DNA from: Candidatus Latescibacterota bacterium
GTDB lineage: Bacteria; Latescibacterota; UBA2968; SICM01
Direction: 5' to 3'
Assembly (NCBI GenBank): GCA_965217865.1
Contig: CBDCJO010000002.1
Coordinates: 64,001-128,000 of the forward strand
DNA length: 64,000 bases
This document shows positions 1 to 64,000 of the stretch, piece after piece. Made by a program: the position numbers and the translations under genes. The notes beneath the pieces are model-generated. The model was not told the origin of the DNA, did not search any database, and saw only the letters and a list, made by a program, of their open reading frames with translations. Numbering within the stretch: the stretch's first letter is position 1; each line of letters opens with the position of its first letter.

Positions 1-48
1 GAAACGGCAGTTCTCAGAGCGTCAGTCTGAAATGGTAGCCGTTGCTTC
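1..48 (+). mobile_element. 3' tail of an IS256-family transposase (remnant)
   Basis: Positions 27-45 (CTGAAATGGTAGCCGTTGC) are identical to 35515-35533, the last codons of the IS256 transposase in this window. Confidence 0.5.
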
Positions 49-300
49 AGACAGCTTTTTTCGGAGAAGAATCGCGGCAATGCGATAAGAAGAGTGTAAT
101 GTGAGAATAATTGGCGCCAACCTATGGGTGAATCTGCCCGTCCGGATATTCGCTTCTGGTTGTCGCTTGGCGTTCCAAAGCGAATTACTCCTCCGGCGTC
201 AGGCGGGATTGTGTAGCGACGGATGACATGATTTTCCTCCATTAACAGAATAACCATGTTGTCATATCCTTGACCTCCGTACCCTGTATCCCTTTTCCCC

Positions 301-420
301 TCACCTTGGATCGTAGATCGCCCCCAGGAAGAGGATGGTCCCACTCAGCCGTTCCCGGATTGAGAGCAGGAACGGCCGGTCCACCTTAATGCTGACCGCT
401 CGCCTCGGCGATCTGACGAA
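301..420 (-). pseudogene. Serpin C-terminal fragment
   Basis: Translates to KVDRPFLLSIRERLSGTILFLGAIYDPR*, matching the serpin C-terminal signature. The rest of the gene is absent. Confidence 0.7.
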
Positions 421-583
421 TCTGGTGGCGATCTCCAGCGGATGGGGCGCCCCAGGGACTCTCCCGACGCGCCATGTGTCCGGCCTGCCCAAATTTGGAC
501 TGGTTCAAACGGTTATTCCTTGATATATTTGTCGATCGACTACAAAGAGGACTCCATCATGGCAGACGTATCGATCCGGGCTC

Positions 584-775
584 ATGACCGTCCGGGACTT
601 GGCAGGGCGCCTGAACGTCGAAGAGAAGAAGGTCTACCGGTTGGCCCAGCGGGTCGAGTTGCCGGACTTCGAGGCAGCCGGCGCATGGAGATTCAAACCC
701 TCGGACCCTGACGGATGGATCGACCTGCAAGAAAGGGCTGGCGCAGGCCAAGCGGTTGAAGGAGACAAAGCATGA
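584..775 (+). CDS. Excisionase-like helix-turn-helix DNA-binding protein
   Basis: MTVRDLAGRLNVEEKKVYRLAQ...GAWRF pattern. Its stop overlaps the hsdM start (ATGA). The true start may be ATG 559 with a frameshift. Confidence 0.7.
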   Translation: MTVRDLAGRLNVEEKKVYRLAQRVELPDFEAAGAWRFKPSDPDGWIDLQERAGAGQAVEGDKA

Positions 776-2736
776 GCAGCCTGAATATCGGCAACTTCAT
801 CTGGAACATCGCTGACGATGTGCTGCGCGACGTCTATGTTCGGGGCAAGTATCGAGACGTCATTCTGCCGATGACGGTCATTCGGCGTCTGGATGCGGTG
901 CTCGAGCCGACCAAAGAGGCCGTGCTCAAGATGAAAGGGCAACTCGACAGGGCCGGCGTCGCCAATCAGCACGCTGCGCTCTGCCAGGCGTCCGGCCAGG
1001 CCTTCTATAACACGTCCTCCTTCCGCCTGCGTGATCTCGCCTCCCGGGGCAAGCAACAGCAACTCAGAGCCGATTTCGAAGCTTTCCTGGACGGCTTCTC
1101 CCCGAACGTCCAGGAGGTCCTCGACAAGTTTCAGTTCCGTAATCAGATTCCCACCCTGATCGAAGCCGGCGCGCTTGGATTCCTGATCGAGAAGTTCATC
1201 GACAGCTCGATCAATCTGAGTCCGAAACCCGTCTTGCACCAGGATGGCTCCGTCCGCCTTCCCGGACTCGACAATCACTCCATGGGGACGATCTTCGAGG
1301 AACTGATCCGTCGCTTCAACGAAGAGAACAACGAGGAAGCCGGAGAGCATTTTACTCCGCGTGACGTCGTGGAGCTGATGTCCCGTCTGATCCTTGCGCC
1401 CATCGCAGACAAGATTCGGTCAGGCACCTATCTCGTCTATGACGGCGCCTGTGGCACCGGCGGGATGCTGACCGTCGCCGAAGAGACGCTCGTCAAGCTC
1501 GCCGCAGAGAACGGCAGGGAGGTGTCTGTTCACCTCTACGGACAGGAGGTAAACCCCGAGACCTTCGCCATCAGCAAGGCCGATCTCATCCTGAAGGGTG
1601 AGGGAGGCGAGGCCGAGAACATGAAGTTCGGCTCGACCCTGTCCGGAGATGCATTCCCGTCCCGGGAATTTGACTTCATGCTCTCAAATCCACCCTACGG
1701 CAAGTCCTGGAAGACTGATCTTGAGCGCATGGGTGGGAGGAAGGACATGCGCGACCGGCGCTTCGTCACCGGGCACGCCGGGGATCCGGAGTACTCGCTG
1801 ATCACCCGCTCCAGCGACGGCCAGATGCTGTTTCTGGCCAACATGCTGAGCAAGATGAAACACGGCACCAGGTTGGGCAGCCGCATCGCCGAGGTCCACA
1901 ACGGTTCGTCCCTGTTCACCGGCGACGCCGGCCAGGGCGAGAGCAACATCCGGCGCTGGATCATCGAGAACGACTGGTTGGAGGCCGTCGTCGCACTGCC
2001 GCTCAACATGTTCTACAACACGGGCATCGCAACCTATATCTGGGTACTCGGCAACCGCAAGCTGGAGCATCGCCGGGGCAAGGTCCAACTCATTGACGCC
2101 ACCAAGTGGTTCAAGCCGTTGCGCAGGAACCTCGGCAAGAAGAACTGCGAACTGTCGGGCGAGGACATCCGGCGCATCTGCGAAGCATTCCTGGCCTTCG
2201 AGGAGACTGAACAGTCGAAGATATTCCCCAACGCCGCTTTCGGCTACCGGAAGGTAACGGTCGATCGGCCGTTACGCCTTGAGGGGATCGACCCCGAGCG
2301 CGCCTGCCCTGCCAAAGAGATCAAGGCGCTCAAGGAGGAAGCCGGGCGTTCGGAGACCGCGCCTCCGGTCATCAAGAAGATTCTCAAGAAGGGCGCCGAG
2401 CCCGACCCCGTGCGCGGTCTGTTCGCAGCCACCGTCAAGGGCAAGCCCGTCGTCGTCGAGTACGAACCCGACACTGAGCTGCGTGACACCGAGCAAATCC
2501 CGCTGTTGGAGGAGGGCGGAATCGAGGCGTTCCTGCGCCGAGAAGTGCTGCCCTATGCGCCTGACGCATGGTTTGTGCCGGACAGCATCAAGACCGGCTA
2601 CGAGGTCAGCTTCACCCGATACTTCTACAAGCCCCAGCCACTGCGCAAGCTGGAAGAGATCCGGGCGGAAATTCTGGCGCTGGAGCAGGAGACGGAGGGG
2701 TTGCTCGAAAAGATTATTGGGACAATGGAAAGATGA
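772..2736 (+). CDS. hsdM: Type I restriction-modification methyltransferase subunit
   Basis: GEHFTPRDVV, YDGACGTGGML (motif I), NPPY (motif IV), MFYNTGIATYIW. Confidence 0.95.
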   Translation: MSSLNIGNFIWNIADDVLRDVYVRGKYRDVILPMTVIRRLDAVLEPTKEAVLKMKGQLDRAGVANQHAALCQASGQAFYNTSSFRLRDLASRGKQQQLRADFEAFLDGFSPNVQEVLDKFQFRNQIPTLIEAGALGFLIEKFIDSSINLSPKPVLHQDGSVRLPGLDNHSMGTIFEELIRRFNEENNEEAGEHFTPRDVVELMSRLILAPIADKIRSGTYLVYDGACGTGGMLTVAEETLVKLAAENGREVSVHLYGQEVNPETFAISKADLILKGEGGEAENMKFGSTLSGDAFPSREFDFMLSNPPYGKSWKTDLERMGGRKDMRDRRFVTGHAGDPEYSLITRSSDGQMLFLANMLSKMKHGTRLGSRIAEVHNGSSLFTGDAGQGESNIRRWIIENDWLEAVVALPLNMFYNTGIATYIWVLGNRKLEHRRGKVQLIDATKWFKPLRRNLGKKNCELSGEDIRRICEAFLAFEETEQSKIFPNAAFGYRKVTVDRPLRLEGIDPERACPAKEIKALKEEAGRSETAPPVIKKILKKGAEPDPVRGLFAATVKGKPVVVEYEPDTELRDTEQIPLLEEGGIEAFLRREVLPYAPDAWFVPDSIKTGYEVSFTRYFYKPQPLRKLEEIRAEILALEQETEGLLEKIIGTMER

Positions 2737-3542
2737 GCATGGTTCCTTCGTTCCCTGCAGGTCAGATCGAGTCGTTGGCAAAACTGCTCGGTGATTGCGG
2801 TACTGGACCGGATATCACTCGTATGCTGGCTCATTGCGGGCTGATTGATGGCTCGGGAGAATCCACCAAATGGCGGAGGCTCTATTGGGTATTCCTCGAT
2901 GTCCAGAACAGGGACAGGTGCGCCAACCAAACACTCAACTTCATTAAGGCTTTCTTTACGCCTGCCCGTTTCGTTGGCAGGAATGAGGAATTCGAACCGC
3001 ACCGTCAAGCACTGAACACAATCTTGGCATTCTCAGGGCTTGAGTACGGATCTGACGGGAAATTCCGGAAGCGCCGGGCTGCACAGACGCTGAGTGAGGC
3101 AGAGCGGCGAGCAGACACGATCCAGGCAAAGTTTCAGGGGCGGCGCATCCATCCGGAAGTAATGAAGTACTGTCGCGCTGAACTTATGCAGGACGACTAC
3201 TTCCATGCTGTCTTCGAGGCGACCAAAGGGCTGGCGCAACGGATTCGCGAGATGTCGGGAGTTGATGGGGACGGAGCGACCCTTGTGGATCGGGTCTTCT
3301 CTACCAGCCGGCCAGTGCTGGCGTTCAACCCGTTGCAAACCGAGACGGAAAAGAGTGAACACCGGGGATTTGCCGAGCTGCTGAAGGGTTGCCTTGCGGC
3401 CGTCAGGAACCCTCGCGCGCACGAACCGAAGATACTCTGGAAGGGTGAAGATGATGCAGCGGACTACTTCACTCTGATTTCACTCCTCCATCGGAAGCTG
3501 GATGATTACGTGACGACCGGGTTGAGAGCATTCCGTGATTAG
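2733..3542 (+). CDS. TIGR02391-family protein inside the type I R-M operon
   Basis: HPEVMKYC...DYFHAVFEATKG...RNPRAH motifs. ATG 2733 overlaps the hsdM stop and is preferred over the longer ORF from 2568. Confidence 0.8.
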   Translation: MSMVPSFPAGQIESLAKLLGDCGTGPDITRMLAHCGLIDGSGESTKWRRLYWVFLDVQNRDRCANQTLNFIKAFFTPARFVGRNEEFEPHRQALNTILAFSGLEYGSDGKFRKRRAAQTLSEAERRADTIQAKFQGRRIHPEVMKYCRAELMQDDYFHAVFEATKGLAQRIREMSGVDGDGATLVDRVFSTSRPVLAFNPLQTETEKSEHRGFAELLKGCLAAVRNPRAHEPKILWKGEDDAADYFTLISLLHRKLDDYVTTGLRAFRD

Positions 3543-4956
3543 AGACCTCCACTCCTACCCCTCCTATAAGCCCTCCGGCGTCGAGTGGCTCGGCGACGTG
3601 CCAGAGCATTGGGAGGTGAGGCGACTTCTAACTGTTGCCGAAATGAGGGTCAGTAACGTGGATAAGCATACCAAGGAGGATGAATTACCAGTCCGACTCT
3701 GCAATTATGTCGATGTTTACAAGAACGACCGTATCACTCAGGGGATGGCCTTCATGAACGCAACGGCCTCGCGAGAGGAGGTTGAGAGGTTCCGCCTACA
3801 GCGAGATGATGTCCTCATAACTAAGGACTCCGAGTCCTGGGACGACATCGGGGTTCCGGCTCTTGTGACGGAGCCAGCCGATGATCTTCTCTCCGGTTAT
3901 CATTTGGCCTTACTGCGGCCTCTCAGACAGGTGCTAGGGGCTTATCTGGCCCGGACTTTACAAAGCAGGGGAGTTGCGTATCAGTTTCACGTAGAAGCGA
4001 AGGGTGTAACGCGATACGGCCTTACTCACGCTGGCATCCAATCGGTATACATTCCCCTCCCCCCCCTCCCCGAGCAAGCCACCATCGTCCGCTATCTCGA
4101 CCACACCGACGAACGCATCAGGCGCTACATCCGCGCCAAGCAGAAGCTGATCAAGTTGCTTGAGGAGCAGAAGCAGGCCGTCATCCACCGCGCCGTCACC
4201 AGCGGCATGGACTCCGACGTTCCCCTCAAGCCCTCCGGCGTCGAGTGGCTCGGCGACGTGCCAGAGCATTGGGAGGTGGCTCGCCTTAAAGGGTATGTAG
4301 CAAATATTGTTGACCAAGCTAGCGAGCGTGGGGCTGATGAAATTTACATTGCTCTCGAACACGTCGAGAGTTGGACTGGCAGGTTTCGTGAAGCCGGACA
4401 GGACGTTGGTTTTGATGGTAACGTAAAACGATTCCGGGCCGGAGATGTACTTTTCGGCAAGCTACGGCCCTACTTGGCAAAGGCCACACGACCTGATCGC
4501 AAAGGGGTTTGCGTCGGGGAGTTTCTAGTGTTACGCCCCCGTGATGGTGACCTGATGTCAAACTATCTGAAATACCTTCTTCGATCAAAACCGATTGTCG
4601 ATGCAATCAGCGCTTCGACTTTTGGTGCCAAGATGCCCCGTGCTGATTGGCAGTTTGTTGGTGGTATGAAACAATCCCTCCCACCCCTCCCCGAGCAAGC
4701 CGCCATCGTCCGCTATCTCGACAAGGCCACCGCCGCCATCGACACCGCCGTTGACCGCGCCTACCGCCAAATCGAGCTGTTGCGCGAATACCGCACCCGC
4801 CTGATCGCCGACATCGTGACCGGCAAGCTCGACGTGCGTGATGTTGAGATTCCAGCGCCTGGGGAAGAGCCCGCATTCGACGGAACCGACGATTTGGAAG
4901 GGGAGACGGAGCCAGACGAGGCCGAGGTGATGGAGGAGGCCTATCGTGACGACTGA
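3535..4956 (+). CDS. hsdS: Type I R-M specificity subunit
   Basis: Two TRDs, each preceded by KPSGVEWLGDVPEHWEV and followed by LPPLPEQ..IVRYLD; C-terminal VTGKLDVR. Confidence 0.95.
   Translation: MIRDLHSYPSYKPSGVEWLGDVPEHWEVRRLLTVAEMRVSNVDKHTKEDELPVRLCNYVDVYKNDRITQGMAFMNATASREEVERFRLQRDDVLITKDSESWDDIGVPALVTEPADDLLSGYHLALLRPLRQVLGAYLARTLQSRGVAYQFHVEAKGVTRYGLTHAGIQSVYIPLPPLPEQATIVRYLDHTDERIRRYIRAKQKLIKLLEEQKQAVIHRAVTSGMDSDVPLKPSGVEWLGDVPEHWEVARLKGYVANIVDQASERGADEIYIALEHVESWTGRFREAGQDVGFDGNVKRFRAGDVLFGKLRPYLAKATRPDRKGVCVGEFLVLRPRDGDLMSNYLKYLLRSKPIVDAISASTFGAKMPRADWQFVGGMKQSLPPLPEQAAIVRYLDKATAAIDTAVDRAYRQIELLREYRTRLIADIVTGKLDVRDVEIPAPGEEPAFDGTDDLEGETEPDEAEVMEEAYRDD
3568..4278 (+). repeat. 51-bp identical direct repeat in the hsdS conserved regions (3568-3618 and 4228-4278)
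   Basis: AAGCCCTCCGGCGTCGAGTGGCTCGGCGACGTGCCAGAGCATTGGGAGGTG occurs twice. A second near-identical pair lies at about 4063-4101 and 4684-4722. Confidence 0.9.
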
Positions 4957-7909
4957 TACCAGCGAGAAAGGCCTGGAATCGCTCATCGTCCGCTCGCTGA
5001 TCGACGAGGCCGGCTATGCCGCCGGGGACCCGAGGGACTATGACCGCGACCATGCCGTCGACCTGGCCAAGCTTCTCGTCTTCCTGATCGCCACGCAACC
5101 AGAGACCGTCGAGACGCTCGGCATCGGCACGGATGGCCCGCAGCGCGTCAAGTTCCTTCACCGTCTTCAGGGCGATATCGCCAAGCGCGGCGTCATCGAC
5201 GTACTGCGCAACGGCGTGAAGCACGGTCCGTGTTCTGTCGAGTTATTCTTTGGCACGCCGTCTCCCGGCAACGCCAAGGCGGAGGAGCTGTTCGCCGCGA
5301 ACGTCTTCAGCGTCACGCGCCAGCTGCACTACTCGAAGGACGAAACCAGGCTGTCGCTCGACGTGGCGCTCTTCGTCAACGGCCTGCCGGTCGCTACGTT
5401 CGAGCTCAAGAACAGCCTGACGAAGCAGACCGTCGAGGACGCCATCGAGCAGTACAAGCGCGACCGCGACCCGAGGGAGCTGCTTTTCCGGTTCGGCCGC
5501 TGCGCCGTCCATTTCGCGGTGGACGATCACGAGGTGCGGATGTGCACCCACCTCAAAGGCGAGGGATCGTGGTTCCTGCCCTTCAACCAGGGTTGGAACG
5601 ACGGTGGGGGCAATCCGCCGAATCCCGCCGGCCTCAAGACCGGCTACTTCTGGAAGGAGGTTCTGACCAGGCGGAACCTGACGGACATCTTCGAAAACTA
5701 CGCCCAGGTGGTCGAGGAGAGGGACGACAAAGGCCGGAAGAAGGCCCCGAAGCAGATCTTCCCTCGTTTCCACCAACTCGACGTGGTTCGCAAGCTGCTG
5801 GCGGACGTGAAGGCTTCCGGCGCAGGCAAGCGCTACCTGATCCAACATTCGGCGGGATCGGGCAAGAGCAACTCCATTGCCTGGCTCGCCCACCAGATGA
5901 TCGGTCTGGAAACAGGCGGTACGCCGACGTTCGACTCCGTCATCGTCGTCACCGACCGGCTGGTGCTCGACAGGCAGATCCGCGACACGATCAGGCAGTT
6001 CGCCCAGGTGTCATCCGTCGTCGGCCATGCGGAGCGGTCCGGCGACCTGAGGGCCTTTCTCAAGGCGGGGAAGAAGATCACGATCACCACCGTCCAGAAA
6101 TTTCCCTTCGTCCTCGACGAGATCGGCGATGAACACCGAGGCCGCAGGTTCGCCATCATCATCGACGAAGCCCATTCGAGCCAGGGCGGCCGGACGTCCG
6201 CCGCGGTCTCCATGGCCCTGGGGACGGCCGGTGCCGGGGACGAAGACGAGACGACCGAGGACAAGATCAACCGGCTGATGGAGTCCAAAAGACTGTTGCC
6301 CAACGCCAGCTACTTCGCGTTTACCGCGACGCCGAAGAACAAGACGCTGGAGATTTTCGGAGAGCCCGTACCCAGGGGCGGGCGGGTCGGGCACGTTCCA
6401 TTCCACAGCTACACGATGAAGCAGGCGATACAGGAGGGCTTCATCCTGGATGTGCTGGAGCACTACACCCCGGTGGACAGCTACTGCCGGCTCATGAAGA
6501 CGGTGGAGGACGATCCTCTGTTTGACGCCAGACGGGCGCAGAGGAAGCTTCGAAGATATATCGAATCGCACGAGCACGCCATCCGCCAGAAGGCGGAGAT
6601 CATGGTCGATCACTTTCACGATCAGGTCGTTGCGCGCCGGAAGATCGGCGGCCAGGCCCGGGCCATGGTGGTGACCGACGGTATCCAACGGGCGATCCGT
6701 TATTTTCACTCCTTCGAGGAGTATCTGGAGGAACGCAAGAGCCCCTACCGGGCAGTGGTCGCCTTCTCGGGCGAGCACGAATACGGCGGACGGAGGGTCA
6801 CCGAGGCGTCGCTCAATGGATTTCCGTCTGGCAAGATTGCCGACAGGATACGGGAAGACCCTTACCGGTTTCTGGTTTGCGCCGACAAGTTCCAGACCGG
6901 CTACGACGAGCCGCTCTTGCACACCATGTACGTGGACAAGGTGCTCTCGGGCATCAAGGCGGTTCAGACGATCTCACGATTGAACCGTGCGCGTCCGCAG
7001 AAGCACGACACTTTCGTGCTGGACTTCATGAACGATGCCGGGGGCATCGGAGCGTCGTTCGAACCTTACTATCGAACCACGATTCTCAGCGAAGAAACCG
7101 ATCCGGACAAGCTGCACGACCTGAAGGCCGGCCTCGATGGTTATCAGGTCTACAACCGGGACCAGGTGGAAGAACTCGTCGCTCTTTACTTGAGCGGGGC
7201 TGACCGCGACAGGATCGATCCGGTCCTGGATGGCTGTGTGGCGATCTACAGATCCGATCTGGATGAGGACGGCCAAGTCGATTTCAAGGGCAAAACGAAG
7301 GCGTTCACACGGACTTACGGGTTCCTCTCGTCGATCCTGCCTTACACAAACGCGGAATGGGAGAAGCTGTCCATATTTCTAACCTTCCTGACGCCCAGGC
7401 TGCCGGCACCGGAGGAGCAGGACCTGTCAAAGGGCATTCTCGAGGCGATCGACATGGACAGCTACCGGGTCGAGGTACGGGCGAGGATGGCGATCACCCT
7501 GCCCGACGCGGACGCTGAGATTGGTCCGGTGCCGACGAGCGGCGGCGGCCGGAAACCAGAGCCGGAGGTCGATTACCTGAGCAACATTCTCAAGACGTTC
7601 AACGAGCTGTTCGGCAACATCGAGTGGAAGGATGCCGACAAGATCGGCAAAGTCATTACCGAGGAACTGCCGGACATGGTCGCTGCCGACAAACCCTATC
7701 AGAACGCGATGAGGAACTCCGACCGGCAGAACGCCCGGATTGAACACGACAAGGCACTCGAACGGGCTGTGATTGAATTGCTTTCCGACCACACTGAACT
7801 CTTCAAGCAGTTCAGTGACAACTCTTCATTCCGGAAATGGCTGTTGGAGACCATCTTTACAGTCACCTACCATCAAGGGGGCGAAGGTGGGAACCTGTCA
7901 GTCCCGTAG
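4946..7909 (+). CDS. hsdR: Type I restriction endonuclease R subunit
   Basis: D..LFVNGLP...ELK nuclease motif, QHSAGSGKS, DEAH box, FTATPK, FQTGYDEP, QTISRLNR. Confidence 0.95.
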   Translation: MTTDTSEKGLESLIVRSLIDEAGYAAGDPRDYDRDHAVDLAKLLVFLIATQPETVETLGIGTDGPQRVKFLHRLQGDIAKRGVIDVLRNGVKHGPCSVELFFGTPSPGNAKAEELFAANVFSVTRQLHYSKDETRLSLDVALFVNGLPVATFELKNSLTKQTVEDAIEQYKRDRDPRELLFRFGRCAVHFAVDDHEVRMCTHLKGEGSWFLPFNQGWNDGGGNPPNPAGLKTGYFWKEVLTRRNLTDIFENYAQVVEERDDKGRKKAPKQIFPRFHQLDVVRKLLADVKASGAGKRYLIQHSAGSGKSNSIAWLAHQMIGLETGGTPTFDSVIVVTDRLVLDRQIRDTIRQFAQVSSVVGHAERSGDLRAFLKAGKKITITTVQKFPFVLDEIGDEHRGRRFAIIIDEAHSSQGGRTSAAVSMALGTAGAGDEDETTEDKINRLMESKRLLPNASYFAFTATPKNKTLEIFGEPVPRGGRVGHVPFHSYTMKQAIQEGFILDVLEHYTPVDSYCRLMKTVEDDPLFDARRAQRKLRRYIESHEHAIRQKAEIMVDHFHDQVVARRKIGGQARAMVVTDGIQRAIRYFHSFEEYLEERKSPYRAVVAFSGEHEYGGRRVTEASLNGFPSGKIADRIREDPYRFLVCADKFQTGYDEPLLHTMYVDKVLSGIKAVQTISRLNRARPQKHDTFVLDFMNDAGGIGASFEPYYRTTILSEETDPDKLHDLKAGLDGYQVYNRDQVEELVALYLSGADRDRIDPVLDGCVAIYRSDLDEDGQVDFKGKTKAFTRTYGFLSSILPYTNAEWEKLSIFLTFLTPRLPAPEEQDLSKGILEAIDMDSYRVEVRARMAITLPDADAEIGPVPTSGGGRKPEPEVDYLSNILKTFNELFGNIEWKDADKIGKVITEELPDMVAADKPYQNAMRNSDRQNARIEHDKALERAVIELLSDHTELFKQFSDNSSFRKWLLETIFTVTYHQGGEGGNLSVP

Positions 7910-7959
7910 AAGCGATGACTGCTGTTCAGGCAGGTATGACTCTTAAAAAGCTTTTCAGA

Positions 7960-8103
7960 AGTCTGACTGCTCGGGACGTTGCTCACGGTGCTGATGATAT
8001 TGAATATACTTTCTGATCACCTCTGCGGCCACCTCATCACTAACGGTGCGAACAAAATACCCATCTTCCCAAACTCACCACCCCACAGGTGTCTTTTAAC
8101 CTC
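7960..8103 (-). pseudogene. tnpA: IS200/IS605 TnpA C-terminal fragment
   Basis: Minus strand reads RVKRHLWGGEF, then a frameshift, then EDGYFVRTVSDEVAAEVIRKYIQYH, a typical Y1 transposase C-terminus. Confidence 0.75.
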
Positions 8104-8337
8104 TCAGATCGATTCGGAGGAGACGGTGTCATCCCACACCGTCAAGCGGTTCTTCAGACTGTTCCCCTTTCCGACAGGACGTTCCCCACATGCGTGTGCC
8201 GGATAAGGACCGATCAATGACCGGGAACAGGAAGTACAAGGTAAAAGGCCGACCCTATCACTCGGAGCCGAACCACCAAGGCACTCCGGCCAGGGAGCTA
8301 TGATCAGATTCGAGAATTTATTCGGGGAGATAGTGGC

Positions 8338-8693
8338 ATGACGCAGGATGCCATTACCCTGGTCGTGGATAACCTGAATACGCACCAGAAAGCTGCGTTG
8401 TACGAAGTCTTTCCGCCAGAGGAAGCCAAACGGATTGCAGACAAGATTGACATGCATTTCACACCCAAGCGCGGCAGTTGGCTCAACATCGCCGAAATCG
8501 GCCTGAACGTCCTCTACCGTCAGTGTCTGGATCGACGTATCTCTACCATCCAACAACTCGGCAAGGAAGTGAAAGCTTGGCTCACAGAGCGGGATCAGAA
8601 TCCACCCATCGTCAACTGGCGCTTCAACACCAAAGATGCACGCATCAAGCTGAAGCGCCTCTATCCCGCATTCCTACCTGGGTGAACCACTAG
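8338..8693 (+). mobile_element. IS630-family transposase C-terminal fragment with right end
   Basis: LVVDNLNTH, HFTPKRGSWLNIAE, WRFNTKDARIKLKRLYP; the element ends ...GAACCACTAG. Confidence 0.85.
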
Positions 8694-8709
8694 CCTTCAG
8701 GGATGCCTG

Positions 8710-11169
8710 ATGAGATCACGAACACCCGCAAGTGTGGTCGTCCTCTGCATCGCGTGCATCGTAGTTGGCGTGTCCGCTGCGGAGCAACCAGGACAGATCA
8801 CGGGCGTCGTCGTCGACGTGACGGACGGCGTGCTGCCCGGCGCGTCGGTCAGGCTGGGCGGCGCTCCGAGTGGCCCGCAGCAGGTGCAGACGGATGCGCG
8901 GGGCCGGTTTGCGTTCACCGGCCTCTCCCCAGGCGTCTACAGGGTGTCCGTCTACCTGAACGGGTTCGGCGAGGCGGCCGTGAACGACGTCGCGGTTGCG
9001 GGCGATCCGGTGGCGCTTCTTCCCATCACGTTGCGGCGGGCCGCGTTCGACGACGTCGCGGTCGTCACTGCGACCCGGGTCGAGGAGCCGCTGCAGCAGG
9101 TGCCGATGAGCATCTCCGCGGTGACCGGCGCGGACATCGAGCGTCGGGTGATCGGGAACCTGACGGAGCTGTCGCGCTGGACGCCCGGCTTGACCGTGGT
9201 CGATCAGGGCGCACGCGGCAGCAACGTCATCATCGCGCGCGGCCTGCACACGGATGCGCTGAACGGATCGGAGGCGGCCGGCAACAACTACAATAACGGC
9301 GTTGCCACCTACCTCGGCGACATTCCGCTCGCCGTCGACCTCCGGCTGCACGACATCGAACGCGTCGAGGTGCTGCTCGGACCGCAGGGGACGCTGTACG
9401 GCGCCGGCACGCTGGCCGGAGCGGTGCGCTACCTGCCTCGTCGCCCGGACACCGAACGCCGCACGCTGGACGTCCGCGGCGACCTGTTCGGCCTGGCACA
9501 CGGCGGCGCCCCCGGAACCGACGCCGGCCTGACCTTCAATCTGCCGCTCGTCACGCGGAAGCTGGCGCTGCGCGGCTCCGTCGATCGCTACGGCGCCCCT
9601 GGGTTCATCGACTACAACTACCTGTTGCGCACGCCGGGCGTCTCCGAGCCGGACCTGACCGATCCCGAGGCGGTGGAGGCGAACCTCCGCCGGGAGCCCG
9701 ACGCGAACACCGAGGAGACGCTCTCCGCGCGGCTCTCCCTGCTCTGGGAGCCGGCGTCGGACCTCTCGGCCCTCGTCGCGTACCACTTGCAGGACCAGTG
9801 GGTCGGGGCGCGGCAGATCAACCACGTGCGGTCTTTCGGCACGGATCGCTACGTCTCCGCGCACCGCTTCCTCGAGCCCAACGACCGGAAGAACGAGCTG
9901 TTGAGCCTGGAGGTGACCTGGGCGCTGGGTAGCACGGAACTGACGTCCGAGACCGGCTACTCCCGCTTCGCGGAGCGCGGCCAGCGCGACCAGACCGACC
10001 TCCTCATCCAGGAGTTCGGCATCGCGGGACTGCTGCCCGGCACGTTCCCGGCGCTCGCGCGGGCGCAGGCGATCGATTCGGGCGTCACCGCCACCGACCT
10101 GACGTCCGGGTTCCGCTCGTTCGCCGCCTATACGCGGGAAGACGCGCGGGAGGAGCGCTTCAACTGGGAGGTGCGGCTGGTCTCGACCGGCGACGGGCCG
10201 TGGCACTGGGTCGGCGGTGCGTTCTTCAACAACTACGACAGCCGCGCGACGAGCTTCGAGTACGCGCCCGGGCTGTCGGAGTTCTCCGGTGTTACGCCGG
10301 TCCTGGGTGGGAGCCCGGTGTCCGAGCCGGTCGAGTACTACAACCTCGGGGTGCAGGACGTTGAAGAGCGTGCCCTGTTCGGCAAGGTCACGCGCGACCT
10401 CGGCGACCGGTGGCGCGTGACGGGCGGCGGCCGCTGGTTCGGCTACGGCATCGCGACCGGCAGCCTCAGCGAGTTCCCGTACACGCCGATGTACAACTCG
10501 CCCTTCAGCGATTTCGAGTCCGACGACCGCGGCTTTCTGTTCAAGGGGAGCGTCAGCTACCGGCTCGACGACCAGACGAACGCGTACTTCACCCGGTCGG
10601 AGGGGTACCGCATCGGCGGCGGCAACAACTTCCGGGTCTGCACCGACGCGGAGATCGCGCTGCTCACGGACGCTGATGACAGCAACGACCCGCCGCAGTC
10701 GGGTTGCATCTACGCCGAGCAGGCGCTCATCCGGCCGGACAAGACGACCAACTACGAGGTGGGGCTACGCCACTCATGGCGCGACGAACGGTTCACCCTC
10801 AGCGCGACCGTGTTCCACGTCGACTGGACCGACATCCAGGTGGCGGGGCTTACCCCGTTCAGTGCGGAGCCGATCACGCTGAACGGCGGCGGGGCGGTGA
10901 GCCGCGGTGTCGAGGTGGCGTCGGCGGCCAGCGTGACGAACGCGTTGCGCCTTCGCGGGTCGTGGTCGTATACGCGGGCGGATCTCAGTCAGGACTCGCC
11001 CGGCCTGCTCGACGACGGCGCCGACGCCTTCGAGGGCGACCGGCTTCCGGGCGCGCCGCGCCACCAGGGGAGCCTGCTCGCCTCCTGCGCCACGCTGCTC
11101 GGCCGCGACGTCGCCTTCGAGGTGCAGTACGGCTACAGCTATGTCGGCGACGTGCTAGTCTCCTGGTAA
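8710..11169 (+). pseudogene. TonB-dependent receptor with N-terminal carboxypeptidase-regulatory-like domain, C-terminally truncated
   Basis: Signal peptide; VVTATRVEEPLQQVPMSI; ERVEVLLGPQGTLYGAG plug; beta-barrel strands. It ends abruptly at CTAG 11155 with no terminal aromatic strand and is much more GC-rich than its flanks. Confidence 0.85.
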
Positions 11170-11912
11170 GCTGGTATAAAGAGCTAGAGAATCAAGAAGC
11201 ATCATGGTTAACCAGACGAAGGTTGATATTCCACGCTGGTGAATCGTTGCGGGCTTGGGTTCGAGAGGCATGCGCGATTGCTTGGAATGCCAGAGTTGTG
11301 AATGTCTATGGTATGGCCGAATTTGACTCAGTAGGATGTGAGGGACTATCCGAGGACAGCCTCATCTTGAGCCCTCATCTGAAGTATGCCATCGCCACGC
11401 CGGATAGTGGTCTATTCAGGCGGCTAAGAAGAGGTACAGAAGGAGAACTCTTGATCCGTTTCCGCAGGGAGGCTGCTGACTGGTACCATACGCACGATCT
11501 GGTGCGTGTAATTGATCGAGCTCCGTCTGACGAAATCTTATGGCCTGGCAGTTGGCGCATCGAGCATCTTGGGCGGACTGACAATGTGTTGAAGCTGCCA
11601 GACGGTTCCCTTGTGAGCGCAGAGCAACTAGATGAGGTTGCACAGAAGCTTCCTGGGATCGAATATATACAGCTTCAGCTCATCCGGAGCACTTCGGCTC
11701 CTGCCAGATTGAGGTTACTAGTTTCACCGTGTCAGGAAGTTTGTCCTCCCTCTAAAGTCGAAATAGAGGCATTGCTTATGGAACGATGTTTCGAACTAGC
11801 AGACGCAGTCAAATATAATGTAGTATTTGTTGAAGTCTTGTTAGTAAGTGTCTCCCAGTTGAAGCGAACTCCAAGGGGAAAGATTCAGAGCTTTGTGGAG
11901 ATCAACACATGA
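11159..11912 (+). pseudogene. Phenylacetate-CoA ligase-like adenylate-forming enzyme, C-terminal part only
   Basis: IFHAGESL...NVYGMAEF...YHTHDL...LGRTD motifs. The N-terminus is lost at the junction with the TonB receptor gene. Confidence 0.7.
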
Positions 11913-13225
11913 GTCTGCTTAGGCGAGTGGTTGAACATCCTCGATTCGATCAACGGGAAAGTGAATATCTTCGATGGTACCCGAAGACCCTTTCTTCAAG
12001 TCACAATGATCCTGCGTGGAAGGCAAGCTCTCTCAGAGGAGCATATATCCACATTCCATTCTGCGATAGGATTTGCAAATTCTGTCCATTCAATAAGATT
12101 GTGGCTGAAGATGTAGCAGTTGCTCGTTTTGTGAATGCATTGCGGCAGGAAATTCAAATACTTTCCGGAAGTATCGGTCCGGGGCCGTTGAGTTTCATCT
12201 ACTTTGGCGGTGGTACACCATCGGTTCTTAATCCGAATCAGATCTCAAGTATTCTCGAAGAAATAGATATGAGGTGGGGTTTAACTGGTGATGTCGAAGT
12301 TACACTGGAAACTCACCCAACCCATGCTAGGAAACATAGGCTTTATGCATCTGCTGCCGCAGGTATCAACCGTATTAGTATTGGAATCCAGAGCTTTGGA
12401 GGTCAACTCCTATCTGCCTTGGGGGCCACCCATGAGGCCCAAGATAGCTGGAAAGCTTTAGAGGATGCCTGTGCTGTATTCGAAAATGTTGCCGCAGATC
12501 TATTGTATCGCTATTGGCCCCAGACTATCGAAAATTGGCATGATGATCTAAAAATCGTCCTGGAGGAGTTCCAGATTCCGCACCTTAGTTGCTACGCACT
12601 TATCCCCTTTGGCGGACTCACCACTCAACCCCAACCGTCACAGGAAGAGGAAGTAGAATTTGCGCTCGAAGCGTTGAACTTCGGTCAGGCCCACGGTCTC
12701 CATCACTATGCATCTTGTGCGAGTGGAGGATTTGACATCGCAAAATCTGACCGAAGGTGCCGATACGAACTCGAACATTGGCGTAGTCCACAAAGCGATT
12801 TTGTTGGTTTGGGGCCTGGGGCGTTTGGCTTCGCTGGAGGCCATTCGACGGTGAATCGTTTGGGATTAATTGGCTACTGCAATCTCCTTGAGCAGGGACG
12901 TCTCCCTCTGGCTTCGATTGTACCCGTAAGTCAGATGGAACTTCGTCACCGATATTTTGTCCTGGGAGTGAAGGCACTTGAGGTTCCATTTGCGCCTTAT
13001 AGGTCTCTTTTCGAGAGAGACCCATTTCAGGACTTTGCAGATCCAATCGAAATGCTCGAACAGGAAGGACTTGCCAATGTTGATAGAGACTCGATGCGAT
13101 TGAGTCCCGTAGGTCGTCTCTACGTGGATACCTGTAGTACTCTCTTTTTCAGTAAATCTCAACGCGGTGTTCCTCATCCCGAGGAGCCCGAAGTAAGGGC
13201 TATCGAACGACTACTCCCTTGTTGA
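11909..13225 (+). CDS. HemN-like (class C) radical SAM enzyme
   Basis: YIHIPFCDRICKFC, YFGGGTPS, NRISIGIQSF, GLGPGA. It lacks the HemW HNxxYW motif. Confidence 0.85.
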   Translation: MSLLRRVVEHPRFDQRESEYLRWYPKTLSSSHNDPAWKASSLRGAYIHIPFCDRICKFCPFNKIVAEDVAVARFVNALRQEIQILSGSIGPGPLSFIYFGGGTPSVLNPNQISSILEEIDMRWGLTGDVEVTLETHPTHARKHRLYASAAAGINRISIGIQSFGGQLLSALGATHEAQDSWKALEDACAVFENVAADLLYRYWPQTIENWHDDLKIVLEEFQIPHLSCYALIPFGGLTTQPQPSQEEEVEFALEALNFGQAHGLHHYASCASGGFDIAKSDRRCRYELEHWRSPQSDFVGLGPGAFGFAGGHSTVNRLGLIGYCNLLEQGRLPLASIVPVSQMELRHRYFVLGVKALEVPFAPYRSLFERDPFQDFADPIEMLEQEGLANVDRDSMRLSPVGRLYVDTCSTLFFSKSQRGVPHPEEPEVRAIERLLPC

Positions 13226-13404
13226 TGGTTGACCCAGGCAGGTTCCTGTCGCAATGATGTTGAAGGGGCATCGACTCAACCCCCATATAGTAGCAAATGT
13301 GGTATGATAATTGCATGGCCCGGCCGAATCAATATATTGCTGAATGGGTCGATCTGCCTCGGGGGGTCGATGGTTTTATAAGCATTTAAGCTCATGATAC
13401 CATA

Positions 13405-14013
13405 ATGCACAAGGAGACATTGCTGTTTACCATTGAAACATTTCAATCACGCGCTCTTTCGGATAACTGGCATGAACGCGAAGAAGCAGGCTTCGCCCTG
13501 CGCGATCTTATGGAGAAATACTTTGACGAAGTTATGACTCTAACGGAGGGGTGGGTGACACATCCTTCTGAACGAGTACGGCGGGCAGCCTGCTTGGCTT
13601 GCATGCAGCGAAAGGCATATACCACTCCCGTACGTTTGCGTAAGATTCTGAGAAGGTTAGAGAAACTTATGGCTGATGATACAATGTATGTCCGAAAGTG
13701 TTGCGGTCCCTTCGTAGTAGGCTATCTTGGATATACATATCCCACATATACAATTCCTTGGCTCAGGAAGCAGGCAAAAAGGCATGATGTAAATGTGCGG
13801 ACAAATGTCGCAAAGGCATTCTCTCAGGCCCTCGGGCGACGTCATCCGGCCGAGGGCCTATCTATACTTCAAATCCTCGCGAATGACGAACGCCATCGAG
13901 TGCGTTCAGCTGTTTTAGCAGCCTTACGTAATATAGTTAAGTGGAAGTCCACTTCTCCCAAAGGAATCAAACTCCGATTACCAAATCTCTATGATCAAGT
14001 AATTCGGAAATAA
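13405..14013 (+). CDS. HEAT-repeat protein, DNA alkylation repair (AlkC/AlkD)-like
   Basis: Repeated helical units: WVTHPSERVRRAA, LMADDTMYVRK, RHDVNVRTNVA, LANDERHRVRSAV. Confidence 0.55.
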   Translation: MHKETLLFTIETFQSRALSDNWHEREEAGFALRDLMEKYFDEVMTLTEGWVTHPSERVRRAACLACMQRKAYTTPVRLRKILRRLEKLMADDTMYVRKCCGPFVVGYLGYTYPTYTIPWLRKQAKRHDVNVRTNVAKAFSQALGRRHPAEGLSILQILANDERHRVRSAVLAALRNIVKWKSTSPKGIKLRLPNLYDQVIRK

Positions 14014-14021
14014 ATTGGAAA

Positions 14022-15365
14022 ATGGAACACCTAGATGTCGTGATTGTAGGAGCGGGACTGGCCGGGCTTGCGACAGCGAGCCTTCTCACTCAGCGTGGCA
14101 TTCGGATTCGTATACTAGAGTCACGTACACGACCCGGAGGACGGATACTTACGTTGCGGGATCGTTGTTATGAGGGTCCTATAGATATGGGAGGTGAGTT
14201 CGTTGGGCGGCATCATGCTTCTACATTGGACTGGTGTAGCAAGTTTGGGATACAGCTAGGTCACGGATGTGGTAGTAATGGGAAGAACGTCCTTCCTGAA
14301 AGTGTAATCATAGACAATTCTCCGGTCGACTGTTATCATCACAACCAATTGAAACAAGAGCTTGAATGTGTTGTGGACAATTGTGTAGAAATGGCAAGAA
14401 AGGTTGATTTCGCGCGTCCCTGGAACTCCCCTTATGATGTCTCTTTATTGGATCGTATCTCGGTGGATGATTGGTTGCTGAAGAAGGGATTCTCTGATTC
14501 TCTGCGCAAGATTTTCTCTGATGTAGCTCCGGGTAGTCAGTCAATGTTAGGCTTGCTATCCTTGGTGGCAGGTGCCGGTGGCAGTTCTTTCTTCTTCGAT
14601 ACGGAAGCATTTACTATCGGAGATGGCGCAGGATCTCTCATTGGAGCCATCAGCAACTCCCTTGAGGATGTTATAAATTTTGAAATGCCAGTTGAACGCA
14701 TAGAAATTGCCAAGAGAAGTGTGGTTGTAGAAGCAAAGAGATCCAATGGACAACGATGTCAGTATCGGACGAGAGCAGTGGTTGTAGCTATACCACCTTC
14801 ATGCTGGCCCTATATCTCTGGGTTCCCAGGATTTCTTCTTAATCTTGCTCCCGAAATGTCAAAGAATCGAAAGCTGTCATTGATTGTGAAGCTGGCAAAA
14901 CGTGACCATTTACCCGGGGGTTGTGAGATATTGACAGACGGACCATGCCGACTCATTAGGCAATCTCACTTCCCAAATTTTCGACGTGAACGAGTTGCTA
15001 AAGTGGATATTTTGGTATGTCCGTTTTTGGGGAGAGGAAATCTCACAAAACGGGCTCTTGCAAGCACAGCGATGAAGTCATGCAACATCCATAATCGAAG
15101 ACTGAGAGCTGTCCATGAGCATCGATGGGATAGGGTGATCTGGTCACGTGGTGCTTACCCAGTATTTGGACCTAACCGCCTTTCCCGCAATTACCATTGG
15201 ATAATAGACGGACAACCTCCAATGTTCTTCGCGGGCGATTGTGTTATTCCCGGATATGCTGGATATATGGAAGGAGCTTTGCGTTCTTCTGAGATCGCAG
15301 TACATCAAGTCACACAATTCCTCAAAGCAAGTCACAGGCTTGATCGCTTGACAGGATTGGCCTAG
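14022..15365 (+). CDS. Flavin monoamine oxidase family protein
   Basis: VIVGAGLAGLATA, LESRTRPGGR, DMGGEF, WSRGAY, FFAGD...GYMEGALRS. Confidence 0.85.
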   Translation: MEHLDVVIVGAGLAGLATASLLTQRGIRIRILESRTRPGGRILTLRDRCYEGPIDMGGEFVGRHHASTLDWCSKFGIQLGHGCGSNGKNVLPESVIIDNSPVDCYHHNQLKQELECVVDNCVEMARKVDFARPWNSPYDVSLLDRISVDDWLLKKGFSDSLRKIFSDVAPGSQSMLGLLSLVAGAGGSSFFFDTEAFTIGDGAGSLIGAISNSLEDVINFEMPVERIEIAKRSVVVEAKRSNGQRCQYRTRAVVVAIPPSCWPYISGFPGFLLNLAPEMSKNRKLSLIVKLAKRDHLPGGCEILTDGPCRLIRQSHFPNFRRERVAKVDILVCPFLGRGNLTKRALASTAMKSCNIHNRRLRAVHEHRWDRVIWSRGAYPVFGPNRLSRNYHWIIDGQPPMFFAGDCVIPGYAGYMEGALRSSEIAVHQVTQFLKASHRLDRLTGLA

Positions 15366-15419
15366 TGATCCACGCAAACCCTCCTTCGGAGTTTCCCATC
15401 ATGAGCTGAAGGAGGGCGG

Positions 15420-15828
15420 TCATGGTGTTTGCTTTGCGCCAGAGAGTCAGATAGGCGCCAATCGATCCCGTGTCCGACTCCAACCTCTCAAAATACCTAT
15501 TAACAAAGGCGGAAAATAAGACCCACAGGTGGAATGGCTCTTGCGACCTCATATGAGGCGTGTAAAGCGGCTTGCACAGCCTCTCCACAAAGTCGTCAAA
15601 GCCTTCCGTCCTCACACCTGATTCAGCTTCTGGTAGAACGGACACTCCGATGACTGCACCAGAGCGCTGGATGTTATAAACAGGCTCTCCTGTCTCTGTC
15701 GTCATCGCTTCCCCATTGCCATGGCTTCGCCCCCCCTTCCAAAGTTTGAACCTGCTCTATCATAAGCCCACACCATGGGGGAAGACAAGAGTCAATTTGG
15801 GCATGAATCGCAGTTTTTCAACGGGCTG
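15420..15828 (-). mobile_element. IS1182-family remnant: left end and degraded transposase 5' part
   Basis: The reverse complement aligns by eye with 58281-58580 (CAGCCCGTTGAAAA end; MAMGKR...PFYQKLNQV...GFDDFVERLC). Contains stops and frameshifts. Confidence 0.75.
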
Positions 15829-15863
15829 TTAGGTCGATTGTCTCCATATGAGCGATCATTGGA

Positions 15864-16595
15864 ATGAGTTATATACGAGAAGATGAGCGAGCGTTCTCAT
15901 TCGAGAGCAATGTTCTTGTCCCTGTTCTAGATGCAATATGGCCCTTCAGCGGTGTTATAGAGATCAATGGCATAGGCCATGTGCTGGTAAAGCAGAATGT
16001 CAAAACTGAAATTCACCTATTTTCAACGACTACCAATAGTTCCTTCAAAGATCGTCTGAAACTCACCATGACTTCTAGGGGAGTCACTAGTTCACGTGAC
16101 ACAAAGAGATCTATAGGAGAAACCAAATATGAGAGGATGGAGAGGGACCGAATGGGATTGAATGTAACCTTGGAAATGCTCCATAACTTCGGGACATTGC
16201 TTTCCTCATTTCTTAAGGAGCGAGTGAGTCTAACGTATCTTTCTCGTGGACGAACATTCAGAGTAGGTATTGATAAGGTTGTTGCCTTCAACCCCGGAGA
16301 TCCGTCTGTACATGGGGAGCCCTTCTTTCATATTGAATTCGAGGATAGCGATATTCTCGAATCGGATGATATCTATAATTCGGATTTTTTCAGAATCAAG
16401 CTTGAACCTCTACTCATACCGCTCGAATATGAAGATACAAAATGGCTGAAGGCCTGCCGGTTCTGTCCAAAGGATTTCTCATTGACGTTCGAAACACCGG
16501 ACAAACTGCTGGATTATTTCAAGAAGGTGATTGACAGCATTATGCCTGCGAAAGTGCCTCTCGAAGATTTCATTTTGAGCCAGGTACATTCGTGA
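15864..16595 (+). CDS. Divergent CYTH-like (triphosphate tunnel) protein
   Basis: N-terminal REDERAF resembles ExExKF; later KER...VGIDKV...HIEFE...TKW pattern. Adjacent to a clear CYTH gene. Confidence 0.45.
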   Translation: MSYIREDERAFSFESNVLVPVLDAIWPFSGVIEINGIGHVLVKQNVKTEIHLFSTTTNSSFKDRLKLTMTSRGVTSSRDTKRSIGETKYERMERDRMGLNVTLEMLHNFGTLLSSFLKERVSLTYLSRGRTFRVGIDKVVAFNPGDPSVHGEPFFHIEFEDSDILESDDIYNSDFFRIKLEPLLIPLEYEDTKWLKACRFCPKDFSLTFETPDKLLDYFKKVIDSIMPAKVPLEDFILSQVHS

Positions 16596-16866
16596 TAGGT
16601 CAGCCTTGATCCGGTGATAATGACCTCGCTAAGCACAGGATTGGCTCAGGTTAAGTGCATTCTAGGATGGATTCCCGAATCTACCAGAGAAACCATGCCA
16701 ACTCAAAACCCTTCCATCACTTTCAATGTGGGTGGATCGCTAAACCCTGGCATACAAACCTATTAGGACTTCTAGGAAATTGAGTATATTTCTCAGATAT
16801 GGTGATTTCACCTCTCCGAAGTTCATCCTTTGTCACCCGTGAATCCTGGAGGGAGGGAGGCAAATC

Positions 16867-17589
16867 GTGAAATTTATCGAGAATTTTGAATGTGAGATAA
16901 AGATGAGATGTGATTACGGACATGACTATAGAAGTGCGCTTGATACTATTGGGACAAAGTGTCATTCTATGGTCTATTGCGGTAATGAGACAATCCTTGA
17001 TACCTACTTTGATACATCCAATCATCTTCTCTTAAGATGTGGCCATACGCTTCGTAAGAGGTATCGCAAAGATAAGAGTGTCAAGTATAACTACAAATTT
17101 CCACTTGAAATTCGAAATGATATACTGGTAAGTAGAGAAATTATAGCAGACACTGGGAGTCAGCTACTTGATCTAGGAGATCCCTTTCATCTGAGATTGC
17201 CGATACTATCTCATTTAGTGTCATTCTTAGTTCAGGAGAACTTCTTATTGGCCAAAGATAGTGAGAATATGGTCGACAATATCCTGCATGACTTCTCCCC
17301 GCAAATTCTATTGTGTACCAAGCGAACGCTTTACATCCCAGTTGAAGAGAAGTGGTATATGACAGGGGTTGTCCTTGTTGATAGAGTTGAGTGTTTCAAA
17401 TCTAAGACCTATGGAGAGAAACCTGATCTTTCCTTTTCGGAGTTGGAAATGGAGCTGTGGGATGGAAAGGTTTGCCCTGGTACTATTGATATATTGGAGG
17501 AGAGGAAATTGGCGTTGATGTCATTGGGATATACTCCAACTCATGAATCCAAGTATTCTTATGCTGTTCATATGGTTGAGAAGATGTAG
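16867..17589 (+). CDS. CYTH domain protein
   Basis: ECEIK, DTYFDT, LRKR, ELEMEL, SKY motifs. Confidence 0.8.
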   Translation: MKFIENFECEIKMRCDYGHDYRSALDTIGTKCHSMVYCGNETILDTYFDTSNHLLLRCGHTLRKRYRKDKSVKYNYKFPLEIRNDILVSREIIADTGSQLLDLGDPFHLRLPILSHLVSFLVQENFLLAKDSENMVDNILHDFSPQILLCTKRTLYIPVEEKWYMTGVVLVDRVECFKSKTYGEKPDLSFSELEMELWDGKVCPGTIDILEERKLALMSLGYTPTHESKYSYAVHMVEKM

Positions 17590-17910
17590 TTTTGTCAGAG
17601 TCGATCCCCTTTTGGGTTTACATCTGGAGCGTGTCTGCATTATCAAGATGCATCGAACCTCTTGCGATGTGGCCTGTCTGATTGTCAGCAGCGGGCAGTT
17701 TTGAAACCGTTTCCGTCAACGCCTGCGGCCCGGAGCTTGTGCAACAATGACATGAGGAGTTTTATCGAAAGTCGGTAAGCATATATGGGAGTATTATCAC
17801 AGCGTGATCGGAAACCATTGGGGGGGATGCATCCAAGTGTCTTCCGGAAAGCCTGCCAAGTGGCTCAGAAGAAACAAAGCCTTGACGCGGTTCGTGAAGG
17901 GTGAATTCGT

Positions 17911-18270
17911 ATGCGAAGCATTGAGATAAATCTTGGTAGTGCATCGAATGAAAGATGGGTCCCTGCCGTTCTTGAACAGATATGCGAATCTTTCGGTCTT
18001 CGTTCAACATTGAAAGGCACCCTCAAGAGTTATCCAGGATCCTTTCATTGGCATTTCAAGAAGGGAGATCGTCGGGGTACTCTGGAGGTAACATTCTGGC
18101 CTCGCATGAATCGTGCTTGGCTATCAGTTCAAGAAGGGCGGACAGGAAATTGGATTGACGAGGTGATAGTTCCTCTTAAGGATCGGATGGAGCAGCAACT
18201 TAGTCAGGGTAAGGAGGTTCATCGTAATTTTGGAAAGAGTTCAAGGCAAGATGGTCAAAGCCACAAGTAG
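17911..18270 (+). CDS. Hypothetical protein
   Basis: 119-aa ORF with protein-like composition (GSFHWHFKKG...GTLEVTFW); no family recognised. Confidence 0.55.
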   Translation: MRSIEINLGSASNERWVPAVLEQICESFGLRSTLKGTLKSYPGSFHWHFKKGDRRGTLEVTFWPRMNRAWLSVQEGRTGNWIDEVIVPLKDRMEQQLSQGKEVHRNFGKSSRQDGQSHK

Positions 18271-18581
18271 ACCACTATATCGCTCCCTGGCGGTAGCTTA
18301 GCCCTCCATTTGTGATCCCAAGGCAGCTTCGCCACAATTTGCAGCTTGGTTGCCCTCCAGGATCTCCTTTTACGAGAGGGGGCGAGATCGGATTCGCTGC
18401 ACGGAGAAACAGACTGCCTTCCTGGCAGTTGCCCGCTTCGCTACCTCTTGAACGAGAAACTTTCAGCTGGAGTCTTGGCATTTTCGCCTCTTTGGGCAAA
18501 CACTCCCCCAAAATCACCAATGAGCAAGGCCTTAGTGGAGAGCCAAGCCTGAGGGTATTATTAGAGGAGAACTCTACTGTC

Positions 18582-18986
18582 GTGGAAAAGTCTCTCTATC
18601 TTGGGATAGTTTTGACTAAGCAGACTATTAGGATTTGTGTAGTGGATGAGTGCGGAAACCAAATTGGTCATATGGCGATGAGTCGCAATTCGGGAAACGT
18701 TCCGGACCTTCAGAATTGGATTTCTGGAATTACTGCAAGGGGAACTAACCTTTACGCTGCCCTTGGCAATCCGGAGAAGGAAGTTGTGGACTTTCTACTT
18801 AGAAATAATATGGCTGTGGCGCCAATAGACATGACTAACCTGGATCAAGTTGTTACTCCTTGTAATATGGCGAGACCCAAGGCAACTCAGAGGGATGAGT
18901 GTAAGTTAGCTGAGTTCTTAAGGCTTCGGAATACAGAGAGTCTTGACTCGGATACGATAAGAAGATTGTTGGATGAGGAGATCTGA
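18582..18986 (+). CDS. Stand-alone degenerate IS110 DEDD/RuvC-like N-terminal domain
   Basis: GTG preceded by AGAGGAG. YLGIVLTKQTIRICVVDECG and KATQRDECKLAEFLR resemble the IS110 motifs GIDxxK..VVD and KTDxxDAxxLA. Confidence 0.5.
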   Translation: MEKSLYLGIVLTKQTIRICVVDECGNQIGHMAMSRNSGNVPDLQNWISGITARGTNLYAALGNPEKEVVDFLLRNNMAVAPIDMTNLDQVVTPCNMARPKATQRDECKLAEFLRLRNTESLDSDTIRRLLDEEI

Positions 18987-19505
18987 GGAAATCGTGACAA
19001 TGTGAAATGTTGAAATCAAGAGGACCTACGAGTAAGCCTCGATTTCTATTTCAGTATTATAGATTTAGGTCTTATTACATCGTGGTGTGCCTGTTATAAT
19101 TCTTCTTTGGTGTCACTTTATGGAGTAACAACAGGCTTTCGCATAATATATATAATGAGAAGAGGCAAAATGAGACAAGTCAACTAAATTTCATATTGAA
19201 TCAATTTGTGCTCTTTGTCTTGCCTTGCCTCTCATTTCTCGATATAGCGCTTGGAAGTAAGTCTTTTACTCTGACTCCAGAGATAGAGGGACCATTCTTT
19301 CACATCACAACTTTTATTTCTTACCTTTGCTTTACCGGTCCTTTCTTTGCCGCTGGTCTATTAGATGGCAGACGATAAAGACCATAAAATAGGAAGAGGA
19401 GCTCTTCCTGTCGTTTCGCATCATGAGCAGATAGGGAGGCGTATCTAGGGACTATGCGAAGTGAAATGCCGATATCAATGGGAAGACTCAATACTCAAAG
19501 GAAGC

Positions 19506-19736
19506 TTGTCGATCATGACTAAATTAATGAAGGAAATGTTAAGATATTTTTTAGATGATGAAATCAGATGTCCAAAATGTAACTCTCAAGATCATTCAAG
19601 AGTACACCTGCCCAATGATAGGGCCCCCTCAACGTCGTCATATGGAATGTACACTTTTGGTACAGGTTTTCTCATCAACCTACCTAATGTGTTTAGATAT
19701 AAGTGTAACAAATGTCAAAATACATGGAACGCTTAA
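19506..19736 (+). CDS. Small zinc-ribbon protein
   Basis: CPKC...YKCNKC pair; start uncertain (19461-19537). Confidence 0.45.
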   Translation: MSIMTKLMKEMLRYFLDDEIRCPKCNSQDHSRVHLPNDRAPSTSSYGMYTFGTGFLINLPNVFRYKCNKCQNTWNA

Positions 19737-20329
19737 GTACAAGCAAAATTATTTTTTCGGAAAGCCAATGTTGAAATATGTCCTTCGATTCTTTTGTTGC
19801 CCTATGAGTCATCTTGGCATAGTTCCTCAGCATCATCCTTTCATGCTCGCCCTCTATCATACCTTTCTCCTTTCACCGTATTGAGTGGGTTGTCATTGAG
19901 GTCTTCTTCCTTCGCCCGCTTCCTGGTCTTTGGTCTTGAGTGTAACCTCAAAGAACTCTGGCCAGCAGTTTCCGAGATAATAAATCTGGGCACCATTCTC
20001 ATTTGCGTTCTGAAGGAATTGAATGGCAAGATCTAGAGAAGAGCTTCTACCACAGCCTGGAAGTCCTCTGTGTATCTGACAAGGTATCTCGGCATTTTAG
20101 GTCTCCTAATTTCTCAATACCCATTAGGCTTATCGGGAGTTCTGCTTTCGGCAAACCCGTAGATGGTTTTCTCTCACGCATTTCCCGCACACAGGTCCTA
20201 ACAGGACTTCGGCAGGATCGTGATGAGCTAAGGCGTCAGAAAGCGGATAGACCAGGTATGGAACCACCTGGGATATCGTGAATTAGCTATCGCGGAGAGA
20301 ATGAACCACGTGAAATTAAAGGGATACAA

Positions 20330-21466
20330 TTGCCCGTGGAAAAATTGTTAAAAAATTCCGAGCTCGCAGATATTTCCGAAAAGGCCCTGAAAGGAGTTCG
20401 CCTTTCCAGAGAAGACGGCATACGCCTTTATGAGACCCAAGATCTTCCCGTCCTCGGAACCATGGCCAACCAGGTTCGGGAACGGATAAACGGCAACCTG
20501 GCCTACTACGTCCGAAATCAGCATATCAACTACACCAACATATGCAACAAATTTTCTAAATTTTGCTCTTTCTATGTAGCGCCGAAAGATGAACGGGGTT
20601 ATGTCCTCTACGCTGAGGATATCAAGGCTCGGGTCCTGGAGCATATCAAGATGCGGATCACGGAGATCCATATGGTGGCCGGCATAAACCCAAAGCTTCC
20701 GTACCAATATTACCTGGATATTCTAGATGCAGTCCGGGAGGCCAGACCGGACGTCCATATCAAGGCCTTTACCATGATCGAGCTGGCACAAATCCAGCGT
20801 GTAGCAAAGAAACCACTCCGCGACGTTCTCGTGGAGCTCAAAGCGCACGGCCTATCTTCCCTACCCGGTGGGGGCGCCGAAGTCTTTAGCGAACGTGTCC
20901 ACGAGGATCTTTTCTGGACCAAGGCCGACTCAGAGCAATGGCTGTCCATCGCGCGTATCGCACACGAGGTGGGGCTTCGCGCCAACGCAACGATGCTCTA
21001 CGGTCACGTCGAGAATACCGAAGAAAAAGTAGATCACCTGATTCGTCTCCGGGAACTTCAGGACGAAAAGGGGGGATTTCTCACTTATATCTCCCTCTCG
21101 TTTCACCCGGAAAGAACAGAACTGGAAACCATCCCAGGTCCGACGGGGTCTGACGATCTGAAGGAGATCGCGGTCGGCCGCTTGATGCTCGACAACTTTC
21201 CCCACATCAAGACCTTCTGGATCATGAACACGATCGAAGTCTCCCAGGCCGCCCTCTGGTATGGAGCGGATGACATCGACGGGACGATCATGGAGTACGA
21301 GATCACCCGGAAGACTGTTGAAGAGACAAAACAGATGCTCAGTTCCCAACAGCTTTTCGACCGGATCGTCGAGGCCGGCCGCGACCCGGTGGAACGCGAT
21401 AACCTCTACAACGTCGTCTCCGCCGAAAGGGAGGTTCCCCTCCCTGACGAGCTGCTCCAGGCTTAA
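20330..21466 (+). CDS. mqnE: Aminofutalosine synthase (radical SAM, CofH/MqnE family)
   Basis: HINYTNIC, HIKAFT, LPGGGAEVF, NATMLYGHVE, LDNFPHIK.FW; clustered with mqnC and mqnA. The cluster motif reads CxxxSxxC. Confidence 0.85.
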   Translation: MPVEKLLKNSELADISEKALKGVRLSREDGIRLYETQDLPVLGTMANQVRERINGNLAYYVRNQHINYTNICNKFSKFCSFYVAPKDERGYVLYAEDIKARVLEHIKMRITEIHMVAGINPKLPYQYYLDILDAVREARPDVHIKAFTMIELAQIQRVAKKPLRDVLVELKAHGLSSLPGGGAEVFSERVHEDLFWTKADSEQWLSIARIAHEVGLRANATMLYGHVENTEEKVDHLIRLRELQDEKGGFLTYISLSFHPERTELETIPGPTGSDDLKEIAVGRLMLDNFPHIKTFWIMNTIEVSQAALWYGADDIDGTIMEYEITRKTVEETKQMLSSQQLFDRIVEAGRDPVERDNLYNVVSAEREVPLPDELLQA

Positions 21467-21796
21467 CGGAGCCCTGAATCAAAATGAAAATCGGCCTCGC
21501 TGAATCTTCTGCGAAACCGATTATAAAATGAAACAAGATATTGGCGGCTTAAAGGATCTCAATAAGATTCTGGTCGAAGGTTAGCTTTTCGCCTACGAGC
21601 GGAGATCTTCCTATGAGGACCATACGTTCCTCGGGCGGGGAGGGGAACCCTCTTTGTCTCCCCTTCTTCCATTCCGATTACCCTATTTTCAAGGTATTTC
21701 CCCCTCGAATAGCACGGACATTCGTTCACCCTGGATGTAAGTTAAGCGATTGAAAACAAAATTTCAAGCCTTAAATCTGGATTAGGAGCACCCGCG

Positions 21797-22879
21797 ATGA
21801 TCTCAACCATCACTGAAAAAGTTTTTGGAGGGGAACGTCTTTCCATTCAGGACGGACTCGACCTCTTCCGACACCCAAATCTCGCAGAATTGGGCATATT
21901 GGCGAATCACGTCCGATGGAAGAAACACCCCGAAAGGGTCGTCACCTATGTCGTGGGGAGAAACATCAACTATACGAACCTCTGCTGGGTGCGATGTAAA
22001 TTTTGTGCGTTCTACCGCCCCCCAGGCTCCAACGAAGGTTACGTCCTCCCCCGAGAGGAAATCTTCGAAAAGATCCAGGAATTGGTGGATATTGGCGGAA
22101 CGAAACCGAAAACCTGTGAAGTCCTCATGCAGGGAGGCCTCAATCATAAGCTCAAACTCGACTACTACCTGGATCTTATCGGTTCGATTAAAAATAGATT
22201 CCCCTCGGTTCACATGCACTCCCTTTCCGCCACGGAAATCGTCTACATCGCTCATATCTCCCGTCTCTCTCTCGAAGCGTGCATCAAGGCCTTGAGAGAT
22301 GCCGGTCTGGATTCGATCCCCGGTGCAGGAGCGGAGATCCTCTCCGACGATGTTCGTCAGATCATCGGTTTCCGAAAGGATACCGTCTCCGAATGGCTCG
22401 ATGTCCATCGCATCGCTCACCGCCTGGGAATGCGGACCTCCGGGACGATGATGTACGGACACGTCGAGACCGATGAACAGCGGATGGAGCACCTGAACCT
22501 TATCCGGGATCTCCAGGATGAGACAGGGGGTTTTACGGCCTTTATCCCGTGGAGCTTCCAGCCTTCCGGTACCGAATTGGCCGGGGAATGGGAAGGAACG
22601 AAGGCCACTGGTTTCGATTACCTCCGCACTACGGCCATCGCACGTCTCTACCTGAACAACATCGATAACATTCAGGCATCCTGGGTTACTCAAGGCCCCA
22701 AGATTGCGCAGATCGGTCTTCATTATGGTGTAAACGATTTCGGAAGCACCATGATGGAGGAGAACGTGGTAAGTGCGGCCGGAACGAAATACTGTATGCC
22801 GATCCAGGAGATCGCTAGACTCATTCGGGATGTGGGCTGCGAACCCGTTCGGCGAAATACGGGGTACGGAATCGTATGA
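21797..22879 (+). CDS. mqnC: Cyclic dehypoxanthinyl futalosine synthase
   Basis: RNINYTNLCWVRCKFCAFYR, LMQGG, IQASWVTQG, NDFGSTMMEENVV. Confidence 0.92.
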   Translation: MISTITEKVFGGERLSIQDGLDLFRHPNLAELGILANHVRWKKHPERVVTYVVGRNINYTNLCWVRCKFCAFYRPPGSNEGYVLPREEIFEKIQELVDIGGTKPKTCEVLMQGGLNHKLKLDYYLDLIGSIKNRFPSVHMHSLSATEIVYIAHISRLSLEACIKALRDAGLDSIPGAGAEILSDDVRQIIGFRKDTVSEWLDVHRIAHRLGMRTSGTMMYGHVETDEQRMEHLNLIRDLQDETGGFTAFIPWSFQPSGTELAGEWEGTKATGFDYLRTTAIARLYLNNIDNIQASWVTQGPKIAQIGLHYGVNDFGSTMMEENVVSAAGTKYCMPIQEIARLIRDVGCEPVRRNTGYGIV

Positions 22880-23676
22880 GTATCCGACTCGGCGTCGTTA
22901 ACTACCTCAATACGAAACCGCTTGTCTACGCGCTGGAGCGGAACCTAGTCCCCCACCGCTTTGAACTCATCTACGATGTGCCCTCTGCCTGTGCCAGCCT
23001 GCTCGCCCGAAGAGAACTGGATCTAGCTATAATCCCGTCGATCGAATACGCCCGATCCGAAGTCTACCATATCGTCCCCGACGTGTCGATCGCCTGCGAC
23101 GGCCCTGTGAAAAGCGCTCTCCTTATCTCCCCGGTGAACATCGACAAGATCCGGTCCGTTGCCCTCGACACGAATTCCCGGAGTAGCACCGCACTTTCTC
23201 GCATCTTGATGCAGCGAATTCACGGATTTACCGGGGAATTCATCGACCATTCTCCGAACCTCGACGCTATGCTGAAAGTTGCCGATGCAGCGGTCCTGAT
23301 CGGTGACTGTGCTCTCGAAATCGAACAATCAAACGTCAGAATCTGGGACCTGGGTGAGATGTGGCGGCAAAATACCGGACTGCCTTTTGTCTTCGCCGTC
23401 TGGGCGGGTGTCCCAGGGGTTCTGTCCCCCGAAGATGTGTCTGCCCTGATAGAGGCAAAGCGGATCGGACTGGGCTTTGTGGACGAGATCTCAACAACCT
23501 TCGGGGAGGGACATCGAGGATCTGCCGCTTTCTATGAATCCTACCTCACAAAGCATATCCTCTACGAATTCGGTGAGAAGGAATCCGAAGGCCTCAGGAC
23601 CTTCTACCGGCACGCGGCATCCCTGGACATAATTCCGAACGAACCCGAAATTCGTTTTTACGACCGTTCCAAATAG
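22876..23676 (+). CDS. mqnA: Chorismate dehydratase (futalosine pathway)
   Basis: VNYLNTKPL, SRSSTAL, LIGD.AL, DLGEMW...TGLPFVFAVW; overlaps the mqnC stop. Confidence 0.9.
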   Translation: MSIRLGVVNYLNTKPLVYALERNLVPHRFELIYDVPSACASLLARRELDLAIIPSIEYARSEVYHIVPDVSIACDGPVKSALLISPVNIDKIRSVALDTNSRSSTALSRILMQRIHGFTGEFIDHSPNLDAMLKVADAAVLIGDCALEIEQSNVRIWDLGEMWRQNTGLPFVFAVWAGVPGVLSPEDVSALIEAKRIGLGFVDEISTTFGEGHRGSAAFYESYLTKHILYEFGEKESEGLRTFYRHAASLDIIPNEPEIRFYDRSK

Positions 23677-24089
23677 GAACTTGGCTTTGTCCACGAAGGT
23701 TGCCTAGCGGAGATTGAGGATTTTAATGTTGTCGATGCGGATCGGCGGCTAGAATCGGTATTGACAGAAATTCAAGCAAAGTTGATTGAGGCTTGTCCTG
23801 GAATTCTCGACGGAGTCCGATCGAGAAAGAAATTTCGTCGCATATTGGACAATGGTGGAATGCTGACTCAGCCCCCTTCCGAAAGTTGCGGTGGTAACGC
23901 CGAAAATACTTTATCTCTTCCCTTTCTAGGAACTCGTACCGAACAACACCTCAAATACGGAAGAAGGGCGACTGGGGCCGTGGAAGAAGTGGAGTACTGG
24001 ATGCTAAACACGGGATGGATGGTTATCACTTTGCTCCCCCTTGAGGGAGCGGGCCATCGGTCGGCGAACGGGCAGCATATGTTGGTACG

Positions 24090-24250
24090 GCTCTGGGGAT
24101 TCCCGAGGACATCCGTTGCCATCTTGAGCCTATCAAGAATGTGGCCAGGATTCGTTTGACCAAAGTCCTCATTGAGGGGATCAGCTCCCCATCAGTGGAT
24201 CAAATATACCACCCGAGGGTTCCGTAATTACGACGAATTAAACACAACGA
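24090..24250 (+). mobile_element. ISL3-family transposase C-terminal remnant
   Basis: Fragments RCHLEPIKNVAR, LIEGIS and QWIKYTTRGFRN match the ISL3 EGxNxxI..IK..ARGFRN tail. Confidence 0.6.
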
Positions 24251-24277
24251 CCTGATCCATGTCAGAGGCCTGAATCT

Positions 24278-27200
24278 TTGCTCACATTAAACCTGGAAGA
24301 ACCCAAGAAGATGAGCCCTGAAGTCGAGCTTTTACTCTGTTGCGCCCGGACATCCATGGACTCCGAGATAAATGAGCGGGTCAGAGCCTTGCTCCGGGAA
24401 TACATAGACTGGGAGTACCTGATCGAGATATCATCTCTTCATGGTATGAAGCCACTTTTATATTGGCATCTTAAGAATATTTCCACGGATTTTGTGCCAA
24501 AAACTATCGCAAAAGATCTTAAAGACCATTATCTCAATACTACTAAAATAAATGAGTTTCTGGCCTCAGAGTTGATAAAGGTTCTGAATTTATTTAAAGA
24601 CCACGAAATTCCAGCTCTCACATTCAAAGGACCCATTCTAGCTGCTTCGGTTTATGGCAACCTCTCACTTCGGCAATTTGGAGACATAGACGTCTTGATT
24701 CACAAGCGAAATGTTCCTAAAGCCAAAGACTTGCTCATCTCTGAGGGGTTTGAATCATATAAAAATATTCAACTTACTGGCGCAGAGGAAGCGTCTTTCC
24801 TTCAAGCCACGGAAGAATTGGACCTTCTAGGTAGGAAAAGCGACGATGATATCGAAGACATCCCGTGTTGGGTAGATCTGCATTGGGCAGTCAAAGGCGC
24901 GGCGGAATACTACCTCCCATTGGATGTCGATGATTTCTGGGGCAATCTCGAAGAAGTACCCCTAGCTGGTACTACAGCACAAGGCTTTTCTGCGGAGGAT
25001 ACACTTATAACCCTCTGCATACATGGGACCAAAACTCTATGGACCTTATTTTGGAAACCATTAAGTTTGATCTGCGACATTGCCGAACTGGTTCGCGTCC
25101 ATCCGGAGATAGATTTGGGACGAGTTATAGAGCATGCCGGAAGACTTGGTTGTGAACGAATAGTCGCCCTCGGTCTTTTCCTGGCAAACGATATCTTAGG
25201 AGCATCTCTACCAAAAGAAGTTTTGCAGAGGGTACAAGCCGACCCAGTAGTAAGATATTTCGCCACGCTAGTTAAGAGACATATGTTGTTCCAAACCCAC
25301 ACTGGGACTGCTTCTATGGAGGAGTGTACTGACATCAATCATATTGACCTCGACTTGATTCAGGAAATCAACCCTAGCGTCGATTTGTTTGTCATGCATG
25401 TCAATAACCTCATCGACGCGATAACGTTCGGTGTGACGGTACCATGGAAGGATAAACAGATCTATTCTAGTGACATCATAGACTGTGCTCAAGAACTAAA
25501 TAGGCACCGGGAATTCATCGGTAGGGATTGGTTGACAAGGCGAGTTCAGGAGTTTGTTGGCAGGTGTAATAGCGGTTTCCTGTTACTAACAGCTGAACCA
25601 GGGATTGGAAAAAGTGCCTTTGTTGCAAATCAAGTAAGCTCCAATAAGCAAAGAAGTGTCTTCCATTTCATCAGAAATGATATGGGGTATTGGGACGATC
25701 CTGATTCTATTCTCCGATCGCTAATTGGTCAACTGCGCCATAAATACAATCTACCAGAAATCGATAGCGAACAACGTATGACTCCTAAAGTTGCTTTTCT
25801 TGCCATGCTTCGGCTTGTTAGTAATGGATTAAATGGACAGAAGGAAGTTATCTATCTGGATGGATTAGATGAAGCTTTTGGATCAGGAGGGAGGTTTACT
25901 CAAATTACGCTGTCTGACTTTTTACCGCGTGATGATGGGCCAATTTTACCTAATGGTATTTTTATAGTACTCACTTCGCGTCCGGGCAACCACCTGAAAT
26001 GGTTGATGGACCTGAAGTTATGTGAGGTAGAAACTCTCGATCCTAATGCACAGGATAACAAGGATGATATCCATACCTATGTGTGTCATAAAAATCAGGT
26101 GGGGAACCTGGGGCTCACAGAAAGTTTCATTGAATACTTGGTAGACGCCTGCGAAGGAATTTTCGCTGTCGCTTTGATATATCTACGGATGCATCCAGAT
26201 TTAAGTAAGGAACTAACCAGGCAACGGGATCCATCTATTATTCCACGCGGTTTGGCAGATTGGTTTGTGAAACAGTGGACTCATGTGGTAACAGCAGCCC
26301 AACAACAGGGAATCGATCAAAATGTAGTGCGGGGCATTTTAGGATTGATGACGGTTGCCCGGGAACCCCTTGCCAAAGAGCACTTGATTGAGTTTCTGTC
26401 ACTGAAGAAGGGAACACCATCCGTTGGATTTCTAAATTTAGAGAAAATGGCACCTGACTTAGATAAGGTTCTAAATTTGTCACAAGAGTTCTTTGACTCT
26501 CCAAGCATGAAACAAGATGAAGTCAAATACTATCGGTTCTTCCACTCCAGTTTGTCTGAATTCATTACAGCAGATTTGTCAGAAGAAGAAAGGTCTGATT
26601 GCCATCGCCTTTTCGCAGAAAAGTGTGAAGCTTGGAATCAATTTCAAGGAGCTATTCGAAAATATGCTCTCCGCTATCGATTAAGTCATTTAATCGCCGC
26701 AGAAGAATGGGGCCAACTTGCTAAAGCATTTGCTGAGACCGATTTCATCGTGGAACGCAACAAGAAGTTTGGATTTGCTGAGATTTATTCGGACGCCAAT
26801 TTCATGATGCATGACTCGAGAATACCTCAAGACCTATACGAGGCATTCCGAGAGTGGGAACGTTTTCTTCGTAGGCGCATCGAGCAGTTTAGAGATTTCC
26901 CGGAGGCTTATCTTCAAGAGATAATCAATGAGTTTTTACCTTTAGCTTCCAAACCATTTGCCAGTGTTTTCAAGCTGGTAAAAGATACTTTCCTTCCTCC
27001 TTCCTCCTTCTGTCAGAAAATATTTGGCCCTCCTGCCATAAGAGGCACAGGCCACAGAGATCAGATCTCAAGTGTTGCCTTTTCTAACGATGAAAAATTT
27101 ATAGCTACCGGAAGCCGTGACAGTACAGTGAAAGTGTGGGAGATAGCAACCGGCCTGTTGATAGCGAATCTAATCAAAGATAATAAAGAACCGGTGCTAT

Positions 27201-28921
27201 GCATTGCCTTTTCTCTCGACGCCAAATTCATTGCAATGCAAAGTGCGGATGGCGCAGTGAAAGTGTGGGATGTGCAGACCGGAGTTCTTGTCTCAAGCTG
27301 TGTAGGGCTTTCCGGTTGGGATGTTAACATGGCATTTTCACCTGATGGAAGGTTCGTTGCAGCAGGAAATTCGGCTGGATTAGTTAAGATATGTGAGGCA
27401 CAGACTGGACGACTGATAGGAGAATGTGTTGGACACAAGGCCAATATATCTTGTACCGTCTTTTCTCATAGTGGAAAGTATGTTGCATCTGGAAGTTGTG
27501 ACAGTACTGTCAAAATTTGGGAGGTAGAAACTGGGAAACTGGTGGCAGATTGTATAGGACATAGGGACTGGGTGAATGCTGTTGTATTTTCGCCCGACGA
27601 AAAGTTAGTAGCGTCCGGAAGTAATGACAAAACAGTAAAAGTGTGGGAAGTTGAAACCGGACAGTTGATAGGAGACTGTGTTGGACATAATGATTCAGTA
27701 TTCAGTGTCACCTTTTCTCAAGATGGACAATTTATAGTATCGGGAAGTAAAGATAAAACTGTTAAGGTATGGGAAGCAAAAACTGGACGAGTGGTGGCAA
27801 ATTGTTTGGGGCATACAGACTGGGTACTATCCGTTGATTCTGCTAAAGATTTTGTTACATCCGGGAGTCGTGACAATACCATTAAGGTATGGGAAGCAAA
27901 AACTGGACATTTGGTAGCAGATTGTATAGGCCATAAAGACATGGTTTTCAGCGTTAACTTTTCCCAAGATGGACAATTCGTCGCATCCGGAAGCTGGGAT
28001 GACACAGTTAAGGTTTGGGAGGTAGAGAGTGGAAAGTTGGCAAAAGATTTGGCGGTAAGGCAAGGCGACGACAATGTAAGTTGTGTAGCCTTCTCACACG
28101 ATGCTAAGCTAGTGGCAACGGGGGACAAAGATGGGATGGTGAAAGTAGAGGAGACGAGGAACAGACAACGGTTATCAAACTGCATTGGTCATGAAGGAAC
28201 TGTAAACGATATTGTCTTTTCTCCTGACGGAAGATTTATAGGGTCAGGAGGTGATGATGGAACGGTGAAGGTTTGGGAGACCCATACAGGACAACTGATA
28301 ATAGATTGTGTTGGACATCCAGACTGGGTTTTCAGCGTTGATTTTTCCCATGATGGAAAGTATGTGGCATCTGGGAGTTGGGACAATACTGTTAAGATAT
28401 GGGAGACACAAACGGGAAAGAGGGTAGTAGATTGTATTGGACATGAGGGCAAAGTGACCAGCGTTGCCTTTTCTGCCGATGGACGATTTCTGGTATCGGG
28501 TAGTGATGACAGGAAGGTAAAAATATGTGATATAGTGACTGGGCGACTGGTATCCGACTTCGTAGGGCACAAGGATAGTGTAAACACGGTTGCTTTTTCT
28601 CCTGATGGAAAATTTATAGCTTCTGGAAGCCGGGACAATACTGTAAAGATATGGGAAGTGGCAACACAAAAAGTGGTGGCTGACTGCATAGAGCATAAGG
28701 ATCATGTAAATACAGTTGCTTTTTCAGCAGACGGAAGTTTTGTGGCGTCAGGAAGCAAAGATAGGAGTGTGAAAATATGGAAGGACTTGGAAGGCTTATG
28801 CATTAATACTCTGTTTTTCGACTATCCGTTGATCAAGGTTGGCTTTACTGCTATACCCACTCGTTCTTTACTAGTTGCTGATCTCAAAGGCCAGATTTTC
28901 GGTTATGAAATAACTATCTAA
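24278..28921 (+). CDS. Nucleotidyltransferase (NTP_transf_5-like) + NACHT/STAND ATPase + WD40-repeat protein
   Basis: N-term FKGPILA..Y....RQFGDIDVLI and VDLHW; central FIGRDWL, AEPGIGKS (Walker A), YLDGLDE (Walker B), LTSRP, FFHSSL.EF; C-terminal WD40 array. Confidence 0.88.
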   Translation: MLTLNLEEPKKMSPEVELLLCCARTSMDSEINERVRALLREYIDWEYLIEISSLHGMKPLLYWHLKNISTDFVPKTIAKDLKDHYLNTTKINEFLASELIKVLNLFKDHEIPALTFKGPILAASVYGNLSLRQFGDIDVLIHKRNVPKAKDLLISEGFESYKNIQLTGAEEASFLQATEELDLLGRKSDDDIEDIPCWVDLHWAVKGAAEYYLPLDVDDFWGNLEEVPLAGTTAQGFSAEDTLITLCIHGTKTLWTLFWKPLSLICDIAELVRVHPEIDLGRVIEHAGRLGCERIVALGLFLANDILGASLPKEVLQRVQADPVVRYFATLVKRHMLFQTHTGTASMEECTDINHIDLDLIQEINPSVDLFVMHVNNLIDAITFGVTVPWKDKQIYSSDIIDCAQELNRHREFIGRDWLTRRVQEFVGRCNSGFLLLTAEPGIGKSAFVANQVSSNKQRSVFHFIRNDMGYWDDPDSILRSLIGQLRHKYNLPEIDSEQRMTPKVAFLAMLRLVSNGLNGQKEVIYLDGLDEAFGSGGRFTQITLSDFLPRDDGPILPNGIFIVLTSRPGNHLKWLMDLKLCEVETLDPNAQDNKDDIHTYVCHKNQVGNLGLTESFIEYLVDACEGIFAVALIYLRMHPDLSKELTRQRDPSIIPRGLADWFVKQWTHVVTAAQQQGIDQNVVRGILGLMTVAREPLAKEHLIEFLSLKKGTPSVGFLNLEKMAPDLDKVLNLSQEFFDSPSMKQDEVKYYRFFHSSLSEFITADLSEEERSDCHRLFAEKCEAWNQFQGAIRKYALRYRLSHLIAAEEWGQLAKAFAETDFIVERNKKFGFAEIYSDANFMMHDSRIPQDLYEAFREWERFLRRRIEQFRDFPEAYLQEIINEFLPLASKPFASVFKLVKDTFLPPSSFCQKIFGPPAIRGTGHRDQISSVAFSNDEKFIATGSRDSTVKVWEIATGLLIANLIKDNKEPVLCIAFSLDAKFIAMQSADGAVKVWDVQTGVLVSSCVGLSGWDVNMAFSPDGRFVAAGNSAGLVKICEAQTGRLIGECVGHKANISCTVFSHSGKYVASGSCDSTVKIWEVETGKLVADCIGHRDWVNAVVFSPDEKLVASGSNDKTVKVWEVETGQLIGDCVGHNDSVFSVTFSQDGQFIVSGSKDKTVKVWEAKTGRVVANCLGHTDWVLSVDSAKDFVTSGSRDNTIKVWEAKTGHLVADCIGHKDMVFSVNFSQDGQFVASGSWDDTVKVWEVESGKLAKDLAVRQGDDNVSCVAFSHDAKLVATGDKDGMVKVEETRNRQRLSNCIGHEGTVNDIVFSPDGRFIGSGGDDGTVKVWETHTGQLIIDCVGHPDWVFSVDFSHDGKYVASGSWDNTVKIWETQTGKRVVDCIGHEGKVTSVAFSADGRFLVSGSDDRKVKICDIVTGRLVSDFVGHKDSVNTVAFSPDGKFIASGSRDNTVKIWEVATQKVVADCIEHKDHVNTVAFSADGSFVASGSKDRSVKIWKDLEGLCINTLFFDYPLIKVGFTAIPTRSLLVADLKGQIFGYEITI
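27050..28918 (+). repeat. WD40 tandem array: 14 units of about 126 bp plus one degenerate unit
   Basis: Consensus GHxDxVxSVxFSxDGxFVASGSxDxTVKVWExxTGxLVxDCI, counted in the translation. Confidence 0.9.
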
Positions 28922-29199
28922 AGCCAAAGATACGAAACACACAATTTAGTTTTAACATTGCTGTAAACAGCAACACTTCACTTTCCCCTCCCCCCCTTGC
29001 TCAAAATTCCCGTCACCAATCTTGGGCAACCATAAAATTTGCGAAGTTGCATATTCTTTTATTCTGCAATACTGACGTATGCGGGATATGTGGATTTTGT
29101 CTTGCTTTGAACTCTCTGCATCTATATATTCTGAAGATGGTTATCTAAAGTCCCCCTATCAAATTTCCTGTTACGTGAGGGTTCCCTTTGGTTGGAACA

Positions 29200-31572
29200 A
29201 TGGTAGAAATGGAATCACTGAATTTTGAAGGTACAGCTCAAAATGATATTCCAAAGGATGTCTTCGACAGCCTGAAAGACCTGATGCATCCTGAGGAGAA
29301 AGTGCAACTATCTGCGTCCACAGATCTCAGGTCCGACGGAACATATGGATCTGATTGGATACTTGCTACGGATCGACAACTGTATGCGTTCAGACCAAAT
29401 GGAGAAGAGCCACCTGGCATAATCCAAATTCCCCTCATGGAGATTGTGGAAGCGCAGGTCGAAGATTCACCTTGCAGCGGGGTTCTCAAAGTGCGAACGG
29501 TCCACAAAGGATTCACTCTAGCGCACTTTACGAGAACACTCCTCCCACGATTCTCAAATCTTTCAAAGCAGATATTAACCCTTGTTCAAGAGATTGGGTT
29601 TGAAGGAAATCAAGAAAGGAGAGGTGACTCCAAGCGTCCTACCACTCATGCTGAGGAAAAGAGATGCGAAAAATGTGGGTGGGTTATTGCTCATTTTACA
29701 AACATTTGCCACAATTGCCTTCCAAAGCGCAAGCACCTAACTCGAATCCTCAGCTATGTTTTCCCTTTTTGGGGGCTAACTCTTGTCAGTCTTATCCTTC
29801 TTCTAGTTGCCACCTTCATTGGCCTTACTCCTCCGCTGATCATGCGGACTCTTATTGATGACGTTCTTGCGCCTGCACGGCTAGACCTGTCATCCACTCG
29901 GTTAAAATCGCCTTCCGATAGAGAAAGTGGCCACGGTAGTATGCGTGGAAGGGATGAGGGAGTACCTATATCAAAAGGTAGTGGTGACACAGCGAAGTTA
30001 GCCAGATTGGTGATTCTTCTGCTCTTAGTAAATGTTTCACGGAATGGGCTGGGGGCTTTCAGAAGCTACCTTTTGGCCAAGCTCGGTCAGAGAATCACCT
30101 TCAATCTAAGATGTCAGGTTTATCGGCACATCCACAACCTATCCCTGAGTTTTTACAATAGAGGCACTGGATGGATCATCCACCACATCACGAATGATGT
30201 CGGTAAGATTCAAGATTTCATCACCCAGAAACTTCAAGACAGCATCGTTAATATACTAACCCTTCTTATTATCTGTTGCATTCTTTTCTATCTAAACCCT
30301 GGATTGGCCGCCCTCGTACTGCTTCCGACTCCGTTCTATGTAATTGCCACCGTGTTTTTCGGTCGACGGATAGGAGACAAGACAAAGGTTCTTGCACGCC
30401 GATGGGCTGGACTAAGTGGACTTCTTGGGGATGTTATTTCGGGAATTAGGGTAGTGAGATCATTTGCTCAAGAAAAGCGGGAGGTGAATAAGTTTGAGAG
30501 GAAAAACTGGGATCTCTATAAGGGCGAACTTGGGATGGCGCGAATACAGAGCGGATTTGCACCCCTCATGACCTTCCTCACATCTCTGGGGACTCTCATC
30601 ATTTGGTGGATTGGTGGCCACAAGGTCATAGGAGGAACCCTCACGCTAGGTGACTTTGTAGCCTTCACCAGTTATATGTGGCAGTTCTATGGTCCAGTGG
30701 AATCTCTCTGCAACATCAATCACGGATTTCGGAAGGCAGCAGGTTACTCTTCGCGTGTTTTTGACATCCTAGACACCCCACTTGACAATGGGGATAAGAG
30801 GAATGCTTCTCGAATTAAGCGAGTAGAAGGACGAGTGGAATTCAGGAATGTAACCTTTGCTTACGAACCTGGAAAACCGGTTCTCAAGAACATAAATTTT
30901 GTGGTAGAGCCAGGCGAAATGATTGGCTTGGCGGGACATAGCGGTGCAGGCAAGACGACCTTGATCAACCTCATCTGTAGATTCTACATAGCCCAGGAAG
31001 GGGCAGTATTGATCGATGGATGTGACGTCAGAAACATCCAGTTGAAGTCCTACAGAGAGCAAATCGGGGTAGTTCTTCAGGACACTTTTCTTTTTAACAG
31101 CACTGTAGCTGAGAATATTTCATACGGCAATCCTGAAAGCTCTTTTGATGAAATTATGGCTGCAGCAAAAGCAGCAAGCGCTCATGACTTCATAATGAAT
31201 CTTCCTGATGGATATGAGACATTACTTGGTGAGAGAGGCGCTCGTCTCTCAGGTGGAGAGCGCCAGCGTCTCTCTATTGCTCGAGCTGTTCTCAGAAATC
31301 CGCGCATTCTTTTTCTCGACGAAGCCACATCCAATCTGGATACTGAGACAGAGGCTCGAATCCAGGATGCGTTGGCTAATCTCATCAAGGGACGTACGAC
31401 CTTTGCGATCGCCCATCGACTTTCTACACTTAAACATGCGAACCGACTATTGATTCTCAACCAAGGGGAACTAGGTGAAATAGGGACTCATGATGAATTG
31501 ATTGCCAAAGACGGGATCTACGCCAAGCTCTGTCGAATGCAGAGTGAGATGTCAAGGATTCACGCTTGGTAA
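29200..31572 (+). CDS. ABC exporter (fused TMD + NBD) with N-terminal extension and CxxC...CxxC motif
   Basis: GHSGAGKT, LSGGERQ, LDEAT, IAHRLST; transmembrane segments; CEKC...CHNC. Start could be 29188, 29200 or 29209. Confidence 0.9.
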   Translation: MVEMESLNFEGTAQNDIPKDVFDSLKDLMHPEEKVQLSASTDLRSDGTYGSDWILATDRQLYAFRPNGEEPPGIIQIPLMEIVEAQVEDSPCSGVLKVRTVHKGFTLAHFTRTLLPRFSNLSKQILTLVQEIGFEGNQERRGDSKRPTTHAEEKRCEKCGWVIAHFTNICHNCLPKRKHLTRILSYVFPFWGLTLVSLILLLVATFIGLTPPLIMRTLIDDVLAPARLDLSSTRLKSPSDRESGHGSMRGRDEGVPISKGSGDTAKLARLVILLLLVNVSRNGLGAFRSYLLAKLGQRITFNLRCQVYRHIHNLSLSFYNRGTGWIIHHITNDVGKIQDFITQKLQDSIVNILTLLIICCILFYLNPGLAALVLLPTPFYVIATVFFGRRIGDKTKVLARRWAGLSGLLGDVISGIRVVRSFAQEKREVNKFERKNWDLYKGELGMARIQSGFAPLMTFLTSLGTLIIWWIGGHKVIGGTLTLGDFVAFTSYMWQFYGPVESLCNINHGFRKAAGYSSRVFDILDTPLDNGDKRNASRIKRVEGRVEFRNVTFAYEPGKPVLKNINFVVEPGEMIGLAGHSGAGKTTLINLICRFYIAQEGAVLIDGCDVRNIQLKSYREQIGVVLQDTFLFNSTVAENISYGNPESSFDEIMAAAKAASAHDFIMNLPDGYETLLGERGARLSGGERQRLSIARAVLRNPRILFLDEATSNLDTETEARIQDALANLIKGRTTFAIAHRLSTLKHANRLLILNQGELGEIGTHDELIAKDGIYAKLCRMQSEMSRIHAW

Positions 31573-31589
31573 AATGCAAGGAGAGGAAA

Positions 31590-32114
31590 ATGCAAACACG
31601 GCAAGAAGATATATGTGACCTGGAGGGGGAATTACATTTTTTCGATCCAGAGCAAGTCCGGTTTTCCCTCAACGAGTTTGATGATCTCACAGTTGAACTT
31701 GAGAAAGGAGTTACACACAGCCCTCTCATACTCCGACGTGCTTTTCCATTAACTATGGGGGATCAGTATATTGCTGTAAAGAAAGTCGAGGGTGATGAGT
31801 TAGGAATCATAAGAAAAGTCTCAGATCTTGATCCGGATAGTCAACATGTTCTATACGCCCAGTTGAACATGGTATATTTCGCTCCAAGAATTATCCGAAT
31901 AAATTCCATCAAATCACGTCTGGCAATCAATATTTGGGACGTAGAGACAGACAAGGGACGAACTGTGTTTGAGGCCGAGAACACACATAATGACATAAGA
32001 ATTTTGAAAAGTGGTCGGATCATAATCTATGATGCAGATAGAAACCGATACGAGATTCCAGACTATAGAAAGCTTGATGATGTTAGCCGGGCTCTGGTTG
32101 AGGCTCAAATCTGA
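31590..32114 (+). CDS. DUF1854-family protein
   Basis: RRAFPLT...ELGII....L....YF.P.I..I...WDVETDKG...F...D...NRYEIPD; RBS AGGAGAGG; directly follows its usual ABC partner. Confidence 0.8.
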   Translation: MQTRQEDICDLEGELHFFDPEQVRFSLNEFDDLTVELEKGVTHSPLILRRAFPLTMGDQYIAVKKVEGDELGIIRKVSDLDPDSQHVLYAQLNMVYFAPRIIRINSIKSRLAINIWDVETDKGRTVFEAENTHNDIRILKSGRIIIYDADRNRYEIPDYRKLDDVSRALVEAQI

Positions 32115-32243
32115 TAACTCGGCTGATGACGAACTGTAGGGATAAGTGCCCAGCCTATCTCAGTATATTGATGAGAAGGCGGTGAATATGAATCGCTACT
32201 ATTTAAAGAAGGTGAAGGGTAACCTTGGCCTTGTAGATGGGCG

Positions 32244-33356
32244 ATGCTTAAAAGAAGAAGATCCAGACGCAAGCGCCGAATCTTAAATTGGATCCTTGGG
32301 ATCCTGTCTGGTGTCTTTTTTGTTTTGACGCTTCTCTGGTTTATCCCGATTAATGATGTGGTAATGGCAACCGGTGTGGTGGAGCCTGGAGGAAAGGTCT
32401 TCATTGACTCTCCCTTAAGGGGCATTGTCAAGAAAGTATATGCTCATGAAGGCTCACAAGTAAAAGAGGGGCAGATTGTTGCTCAACTTAATGACAAAGG
32501 CTTGAAATCCGAGGTGGTCATAGCGAAGGATGACTTCAATCATGCAAGTGCAAACTTGGACATGGCACGGGCCAAGCTTGACCAACTGAAGGAACAGCCT
32601 TTTCCAGAAGATGTTCGCATGGCGGAAGTCCGCCTCAGGGCCGCACAAATTTACCTTGAAGCCGAACGCAAAAAGTTAGCCCGTGCTGACAGCTTGTGGG
32701 TTCGAAATTTCATTACATTGTCTGATATGGAAACAGCAAGGACACATTATGAACTGGCAAGGTCCGATTTTGACATTACTGTCGAAAATCTAAAATCAAC
32801 ACAACAAGGCCCATCGAGTTCCCAAATTCGAGGAGCTCAGGCCGAGGTTAAAGCTGCCGAGGCCTTTTTAGTTAAAGCCCAACATAACCTTGAAGTTGCT
32901 CAGGAAATGCTCGCAAGCGCCACACTTCGGTCCCCAGAATACGGTGTTGTAATACGCGTCGATCTCCTTCCTGGAATGCTAGCAGATCAAGGAGATGTTG
33001 TCATGGTTATCGCTTCTGGCAATGAATCCTTTCTCAAAGGATGGGTCAAAGAGATTAATATTTGGAAGGTCAAAAAGGGACAACCCGTTGAGATTCTTAG
33101 CAATGTATTCTCAAACCGGGAGGCTTTTCTCTCAACAGGTGAAGTCGTTCAGGTATATCCCTATGGGGTAAGTGGAGGAGGGGAACGTGCCTTTGAGATT
33201 TTGATCAAGATTGAAGATGCAGTTATTCCTCCCCCTCTTGGGTCCACTGGCGATGCTAGGGTCATTGTAGGGAAGCGAGGTATCCTAAAGATATGGCTAG
33301 GTATTGAAAACGATATAGAAAAATTTGTTACGCAGGATGGATCGAATCTCCAATAA
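32244..33356 (+). CDS. HlyD-family membrane fusion protein
   Basis: N-terminal TM helix, SPLRGIVKKVYAHEGSQVKEGQ lipoyl half-motif, coiled coil, LRSPEYGVV. Confidence 0.85.
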   Translation: MLKRRRSRRKRRILNWILGILSGVFFVLTLLWFIPINDVVMATGVVEPGGKVFIDSPLRGIVKKVYAHEGSQVKEGQIVAQLNDKGLKSEVVIAKDDFNHASANLDMARAKLDQLKEQPFPEDVRMAEVRLRAAQIYLEAERKKLARADSLWVRNFITLSDMETARTHYELARSDFDITVENLKSTQQGPSSSQIRGAQAEVKAAEAFLVKAQHNLEVAQEMLASATLRSPEYGVVIRVDLLPGMLADQGDVVMVIASGNESFLKGWVKEINIWKVKKGQPVEILSNVFSNREAFLSTGEVVQVYPYGVSGGGERAFEILIKIEDAVIPPPLGSTGDARVIVGKRGILKIWLGIENDIEKFVTQDGSNLQ

Positions 33357-33407
33357 TGAATCACTTTTGAAAGATAACCTCTCTATATAGATTAAGGCAT
33401 AGCCATC

Positions 33408-34205
33408 ATGGTATTAAACAATAAGATACATCGGACAGAGGTTGAAATAACTCTTATTATTTGTTCGAACGATCCCCAGGAAATTGCATGCGGGATCGGA
33501 GAAATAACCCAGATCGCAAACTTCAAGTTATTCCCGCAACATCCCAGGAAGATCCATGATATTTACCTCGACACAGATTGCGGGGCGTTACAAAAACAAA
33601 AACTGAGTTTTAGACTTAGAGAAATAGATGAAACTTTTGCTCTTACTCTAAAAGATCGTCCCCAACTAAATTATTGGGGAGGCAAGGAACGGCTCGAAAT
33701 TGAAGGTTTTTGGTCTATAAATACAATGTTAGAGATTATCAAAGAACTAGAAGTTAGGGGCGTAAAAGTTAATCCGCCATATCAGGATTTAATTAAGGTT
33801 TACCCATTAGAAACTTTGCACAGTTTAGGGCTAAAGATTATACAAGATCGGGAGAATTATAGAAAAGTTAGAAATGTTATATCCCTTGGTGAAGATAATG
33901 GAAAAGTACTCGCGGAATTGACAGTCGATTCTGTGGTTTATCATTTCAACAATCAAGATGTCTGCCATTACGAAGTTGAAATCGAAGAAAAATCCAAAGA
34001 GAGCTCAAAAGTTCTTAAGAGTATATCTGAAAGTTTGATTGAAATTTATGGGCCTGTGCTTCGCAAATGGACTCCAGGTAAGTATGTCACTGGTAAAGCA
34101 ATTGAGAAACTACTTAGAAATAGAAGTTTGGAAGGGTTGCTTAATAAAAATAAACTGTACCCATCAGCCTATAATAAGTTAGACGAATTCTTAAAATACG
34201 ATTGA
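33408..34205 (+). CDS. CYTH domain protein
   Basis: EVEIT, DIYLDT, FRLRE, LTLK, ERLEIE, LTVDSV, YEVEIE, GKY motifs. Confidence 0.8.
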   Translation: MVLNNKIHRTEVEITLIICSNDPQEIACGIGEITQIANFKLFPQHPRKIHDIYLDTDCGALQKQKLSFRLREIDETFALTLKDRPQLNYWGGKERLEIEGFWSINTMLEIIKELEVRGVKVNPPYQDLIKVYPLETLHSLGLKIIQDRENYRKVRNVISLGEDNGKVLAELTVDSVVYHFNNQDVCHYEVEIEEKSKESSKVLKSISESLIEIYGPVLRKWTPGKYVTGKAIEKLLRNRSLEGLLNKNKLYPSAYNKLDEFLKYD

Positions 34206-34405
34206 AGACTTTTAGAATTATGTAAAATTTAAAACGACTTTAATGAAGAGCAATATTAGGGGCACCTGCCTTGTTCGCTCGAAATGGTGGGGCGGTGAAA
34301 CAAGGTTGCCGTCGTGGGGACGAGGTGCCCCTAAAATATTGAAACGAGAGGATCGGAAAACGGGAGAAACTCGCCAGAGCGTTAACAAAGGTGCTATCAT
34401 GAAAT

Positions 34406-34558
34406 ACGGAGCCAGCCGATGATCTTCTCTCCGGTTATCATTTGGCCTTACTGCGGCCTCTCAGACAGGTGCTAGGGGCTTATCTGGCCCGGACTTTACA
34501 AAGCAGGGGAGTTGCGTATCAGTTTCACGTAGAAGCGAAGGGTGTAACGCGATACGGC
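34406..34558 (+). repeat. 153-bp copy of hsdS TRD1 sequence (3868-4020)
   Basis: Reads identical by eye from ACGGAGCCAGCCGATG to GCGATACGGC. Confidence 0.92.
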
Positions 34559-34576
34559 AGGAAGGAGTCACGCCGT

Positions 34577-35594
34577 ATGAAGAAGATAGCTCCGAGTGAT
34601 AGATTGCGCAAGGAATTGAAGGAGTTCATCGAAGGACTCCAGGATGTCGAGAGCGCCCGGGACATCGAGGACGCCTTCACTGATGAGCAGGGGCGTTGCC
34701 TGCTTAGCCGCAGCAAGGTCAGCGAAGTCACCGAAGTCCTTTGGGAACAATACCAGGCCTTCCAGGAACGCGATCTCAGCGACTTTCCTCTCCTGTGCCT
34801 GTTCCTGGACGGCCTGTACGAGCCGCTTCGTACCCACGGCATCACCTGGGAGGCCGTGCTGTGCGCCTGGGGCATCACACTGGACGGCCGGAAAGTTCTG
34901 ATCTCCCTGGGTCTGGGCAGCAAAGAAAGCGGCGAGGCATGGCTTGAGTTCGTCCGGGATCTCGACCGGCGTGGTTTACCGGCACCCCTGTTCGTCACGA
35001 CCGGCGGAGCCGGTGGGCTTATCCAGACCATCGACCAGATGTGGCCGAAGAGTCTGCGCGGACGCTGCTGGGTGCATCGGATGCGCAACTTTGCGGCCAA
35101 GGTGCCCGATGCGCGCTGGCATGAGATCAAGCCGTATCTGGTGATGATTCGTGACGCCCCGGATCTTCAGGCCGGCCAAAGTGCGGTGCGAGAGTTTCTG
35201 GAGAAGTTCAGCAAGGAGTTCCCCGGTCTGTGCAAGTGTCTCACGGAGGACCTCGAAGCTCTCCTCGCACACCTCCAGCTTCCCTGGCGACTCCGGAAGT
35301 TCGCCCGCACCACCAACCTGATCGAACGCAGCATTTGTCGAGGAACGCCGCCGAACCAAAACATTGCCGCGATTCTTCTCCGAAAAGAGTTGCCTGAAGC
35401 TCGTCTATGCTGTTCTCATCCGTGCCGCTGCCAGGTGGCAGAATATCAACATCACGTCCACCGAACTGCTCCAGCTCCAGCTGCTCTATGAGGAACGACA
35501 GATCGCACCACCGGCTGAAATGGTAGCCGTTGCGTGAACCTCACTGGACCTCCAGTTGAAGGCTTGCATTTTGCACGACGCTTAAGACTTGACC
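34577..35594 (+). mobile_element. IS256-family element; transposase with internal deletion and frameshift
   Basis: LFLDG, GRKVL, RCWVHRMRN, RTTNLIER motifs. Jump after LQDVESA; frameshift near 35335; stop at 35537; right end ...TAAGACTTGACC. Confidence 0.85.
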
Positions 35595-35599
35595 TCGCT

Positions 35600-35734
35600 G
35601 ACCTGAAGCCAGTGACAAAAAGGCTGATTCCCGCACCCTCGTGGGCGTCCATGTTCCACAACTTCCTCAAATACAAGGGGTTCTCTCTCTGGCGTGACGG
35701 TGAGCGGTTAGGAAAAGGGTGCAGATGGGGAGCC
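35600..35734. repeat. Conserved ~135-bp element end, copy 1 (others at about 51277-51414 and 52410-52550)
   Basis: TGAAGCCAGTGACAAAAA...TTCCACAACTTCC...CTCTCTCTGGCGTGA.GGTGAGCGGT...GGTGCAG.TGGGGA.CC is shared by the three loci. Confidence 0.85.
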
Positions 35735-35985
35735 ACATCTTCGACCGCCAACTTCGGCGGTCGTCCGTTAACGCAAGACCCCGTGGGGCAACCCTTTGGG
35801 GTCTTGTCGTTTCTGTCGTATTCACAAACACTTGTGCCACATCCTTCCCTCTCTGCCGATTCTCTGTTTCGAAGCGTTTCCCCCGGTGTCCGAGCACAAC
35901 CGTGGGGTTGCGTCCGCTGAGCAGAGATATCTCCTCCGGATTCTCTGATTCTCTGTTTTTCCCGTCGGCCTTATTTAACAGCCTG
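35727..35985 (+). repeat. ~260-bp non-coding block, copy 1 (copy 2 at 55732-55990)
   Basis: Similar but non-identical sequence from GGGGAGCCA to TTTAACAGCC in both copies. Confidence 0.85.
35774..35813 (+). terminator. Putative intrinsic terminator hairpin
   Basis: CAAGACCCC...GGGGTCTTG stem followed by TCGTTT; conserved in the 55779-55818 copy. Confidence 0.5.
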
Positions 35986-36400
35986 GTTCGACGTTTTGGA
36001 AGGTCCTCCGGTACGTATTCACTGGAAGCCGGACCCGATGGGTCCGGTCACCGGCCCCAGAAACACATACCGGATTTTGAAACGGATTCATTGGCTACAC
36101 GGGATTCAAGAGTTGACCGGATACGCCAATTCTCATATATTCTTTGTCGTGTTTGTCTGGTTTCCCTTGAAGAGAGATTGCGGTCTCTCAAGTGCAACCT
36201 GCGCATGCCACCGGTATCATATGTGTGAGCGATGGTTCTTTCCACCCGTTCTGCACGACTTCGGCGCAAGGCCTTGCCGCGATCTCCCTTGATCCGGCGT
36301 CGATTCGCATATACCGCGGCCTGCTCATCTCGTCGGCCGTTCCACTTGCGGCGTCCCCGATCCGGTTCTGAAATGTAACTCCGGATGCCGCCTTGCTTCA
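35979..36400 (-). mobile_element. IS1182-family transposase 3' part and right end
   Basis: YISEPDRGRRKW...VYANRRR...ERVERTIAHTYDTGGMRRLHLR; end TTAA|CAGCC. Confidence 0.75.
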
Positions 36401-37632
36401 GACTGTACAATGCGCTGGTTGGTGGTCAACGCCTTGAAGACATTGAGCTGCGCCGGCAGGATGCCACGTTCCTGAACGCTTTGGGCGCTCAGCGTCTCCC
36501 GGATCCGACCACAGCAGGCGACTTTACACGTCGTTTCCGGCCATCGGATATCGAGACGTTGATGGATTGCATCAACCGGGTGCGCACCCGGATCTGGAAA
36601 AAGCGCGCCAGGGGCGAACTCAAAGAAGCCCTCATCGACATCGACGGCACCCTGGCCACCACTCTCGGAGAACGCAAGCAGGGCATGGCCCTGTCATACA
36701 ACGGTATCTGGGGATACCATCCTCTCGTGGTCTCTCTGGCGAACACCAGGGAGGTGTTGTTTCTTGTGAATCGACCCGGCAATGTGCCCAGCCACGACGG
36801 TGCCGTAAAGTGGATCGATCGCGCCATCGCGCTGGTCGCCCCTTTCGCCAAACGCATCTGCCTGCGCGGAGACACCGGCTTCTCACTCACCCGGCACTTC
36901 GATCGTTGGTCGGAAAAGGTCGACTTCGTCTTCGGCATGGATGCTTACAGAGGATTGGTCAAGATCGCCAAATCCCTGTCACAGAGCGATTGGGAGCCCT
37001 TTGAACGACAACCCAAATACCAGGTCAAAACCTCCCAGAGACAGAAACGCGAGAACGTGAAAGCCCGGATCATCCGGGAGCGCGGCTTCAAAAACATCCG
37101 ACTTGCCAGTGAACGTGTTGCCGGGGTTTCGTATCGTCCTGCTCGATGCAAGAAGACCTGTCGACTCGTGATCCTCGAAAAGAACCTGAGCGTCGAACGC
37201 GGCGAAAACGCCCTGTTCGATGACAAGCGCTATTTCTTCTACATTACCACCCGAAAAGATCTTACGGCCGCGGAAATCGTGAGGCTGGCCAATCGACGGT
37301 GCGATCAGGAAAACGTGATTGAACAACTCAAGAACGGGGTCAACGCCATGCGGATGCCCGTCGACAACCTGATGAGCAACTGGGCTTACATGGTCATGAC
37401 CGCCTTGGCGTGGAACCTCAAAGCCTGGTTCGCGTTGATGATCCGAAAGCGTGAGCGTCGCGATCAACTTCTGAGAATGGAGTTTCGCGCCTTCCTCCAG
37501 AATCTGATCTGGATCCCCTGCCAGATCGTGACCCGGGGAAGACAGATCATCTATCGTGTCTTGGGCTACAACCGGTGGATGACTGACTTCTTCCCGGCCT
37601 GGAACAGAATTAGATGGCTCAAACCGGCCTGA
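36400..37632 (+). mobile_element. IS1380-family transposase, N-terminally truncated
   Basis: GGQRLEDIE, PDPTTAGDF, DIDGT, GYHPL, LRGD.GF, RCDQENVIEQLK, NWAYM motifs. Confidence 0.85.
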
Positions 37633-37902
37633 CTGCCATGTCAGCACCTGTCGTCGTAACATCACAGGGACAAGTCCGTCCACCCCGGCTAAAACACGTC
37701 CGCAAACTCAGTTAATTAGACAATCGCATGCCGAAACAATCACAAAAACAGCCCAGACATCATCTCGACCAAGTCACAAGTCTGAAATGCTCCAATGGGA
37801 AAGAGGGCCCGGATTGAATCCTCTTGACCTTTCTCGTGGCTAATGTACTCCCACGAGGCCTCCCCAGAAAAGAAGAGCCTTGCATGTTCAGGAGGTACTT
37901 GA

Positions 37903-38680
37903 GATGCGACGTACTACAGCACAGCTTGTTACATTGGCCAAGTATAACAGTCTAATTGCTGGAAGGACAACTAAGAGACGGTATCTATACGCGGCAGTAG
38001 TCTGGGGAGTAACTGTTGTTGCGCTTGTTCCTATCCTCGTAATTGCTAGCGGGCTAACGCCTTTTGAGTTCAGCCTGAAGGAACGATTGTACCTACACCA
38101 GTTGCTCTTTCTCCTTGTGCTCGTTCTGATGAATATGTTCTACTGGAGTCGGATTGGAGCGGATGCTTTTATAAAACCATATCATTTGATGTCATATCAG
38201 ATTCCACCTCTGAAGAGATTCATCCTGACGCTTGCCACAGGCCTAATTGAACCAAGGGTTGCTCCTTATATAGCCGTTGCTATCTTCCTTTCCCTATCAG
38301 CAATCCCTCTAGGTTTGGCTTCATCTGTTACAAGCTTAGCAGGATGTGTGCTCTATTTCTTGATCCTTGAGTTGATAGCAACTCACATCCAGTTCTTGTC
38401 CCCCCGAGTCATGCCTGAGTATCAGAAGCATTCTGCGCTCTTTGCATTTCTCCCATTCCTGATCACATTCACTTTGTTGCCCTTGAAGAAGCTACACATG
38501 CTCTTCGAGGTGCCGAATCCCATCACCTGGGTAGGCGATGCCACTACCTTAGCGATGGTCGGTCGCCAAAGCGAGGCATTACAGGACCTTGTTCTTCTCG
38601 GGCTATTTGCCGCAGGCTTGTTCTTCTTATCCAAACTCACGGCGCAGCAAGCAAATGATCTTCCTGCGGCACTTGAGTGA
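37903..38680 (+). CDS. Multi-pass membrane protein, probable ABC-2 permease
   Basis: About 6 hydrophobic segments; upstream of an ABC ATPase; start 37880-37903. Confidence 0.65.
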
Positions 38681-38780
38681 GAGCGCCGAGGTAAAGTAAT
38701 CTTGGATTAAACCCATTCACAACACCAAGAGTCAAATACACCGGCTTTCCATTTACTTCAAGTGGGATATCAAGTTCGTT

Positions 38781-39350
38781 GTGCGGCACGGAGCAGTCGT
38801 GTTCGGAACATCGCTCCTCATCTCCCTAGCCCTCTTGATTCTCGTTCAGCATAAGCTTCAATTTCACCCTGGGTTGATCGTTGTGTTGATCTATCTGTGG
38901 CTTGAACCATTCAGCGGTGATCTTAATCGGTTCCCCGGTGAGTTGTGGCGCTATCGGACTTTCGGGGTGAGAATCAATGAGGTAGTGTTTGCTAAGAGTG
39001 TGTCTTGGATTAGCTTGTCCGCCATGGCTGTGCTTTCCTACATCCTCTTGGGTGTGCTGTTTGATCGGAGCGGGGGCTCCACTGAGCTTCTTGAGTTTTG
39101 GGCTCTCACAATAACTCCGTTCATTACGTTCTGGGTCGCCTCGATTCACGTTTGGGGCATAGGCTGCTCACGAACGCTCTTCGCTCGATACACCATTCAT
39201 CTGATACTGATAGGATTGAGCGTGTTGCCATATGTGGTTGGCAAAACAATAGGGGGGTCGATCGCTCTTTCCTGGGGCATCGCGATCATGACTATGGTTC
39301 TGTGGCCACTTATATCACTTCGTGTTCCGGCAGAGGTAGACTTGCTCTAG
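38781..39350 (+). CDS. Multi-pass membrane protein, probable ABC-2 permease
   Basis: Hydrophobic ORF between the permease-like gene and the ABC ATPase; start uncertain. Confidence 0.55.
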   Translation: MRHGAVVFGTSLLISLALLILVQHKLQFHPGLIVVLIYLWLEPFSGDLNRFPGELWRYRTFGVRINEVVFAKSVSWISLSAMAVLSYILLGVLFDRSGGSTELLEFWALTITPFITFWVASIHVWGIGCSRTLFARYTIHLILIGLSVLPYVVGKTIGGSIALSWGIAIMTMVLWPLISLRVPAEVDLL

Positions 39351-39436
39351 GCAGGGCGCTTCTTCTGTCCACTTTAGGGTAAGCACGGACGATCTGAGAC
39401 AGCTCGCCAGGACGCATTTCAGGGGGATTTACTCCG

Positions 39437-40216
39437 ATGAGGCCGATGGTATATGTGAACAATCTGCGAAAGGCATTTGGGAAAAATTTAGCGATAGATG
39501 GCCTCTCCCTATCTGTCTCAGAAGGCAGCATTTATGGCCTTGTGGGTCCTAATGGAGCTGGGAAGTCCACTCTCCTAAACATCATAGCAGGGGTCATGAA
39601 GCAAGACTCCGGCGACGTCAGAATAGGAGACTGCCGCACTCAACTTGGCGACCGCCTGGGAAATTCACTTGGTTTCGTACTTGATAGACCTTTCTACATC
39701 GGAAAACTAACAGCTTCGGAATTCTTAGACTTCTGTGGATCTATGCGCGGCCTTGAGCAAGAGGAACTGGAATCTAGGAAGAAGAGACTACTCTCATTTT
39801 TTGACATCTCAATGACAGATGATTCTTACATCGAGACTTTCTCAAAGGGTATACGTCAAAAGATCTCCATAGCTGCAGCGGTGATCCATAATCCAGACAT
39901 CTTGATTCTGGATGAGCCTTTTGATGGACTGGATGTGACTTCGACAGAATCCGTATGCAGGATTCTTAGACAGTCGAAGTTGACTGGAACTACAATCCTA
40001 GTCACTTCGCACATGCTAGAGTTAGTCCAGGGACATTGTGACTATTACGGGATATTGGATCGCGGAAAGCTCGTGTTCGAGTGCGAAGCCTCAAAGCTGG
40101 AAAGTCAGCTCGGAGATCGCGTGGCAGGCTCTCTCAGAGAGATTCTGCTTTCTGTGATCTCCACAGATACAGTCCGAGAGTCTCTTCCGTGGCTACAGAA
40201 TGGGGACTCTGAGTGA
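39437..40216 (+). CDS. ABC transporter ATP-binding protein
   Basis: GPNGAGKST, FSKGIRQK, LDEPFDGLD, TSH. Confidence 0.92.
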   Translation: MRPMVYVNNLRKAFGKNLAIDGLSLSVSEGSIYGLVGPNGAGKSTLLNIIAGVMKQDSGDVRIGDCRTQLGDRLGNSLGFVLDRPFYIGKLTASEFLDFCGSMRGLEQEELESRKKRLLSFFDISMTDDSYIETFSKGIRQKISIAAAVIHNPDILILDEPFDGLDVTSTESVCRILRQSKLTGTTILVTSHMLELVQGHCDYYGILDRGKLVFECEASKLESQLGDRVAGSLREILLSVISTDTVRESLPWLQNGDSE

Positions 40217-40257
40217 TGCTCTGGAGAAAGAGAGCTCATACAAGTACCAACGTGAAT

Positions 40258-40408
40258 TAGGAGCTGAGAAATCGTGGCTCAGATTACGAGGCTCAAACCT
40301 GATACAGCTGGTCGTTGATGGCGCCCTGTTCGAAGATGGTGACCTGAAAAGGGCTGCCTGATCCATTCGGATACGCTCGCCCTCATCCACAACATTTGAC
40401 AATATCTC
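40258..40408 (+). mobile_element. IS256-family right-end remnant
   Basis: AEKSWLRLRGSNLIQLVVDGALFEDG...RAA* followed by CCACAACATTTGACAATATCTC, typical of IS256 ends. Confidence 0.65.
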
Positions 40409-40459
40409 TGTCCGGACCTCAAATAATAACTTTTCCCGACAACGAGGGCCTTTAGATTA

Positions 40460-40621
40460 ATATCAACGCATTGCCACTTCGCTCCTCCCTTCAGTCGTCG
40501 CTCGGCCTTCGGCACACTTGCCTTTGTAACGGCAGTTGCTCGAAGGCGGGACTGGAGGCAACTGCCGCGCCAACTCCGGCTGCGCCGGGAAGGCAAGAGT
40601 CGGCAATGCCAAACGTTAAGT
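40460..40621 (+). mobile_element. attC-like integron cassette recombination site
   Basis: Nested inverted repeats GCATTGCC/GGCAATGC, CTTGCCTT/AAGGCAAG and GGCAGTTGC/GCAACTGCC ending in core GTTAAGT (40615-40621). The inverse core is degenerate. Confidence 0.6.
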
Positions 40622-40674
40622 GCCATGCCGGGCCTGGGGGGTAGGCATTAACCTGTATCGCGGGAGCAAACAAC

Positions 40675-41400
40675 GTGATCGAAGACGAATCCAGGGCTAA
40701 TCTTGAAGTTGCACCCGTCCAGCAGGGCTACGCTCGCTGGTCTGAGACATACGATGTGCAGGACAATCCGCTGATCATCCTAGAAGAGCCCCTCGTGCGA
40801 TCCCTTCAAGGAGAGGTCCAGGGACTCAAGGTTGCCGACATTGGCTGCGGCACCGGGCGACATACGGTCCAACTGTCAGAAGCGGGAGCTCGGGTAACCG
40901 CAATCGACTTCGCACCAGAGATGATGGCACAAGCCATCGAGAAGACGAAAGACCAGGAAGTGCGATTCGTTACCCACGACCTGACGGAACGCTTCCCTTT
41001 CGATAGCGATGCCTTCGATCGCGTTCTCTGCTGTCTTGTCTTAGAACACATCCCTGATCTCGAACCCAGTGATTCGCGAGATGGCGAGGATCTGTCGGCC
41101 GGGTGGCTTCGTGCTCATTTCCGAGCTTCATCCTGCGATGTTCCTCCGCCGCGTTCAGGCCCGCTTTACGGATACAAAGACGGGTCTGAAGGTTAACGTC
41201 GAGAGCTATCGCCACCTGATTGCGGACTATGTCAATGCTGCCCTGAAGGCCAATCTCCAGATAGACCTCATCGAGGAGCATCTCGCTGACGAATGCCTGC
41301 TGGAGAAGTCTCCGAGAGCGAAGGAGTATTGGAATGAGTCCCGAGACGATTTCGATCTGGGGTGGCCGATGCTTCTACTCATGAAGCTTGGTAAACCTCT
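40675..41400 (+). pseudogene. Class I SAM-dependent methyltransferase, frameshifted
   Basis: VADIGCGTGRH, FDRVLCCLVLEHIPDL, then +1 shift near 41067 into IREMARICRPGG...SELHP. Confidence 0.8.
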
Positions 41401-41404
41401 GTCC

Positions 41405-41449
41405 GGCCCGGCACATGGCGCTCAGGTTCGCAGCCGGCGAACGTTAGGT
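41405..41449 (+). mobile_element. Partial attC-like site (right half)
   Basis: TTCGC...GCGAA followed by core GTTAGGT and GCCA; the same GTGCCA follows the first core. Confidence 0.4.
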
Positions 41450-41479
41450 GCCACGTTGAAAAAGGCTGGAGATTCTCGA

Positions 41480-42073
41480 GTGCGTATCTGCACCTTCCAA
41501 ATCCCAATGGCTGCTGACGTTTCATCCAACGTCTCTACCATCTCGCGCTGCTTGTCCCTTGCCGCGCAGAGTCAGGCCGACCTTGCAGTATTCCCAGAGA
41601 TGGCTGTTGTCGGGTATGATTTCCACCTACATGGTTTGTTCCAACAAGAGGGTTGGTATTCTAAAGTTCAGGAAGGCATGGAAACACTCGCGGCGGACGC
41701 CAAAGAGCTTGGGCTGAAGGCATTTATCGGTACACCGTTTAGGATAAGTGGCGACTACCAGAATGCCATGGTACTGGTTGGTTCCGACAACGGCATTCGC
41801 TACGCAGGGGGGAGAAAGATCTGGTCGAAGGGATGGCAAAGATACGGATTCACGATGCCAGAAAGGAAAGATCCATTCCAAATTGCGGGGTATGATTTTG
41901 GCTTCGTGATCTGTGACGAAGTAAGTCATCTGGAGGAACTCAACGGCACTGGACTTGAGAAGAGCGATATTTCTTGCCCCGCCACTTCGAGGATATTGAC
42001 ATCGAAGAGGAAGGCCGCCAGATCCATCGGATCTCACGAGGCAAATACGGGGTGGCAACGCTGCAAAAGCTAA
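41480..42073 (+). pseudogene. Carbon-nitrogen hydrolase (nitrilase superfamily), probably C-terminally disrupted
   Basis: GTG with GGAG RBS; LAVFPEM, QNAMV, GRK and FVICDE (E-K-C triad); loses similarity after EKSDI. Confidence 0.7.
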
Positions 42074-42319
42074 AGGAGCTTATGGATTCTTGAGTAGGTC
42101 TGCTGGGCATTGAGGGTTCTTGGCTTCTGTGGACCCAATATCAACTCAAGCAAGCGGATGAGCAAAGACCAAGAGTGGAATTCATTTAAAATGTACGTCG
42201 AATGGAAATCTGAGGTCAAGTTGAATGATGAGTGGTTATAGGATCGGAGTGGGCTGAATCCGACCCCAGATTGGGTTGGTCAAGTTGCCATCATTTTTTT
42301 CTTGTTCTGTTAATCTATG

Positions 42320-45300
42320 TCATGCGTCCCCCGCCATCTCTACATAACGACAAAAGGCATTGGCCAAACGCATCTGTCTCGGGCTTCGGCACTCCGGTTC
42401 GAATATCCGCGGGTTCGCAACGAGGATGCAGGCACACCGCGCCCGCGAGGTAGCGACATTAAGCCGGTTGGGGCTGTACAGGAATTCCATCCCTCGAGGG
42501 GCCTCTTCCGGGGATGATGTCGTCATCGAGTAGATTACCACTGGGGCCTCCTGGCCCTGGAACTTATCCACGGTCCCCACCCGGAGGCTTGGTCCAAGCT
42601 CCCTCTGAAGGTCAAAGACCTGCGCGTTATAAGGCGCCACAACCAGGATATCCCGCTCTGTCAACGGCCTATCTTCCCCTTTGGGATTCGTCCATGTCAC
42701 ACCGGATTGCAACAGGTCTCCCACAACCATAGCAACCCGCTCTACCTCCTCTTCCGATGAGCTCTGATTCCCTTCGTGTTCCACCGGCTCCAGCCACAAT
42801 CCCGTACCGGCATATCGAGTCGGACCACTGATTACCTGGCCCTCCATCCCTTCGCGGGGCGCCAGCTTTCCGTCGTAGAACAGGGTTGAGGTAAACCCGC
42901 AGATATCGGGATGCAAACGCCACGTTTGCTCCAGGAAGAGCCCATTTTCAGCGGGCATCGTCTCCGCATCGCCCAGGACGTGCTGCAGGGCAGCCACTTC
43001 CGTCCCTTCCGGGTGGCTTCCCTTCTGCGGTTGTTCCAGCTGCTGCGGATCCCCCAGGAGCACGATGTTCTTCGCACATCGGGCAATAGCTACGACATTG
43101 GCCAGCGACATCTGGCCTGCCTCGTCCACGAACAGCACGTCCACAACCTCCTCGTACTCCGGCCGGGCCCACAACCAGGCTGTGCCGCCGGCCACCCGGG
43201 CTTCGCCGCTCTTCAGTAGTTCCAAAGGCTCGTGGTTTTTTGTCACCTCCAGGATGCCGTCAGGCTTCTCTTCGGATTGATGCTTCACCTTCTGCACACA
43301 TTGAAGCGAAACCTTCTCCTCCCCGGCGGCTTTCACGACCTCATCTAAAAGGTTGGCGATCACTTTGTGGCTTGCAGCCGTCACGCCCACCTTTCTTCCT
43401 GCGTTCACCAGATCAGTGACCATCCTTCCCCCCGCATAGGTCTTTCCGGATCCGGGGGGCCCTTGAATGGGGAGGAGACCCCCATTTAACTGCAAAGCCA
43501 GACGACGCGCGGCGTCGACGGGCTCTTCGGTTGGCAGACAAAGCCGTTGCGGTGACCCGTCTGCCAGTCCCGGAGGCCGATTCAGCAGCAGATCTCTTCC
43601 GGGACGATAAGGTCCGGGGGCGTCGATACCGTTCTCCGCCACCCATTCGGCTATTTTCATAATCGAGTCCGCCAGTACCCCGCTTCGGACGAGGTTGAAC
43701 TCGAAGACGCTGGTCGGATGAAGAGTCTTCTTTTTGACCAGCTTTTTGATATCGATCGTGCTTCTCACCTGGTCGATCGCTACTACGTAACCAAAGTCCT
43801 CCCCGTTCCCGTCCTTCAGTCCGGCATTTTCGCGAATCTCGGTGATCTGTTTCGGGAAGCGATAGCGGTGTCGGGGTGACTTCTCTTTCCCGGGGACAGG
43901 AAGTTCTTCAACGAATTTCAAGTCCGCAATTGCCGCTTTTTCCTCGAAAAGTTCCTCGTCGGTCAGGTCTTTCAGGCGGAAGTACTCCCACCATGCCGCT
44001 TTCTCCTCGCGCCAGTGCCAGTCCAGGATGTAGGCCAGCAGCCATCGGGCCTGAGCCTCGTCCGTTCGGTCCATCCGATGGTTCGAGATGCCTGCGATCA
44101 GCCGCTCACGCATTTCGTTTACCCGCTGTTCCCGCTCCTTCAAGGCTTCCGTGGGTTGACCCTCCAGCGGTTCGGGCCGTGGCACCTCTTTCCCCTCCAA
44201 AATCAGTTTAGCGCGAACCCCTTCCAGCCAGTCCCGCAGCTTCCACGTTGACCGGCAATCATCCTCGTTGTAGCGTTGAACCACGTCTTGCATATCAACC
44301 GGCAGATTCTCTTCCTCACCCAGTTCCAGCATCGCCTCCAACTTCCGCTTGTTCATTCCCAGCTCCTGCAGCTCTACTTCGCGTTTATAGCCGTAGAAGG
44401 CCTCGAGTTTTTTTATGGAGTAGCTCTCGACGCTCGCCCTCACGCCCTGGCGGGCAACGGCGTACAGATCAACGAACACCCGGGCTCGAAGCAGCTCATC
44501 CAGGGCGTTCTCACGCGTTGCGTAGCGGCTCGCAAGCCGCTTCAGGGCCGTGGGCTCATAGGATGCGAAGTGGTAGACGTGCATTTTCGGGAAACGGCGA
44601 CGTTGCTCCATCATAGCGTCTAAGAACGCTTCGAAAACCGCCTTCTCTTCCGTTCCATCGCGGGCCCATAACGCATTATACTGGGGGCAGTTCCGCTCTA
44701 TTGTGATCCATCCGAAGAGGTACTCCAAACCGCCCTCTCCGACGAAGGCGTCGCCTTCGATGTCGAAGAATACGTCTCCTTCGTCCAGCTTGGGCAGCCG
44801 CGACAATCCCTCCTCTGAGGTCACCTCGAGTGTCTCATAGTAAGGCTTTCCCTGATGCCTGCCGATAAGCTGGACCCGCGCCTGGTCTTGCATTCGGTCA
44901 AGCGCTTTTCGCGTACCCCGCTTCGGCCGCCTTTCCGGCTGAAGAGGCGACTCGCCCAGCGCCTTCAAAGTCCCGATTCCCCACTCACCGAGCTCAACCC
45001 GGTGAAAACTGGACATCCCCGCTACCAGGCTCAGATGGTCGTCGTCACGGCGTCGGCGGTCACACCGGGACCACCAGAGACACACATCGCAATGCGGCAC
45101 GGGTTCCGGATAAGTCTTTCTATCCACCGACCCGTCCACCGCTTCCTCCAATCTTCGCTTCACGAAGCCGTAGTAGGAGAAGTAGTGATCTACTCGAAAA
45201 CATTCGGGCTCGAAGTCCTTTCCCGGTGACACGACTTTCATCCACTCAGGTCTCCGCCCCTGCGCCATTCCAACGATCTCGGAATAAAGGCACAATTGGA

Positions 45301-45724
45301 GAATCGTCCCCGCACGGGTCTCTCGGGCCAGTTTCGTATCGACGACTTCGTAGTGCCAATCACCGACATCGCTCCCTCCATTCACTCGCAAAAGCACATC
45401 CGCCCGACCCACCCATCGGCCGTTCTCCAGCGCTGCCTGCACGATAACATCCGCTCCCTCTTGCATCGCGGCCAATGTCTCCTCATATTGGGAACCCTCC
45501 GACAGCTTAAAGATTTTCCTGCCTTGAGCACGGAGTTGATCCAGGTAGGCCTCTTCGTGCTGGAGTCCACGCTTCCGAAGCACCTTAAGCGAAGGGTCCT
45601 CGAATTTCGGGAGGGAAAGTTCGCCTTTTGCGGCGGAGAGATCCACCCGGGTCAGATGGCGACAGGCCAGATGGTTGGCCAGGTCGGTTGCAGACAACCG
45701 GGGATGGTTGTTGAGGATTTTCAA
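42320..45724 (-). CDS. TM0106-family RecB-like nuclease + RNase H-like domain + SF1 (Upf1/DNA2-like) helicase
   Basis: AD.L...VVDTK, DDHLSLVAG, FFDIEGD, YNEDDC, QGPPGSGKT, DEAGQ, GDPQQL, TVDKFQGQE, NVATSRA. Confidence 0.92.
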   Translation of the reverse strand: MKILNNHPRLSATDLANHLACRHLTRVDLSAAKGELSLPKFEDPSLKVLRKRGLQHEEAYLDQLRAQGRKIFKLSEGSQYEETLAAMQEGADVIVQAALENGRWVGRADVLLRVNGGSDVGDWHYEVVDTKLARETRAGTILQLCLYSEIVGMAQGRRPEWMKVVSPGKDFEPECFRVDHYFSYYGFVKRRLEEAVDGSVDRKTYPEPVPHCDVCLWWSRCDRRRRDDDHLSLVAGMSSFHRVELGEWGIGTLKALGESPLQPERRPKRGTRKALDRMQDQARVQLIGRHQGKPYYETLEVTSEEGLSRLPKLDEGDVFFDIEGDAFVGEGGLEYLFGWITIERNCPQYNALWARDGTEEKAVFEAFLDAMMEQRRRFPKMHVYHFASYEPTALKRLASRYATRENALDELLRARVFVDLYAVARQGVRASVESYSIKKLEAFYGYKREVELQELGMNKRKLEAMLELGEEENLPVDMQDVVQRYNEDDCRSTWKLRDWLEGVRAKLILEGKEVPRPEPLEGQPTEALKEREQRVNEMRERLIAGISNHRMDRTDEAQARWLLAYILDWHWREEKAAWWEYFRLKDLTDEELFEEKAAIADLKFVEELPVPGKEKSPRHRYRFPKQITEIRENAGLKDGNGEDFGYVVAIDQVRSTIDIKKLVKKKTLHPTSVFEFNLVRSGVLADSIMKIAEWVAENGIDAPGPYRPGRDLLLNRPPGLADGSPQRLCLPTEEPVDAARRLALQLNGGLLPIQGPPGSGKTYAGGRMVTDLVNAGRKVGVTAASHKVIANLLDEVVKAAGEEKVSLQCVQKVKHQSEEKPDGILEVTKNHEPLELLKSGEARVAGGTAWLWARPEYEEVVDVLFVDEAGQMSLANVVAIARCAKNIVLLGDPQQLEQPQKGSHPEGTEVAALQHVLGDAETMPAENGLFLEQTWRLHPDICGFTSTLFYDGKLAPREGMEGQVISGPTRYAGTGLWLEPVEHEGNQSSSEEEVERVAMVVGDLLQSGVTWTNPKGEDRPLTERDILVVAPYNAQVFDLQRELGPSLRVGTVDKFQGQEAPVVIYSMTTSSPEEAPRGMEFLYSPNRLNVATSRARCACILVANPRIFEPECRSPRQMRLANAFCRYVEMAGDA

Positions 45725-45877
45725 GGTGCCACTGCAATTAAATGCGAAATAATAACTGGTGATGGATGGCGAGCTAAAGAAGATTAGTTCAAGTCCTTAA
45801 TTTTTTACTCAACTATCCAGACAAAATTCCTCTGATAAATTTTTAAACTCCTTGGATTGTTTATGAGATTCCTCCAC

Positions 45878-46264
45878 TTAGTGGATTCGAATGCATTCTT
45901 GCAGGACAGGATCGGTGGTAATGAAGTCGAATTCTCGCTGAACCCAAGGCCGTTCGGTGCCGCCGTAAAAGTCGGTGCAAACTAGCTTGAGGAGTTTCTG
46001 GAGGTTATGGCTAAGGTGCCTTACGTAAGCGTTGTCTGGATATGAACCATGCTGTCCGTCGTAGACCAGCAGGATGTAGCATTTCATAAATCGCTCCAGC
46101 CCGCTCGCCATTAGCTGGTGAGGCAAATGGTAAAACGAGTTGCTCATATCGATTTCTTGAAGGTGTCCAAAGCTATACTTGATCAGGTCACGAGACAATT
46201 CCAGTTCCTCTAAAAGACAAAAAAACTTCAGCTTCTTTTGGTTTTTGTTCAGTCCTGCCTTCAT
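45878..46264 (-). CDS. Hypothetical protein, probably truncated
   Basis: Helical ORF (HQLMASGLERFMK...HLSHNL) with a weak HEPN-like look; ends abruptly. Confidence 0.4.
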   Translation of the reverse strand: MKAGLNKNQKKLKFFCLLEELELSRDLIKYSFGHLQEIDMSNSFYHLPHQLMASGLERFMKCYILLVYDGQHGSYPDNAYVRHLSHNLQKLLKLVCTDFYGGTERPWVQREFDFITTDPVLQECIRIH

Positions 46265-46268
46265 GGGG

Positions 46269-46650
46269 CTACCTCGTGGTCTGAACGTTTCGCCGGTGCG
46301 GTTCCGGGCGTCGACGCGCGTCACGGTCTTGCACGTTCACTCTCAACTCTCCGGAGACCAGCTTCGGGAGCAGCGTGTCACGTAGGACGGCAAGAGTGCG
46401 GACCTCGGTTAGATTGCGTTCCATGATCGGGGTCACGGTAGACTCAAATGCCTCTGCGACACTCACCGGCGGCAGGGCCAGATCGACAAGAGTGAAGGTC
46501 TGGCGCGTGATGGTGTCGAAAATCGTACCGTGCGTTCGGCTCCGCAGTTCCTCTATCGTGCGTCTGACGAGCCAATATATGAAGAACTCCTGATACCCGC
46601 TGGTGCCTCGTATGCCATAGCAGGTTTGGTTCATGGCCATCCGGCGTCCG
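46269..46650 (-). pseudogene. hsdS: Orphan hsdS 3' fragment (part of TRD2 + C-terminal conserved region)
   Basis: AMNQTCY...HGTIFDTITRQTF...RTLAVLRDTLLPKLVSGELRV. Confidence 0.8.
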
Positions 46651-46759
46651 AGACATGCAAGCCGCCCGAAGATCCGCACCAAAGGCAGTGGGCTCAGATG
46701 CGCTATCGCCGTCGCACGCAACGAAATTATACCCGTCCCTCATCAGTAGCCAAAGTTGA

Positions 46760-46870
46760 TCCAGATAGTAGCGTCCCAATCCTTCTCGCAGTATCCGTGA
46801 ATGCTGGACTTCCTCCGGCGTGAGCGGGCGGCCAAGAATATCGCATTCGCGATACGAGATACACGTCAAA
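46760..46870 (-). pseudogene. Type ISP-like restriction-modification enzyme C-terminal remnant
   Basis: SYRECDILGRPLTPEEVQH, then a frameshift, then FTDTARRIGTLL, resembling the C-terminus of these enzymes. Confidence 0.5.
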
Positions 46871-46936
46871 CGTGGTTGCACCAAGCACTGGCCGCGCGGC
46901 GTGAAGCGTCGCCATCTTGCCTTCCAAGCCCTCCCT

Positions 46937-47934
46937 TCACTGTGACCGGTATTCCCGAATGCGGGTTTGATCGATAAGGAGGTGCATTGTTGAGAGCGTG
47001 AACACCTTCCCATTGGTTGCCTGGAGGAGTCGCCGCATATCCCCGCGGCGCACCTTGAACCCACGCCCTGCGATACACGCGATCACGTCGTAGGTATGTC
47101 CGGTCTGGTCACGCAACGTCTGTAGGCGTTGAACACGCGCAACCTTATCGCGCGCCGTTCCGTCGTCTTCCGTAAGCTTCGCTTCGATCAGCGCGATCGG
47201 GTTGAATTCATCCGGGATGATGAAATCTGGGGCTTGGTCGAAGCCAGTGATACGTTCCGCTCGTTTCGTCTCCCTGAAACTAATCTTGGAGGCCGTCAAA
47301 ACATCCTTGATTGCTCCCTCAACCACTTCGCCGACCAGCTCGCTCACTGAATCCCGGTGAGACGCAAAAGGACGCCCAAGAAATCGCTCATAGAGCAATA
47401 CAGGATATGGGATGCCGAGGTCAGCGACCGGTTGAAGGCTCTTGACTCCTTCCTTCGTGTCGGACTTGTCAAGCCGATGCAGGACTGTCTCGACTTCGGT
47501 GTTGGCACCCGTGGTAAGTACTTCTACGCCCACCTCGATCATCGCGTGGACACGAGACGACGTTCCCTCAAAGGCTGCACCCGCATGTTCCGGTCTATCG
47601 ACCGTGCAGCACCCTGATCGATAGTCACGCCAGTGATTTCCGACGTTACATAGGCCCACTCCGGCGGCGTAAAACCCAGAATCGCCCTAAACACGATAAA
47701 GGCTATCGGCGCAGCTTCCACGGCAGCCACAACGGTCGCCGTCGTCACATTGCTGAAAGCGGCTGTCTCACGCTTCAACTCCTGATAGCCCTTCTCGAAT
47801 GTCTCGTAATCGACAAACCCGTCGCCGCGCGGCATCTCCAGAAATGTGGACTTCAACTCGCCGAACACTTCATCGACAAGAGGGTCAAACGAAAGCGCGG
47901 GATCGCCGTAGTCAGCATCAAAACGCAACGGCAT
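46937..47934 (-). pseudogene. PD-(D/E)xK restriction endonuclease-like gene, frameshifted near 47570
   Basis: Two overlapping ORFs; APDFIIP...IEAKLTEDDGTARDK motif; start overlaps the end of the methylase gene. Confidence 0.7.
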
Positions 47935-50107
47935 CGGCCAGTTCCCTCTCTTCTTGTTCGGCAAAAAGACCGCCAATCATGGCGAATTGAAGGACCTTCA
48001 TGCCTTCTAGCCGTGCGGCTACGTCATCCACAGTCGCGATGGCATCCATCTCTTCCCGGAAGGCAGATAGCTTTTTCTCCGCAGGCAGCGTCGCATCCCA
48101 CGACGGCCGTAGTCGCCAGATCGTCATCCGCGTAATGTGCCCAAGCGCAGTGCACCGGATATCCCCCGCTGTCGGCTTCATGCCGGCCGCACGAAGATCC
48201 GCCAAGTCCTTTGCCATGACGCCGGCGAGCCCGTCGGCATCTTCAAAGAGCCCCGCCCGCGACGCCGTCCCGCGGTCGCGGCAAACAAAAACCGTATCCA
48301 CGATAGATGAAGCCGTCCCGTGGATATGGATCGAGCCGCCCATCTCCGCCGGGCATGGCAGCGATGCCGAGCACGTGAGGCCGGCATCGAGAATCGCCAT
48401 TCCCACCGCCAGGTAAGCCTCCTGCTTGTTATGGTGATAAGTGAACACGAGAGGCGCGCCCGGTTTGAGCGCCCGTGCCATGCGCGTATACGCGACCGCG
48501 AGCCCTTCCGCAAAATGCGCCAGGTCCCGCTCCTCCGTCTCATTGCCAGTAAGCTCATCCGAGTGCTTTGTCGTCTCCTGTTCGAGCCCAGGGAAGTCTT
48601 TCCCCATGAGCTTTCGGAGCCAGGCATAGCAGAAGTGCATGAGCTCGCCGTACTGGACCATGCCGTAATATGGCGGGTCAGTGAACACTCCATCGAGGCT
48701 TGACGGCTTAAGCTTCACCGTCATCGCTGAGGCGCAACGGATGTCAATACGCCGCGCGTGCGCCTCCGGGTTATTCCCCCCGATCCACTCTCCCCGAATG
48801 GGAACCGTCACTTTATTCTTTCCCTCAAAAGCGACCTCGAAAGGTGCCGTGCAATAGCGTTTCGCTTTCGTGTACTTCGCGATGATGTTGATCCAGCCAC
48901 CGGAACCTACCGGGAGCGCGTTGGCGTTGCGGATACCGAGCAGATTCGATTCGACCTGCACGTACCCGACTGGAAAGCCGTGGATCGAGAACACGTCCAG
49001 TGACTTCAGCGCCATTTTGTCGTACCGGCACAGCATGTTCTGGTATCGCAGGAGATCCGATAGATTCGTTGCAAGTGCCCGGCGCAAGCGGAGGTCCTCC
49101 ACTCTTGCGATTATCTGCGCGCTTGTTTCAAGGCCAAAAAGCTGACGTGCGTTGAAGAGCTCGCGGAACCGCTCGTAACCCCAGCGATGCAGCCGGGACG
49201 ATTCATCACCCTCGGGAATTACATCATCCGGTACAAACCGCGCCGTTAAACCCTGCCATGCTGCTTCTGCTTCTTTGGCCCGCGCCAAGTCGTCCTTGTC
49301 AGGCTTCTTGAACAGGCGGCCAAGCCGGCCCTTGAGATCCGGATTATAGTATTCGATCGCGAACAAACGATGAGATGGTGGGCCGGCTCCGTGAAAAGGC
49401 GCACTGTTGACGTGCTCACAGCGTGGACATGCACATCTGTTACGGGAAACGGGCCCTTTCCTTGTCAACGCCCGTCCACACTGGCAGGCACCGGGATGGT
49501 CTGGATCATCAACCTCGTTGAGATCACCGCAGCACGGGCAGACGAGAACATAGGACGTATGCCGGGCATCCTCCGCCAGCACGTAGCCCGGAAAGAGATC
49601 AAAGGCTTTCCGGCACATCGCGCACGTTCCCGTCTTGACCCACAGGAAATACTTGACGTGGGCGGCCTTTCGGCCAGTGATAGGGCATCGCGTCTTGTAG
49701 AGGTGTCCGATTTCCTCCGAGAGGCGATCGAGCAACTCGCCCGCCTTTTTCGTATAAACCTTCAGATCGATCGTGTCGATTTCTTCCCGCACAATCCATG
49801 CCGCCATCGGGTTGATATCCGTCCCGATGATATTGCAGCCGATTCTGTTGGCTTCGAGCAACGGCGTACCGCCGCCCATGAATGGATCGGCAATCGTGAC
49901 ACCTTCGAAGTTGTTGGCTCGATAGTAGGTATCTTCCACGGGATTGTTCCCAAACTCCGACAGCAGAAGACCGCGGAACAACGTCCCCGGCCGACGTGCG
50001 AACCATTTGTGCACTGCGATGATCGGACGGTAGTTCTGTTGAATCTGCTTTTCACGGAGTGCTAGCGACGCAATGAACCGAATGCTGTAGTTTTCTTCAA
50101 TTGACAT
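47918..50107 (-). CDS. DUF1156-type adenine-specific DNA methylase with Zn ribbon
   Basis: HKWFARRPG, DPFMGGGT, several CxxC pairs, FTDPPY, LVFTYHH. Confidence 0.88.
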   Translation of the reverse strand: MSIEENYSIRFIASLALREKQIQQNYRPIIAVHKWFARRPGTLFRGLLLSEFGNNPVEDTYYRANNFEGVTIADPFMGGGTPLLEANRIGCNIIGTDINPMAAWIVREEIDTIDLKVYTKKAGELLDRLSEEIGHLYKTRCPITGRKAAHVKYFLWVKTGTCAMCRKAFDLFPGYVLAEDARHTSYVLVCPCCGDLNEVDDPDHPGACQCGRALTRKGPVSRNRCACPRCEHVNSAPFHGAGPPSHRLFAIEYYNPDLKGRLGRLFKKPDKDDLARAKEAEAAWQGLTARFVPDDVIPEGDESSRLHRWGYERFRELFNARQLFGLETSAQIIARVEDLRLRRALATNLSDLLRYQNMLCRYDKMALKSLDVFSIHGFPVGYVQVESNLLGIRNANALPVGSGGWINIIAKYTKAKRYCTAPFEVAFEGKNKVTVPIRGEWIGGNNPEAHARRIDIRCASAMTVKLKPSSLDGVFTDPPYYGMVQYGELMHFCYAWLRKLMGKDFPGLEQETTKHSDELTGNETEERDLAHFAEGLAVAYTRMARALKPGAPLVFTYHHNKQEAYLAVGMAILDAGLTCSASLPCPAEMGGSIHIHGTASSIVDTVFVCRDRGTASRAGLFEDADGLAGVMAKDLADLRAAGMKPTAGDIRCTALGHITRMTIWRLRPSWDATLPAEKKLSAFREEMDAIATVDDVAARLEGMKVLQFAMIGGLFAEQEERELADAVAF

Positions 50108-50580
50108 CCGGGGTCCTCACTCTTGCTTTCCGAACAGCGGCCACTTGTCCGCGATGTACTTTTCCGCTGCCTTCGGTTGAGCTGGCAACCGTTATCGGGC
50201 TGTTCGGTTGATTGCGAATCTTGCTTGCTACGAACTGCGGGCCAAGCGCAGACAGTACCAGGATTCGTCGGACAGACGGAACTGCGCCTGCCGCAAGAAG
50301 ACGTTCTTCGTGTTCAGTCCGGACGTTACACCGTAGAACCAGCCCCCTTGGGAGAAGTAGCAGAGAACTCTTCGAGCGGTGGTATTCCGCCTGCGATGGC
50401 GGGGGCAATAGCGAAGCCCCAGAAGGTCAGTTGACGCCGGAAGGGGGTGACCTGCCCCCACCTATGTATCCACATCCAGAGTTAGGATGCGGTCGCGATT
50501 AGCGGCCCTGAGACCGCTTCGGCCGCAGGTGGCGATTCGTTGCACCTCGTACATATGAGACGGACGATAAATTTTCATTT

Positions 50581-50902
50581 AACATGCTGGGAACATGCTG
50601 GCATGGTCAGAATCCATGATAAGATACCATACCTGTCCAAAATCGGTTTTTTCTTTGGACAGCATTTGGATCAGATAGACGATTAAAGACCGTGCCCGAA
50701 CCGCTAGGTCCTCTTCGAATCGCCTGAATCCCAGCCTTTCGGGATGTGTTGTGCAATGAAAGGTCCGATCTTCCGGATCATCCAGCTTTTGGACAGCATC
50801 TTTGGCCAGTGCAACCTGGATTTCAGTCTGCCAGAGGGCATTGTGTAAAAACAGTCACTTACTTGTCCAAAAAAGACCCATTCTGATTTATCTTGGACAG
50901 CA
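50581..50902. repeat. Cluster of TTGGACA motifs (3 direct, 2 inverted) plus tandem AACATGCTGG
   Basis: TGTCCAA at 50634 and 50864; TTGGACAGCA at 50655, 50789 and 50893. Confidence 0.7.
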
Positions 50903-51164
50903 GTGAGATGATACAAGAAATTGGTGCTCAAAAAAGAGGTGGCCGGCACGGCGTCCCGCTTCTCGTCCGGGCCCCGCATCGCGGGCTCCGGTGCATGGAC
51001 AATCTGCTTTGCACAGGGTTGTTCTTCTAATTTCGATCAATTCCCACCCGGGTGCAGGAATATAGCCGTTTGGCCGGAAGCTGTCAACCAGAGAGACTTC
51101 AGATCCGAGCGATCAGAAGCGGCGCCAGCATCTACATGGTGTGTCTCATTCCTGTTGACACACG

Positions 51165-51414
51165 TTCCGGTCGCGGCCTGTTGGATGACGGCGAGGTTCG
51201 AAGGCCTTGAGATCCGCATTAGCTTTTTTCAGGGACTGCACAAACTGCATGAATTTCCGGACTTCGCCGTCACGCAGACCTGAAGCCAGTGACAAAAAAT
51301 CGACTGATTCCCGCACCCTCCAGGCGTCCATGTTCCACAACTTCCTCAAACACAAGAGGTTTCTCTCTCTGGCGTGAGGGTGAGCGGTCAGGAAAAGGGT
51401 GCAGTTGGGGAGCC
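51165..51414 (-). mobile_element. Unclassified element end, copy 2, with decayed ORF start
   Basis: Similar to 35600-35734 and 52300-52550; shares the SLKK...SNLAVIQ.AAT peptide with the third copy. Confidence 0.55.
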
Positions 51415-51586
51415 GGTCTCAATGGGGAAGAAACGACTGATATGACTGGAAAAACGGGAATCGATCTTGATGTCTTGACATGGTTTCCGCCTAGACGGTG
51501 TGGGTGTAATTACGATATATTCTTTCAATACAGCATGTTACGTCTGACAAACAGAGAATGGTTCCGGGGAAAGGATCATATGGGGA

Positions 51587-52200
51587 CCCGAGCACTGCTG
51601 CCCATAGCCCGCAGCCAGAAGCTGCGAGGAACCGACAGGGGGTTTCGTGGGATCGGGCGCTTGTCTGGACTCGCCTTCGCCGAGTCGGTCACATTCCTGA
51701 CGCGCACCCGGAACGACCGACCAGTCACCCGCATCGTTTGGAATGGTCCTAAGCTCCGCAACCGCATCCATATCGTCGAAACCGAACGCGCGATTCGGGA
51801 GTGCGTTGTCGTCGAGACTTTGCCCGGGTCGGAATACCCCGCCCACTTCTTCGAAGTTGAGGTTGGCGGCGTCGGGCGACACGCCGCAGGGCTGATATTG
51901 AACCGGGAAGCAGTCCGAACTTACATCGGTGAAGTTTGTCCCGTTCCGATGCCGTCGACTTTCCCATTTGCTTCGGAAGTCGAAACTCTCTTCGGAGAGA
52001 ATGAGTCGCCGCTGGCGCTGAAGGTCATCATGGACGGCGAACTCGCGCCCATGACGAGACGATATGGCGAGACGATTCGATTTTCGGAGGACCGGAAGGA
52101 TCGCTTCACCGGACTCGAAGCGATCCACATCCCCTCCGCGGACGGAAACCGAAGCGCCGCCCTCGGCTGGATCGCCCATTCCTTCATCCTTGTCGCGATA
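51587..52200 (+). pseudogene. GHKL (Hsp90/MutL-like) ATPase internal fragment
   Basis: IARSQK...GFRGIGRLSGLAFA G-box; lacks both N- and C-terminus; bounded by repeat elements. Confidence 0.65.
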
Positions 52201-52550
52201 GGCCCCCAGTAGCCTTGTGCAAGGGGAGCCCGGCGGCTTTTCCCACGATGTCCCAGACCGGATTCTGCCGGACGCGCTCTTTGATCGTGACTCTTGGCTC
52301 GGTCGCGGCCCGTTGGATGACGGCGAGGTTCGAGACACCGAGCTTCGCCCCGCCCTTTTTTAGGGACTCCAAAAATTCCAGAAATCGCTCCGACTTCGCT
52401 GTCTCGCCGACTTGAAGCCAGTGACAAAAAGTCGACTGGCTGATTCCCGCACTCTCCAGGCGTCATTGTTCCACAACTTCCCCAAATACAAGTGGTTCTC
52501 TCTCTGGCGTGACGGTGAGCGGTTAAGAAAAAGGTGCAGTTGGGGAACCG
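52201..52550 (-). mobile_element. Unclassified element end, copy 3, with decayed ORF start
   Basis: See 51165-51414; terminal GGTTCCCCAACTGCACC on the minus strand. Confidence 0.55.
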
Positions 52551-53121
52551 CATGTCCGCCTTTTAGTTTGCAAGCAATTTCCGCAGGCTGAAAACCACAA
52601 TATGTTGTGGTTATTGGCGGATGGGCATGGAGCGCACCGACCCCATAGAGGTGGCCCAGGCGATGAGTTTACGGTGCCCGGCTGCATCGTTGCTAAAGGT
52701 GGCCTGTAGCAACTGTCCGCGGTGGCCTAAGCGCGCCGCTTTTAAGGTCTTGGAACCGACATCGACCCCGATGTGATGGAGGGTGTGCATGAGCGCCTCC
52801 GGATGTATATTGAGGATGCTGGTCGCCCGCCTGCGTACCGGGTTTACCGAGCTTGTATAGATACAGACTCGCAGGTCTTGGATACTGTTCGGTATTGACG
52901 ACGGAAGCGGGGGGCCTATCTAACGTATGAGGTCCAAGCCTCTAACCGCATGCGGCCTCCCCAGCAAGTAAAGAGGATCTCAAGATAAGAAATAGGGATT
53001 AAGTAAGGGCCGTTTTCAAGATACTAGACGGCATTTGCCCTCACGAACAAGCGGAGATTACTGTAAGAATCCTTCCTCGGTGTTACCTTCCTCTTTCCTG
53101 AGGTGTCGTAATGGTAGAGCG

Positions 53122-54486
53122 ATGGAAAGCCTATCCACAGATGCCCAGCTAGTCGCCGCCGCACTCTCTGGCAGCCTTTATGCATTCGAAGCCTTGGTGG
53201 TACGCCATCAGGACCGCCTCTACTTGCAGGCGCTGAGTTATGTGCACACTAAGGAAGAGGCACAGGATGCTCTTCAGGACGCATTCTTGAAGGCCTTAAA
53301 CCAGCTTGAGACTCTGAAGGAGCACTCTCGATTCTCATCCTGGGTGGGGCAGATACTTCGCAACATCTGCCTCAACAGGTTGAGGGACAATCGCCGCCAC
53401 CAAGCCGTGGCGAAGTCGGTTGTCGAGGTGACGGATCTCGGAGAACATCCAGAGCAGCCCGTTATCCGGAATGCAGTGTTCCAGAAACTGTTTTCAAGGC
53501 TTTCTGTGAAAAGCGTCCAGGCACTTACACTGCATTATCTGGAAGGGTATTCGATTCAGGATGTGGCTCTTCTGGTACGAACGACCCCTGCAAGTGTGAA
53601 ACAGCGGCTATACAGGGCGCGCAGGCAGCTTCAGGAGGAGGTCACTCGCATGGCAAGAGATGACAAGAGCAAGCATGATCTGCCCGAAGGATTCACAGCA
53701 CGGACCATTGTCCGACTCTTGGAACAGGGCAAGAGGGATCGATTGTATATGAGGATGGATGAGGCGCGCGCACGCTTCAGAGAAGCACTGGAGGTGTCCC
53801 CGGACTATCCTGAGGCATTGATGGAGCTCGGACGGACATATGACCCGATAAAGGGCCCCTCCGAGGAAGAGGCGGCAACCCTTCAACGAGCCGCGAAAGC
53901 GGCGCCGGACTCCATCGATGTTGCGTTCGAGCTTACCGCTGTATGGGCGGGCGACCAGCAAAAGCAGGCCACGGCAATCGAGAAATGCCTGGAGCTGTGT
54001 AGTCTGCGGCTTGCGAAGGACCCCGATGACATGGTTGCCCTCACTGCCAAGGCGCAGATGTTTTTGTGGAAACGCGACTTTTTTGAAGAGATGGAGAAAG
54101 TTGCCCGCCATGCCGTCACTGTGGCCCCTAAAGACCAGCAGTGCCTGAACTACCTCGCTTTGTCACTGGCTCGACAGAACCGGTGGGATGAGGCCTATCC
54201 GGTGTATGAGACCATGTACGGACTAGACCAAAAGACCGTATGGGCCTATGTCGCACTTCGGCAAATGGGGTCCTATCTGGCATTCCACAGGGGTGATTGG
54301 GACAGGGCCGTGGGCGTGCAGGAGAAGGTGTGGGACCTCACTGGGAGACCAAACGAGGCTGGCAACCTTATCTATTTCTATGGACGGGCCGGGATGCTGG
54401 AAAAGGCCGAAGCGCTATTTAATAAGGTCAAAGATCACCGCCATCCGGCGAGGGTTTACGAGGTCGTTGGGAAAGAGGCATTTTGA
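53122..54486 (+). CDS. ECF RNA polymerase sigma factor with C-terminal TPR-like extension
   Basis: Region 2 (AFEALV.RH, AQDALQDAF, FSSW..ILRN) and region 4 (LHYLEGYS...SVKQRLYRAR), then TPR-like helices (ALEVSPDYPEALMELG). Confidence 0.85.
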   Translation: MESLSTDAQLVAAALSGSLYAFEALVVRHQDRLYLQALSYVHTKEEAQDALQDAFLKALNQLETLKEHSRFSSWVGQILRNICLNRLRDNRRHQAVAKSVVEVTDLGEHPEQPVIRNAVFQKLFSRLSVKSVQALTLHYLEGYSIQDVALLVRTTPASVKQRLYRARRQLQEEVTRMARDDKSKHDLPEGFTARTIVRLLEQGKRDRLYMRMDEARARFREALEVSPDYPEALMELGRTYDPIKGPSEEEAATLQRAAKAAPDSIDVAFELTAVWAGDQQKQATAIEKCLELCSLRLAKDPDDMVALTAKAQMFLWKRDFFEEMEKVARHAVTVAPKDQQCLNYLALSLARQNRWDEAYPVYETMYGLDQKTVWAYVALRQMGSYLAFHRGDWDRAVGVQEKVWDLTGRPNEAGNLIYFYGRAGMLEKAEALFNKVKDHRHPARVYEVVGKEAF

Positions 54487-54556
54487 ATGCTCCGCAACCG
54501 TGTGCCTAAAAATTTCTTCTGTGGTTACGATTTGGCCAACGCCGTCTAACACATCC

Positions 54557-54740
54557 TGACCTGTTTGGGGATTGTGGACACACCAAGAGGTAGTATATTT
54601 TGTAGGTATAGGAGGTGTGTCTATGAAAGGTCAAGGAGCTTCACATCCGGGAAAGCGGTATGATTCTGAGTTCAAGAGAGAGTCGGTGCGTCTGGCTGAC
54701 ACCAGTGGAAAGACGGACCGGCAGATAGAACGGGACCAGG
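54557..54740 (+). mobile_element. IS3-family left end and orfA fragment
   Basis: Terminal TGACCTGTTTGGGGATTGTGGACAC; KRYDSEFKRESVRL...RQIERD. Confidence 0.7.
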
Positions 54741-54949
54741 AATCGGCTAGGCGCCACGAACGCGCCTAGACCGAACCGCCATCGGCGGATTGCTCCCGGA
54801 CTCCCTGGGTCATATCAATATCTGCGTGGTCTGGATGGGCCGGCAAGGGGAAAGGGCTACCTGTGGGAAGCGTTCTTCTCTGCATGGGATAGCTACCTGG
54901 AGGACGACTCGGACGATGTTTCCAAGCCGAACGCGCACATATCTCCCCC

Positions 54950-55184
54950 TTCAAAGCGTGACATGGATGGTACGATGTCACGCTTTGAACGTCATGTAAG
55001 TCCTTGTAAACAAAAGAATGTCACGGTGTCACGCTTTGATCCCCCCAACACTGCGGCGACATCTACGGAGGATGACATCGAGGCGTTCGATGAACGCGCG
55101 GGGATCATGGAGCATGAGGGTGGAATGACTCGCGAGGAAGCCGAAGCTCGGGCTCTCGAGATGCTCGACCCCGATCACGAGTGA
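54950..55184 (+). pseudogene. Phage/ICE replication-gene-like 3' remnant with TGTCACG repeats
   Basis: FDERAGIMEHEGGMTREEAE motif; GCGTGACAT / ATGTCACG repeated four times. Confidence 0.45.
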
Positions 55185-55731
55185 GGTCCCGGGCCGCAAA
55201 TCCACGGGACCGGGACCTTCTCACTTCGCCCACGTGCCGTCTGTGCCGTGCCGCCCGTTTTGTGGAGGTCGCGTCCCCCTTTTCCCGGATTCAGAAAGAA
55301 TAGTCGCATAACGGGCCGGATCTGTGCCCTCAACGCTGTCTCGAGCTCGCCACTGACCCACGCCAGAAATCTCCCAACGGAATCAAATTCCACAAGTTGT
55401 CATCCCTCAATCGCCATGAGACACCCTGCGCCCTCAAAATCTGGCGATCTGTTTCCCGGAGAAGGACTTGAAAGGCCGGAGGCGGTCGCCACTGTCCCAA
55501 CGCCATAGTCCCACACGGACAGACGGCAAATTGGGGGCGACAGCCGAGCCCCCACTGGAGTTCGGGGTTCCATGCCCAGGCGCATATCTTGAACTGCTGC
55601 GCGTTCACAACCCCGCGCCGCCACACCGATGATTTCATCAAGCAACCCTCCCTCTCCCGCTCCAGGGCCAGGACATCGGCGCGGAAGTTATGACTGACGA
55701 ACAGAGAATGGTTCCGGGGAGAGGATCATAT

Positions 55732-56080
55732 GGGGAGCCAGATTCCCATCCGCCAACTTCGGCGGTCGTCCGTTAACGCAAGACCCCGTGGGGCAACCCT
55801 CCGGGGTCTTGTCGTTTCTGCCGTATTTACAAACACTTGGGCCACCTCCCCCTCTCTCTGCCGGTTCTCTGTTTCGAAGCGTTCCCCCGGTATTCGAGTA
55901 CAACCGTGGGGACTGCATCCGCTGAGCAGAGATATCTCCTCTGGATTCTCTGATTCTCTGTTTTTCCCGTCGGCCTTGTTTAACAGCCCGGTTGCATCCG
56001 GGCGGACGGTTTCGACGTTTTGGAAGGTCCTCCGGTACGTATCTGCTGGAAGTCGGGGGTCGGCCCGGTGGGTCCGGTCA
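55732..56080 (+). repeat. ~260-bp non-coding block, copy 2, plus IS1182 right end
   Basis: Aligns by eye with 35727-36050. Confidence 0.85.
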
Positions 56081-56510
56081 CAGCTTACGGCAACTCACCG
56101 GACAGCGAAGCGGCCATGCGCCCGGAATCGTAGCCAGCGCAAGCCCCCCAGTCCACCTGCCCAGGGCGATGCCTTTCAAGCAGCGGTGGTGGCGATTTTC
56201 GCAAGGCCTGTTAAAAGGCGCGTCGGTTCCTCCCGTCAACAGGAAATACGGGCGACCCTGGCAAGGGGGGGGGGGGTAAAAGTGTTCAGTGATCGACTTT
56301 GTGAAACCGCAAGATCGGTTCGAGTCCGTTCGGATGAGAGGATGGGAGAATGTACACAGGCGTCTGACCGAGATGGGAAATTCTGCGGACACGATCCTGC
56401 GTTCCAACTTTCTCAAGGAGGAGATAAAACGCCTGCGTCGGTGGTCGACGATTCGTCCCGACGACTGTTCTGCGATTGATGAAGATGGGCAAAGGGAGGA
56501 TCTCGTTTAA

Positions 56511-56692
56511 CAGCCCGGTTGCATCCGGGCGGCCGGTTTCGACGTTTGGGAACGTCTTCCGGTATCCGCTGGAAGCGGCCCGTGCGCCCAGAGTCCGTTG
56601 TGGATGCCGCCGCGGGATTCAAGAGTTGACCGGATACGCCAATTGTCATATATTTTCCGCAGTGTCTGTCTGGTTTCCCTTGAAGAGAGATT
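56511..56692 (-). mobile_element. IS1182-family right end (third copy)
   Basis: TTAA|CAGCCCGGTTGCATCCGG matches 55980; 56613-56691 matches 36100-36180. Confidence 0.7.
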
Positions 56693-56709
56693 GGTCGAAG
56701 GCGGCTGCT

Positions 56710-56910
56710 GAAGAAGGTCGGGCCGGTATCGTTGGAGGTCGCTGCCGTCACGCGCAACGAGATTCTGTACTCCCTGAACAAGCCCGAGGACTTCATCCTC
56801 GGGATCGTGGAGTTTCTGGACGACGGCCGGCATCAGGTCCACTACGTTCGTGAACCCTTTCAGCGCGAGCCGGATTTTGGAGTGACAAGCGTCAACTACG
56901 ATTTATTACG
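56710..56910 (+). pseudogene. DUF3883 C-terminal fragment of an SNF2-type helicase
   Basis: VTRNEILYSLNKPEDFIL.IVEF...HYVREPFQREPDFGVTSVNYD. Confidence 0.65.
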
Positions 56911-57070
56911 CAAGACGACGAACGGCTGTTGTACGTCGAGGTGCGTCGACTGGCGCAGGTAATGACCCCGAACAAAAAGTAGTGGAGGGGGGGTCATCCA
57001 CGCGACGTGATCTATTGCTCGGAGATCTATGAGACCCGGCGACGCTGCCGGTCTTGTTGGTGGGGAGGTT

Positions 57071-58280
57071 ATGGACGAGACACGCGGCGATCTGCCGCGA
57101 CCCGAGACGCCTAAGGACGGAGAAGACTGGCTCACTCTCCGAGAACGGGAAACGGCCGGGGAGCTTCGGCTCCTAGATCCCCACCTCGCGGGCCTATACG
57201 AACGCGGGCTCGCGCTGGCACGTCAGATCGATCAGCCTGGAAACGCCTATCTAGTCGCTCACGCTGGGCGTGAGCTTTCACGCGGGGTCCTGCAACTCCT
57301 GTTGAGGGATGAGGGTCTGGAGGTTGCTGCCGAAGACCTTGAGAGCGTGTCTTCGAACGAACGCAACCGACCGCGCATCGCAGAGGCTCTGGGGCTGGAG
57401 ACTGATGACCCGCGTGTTGATGAGTGGTTGCACCTCGTAAGACAATTCTCAAGTGCTGCCCACTGGCGATTCGGTGGCCCGCAGGCGATCGCTGTGCGCG
57501 AAGCTATTGAGAGATTCACCAGCTTGTTGTACGGCCGCGTGGCGCCGTACTACGTAACCGAGGCCGAGTTGGACGAGCTACTCAAGGTCGAGACCCCCAA
57601 CAGTCAACACGCGAAGCGACTCCGTGACCTTCAGCTCCGTCATGGACAGCGGAACTACTTCTTCCAACAGCTAAGAAATCCGGGGTGGGTGAAGTACCTC
57701 GCGGCCGAGGGCTTCTTCACGAGCCCGCCAGGCCGGCAGCAGAACGCTGATGGCTCGTGGAGCCCCAAGCCATGGCCTGAAGGCAATTACCTCGTGTTAG
57801 CTGCAGCTGATGAACCGGCGGCAGTGCTGGAAACTTTGAATTCAATTCCTTTGACGAACGATAACCCCTTCGTGTGGGATGTCGTGGCTAAGGCCAGCCG
57901 CCATCTTCCTCCCGGTCTGGCCGCATGCATTGTTCCAACTCTAACGAACGCCCTCAAGACTGTACCGGCAACATCGGCGAGGATCTTCAGTGAGAGCGTG
58001 GTGGATCTTCTGGTCTGGCTCGCCGAGACGGAACAGATAGAGGCGGCATTCGACCTCGCAACTTATCTCCTCCGAGTCGCGTGTCCGAGTGAGACGGAGG
58101 AAATGGAAGGACTATCCTTCCGTGTGCGGACCCACTGGGTTTTCCCGCGTTTCGGCTGGCACGACTACGCTGAGCTCCTAGGACGCCTCGTGGATGCGCT
58201 CGAAGCTCTAGATGCTACAAGAACTCTGGCGTTCCTGCTATCGAAGGTCCGGGGCGTGCAAAGGCTTACTGACCAGCTAG
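57071..58280 (+). pseudogene. Large helical hypothetical protein truncated by IS1182 insertion
   Basis: RBS GGGAGG before ATG 57071. The ORF reads into the IS end at CTAG 58277-58280 and stops at 58291. Confidence 0.65.
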
Positions 58281-58582
58281 CAGCCTGTTGAAAAAGTGCA
58301 TTTATGCCAAGATGACTGTTGTCTTTCCTTGTGGTTTGGTCCTATGATATATCAGGTTCAAACTGAGAAGGGAGGACGAGCAAATGGCAATGGGAAAACG
58401 AGGCCGACAGAGACAGGAAAACCTGTTCATCGCATCGAACACTTTGGTGAAATCTCCGGGTCATCCGTTCTACGAGAAGCTGAATCAGGTATTGGGGGCG
58501 AACGGGTTCGACGAGTTCGTCGAAGGGCTTTGCCAGCGGTATTACGCTCCTCATATGGGTCGCAAGGGCATTCCGCCCGGGT
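58281..58582 (+). mobile_element. IS1182-family left end and transposase N-terminus
   Basis: CAGCCTGTTGAAAA; MAMGKR...PGHPFYEKLN...GFDEFVEGLC...GRKGIPPG. Confidence 0.75.
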
Positions 58583-58659
58583 CCACTTCCTCTCTCCCCT
58601 ACAGTCAAAACTGTGCCCTACAAGAGACCACAGCATCCCATTTTAGGAGAGGTCGATGG

Positions 58660-58808
58660 CTAATCGCGGTCTGGTACAACCCCCATCGGCGACACTCAGC
58701 ACTCGGATATCTCTCTCAAATGAACTTCGAGAAGACCTCCAGCGCTGTCGCCCTTGCAGCCGACTGAATCGCAACTGATAAACCGTCCGCTAAACCGGGG
58801 TAACTCCA
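58660..58808 (+). mobile_element. IS3-family orfB tail and right end
   Basis: WYNPHRRHSALGYLS; terminal CCGTCCGCTAAACCGGGGTAACTCCA. Confidence 0.75.
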
Positions 58809-58870
58809 TGAGAGAGGCGAACGCCAATGGCGTTGAAACTGCGGCGACAGCCTGAGGGATTACGAAGTAA

Positions 58871-60484
<1,614 letters not shown>

Positions 60485-60559
60485 GAAAACAAGCAGTATC
60501 CACCTTAGGATCAACAACCGTATGTGGTGTAGCAAAATGATTGCTGAGGGTCACTACCT

Positions 60560-61576
60560 GTGAACACTGCAACGCAGAAATATCTTGCCGCCCTGAAGGC
60601 CGACTACAAGTCGGTCACCGGCCAAACTTGGAGTCATTTCTTTTGTCCGATTCTCCATCAAGACGAGGACACAGAATTGTGTCGCGCCCACGTGATTAAT
60701 AAATCTTTCCGGAATTCCGACCGTGCGTGGACCATCCAGCGGGCGGATGTCGATTCTTTTTACGGCACCTTGATGGAAGAAGAATTCTCGGCCCTGCAGG
60801 AGAAAGACCATCAACAACATCATGGTGAGTTGGGCGTAGTGGTTGACCAGAATCTTCATCGAAAACTCAACCCGGTGATCAAACGGGATGGTGAAGTCGT
60901 AGGTCACTACATACCCCAAGGCCCAGTCCCGAAAGAGCACTCAGAGATTTGGCTGGTTAGCCCGGACAAACTTAGCCGCTTGGCACTGAAGATTTCTCCA
61001 GACCAAATCCAAGAGGCCAGCAACTGGGAGGTAGGCATTAATAAGATGTTTCCTCTGCAGGCACTCGCGTCACTACTCAAAGCCGCACACCTAACGCTAT
61101 TTCACCTCCTTGGATACCGATATGCCTTATCAGGTAGTGGTTTCTTTCTCGGCATGGACGTGTTGGGTCGTTTCTTTCTTGATTCTCGTCATATGGAACG
61201 GAAGCGTGCCCTTGAGCGTGCATATTCCCACTTCGGGAAATTCGCAAACTTGGTTCGTCCAATCCTCTCAAGGCCGTTGACTTTCCAAGGCACGTTGACG
61301 GATGACCTTCTCTATCTTTGCATGAGCGGCGATGAGCCGTGGGCCTGTATAGTTTTTGTCCGCACCGGAAACCACATGCACGGAGTTGTTGTACCTACCT
61401 TGGACAACAGCAGAAATTCCGACCGATTCGTTCATTTTTGCAGGACGCCACATCAGACGCTGAAGGTGAGACTTGCTCGATGGATGGGAGGTGTCTGGGA
61501 GATTTCCCCCAATTGTAAAATTCTTGAATGGCCCGAGGCGCAGCTTGATGCCGCCATCAGTTTGGGAGCCAAGTAG
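60560..61576 (+). CDS. Hypothetical protein, possibly a degenerate HNH nuclease
   Basis: FFCPIL...ELCRAHVIN...VDSFYG resembles an HNH N-terminus; located inside the R-M operon. Confidence 0.5.
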   Translation: MNTATQKYLAALKADYKSVTGQTWSHFFCPILHQDEDTELCRAHVINKSFRNSDRAWTIQRADVDSFYGTLMEEEFSALQEKDHQQHHGELGVVVDQNLHRKLNPVIKRDGEVVGHYIPQGPVPKEHSEIWLVSPDKLSRLALKISPDQIQEASNWEVGINKMFPLQALASLLKAAHLTLFHLLGYRYALSGSGFFLGMDVLGRFFLDSRHMERKRALERAYSHFGKFANLVRPILSRPLTFQGTLTDDLLYLCMSGDEPWACIVFVRTGNHMHGVVVPTLDNSRNSDRFVHFCRTPHQTLKVRLARWMGGVWEISPNCKILEWPEAQLDAAISLGAK

Positions 61577-61577
61577 C

Positions 61578-62000
61578 ATGAGCATTAATACGGATTTCCT
61601 CAGACGTTGCCTAGACACGCTGGAACGCGCCTTGAGTGAACTCAAGCGTAGCGACCCGGATAGCATTGCCTATGACATCTACCGAGCGGCCTGCGTCAAA
61701 GAGTTTGAAATCGTCCTGGAGCAGAGCGGTAAGTTGCTGAGGAAGCGACTCGGCGCCTATTTCGCCAGCAACCGTCAGGCGGATCGTCTGGCCTTCAAGG
61801 ATCTTTTCCGGCACACCGCCAAACATGGCCTGATCGACCCGGACACATGCGAGCGCTGGCTGAAGTACCGCGACAATCGCAACGACACCGCACACGACTA
61901 TGGCGAAGGCTTCGCTGAAACCACGCTCAAGCTGTTGCCCGACTTTATCGCCGATGCCGAGGCGCTTGCCGGGGTGATCGAAGAGGCGGACGATGACTGA
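61578..62000 (+). CDS. HEPN / nucleotidyltransferase substrate-binding protein (HI0074 family)
   Basis: ACVKEFEIVLEQ, KDLFR, RNDTAHDY (RX4HXY). Confidence 0.85.
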   Translation: MSINTDFLRRCLDTLERALSELKRSDPDSIAYDIYRAACVKEFEIVLEQSGKLLRKRLGAYFASNRQADRLAFKDLFRHTAKHGLIDPDTCERWLKYRDNRNDTAHDYGEGFAETTLKLLPDFIADAEALAGVIEEADDD

Positions 62001-63642
62001 AGGGCTGCATCTTTCGCTGAGGCACCGCGAGAAGATCAAGGCGTTGTTGCGCAAGCATCTGCCTGGCGTCGAAGTGTGGGCTTATGGCAGCCGCGTCAAT
62101 GGCCGAAGCCATGACGGCAGCGATCTCGACTTGGTGCTGCGCGACCCAGAACTTGCCGAGATCGACGCATCGCGGCTGGCCGAGTTCACGAAAGCGCTTC
62201 GGGAATCCACCGTTCCCTTTCTGATAGAAGCGCGCGACTGGGCGCGCCTGCCGGAGAGTTTCCGCCGGGAGATCGAGCGCGAACATGTGGTAATGGTGGG
62301 GGCTGAACAGGACAGCGGGCCAGAAGAGATTGAAAAGAAGGACGCAGTCGGTGATTGGTCCAATATGCCATTCAGTGATGCGGTGCTGGTCAATCCGCCT
62401 GTGCCCCTCGAACGTGGCAAGACCTATCCGTTTGTTGAGATGGTTGCCGTAAATGCGGAATCTCGGTCTGCATATTCATCGGATAAACGCGACTTTCGCG
62501 GTGGAGGGTCCAGATTCGAAAACGGCGACACACTCATGGCGCGTATTACGCCTTGCCTTGAGAACGGGAAGGTAGCCCGCTACCGCACATGTAGCAGTCC
62601 CGGAAGCGCCGCACACGGCTCGACGGAATTCATCGTTATCCGCGGACGTCCGGGCGTCACAGATCCAGCGTTCTCCTACTATCTGACGCAGTGGGAGGAA
62701 GTGCGCAACTACGCAATTGGTCAGATGACTGGTACATCTGGGCGTCAAAGAGTCCCAACAGAGTCTCTGGACCACCTCACGGTCTCGATACCGTCCCTCC
62801 CCGAGCAATGCGCCATCGCGCACATCCTGGGCACGCTGGACGACAAGATCGAGTTGAACCGGCGCATGAACGAGACGCTGGAGGCGATGGCCCGGGCGCT
62901 GTTCAAGTCCTGGTTCGTCGATTTCGACCCCGTTCGGGCGAAGATGAAAGGCCATGATACGGGGCTGCCGCAAGAGATCGCCGACCTTTTTGCCGATCGG
63001 ATGGTGGAGTCCGAGTTAGGTGAGATTCCGGAGGGGTGGAGGGTTGCCGATATCGAGAGCCTCTGCGTATCAATCACAAGCGGGGGGACGCCCGCTCGAA
63101 AGGATCCAATCTTTTGGAAGCGCGGTGCGATTCCTTGGTACAAAACAGGCGAACTCCTTGATGGCCCACTCATTGACTCCGAGGAATATATCACTGAGAC
63201 AGCAATCAGCAACTCGTCAACCAAGCTGTGGCCTGCTGGGACAATTTTGTTTGCTCTGTACGCATCGCCAACAGTGGGGAGGCTGGGAGTGCTTGCAAAG
63301 CCAGGAACAGCAAACCAAGCAGTGGCTGGCCTTATCGTAAAGTCGGCGTATGGTGTGCCTTTTCTCAGACGCATGCTTATTGAGGCAAGAGGTTTCTTAA
63401 GGGCTATTGCGGTTGGAGCAGCACAGCAGAACATCAACCAGAGGATCCTCAAAACGCATCGGCTCATTGTCCCCAAAATTGCCGTCGCTGGGGCATATTC
63501 TCGATTGATGGCAACGTGCGACGAACAGCAAGTCGTAATAGCGGAAGAATCCCGCACCCTAGCCGGCCTGCGAGATGCACTGCTGCCGAAGTTAGTTTCG
63601 GGTGAGTTGCGAATGGACGAAGAAAATGCCAAGGACATATAA
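61993..63642 (+). CDS. hsdS: Minimal nucleotidyltransferase (MNT) fused to type I specificity subunit
   Basis: N-term AYGSRVNGRSHDGSDLDL, then TRDs (ARITPCLENGK, GTSGRQRV, SGGTP), EQ..IAHILGTLDDKIELN, LRDALLPKLVSGE. Confidence 0.9.
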   Translation: MTEGLHLSLRHREKIKALLRKHLPGVEVWAYGSRVNGRSHDGSDLDLVLRDPELAEIDASRLAEFTKALRESTVPFLIEARDWARLPESFRREIEREHVVMVGAEQDSGPEEIEKKDAVGDWSNMPFSDAVLVNPPVPLERGKTYPFVEMVAVNAESRSAYSSDKRDFRGGGSRFENGDTLMARITPCLENGKVARYRTCSSPGSAAHGSTEFIVIRGRPGVTDPAFSYYLTQWEEVRNYAIGQMTGTSGRQRVPTESLDHLTVSIPSLPEQCAIAHILGTLDDKIELNRRMNETLEAMARALFKSWFVDFDPVRAKMKGHDTGLPQEIADLFADRMVESELGEIPEGWRVADIESLCVSITSGGTPARKDPIFWKRGAIPWYKTGELLDGPLIDSEEYITETAISNSSTKLWPAGTILFALYASPTVGRLGVLAKPGTANQAVAGLIVKSAYGVPFLRRMLIEARGFLRAIAVGAAQQNINQRILKTHRLIVPKIAVAGAYSRLMATCDEQQVVIAEESRTLAGLRDALLPKLVSGELRMDEENAKDI

Positions 63643-64000
63643 ACCGCAAGGCCGCCGCGAGGTTAAGCCGCACTGTGCTCTCTGCAATACTCCACTTAAC
63701 GAGGCTAATGGAAGTAAAGAACACGTCATTCCAAACGCCCTTGGCGGACGCAAAGCGATCCGAAAATTTATATGTAAACAGTGCAACAATACTACCGGAG
63801 CAACTTGGGATAATGAGCTTGCCGCCCAGCTACAACCCCTATGCACTATGTTGAATATCCGGAGATTTCGAGGAAGAAATCAGCCAGTTACAATCGAAAC
63901 TGTCAAGAATGAGAAATTTTTGATGCGTCCTGATGGATCACTGACGATACCAAAAACAGTTTTATCGGAACAAAATCTCGGTGATGATCTAACTCAATTA
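63626..64000 (+). CDS. HNH endonuclease family protein (partial, runs off window)
   Basis: CALC...SKEHVIPNALGG...ICKQCNN...WD; start overlaps the end of hsdS; not in the ORF track because it is incomplete. Confidence 0.8.
   Translation, partial: MPRTYKPQGRREVKPHCALCNTPLNEANGSKEHVIPNALGGRKAIRKFICKQCNNTTGATWDNELAAQLQPLCTMLNIRRFRGRNQPVTIETVKNEKFLMRPDGSLTIPKTVLSEQNLGDDLTQL

What the first reader, a model, noticed from the sequence alone, without database searches (positions are those of the whole stretch)
24278..28921. NLR-like protein with a nucleotidyltransferase effector (NTase-NACHT-WD40)
Seen: one uninterrupted 1547-aa ORF with an N-terminal NTase retaining KG...R..GDxD and DLH motifs, a central STAND/NACHT module (AEPGIGKS, LDGLDE, TSRP, FFH) and about 14 WD40 repeats. 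Known: effector-NACHT-sensor is the layout of bacterial NACHT/Avs anti-phage proteins and of fungal HET-E-type NLRs. Their usual effectors are nucleases, TIR, SIR2, PNP or proteases. NTP_transf_5-type NTases are normally stand-alone, often near lasso-peptide or surface-polysaccharide loci. Inference: this may be an undescribed sensor in which ligand binding by the WD40 propellers triggers oligomerisation and nucleotidyl transfer, acting as a toxin or making a signal. The defence-island setting supports this.
Basis: partly seen in the sequence, partly recalled or inferred. Interest (0 to 1): 0.85.

Follow-up and report, generated by a model that had tools for sequence, protein, structure and literature searches.

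The report
Apaf-1-like sensor with nucleotidyltransferase head
This bacterial gene fuses a nucleotide-transferring enzyme, from a family otherwise seen beside peptide- and sugar-tailoring genes, to a predicted Apaf-1-like immune-receptor scaffold, and it likely works as an untested invader sensor that chemically tags a cellular target when triggered.

Summary
The ORF is real: 1547 aa, with NTP_transf_5 (43-308), a NACHT-type STAND module with intact motifs, and 14-15 WD40 blades. Single contigs from three samples in two studies span the gene without differences. One independent protein (P0010, about 40% identical in every domain) has the same fusion and is sister in the STAND tree. In 28 close STAND relatives the N-terminal slot holds a Lon-like peptidase, trypsin, TIR or this NTase, so the NTase sits in a swappable effector position. 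The NTase model folds like MenT1, ANT(2'') and LnuA, not cGAS/OAS. Its stand-alone relatives (42-45% identical) lie in lasso-peptide and glycan loci. Best reading: a bacterial NLR whose ligand-triggered oligomerisation likely unleashes transfer onto a protein or phospho-acceptor (inferred, about 0.45). Against: only two full-length examples; relatives are truncated or have lost motifs; immediate neighbours are not defence genes. [quoted passage not shown] New variant of a known kind; interest 0.55.

The parts
24278..28921 (+). Whole ORF, 1547 aa: NTase - STAND (NACHT-type) - double WD40 propeller
   Evidence: spanned by single contigs in three runs
24311..24547 (+). N-terminal helical subdomain of the NTP_transf_5 protein (res 12-90), shared with stand-alone relatives
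   Evidence: AF2 model, helices at high pLDDT; alignment A3
24548..25291 (+). Pol-beta-superfamily nucleotidyltransferase core (res 91-338) with K117-G118, R132, D136-x-D138, D200-L-H202; lacks the last ~65 profile positions of stand-alone relatives
   Evidence: Pfam PF14907; conservation and truncation; fold match MenT1 Z 13.2, ANT(2'') Z 11.4, LnuA Z 11.1
25292..25489 (+). Poorly conserved linker (res 339-404; 12% identity to P0010)
25490..26047 (+). STAND nucleotide-binding domain (res 405-590): Walker A at 25592-25615, Walker B at 25853-25873, sensor-1 TSR
26048..26989 (+). Predicted HD1, winged-helix (H756) and HD2 helical domains (res 591-904)
   Evidence: AF2 model; whole-length match to Apaf-1 3sfz, TM 0.52 over 1226 columns; motif table
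27008..28918 (+). WD40 sensor (res 911-1547): 14 clear 42-aa repeats, about 15 blades, mean repeat identity 44%
12001..34000 (.). Context (approximate bounds): low-GC block (0.43-0.48 against 0.55 for the genome) carrying the gene, interrupted by a second copy of mqnE/C/A

Best explanation
This is a real fusion of an NTP_transf_5 nucleotidyltransferase to a STAND-WD40 scaffold predicted to fold like Apaf-1, and it likely works as a bacterial NLR: a ligand, probably an invader protein, would bind the two WD40 propellers, would trigger ADP/ATP exchange and oligomerisation, and would release the N-terminal enzyme, which likely transfers a nucleotide-activated group onto a protein or phosphorylated acceptor and arrests the cell. 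Shown: the ORF, domains, intact motifs, one independent fusion, effector swapping in the family, fold matches. Inferred from STAND biology: autoinhibition, ligand sensing, oligomerisation. Inferred from the family's neighbours and from PsmN: the acceptor class. Untested: catalysis, toxicity, phage defence.
For: (1) P0010 (1532 aa, unnamed ENA contig) has the same three parts: 38-42% identity in the NTase, 32-46% in STAND subdomains, 43% over a collinear WD40 region. It is sister to P0001/P0003/P0004 in the STAND tree, 99/99. Both keep KG, R, DxD, DLH and Walker A/B despite ~60% divergence. (2) Of 28 close STAND relatives, the N-terminus is Lon_C-like in 13 (by motif; Pfam Lon_C only just under its cut-off in the 3 that hit it), trypsin-like in 2, TIR in 1, NTase in 2, unassigned in 4, missing or short in 6. 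TIR and trypsin are listed NACHT effector types (passages of 10.1101/2022.07.19.500537). (3) The STAND-WD40 model aligns along its whole length to Apaf-1 (E 3e-49, TM 0.52). (4) Six predicted ligand-facing WD40 positions mostly differ strongly between repeats yet are conserved among P0001/3/4 (10 of 65 differ, against 31 of 78 at other variable positions, Fisher p 0.0015; p 0.025 with the seventh HET-E position added; 13 of 14 repeats used); five of the six differ from P0010 in 6-11 of 13 repeats each, mostly 9-11. This fits a selected, paralog-specific ligand. (5) The gene looks acquired: GC 0.437, lower than all but 1 of 1285 5-kb windows; no STAND match in 167 other genomes of the phylum; 5 of 13 HsdM matches of the genome lie in the 175 kb around it. 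(6) Stand-alone relatives sit beside HPr-type kinase, S9 peptidase, lasso B2/PqqD and glycosyltransferase genes. The DxD-dependent lasso enzyme PsmN is needed to add hexose to a phosphorylated peptide (PMC6993621 passages); that PsmN is PF14907 is my inference, not checked.
Against: Only 2 full-length fusions were found. The nearest relatives, P0003 and P0004 (76-85% identical), start inside the STAND domain, and P0036 (80% to P0010's NTase) ends at the linker; their DNA could not be fetched, so split genes, assembly errors and decay cannot be told apart. P0010 has lost the sensor-1 Arg and P0004 the winged-helix His. The NTase tree does not resolve whether the two fused NTases are one clade (SH-aLRT 90, open, AU p 0.48). 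Both fused NTases lack the last ~65 profile positions that the four unfused relatives checked retain, which could impair activity. Immediate neighbours are metabolic or transport genes, and PADLOC gives no convincing model (Avs1b E 0.017). The best fold match is a tRNA-modifying toxin (MenT1), which points to another acceptor.
Confidence: 0.45

Rival explanations
1. Same NLR switch, but the effector is a MenT/AbiEii-like toxin that extends tRNA 3' ends and stops translation.
For: MenT1 is the top structural match in both searches (Foldseek E 4.8e-4; Z 13.2, rmsd 3.2 over 184 residues); MenT3/MenT4 also appear (Z 8.8, 8.3). MenT toxins modify tRNA (PMC10435456 passages).
Against: Identity to MenT1 is 11-13%; ANT(2''), TM1012 and LnuA follow at Z 11.1-11.4. 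Pfam gives only NTP_transf_5 at E<=0.05. The domain is 42-45% identical to enzymes of biosynthetic loci, so a switch to tRNA is the less parsimonious reading.
Confidence: 0.15
2. Not defence: a ligand-gated tailoring or regulatory enzyme, where the STAND-WD40 part controls a PsmN-like modification linked to the downstream ABC/DUF1854/HlyD exporter.
For: Stand-alone family members are biosynthetic by context; the downstream genes are a co-oriented exporter set of the same low GC.
Against: No lasso B2 match in the genome, and both PqqD matches lie elsewhere. Sister STAND proteins carry TIR and peptidases. Whether the exporter accompanies P0010 could not be checked.
Confidence: 0.15
3. The NTase is a passenger: a rare fusion tolerated in a small lineage, inactive or being lost, while the STAND-WD40 part does or did the work.
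For: Two full-length cases only; P0003, P0004 and P0036 are partial; C-terminal truncation of the NTase; motif losses in P0010 and P0004.
Against: Catalytic motifs are kept in both fusions at ~40% identity while the adjacent linker has decayed to 12%; the NTase model is confident (pLDDT 91.5).
Confidence: 0.18
4. The NTase makes a diffusible (cyclic) nucleotide signal, like CD-NTases.
For: Pol-beta superfamily; Kibby et al. place their NACHT-fused pol-beta NTase among signal-generating or degrading enzymes. CYTH-like genes lie in the same block.
Against: OAS1 Z 5.7 and cGLR1 Z 5.4 against 11-13 for the transferases; no signal-sensing effector was recognised among the flanking ORFs scanned.
Confidence: 0.06
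5. Assembly chimera of two neighbouring genes.
For: None beyond rarity.
Against: Spanned by single contigs in three runs of two studies; independent fusion P0010; even GC across domains, 0.42-0.45.
Confidence: 0.01

Closest known systems
Bacterial NACHT / NLR-related proteins (bNACHT; Kibby et al., 10.1101/2022.07.19.500537, passages seen)
   Same: N-terminal enzymatic effector, central STAND module, C-terminal beta-propeller sensor; effector varies between relatives. [quoted passage not shown]
   Different: The paper does not name the NTase family in the text seen and treats it as a signal enzyme; its tables were not visible. Here the effector is PF14907, recruited from biosynthetic loci. Pfam NACHT is not hit by this protein; NPHP3_N is.
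Apaf-1 (PDB 3sfz)
   Same: Predicted NBD-HD1-WHD-HD2 plus two propellers of about 15 blades; whole-length alignment, TM 0.52.
   Different: 19% identity; NACHT-type motifs (LDGLDE, GxF in place of GxP); an enzyme in place of the CARD.
Fungal HET-E / NWD NLRs (PMC12222747, passages seen)
   Same: Effector-NACHT-WD40 layout; NPHP3_N-type NTPase; repeat-specific variable residues on the propeller face.
   Different: No high internal conservation (repeats 44% mean, 67% maximum, against over 80%); ligand-facing sites are conserved among close homologs rather than diversifying.
MenT1/MenT3/AbiEii nucleotidyltransferase toxins (DUF1814)
   Same: Closest solved fold (Z 13.2); DxD metal-binding motif.
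   Different: 11-13% identity, different Pfam family, extra N-terminal helical subdomain, no antitoxin gene recognised; control would come from the fused STAND.
Stand-alone NTP_transf_5 (PF14907) proteins; lasso-cluster PsmN (PMC6993621, passages seen)
   Same: 42-45% identity to stand-alone members; all invariant residues kept.
   Different: Fused to STAND-WD40, lacks the C-terminal ~65 positions, no lasso or glycan genes beside it.
Avs/AVAST systems
   Same: STAND NTPase with N-terminal effector and repeat sensor (recalled).
   Different: Only a trace PADLOC match (Avs1b E 0.017); WD40 sensor rather than TPR.

Membership tests
STAND NTPase / NLR-like protein | P-loop NBD with Walker A, Walker B and sensor-1 | tested here: met
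   AEPGIGKS 439-446, YLDGLDE 526-532, TSR 566-568; NPHP3_N over cut-off
STAND NTPase / NLR-like protein | HD1, winged-helix with conserved His, HD2 after the NBD | tested here: met
   AF2 model pLDDT 87 and whole-length Apaf-1 alignment; H756
STAND NTPase / NLR-like protein | Tripartite layout with variable N-terminal effector and repeat sensor | tested here: met
   TIR, trypsin, Lon_C-like and NTase N-termini in relatives
STAND NTPase / NLR-like protein | Ligand-induced nucleotide exchange and oligomerisation | not testable with these tools
   needs biochemistry
NACHT clade (PF05729; bNACHT) | Match to the NACHT profile above cut-off | tested here: inconclusive
   P0001 does not hit PF05729 at E<=0.05; relatives hit it mostly below cut-off, one above (P0086); Atlas neighbours include NACHT/NPHP3_N-WD40 clusters at 0.86-0.90
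NACHT clade (PF05729; bNACHT) | Anti-phage activity | not testable with these tools
   needs phage challenge
NTP_transf_5 (PF14907) | Profile match above the gathering score | tested here: met
   177 bits against 31.2, profile positions 3-249 of 249
NTP_transf_5 (PF14907) | Invariant KG, Y, R, DxD and LHW residues | tested here: met
NTP_transf_5 (PF14907) | C-terminal ~65-residue extension of the ~400-aa stand-alone subfamily | tested here: not met
   profile coverage ends at 335 (P0001) and 327 (P0010) of 402, against 393-400 in the four unfused relatives checked
MenT/AbiEii (DUF1814) toxins | Sequence match to the family | tested here: not met
   only NTP_transf_5 at E<=0.05 in Pfam; no MenT chain found by sequence or profile in PDB
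MenT/AbiEii (DUF1814) toxins | Shared fold | tested here: met
   Z 13.2, rmsd 3.2 over 184 residues
MenT/AbiEii (DUF1814) toxins | tRNA 3' modification | not testable with these tools
   needs tRNA-seq
CD-NTase / cGAS-like signal synthases | cGAS/OAS-type fold as the closest match | tested here: not met
   OAS1 Z 5.7 and cGLR1 Z 5.4, far below the transferases at 11-13
Fungal HNWD (HET-E) NLRs | WD40 repeats with over 80% internal identity | tested here: not met
   mean 44%, maximum 67% protein identity; 60-75% at DNA level
Avs/AVAST | PADLOC Avs model match | tested here: not met
   best E 0.015-0.017 over about 50 residues

The most novel reading that the evidence does not exclude
A bacterial apoptosome-like receptor has recruited a PsmN-type peptide-tailoring transferase as its weapon: on sensing a specific invader protein it oligomerises and caps phosphorylated or hydroxyl sites on proteins with a nucleotide or sugar, a chemistry I did not find described for any NLR effector. 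It would also give the uncharacterised PF14907 family a switchable, testable activity.
Probability: 0.3. Interest if true: 0.8.

Novelty: new variant of a known kind. Interest (0 to 1): 0.55.

Why it matters
Characterised bacterial NLR effectors mostly destroy things: DNA, RNA, NAD+, ATP, proteins. An effector that adds a group would widen that chemistry. PF14907 is widespread and nearly uncharacterised (one paper names the accession among the library's full texts; no PDB relative by profile). A STAND fusion offers a built-in switch: Kibby et al. report synthetic activation of bacterial NACHT proteins by a His substitution, and H756 is a candidate equivalent, so the substrate could be found without knowing the phage. 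The rarity of the fusion limits its general importance.

Tried and rejected
Word-index search with the NTase region found only the protein itself, and the A1 profile search also missed P0010, so those searches undercount fusions. The exhaustive profile search (best 150 of 26,450 hits) showed no further NTase+STAND protein, but it holds one representative per 50% cluster and did not list P0001 or P0010 themselves. GTDB contig scans gave no fusion; the JGI scan gave 22 loci, 1 NTase-only and 21 STAND-only; viral scans were empty; plasmids gave 15 records, none covering both domains. Alignment A2 was too diverse for pattern scans. No RNA holder listed. Low-share runs X7-X10 gave only short pieces. 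A two-copy prediction of the NTase domain gave no answer. No Rfam or tRNA hit in the window; promoter and terminator counts were at chance level. No NCBIfam model for residues 12-925. The host's taxon name was not obtained. Earlier findings of the scan: nothing shown. Literature searches that found no description of a PF14907-STAND fusion; PMC9815663 has no 'nucleotidyl' or 'transferase' term. Supplementary tables of the Kibby preprint and the journal version could not be seen and may list this architecture. Distant STAND loci (about 25% identity) beside hsdM, PglZ, TIR or methylase genes were judged too far to count as context evidence.

Full report
Observation. The + strand carries one open frame at 24278-28921, 1547 aa from a TTG, with an alternative ATG at 24311. 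Pfam places NTP_transf_5 (PF14907) at residues 43-308 (E 6.5e-52) and 13 WD40 stretches in the C-terminal 630 residues. The middle hits NPHP3_N above its cut-off and AAA_16 below it, but not Pfam NACHT at E<=0.05. Single contigs of 3 of 4 runs laid, from two studies, span the whole gene with no differences inside it, and a contig of the fourth spans the NTase-STAND junction. The join is not an assembly artefact, although these are contigs and one run may be the source sample.

Is the fusion repeated? A search with the STAND region returned 23 proteins of 850-2708 aa. One, P0010 (1532 aa, unnamed ENA contig), has the same three parts: 38-42% identity in the NTase, 46% in the NBD, 32-40% in the helical domains, 43% over a collinear WD40 region, and 12% in the linker. 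In a 35-row STAND tree P0010 is sister to P0001, P0003 and P0004 with 99/99 support (P0010 is flagged for unusual composition). The NTase tree is unresolved: SH-aLRT 90 for one clade in a 53-row quick tree, open in a 33-row careful tree, AU p 0.48; these trees used 53 and 33 of the roughly 130 NTase relatives retrieved. One fusion event is plausible but not shown. No third full-length fusion was found, though two of these searches also missed P0010. P0003 and P0004 (76-85% identical) begin inside the STAND domain and P0036 (80% to P0010's NTase) stops at the linker; without their DNA I cannot say whether they are split, mis-assembled or decaying. P0010 has lost the sensor-1 Arg and P0004 the winged-helix His.

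The scaffold. Among 28 close STAND relatives the N-terminal slot is Lon_C-like in 13 (by motif; the Pfam match is just under cut-off in the 3 that hit it), trypsin-like in 2, TIR in 1, NTase in 2, unassigned in 4 and missing or short in 6. The NTase thus occupies a swappable effector position. The AF2 model of residues 405-1547 (mean pLDDT 87) shows an NBD, helical domains and about 60 strands, and aligns along its whole length to Apaf-1 (3sfz, E 3e-49, TM 0.52). The WD40 repeats are not of the highly conserved HET-E type (mean 44%; over 80% in HET-E, PMC12222747 passages). I mapped the HET-E variable positions listed in that paper onto these repeats (the register is my own, recalled). Five of six such positions vary strongly between repeats (2.3-3.0 bits) but differ among P0001/P0003/P0004 in only 10 of 65 cells, against 31 of 78 at other variable positions (p 0.0015; p 0.025 when the seventh position is added; one repeat with a deletion left out; repeats are not independent). 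The same five differ from P0010 in 6-11 of 13 repeats. This fits a fixed, selected ligand that differs between the two fusion lineages.

The enzyme. The NTase model (117-row alignment, pLDDT 91.5) matches MenT1 best (Z 13.2, rmsd 3.2, 184 residues), then ANT(2'') and TM1012 (11.4), a fungal NTase-like protein (11.2), LnuA (11.1), MenT3, FKRP and MenT4 (8.3-8.8); OAS1 and cGLR1 score 5.4-5.7 (Foldseek agrees). It is therefore a group-transferring Pol-beta enzyme rather than a cGAS-type synthase. By sequence it is 42-45% identical to ~400-aa stand-alone PF14907 proteins. In the four loci examined these lie beside an HPr-type kinase and S9 peptidase, polysaccharide export and Wzz genes, glycosyltransferases, a flippase, lasso B2 and PqqD. 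PsmN, an 'uncharacterized NTP transferase' of a lasso cluster modelled on ANT(2''), needs D134/D136 to put hexose on a phosphorylated peptide (PMC6993621 passages; review PMC9266682 passages); I infer but did not check that it is PF14907. Both fused NTases, and P0036, end about 65 profile positions earlier than the four unfused relatives checked.

Context. Upstream lie mqnE, mqnC and mqnA, a second copy 92-93% identical to a cluster elsewhere in the genome; downstream an ABC exporter, DUF1854, HlyD, CYTH and transposases. PADLOC finds no convincing model for the gene or its immediate neighbours. The gene is in a low-GC block (0.437, lower than all but 1 of 1285 5-kb windows). At DNA level only the mqn genes of that block have long matches in 20 relatives, and no STAND match was found in 167 other genomes of the phylum, where at most five candidates per genome were scored. 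Type I RM genes lie 16 kb upstream and 30 kb downstream, and 5 of 13 HsdM matches of the 6.4-Mb genome fall in the surrounding 175 kb, some being copies of one cassette. So this is an acquired gene in an RM- and IS-rich region, not a gene inside a compact defence island.

Mechanism. Most likely (0.45) it is a bacterial NLR: the propellers hold the STAND module closed, ligand binding drives nucleotide exchange and oligomerisation, and the released NTase transfers a nucleotide-activated group onto a protein or phosphorylated acceptor, arresting the cell. Architecture, motifs, recurrence, effector swapping and folds are shown; the switch is inferred from STAND biology; the acceptor is inferred from family context; activity, toxicity and defence are untested. 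Rivals: passenger or decaying NTase (0.18), MenT-like tRNA toxin (0.15), non-defence gated tailoring enzyme (0.15), signal synthase (0.06), artefact (0.01).

Comparison with what is known. The layout is that of bacterial NACHT proteins. [quoted passage not shown] A 2026 preprint (10.64898/2026.10.19.760177, passages) describes an inactive Pol-beta NTase on ParA, sometimes fused to an ORC/STAND-like NTPase, and Pol-beta toxins in ParA systems: a different arrangement. PMC8195603 (passages) lists STAND effectors without an NTase in the passages shown. Seven searches found no description of a PF14907-STAND-WD40 fusion, but most subscription papers are not held.

Verdict. A genuine, rare NLR-like protein with an effector family that I could not find described in this role: a new variant of a known kind. 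Interest 0.55; 0.8 if the protein-tagging effector is shown.

Noticed in passing
window 20210-23690: The mqnE-mqnC-mqnA cluster here is a second copy, 92-93% identical to G000:C2:5358007-5361897, sitting inside a low-GC block.
   Followed up: partly
P0005, P0006, P0008, P0011, P0039, P0041-P0045, P0049, P0086, P0087; L041:7556-9607: The commonest N-terminus of this STAND subfamily is a Lon protease C-terminal-like domain (13 of 28); in L041 the gene follows a sigma-factor-like ORF. Not searched in the literature.
   Followed up: partly
window 15864-17589 and 33408-34205: Two CYTH-domain ORFs (one weak) and one unassigned ORF of similar size lie in the same low-GC block.
   Followed up: no
window 61993-63642: A type I RM specificity subunit with an N-terminal minimal nucleotidyltransferase (Polbeta/NTP_transf_2) domain.
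   Followed up: no
window 42158-45893: A helicase/RNase H-like gene duplicated at 99.4% at G000:C2:1390973-1394706.
   Followed up: no
G000:C2:64000-237000: 5 of 13 HsdM_N matches of the genome lie in this 175 kb; one 658-codon frame recurs with near-equal score at three places.
   Followed up: partly
L014:6758-8416 (G000:C2:3026997-3027845): The genome's other NTP_transf_5 is fused to a Peptidase_S24-like domain, next to PqqD and a radical SAM ORF.
   Followed up: partly
P0030, P0038, P0080, P0095, P0100, P0170, P0175, P0176: NTP_transf_5 also fuses to methyltransferase or PqqD domains, and occurs in tandem in P0038.
   Followed up: no
window 36180-37793 and 15437-15834: High-copy IS elements and remnants with dozens of near-identical copies in the genome.
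   Followed up: no
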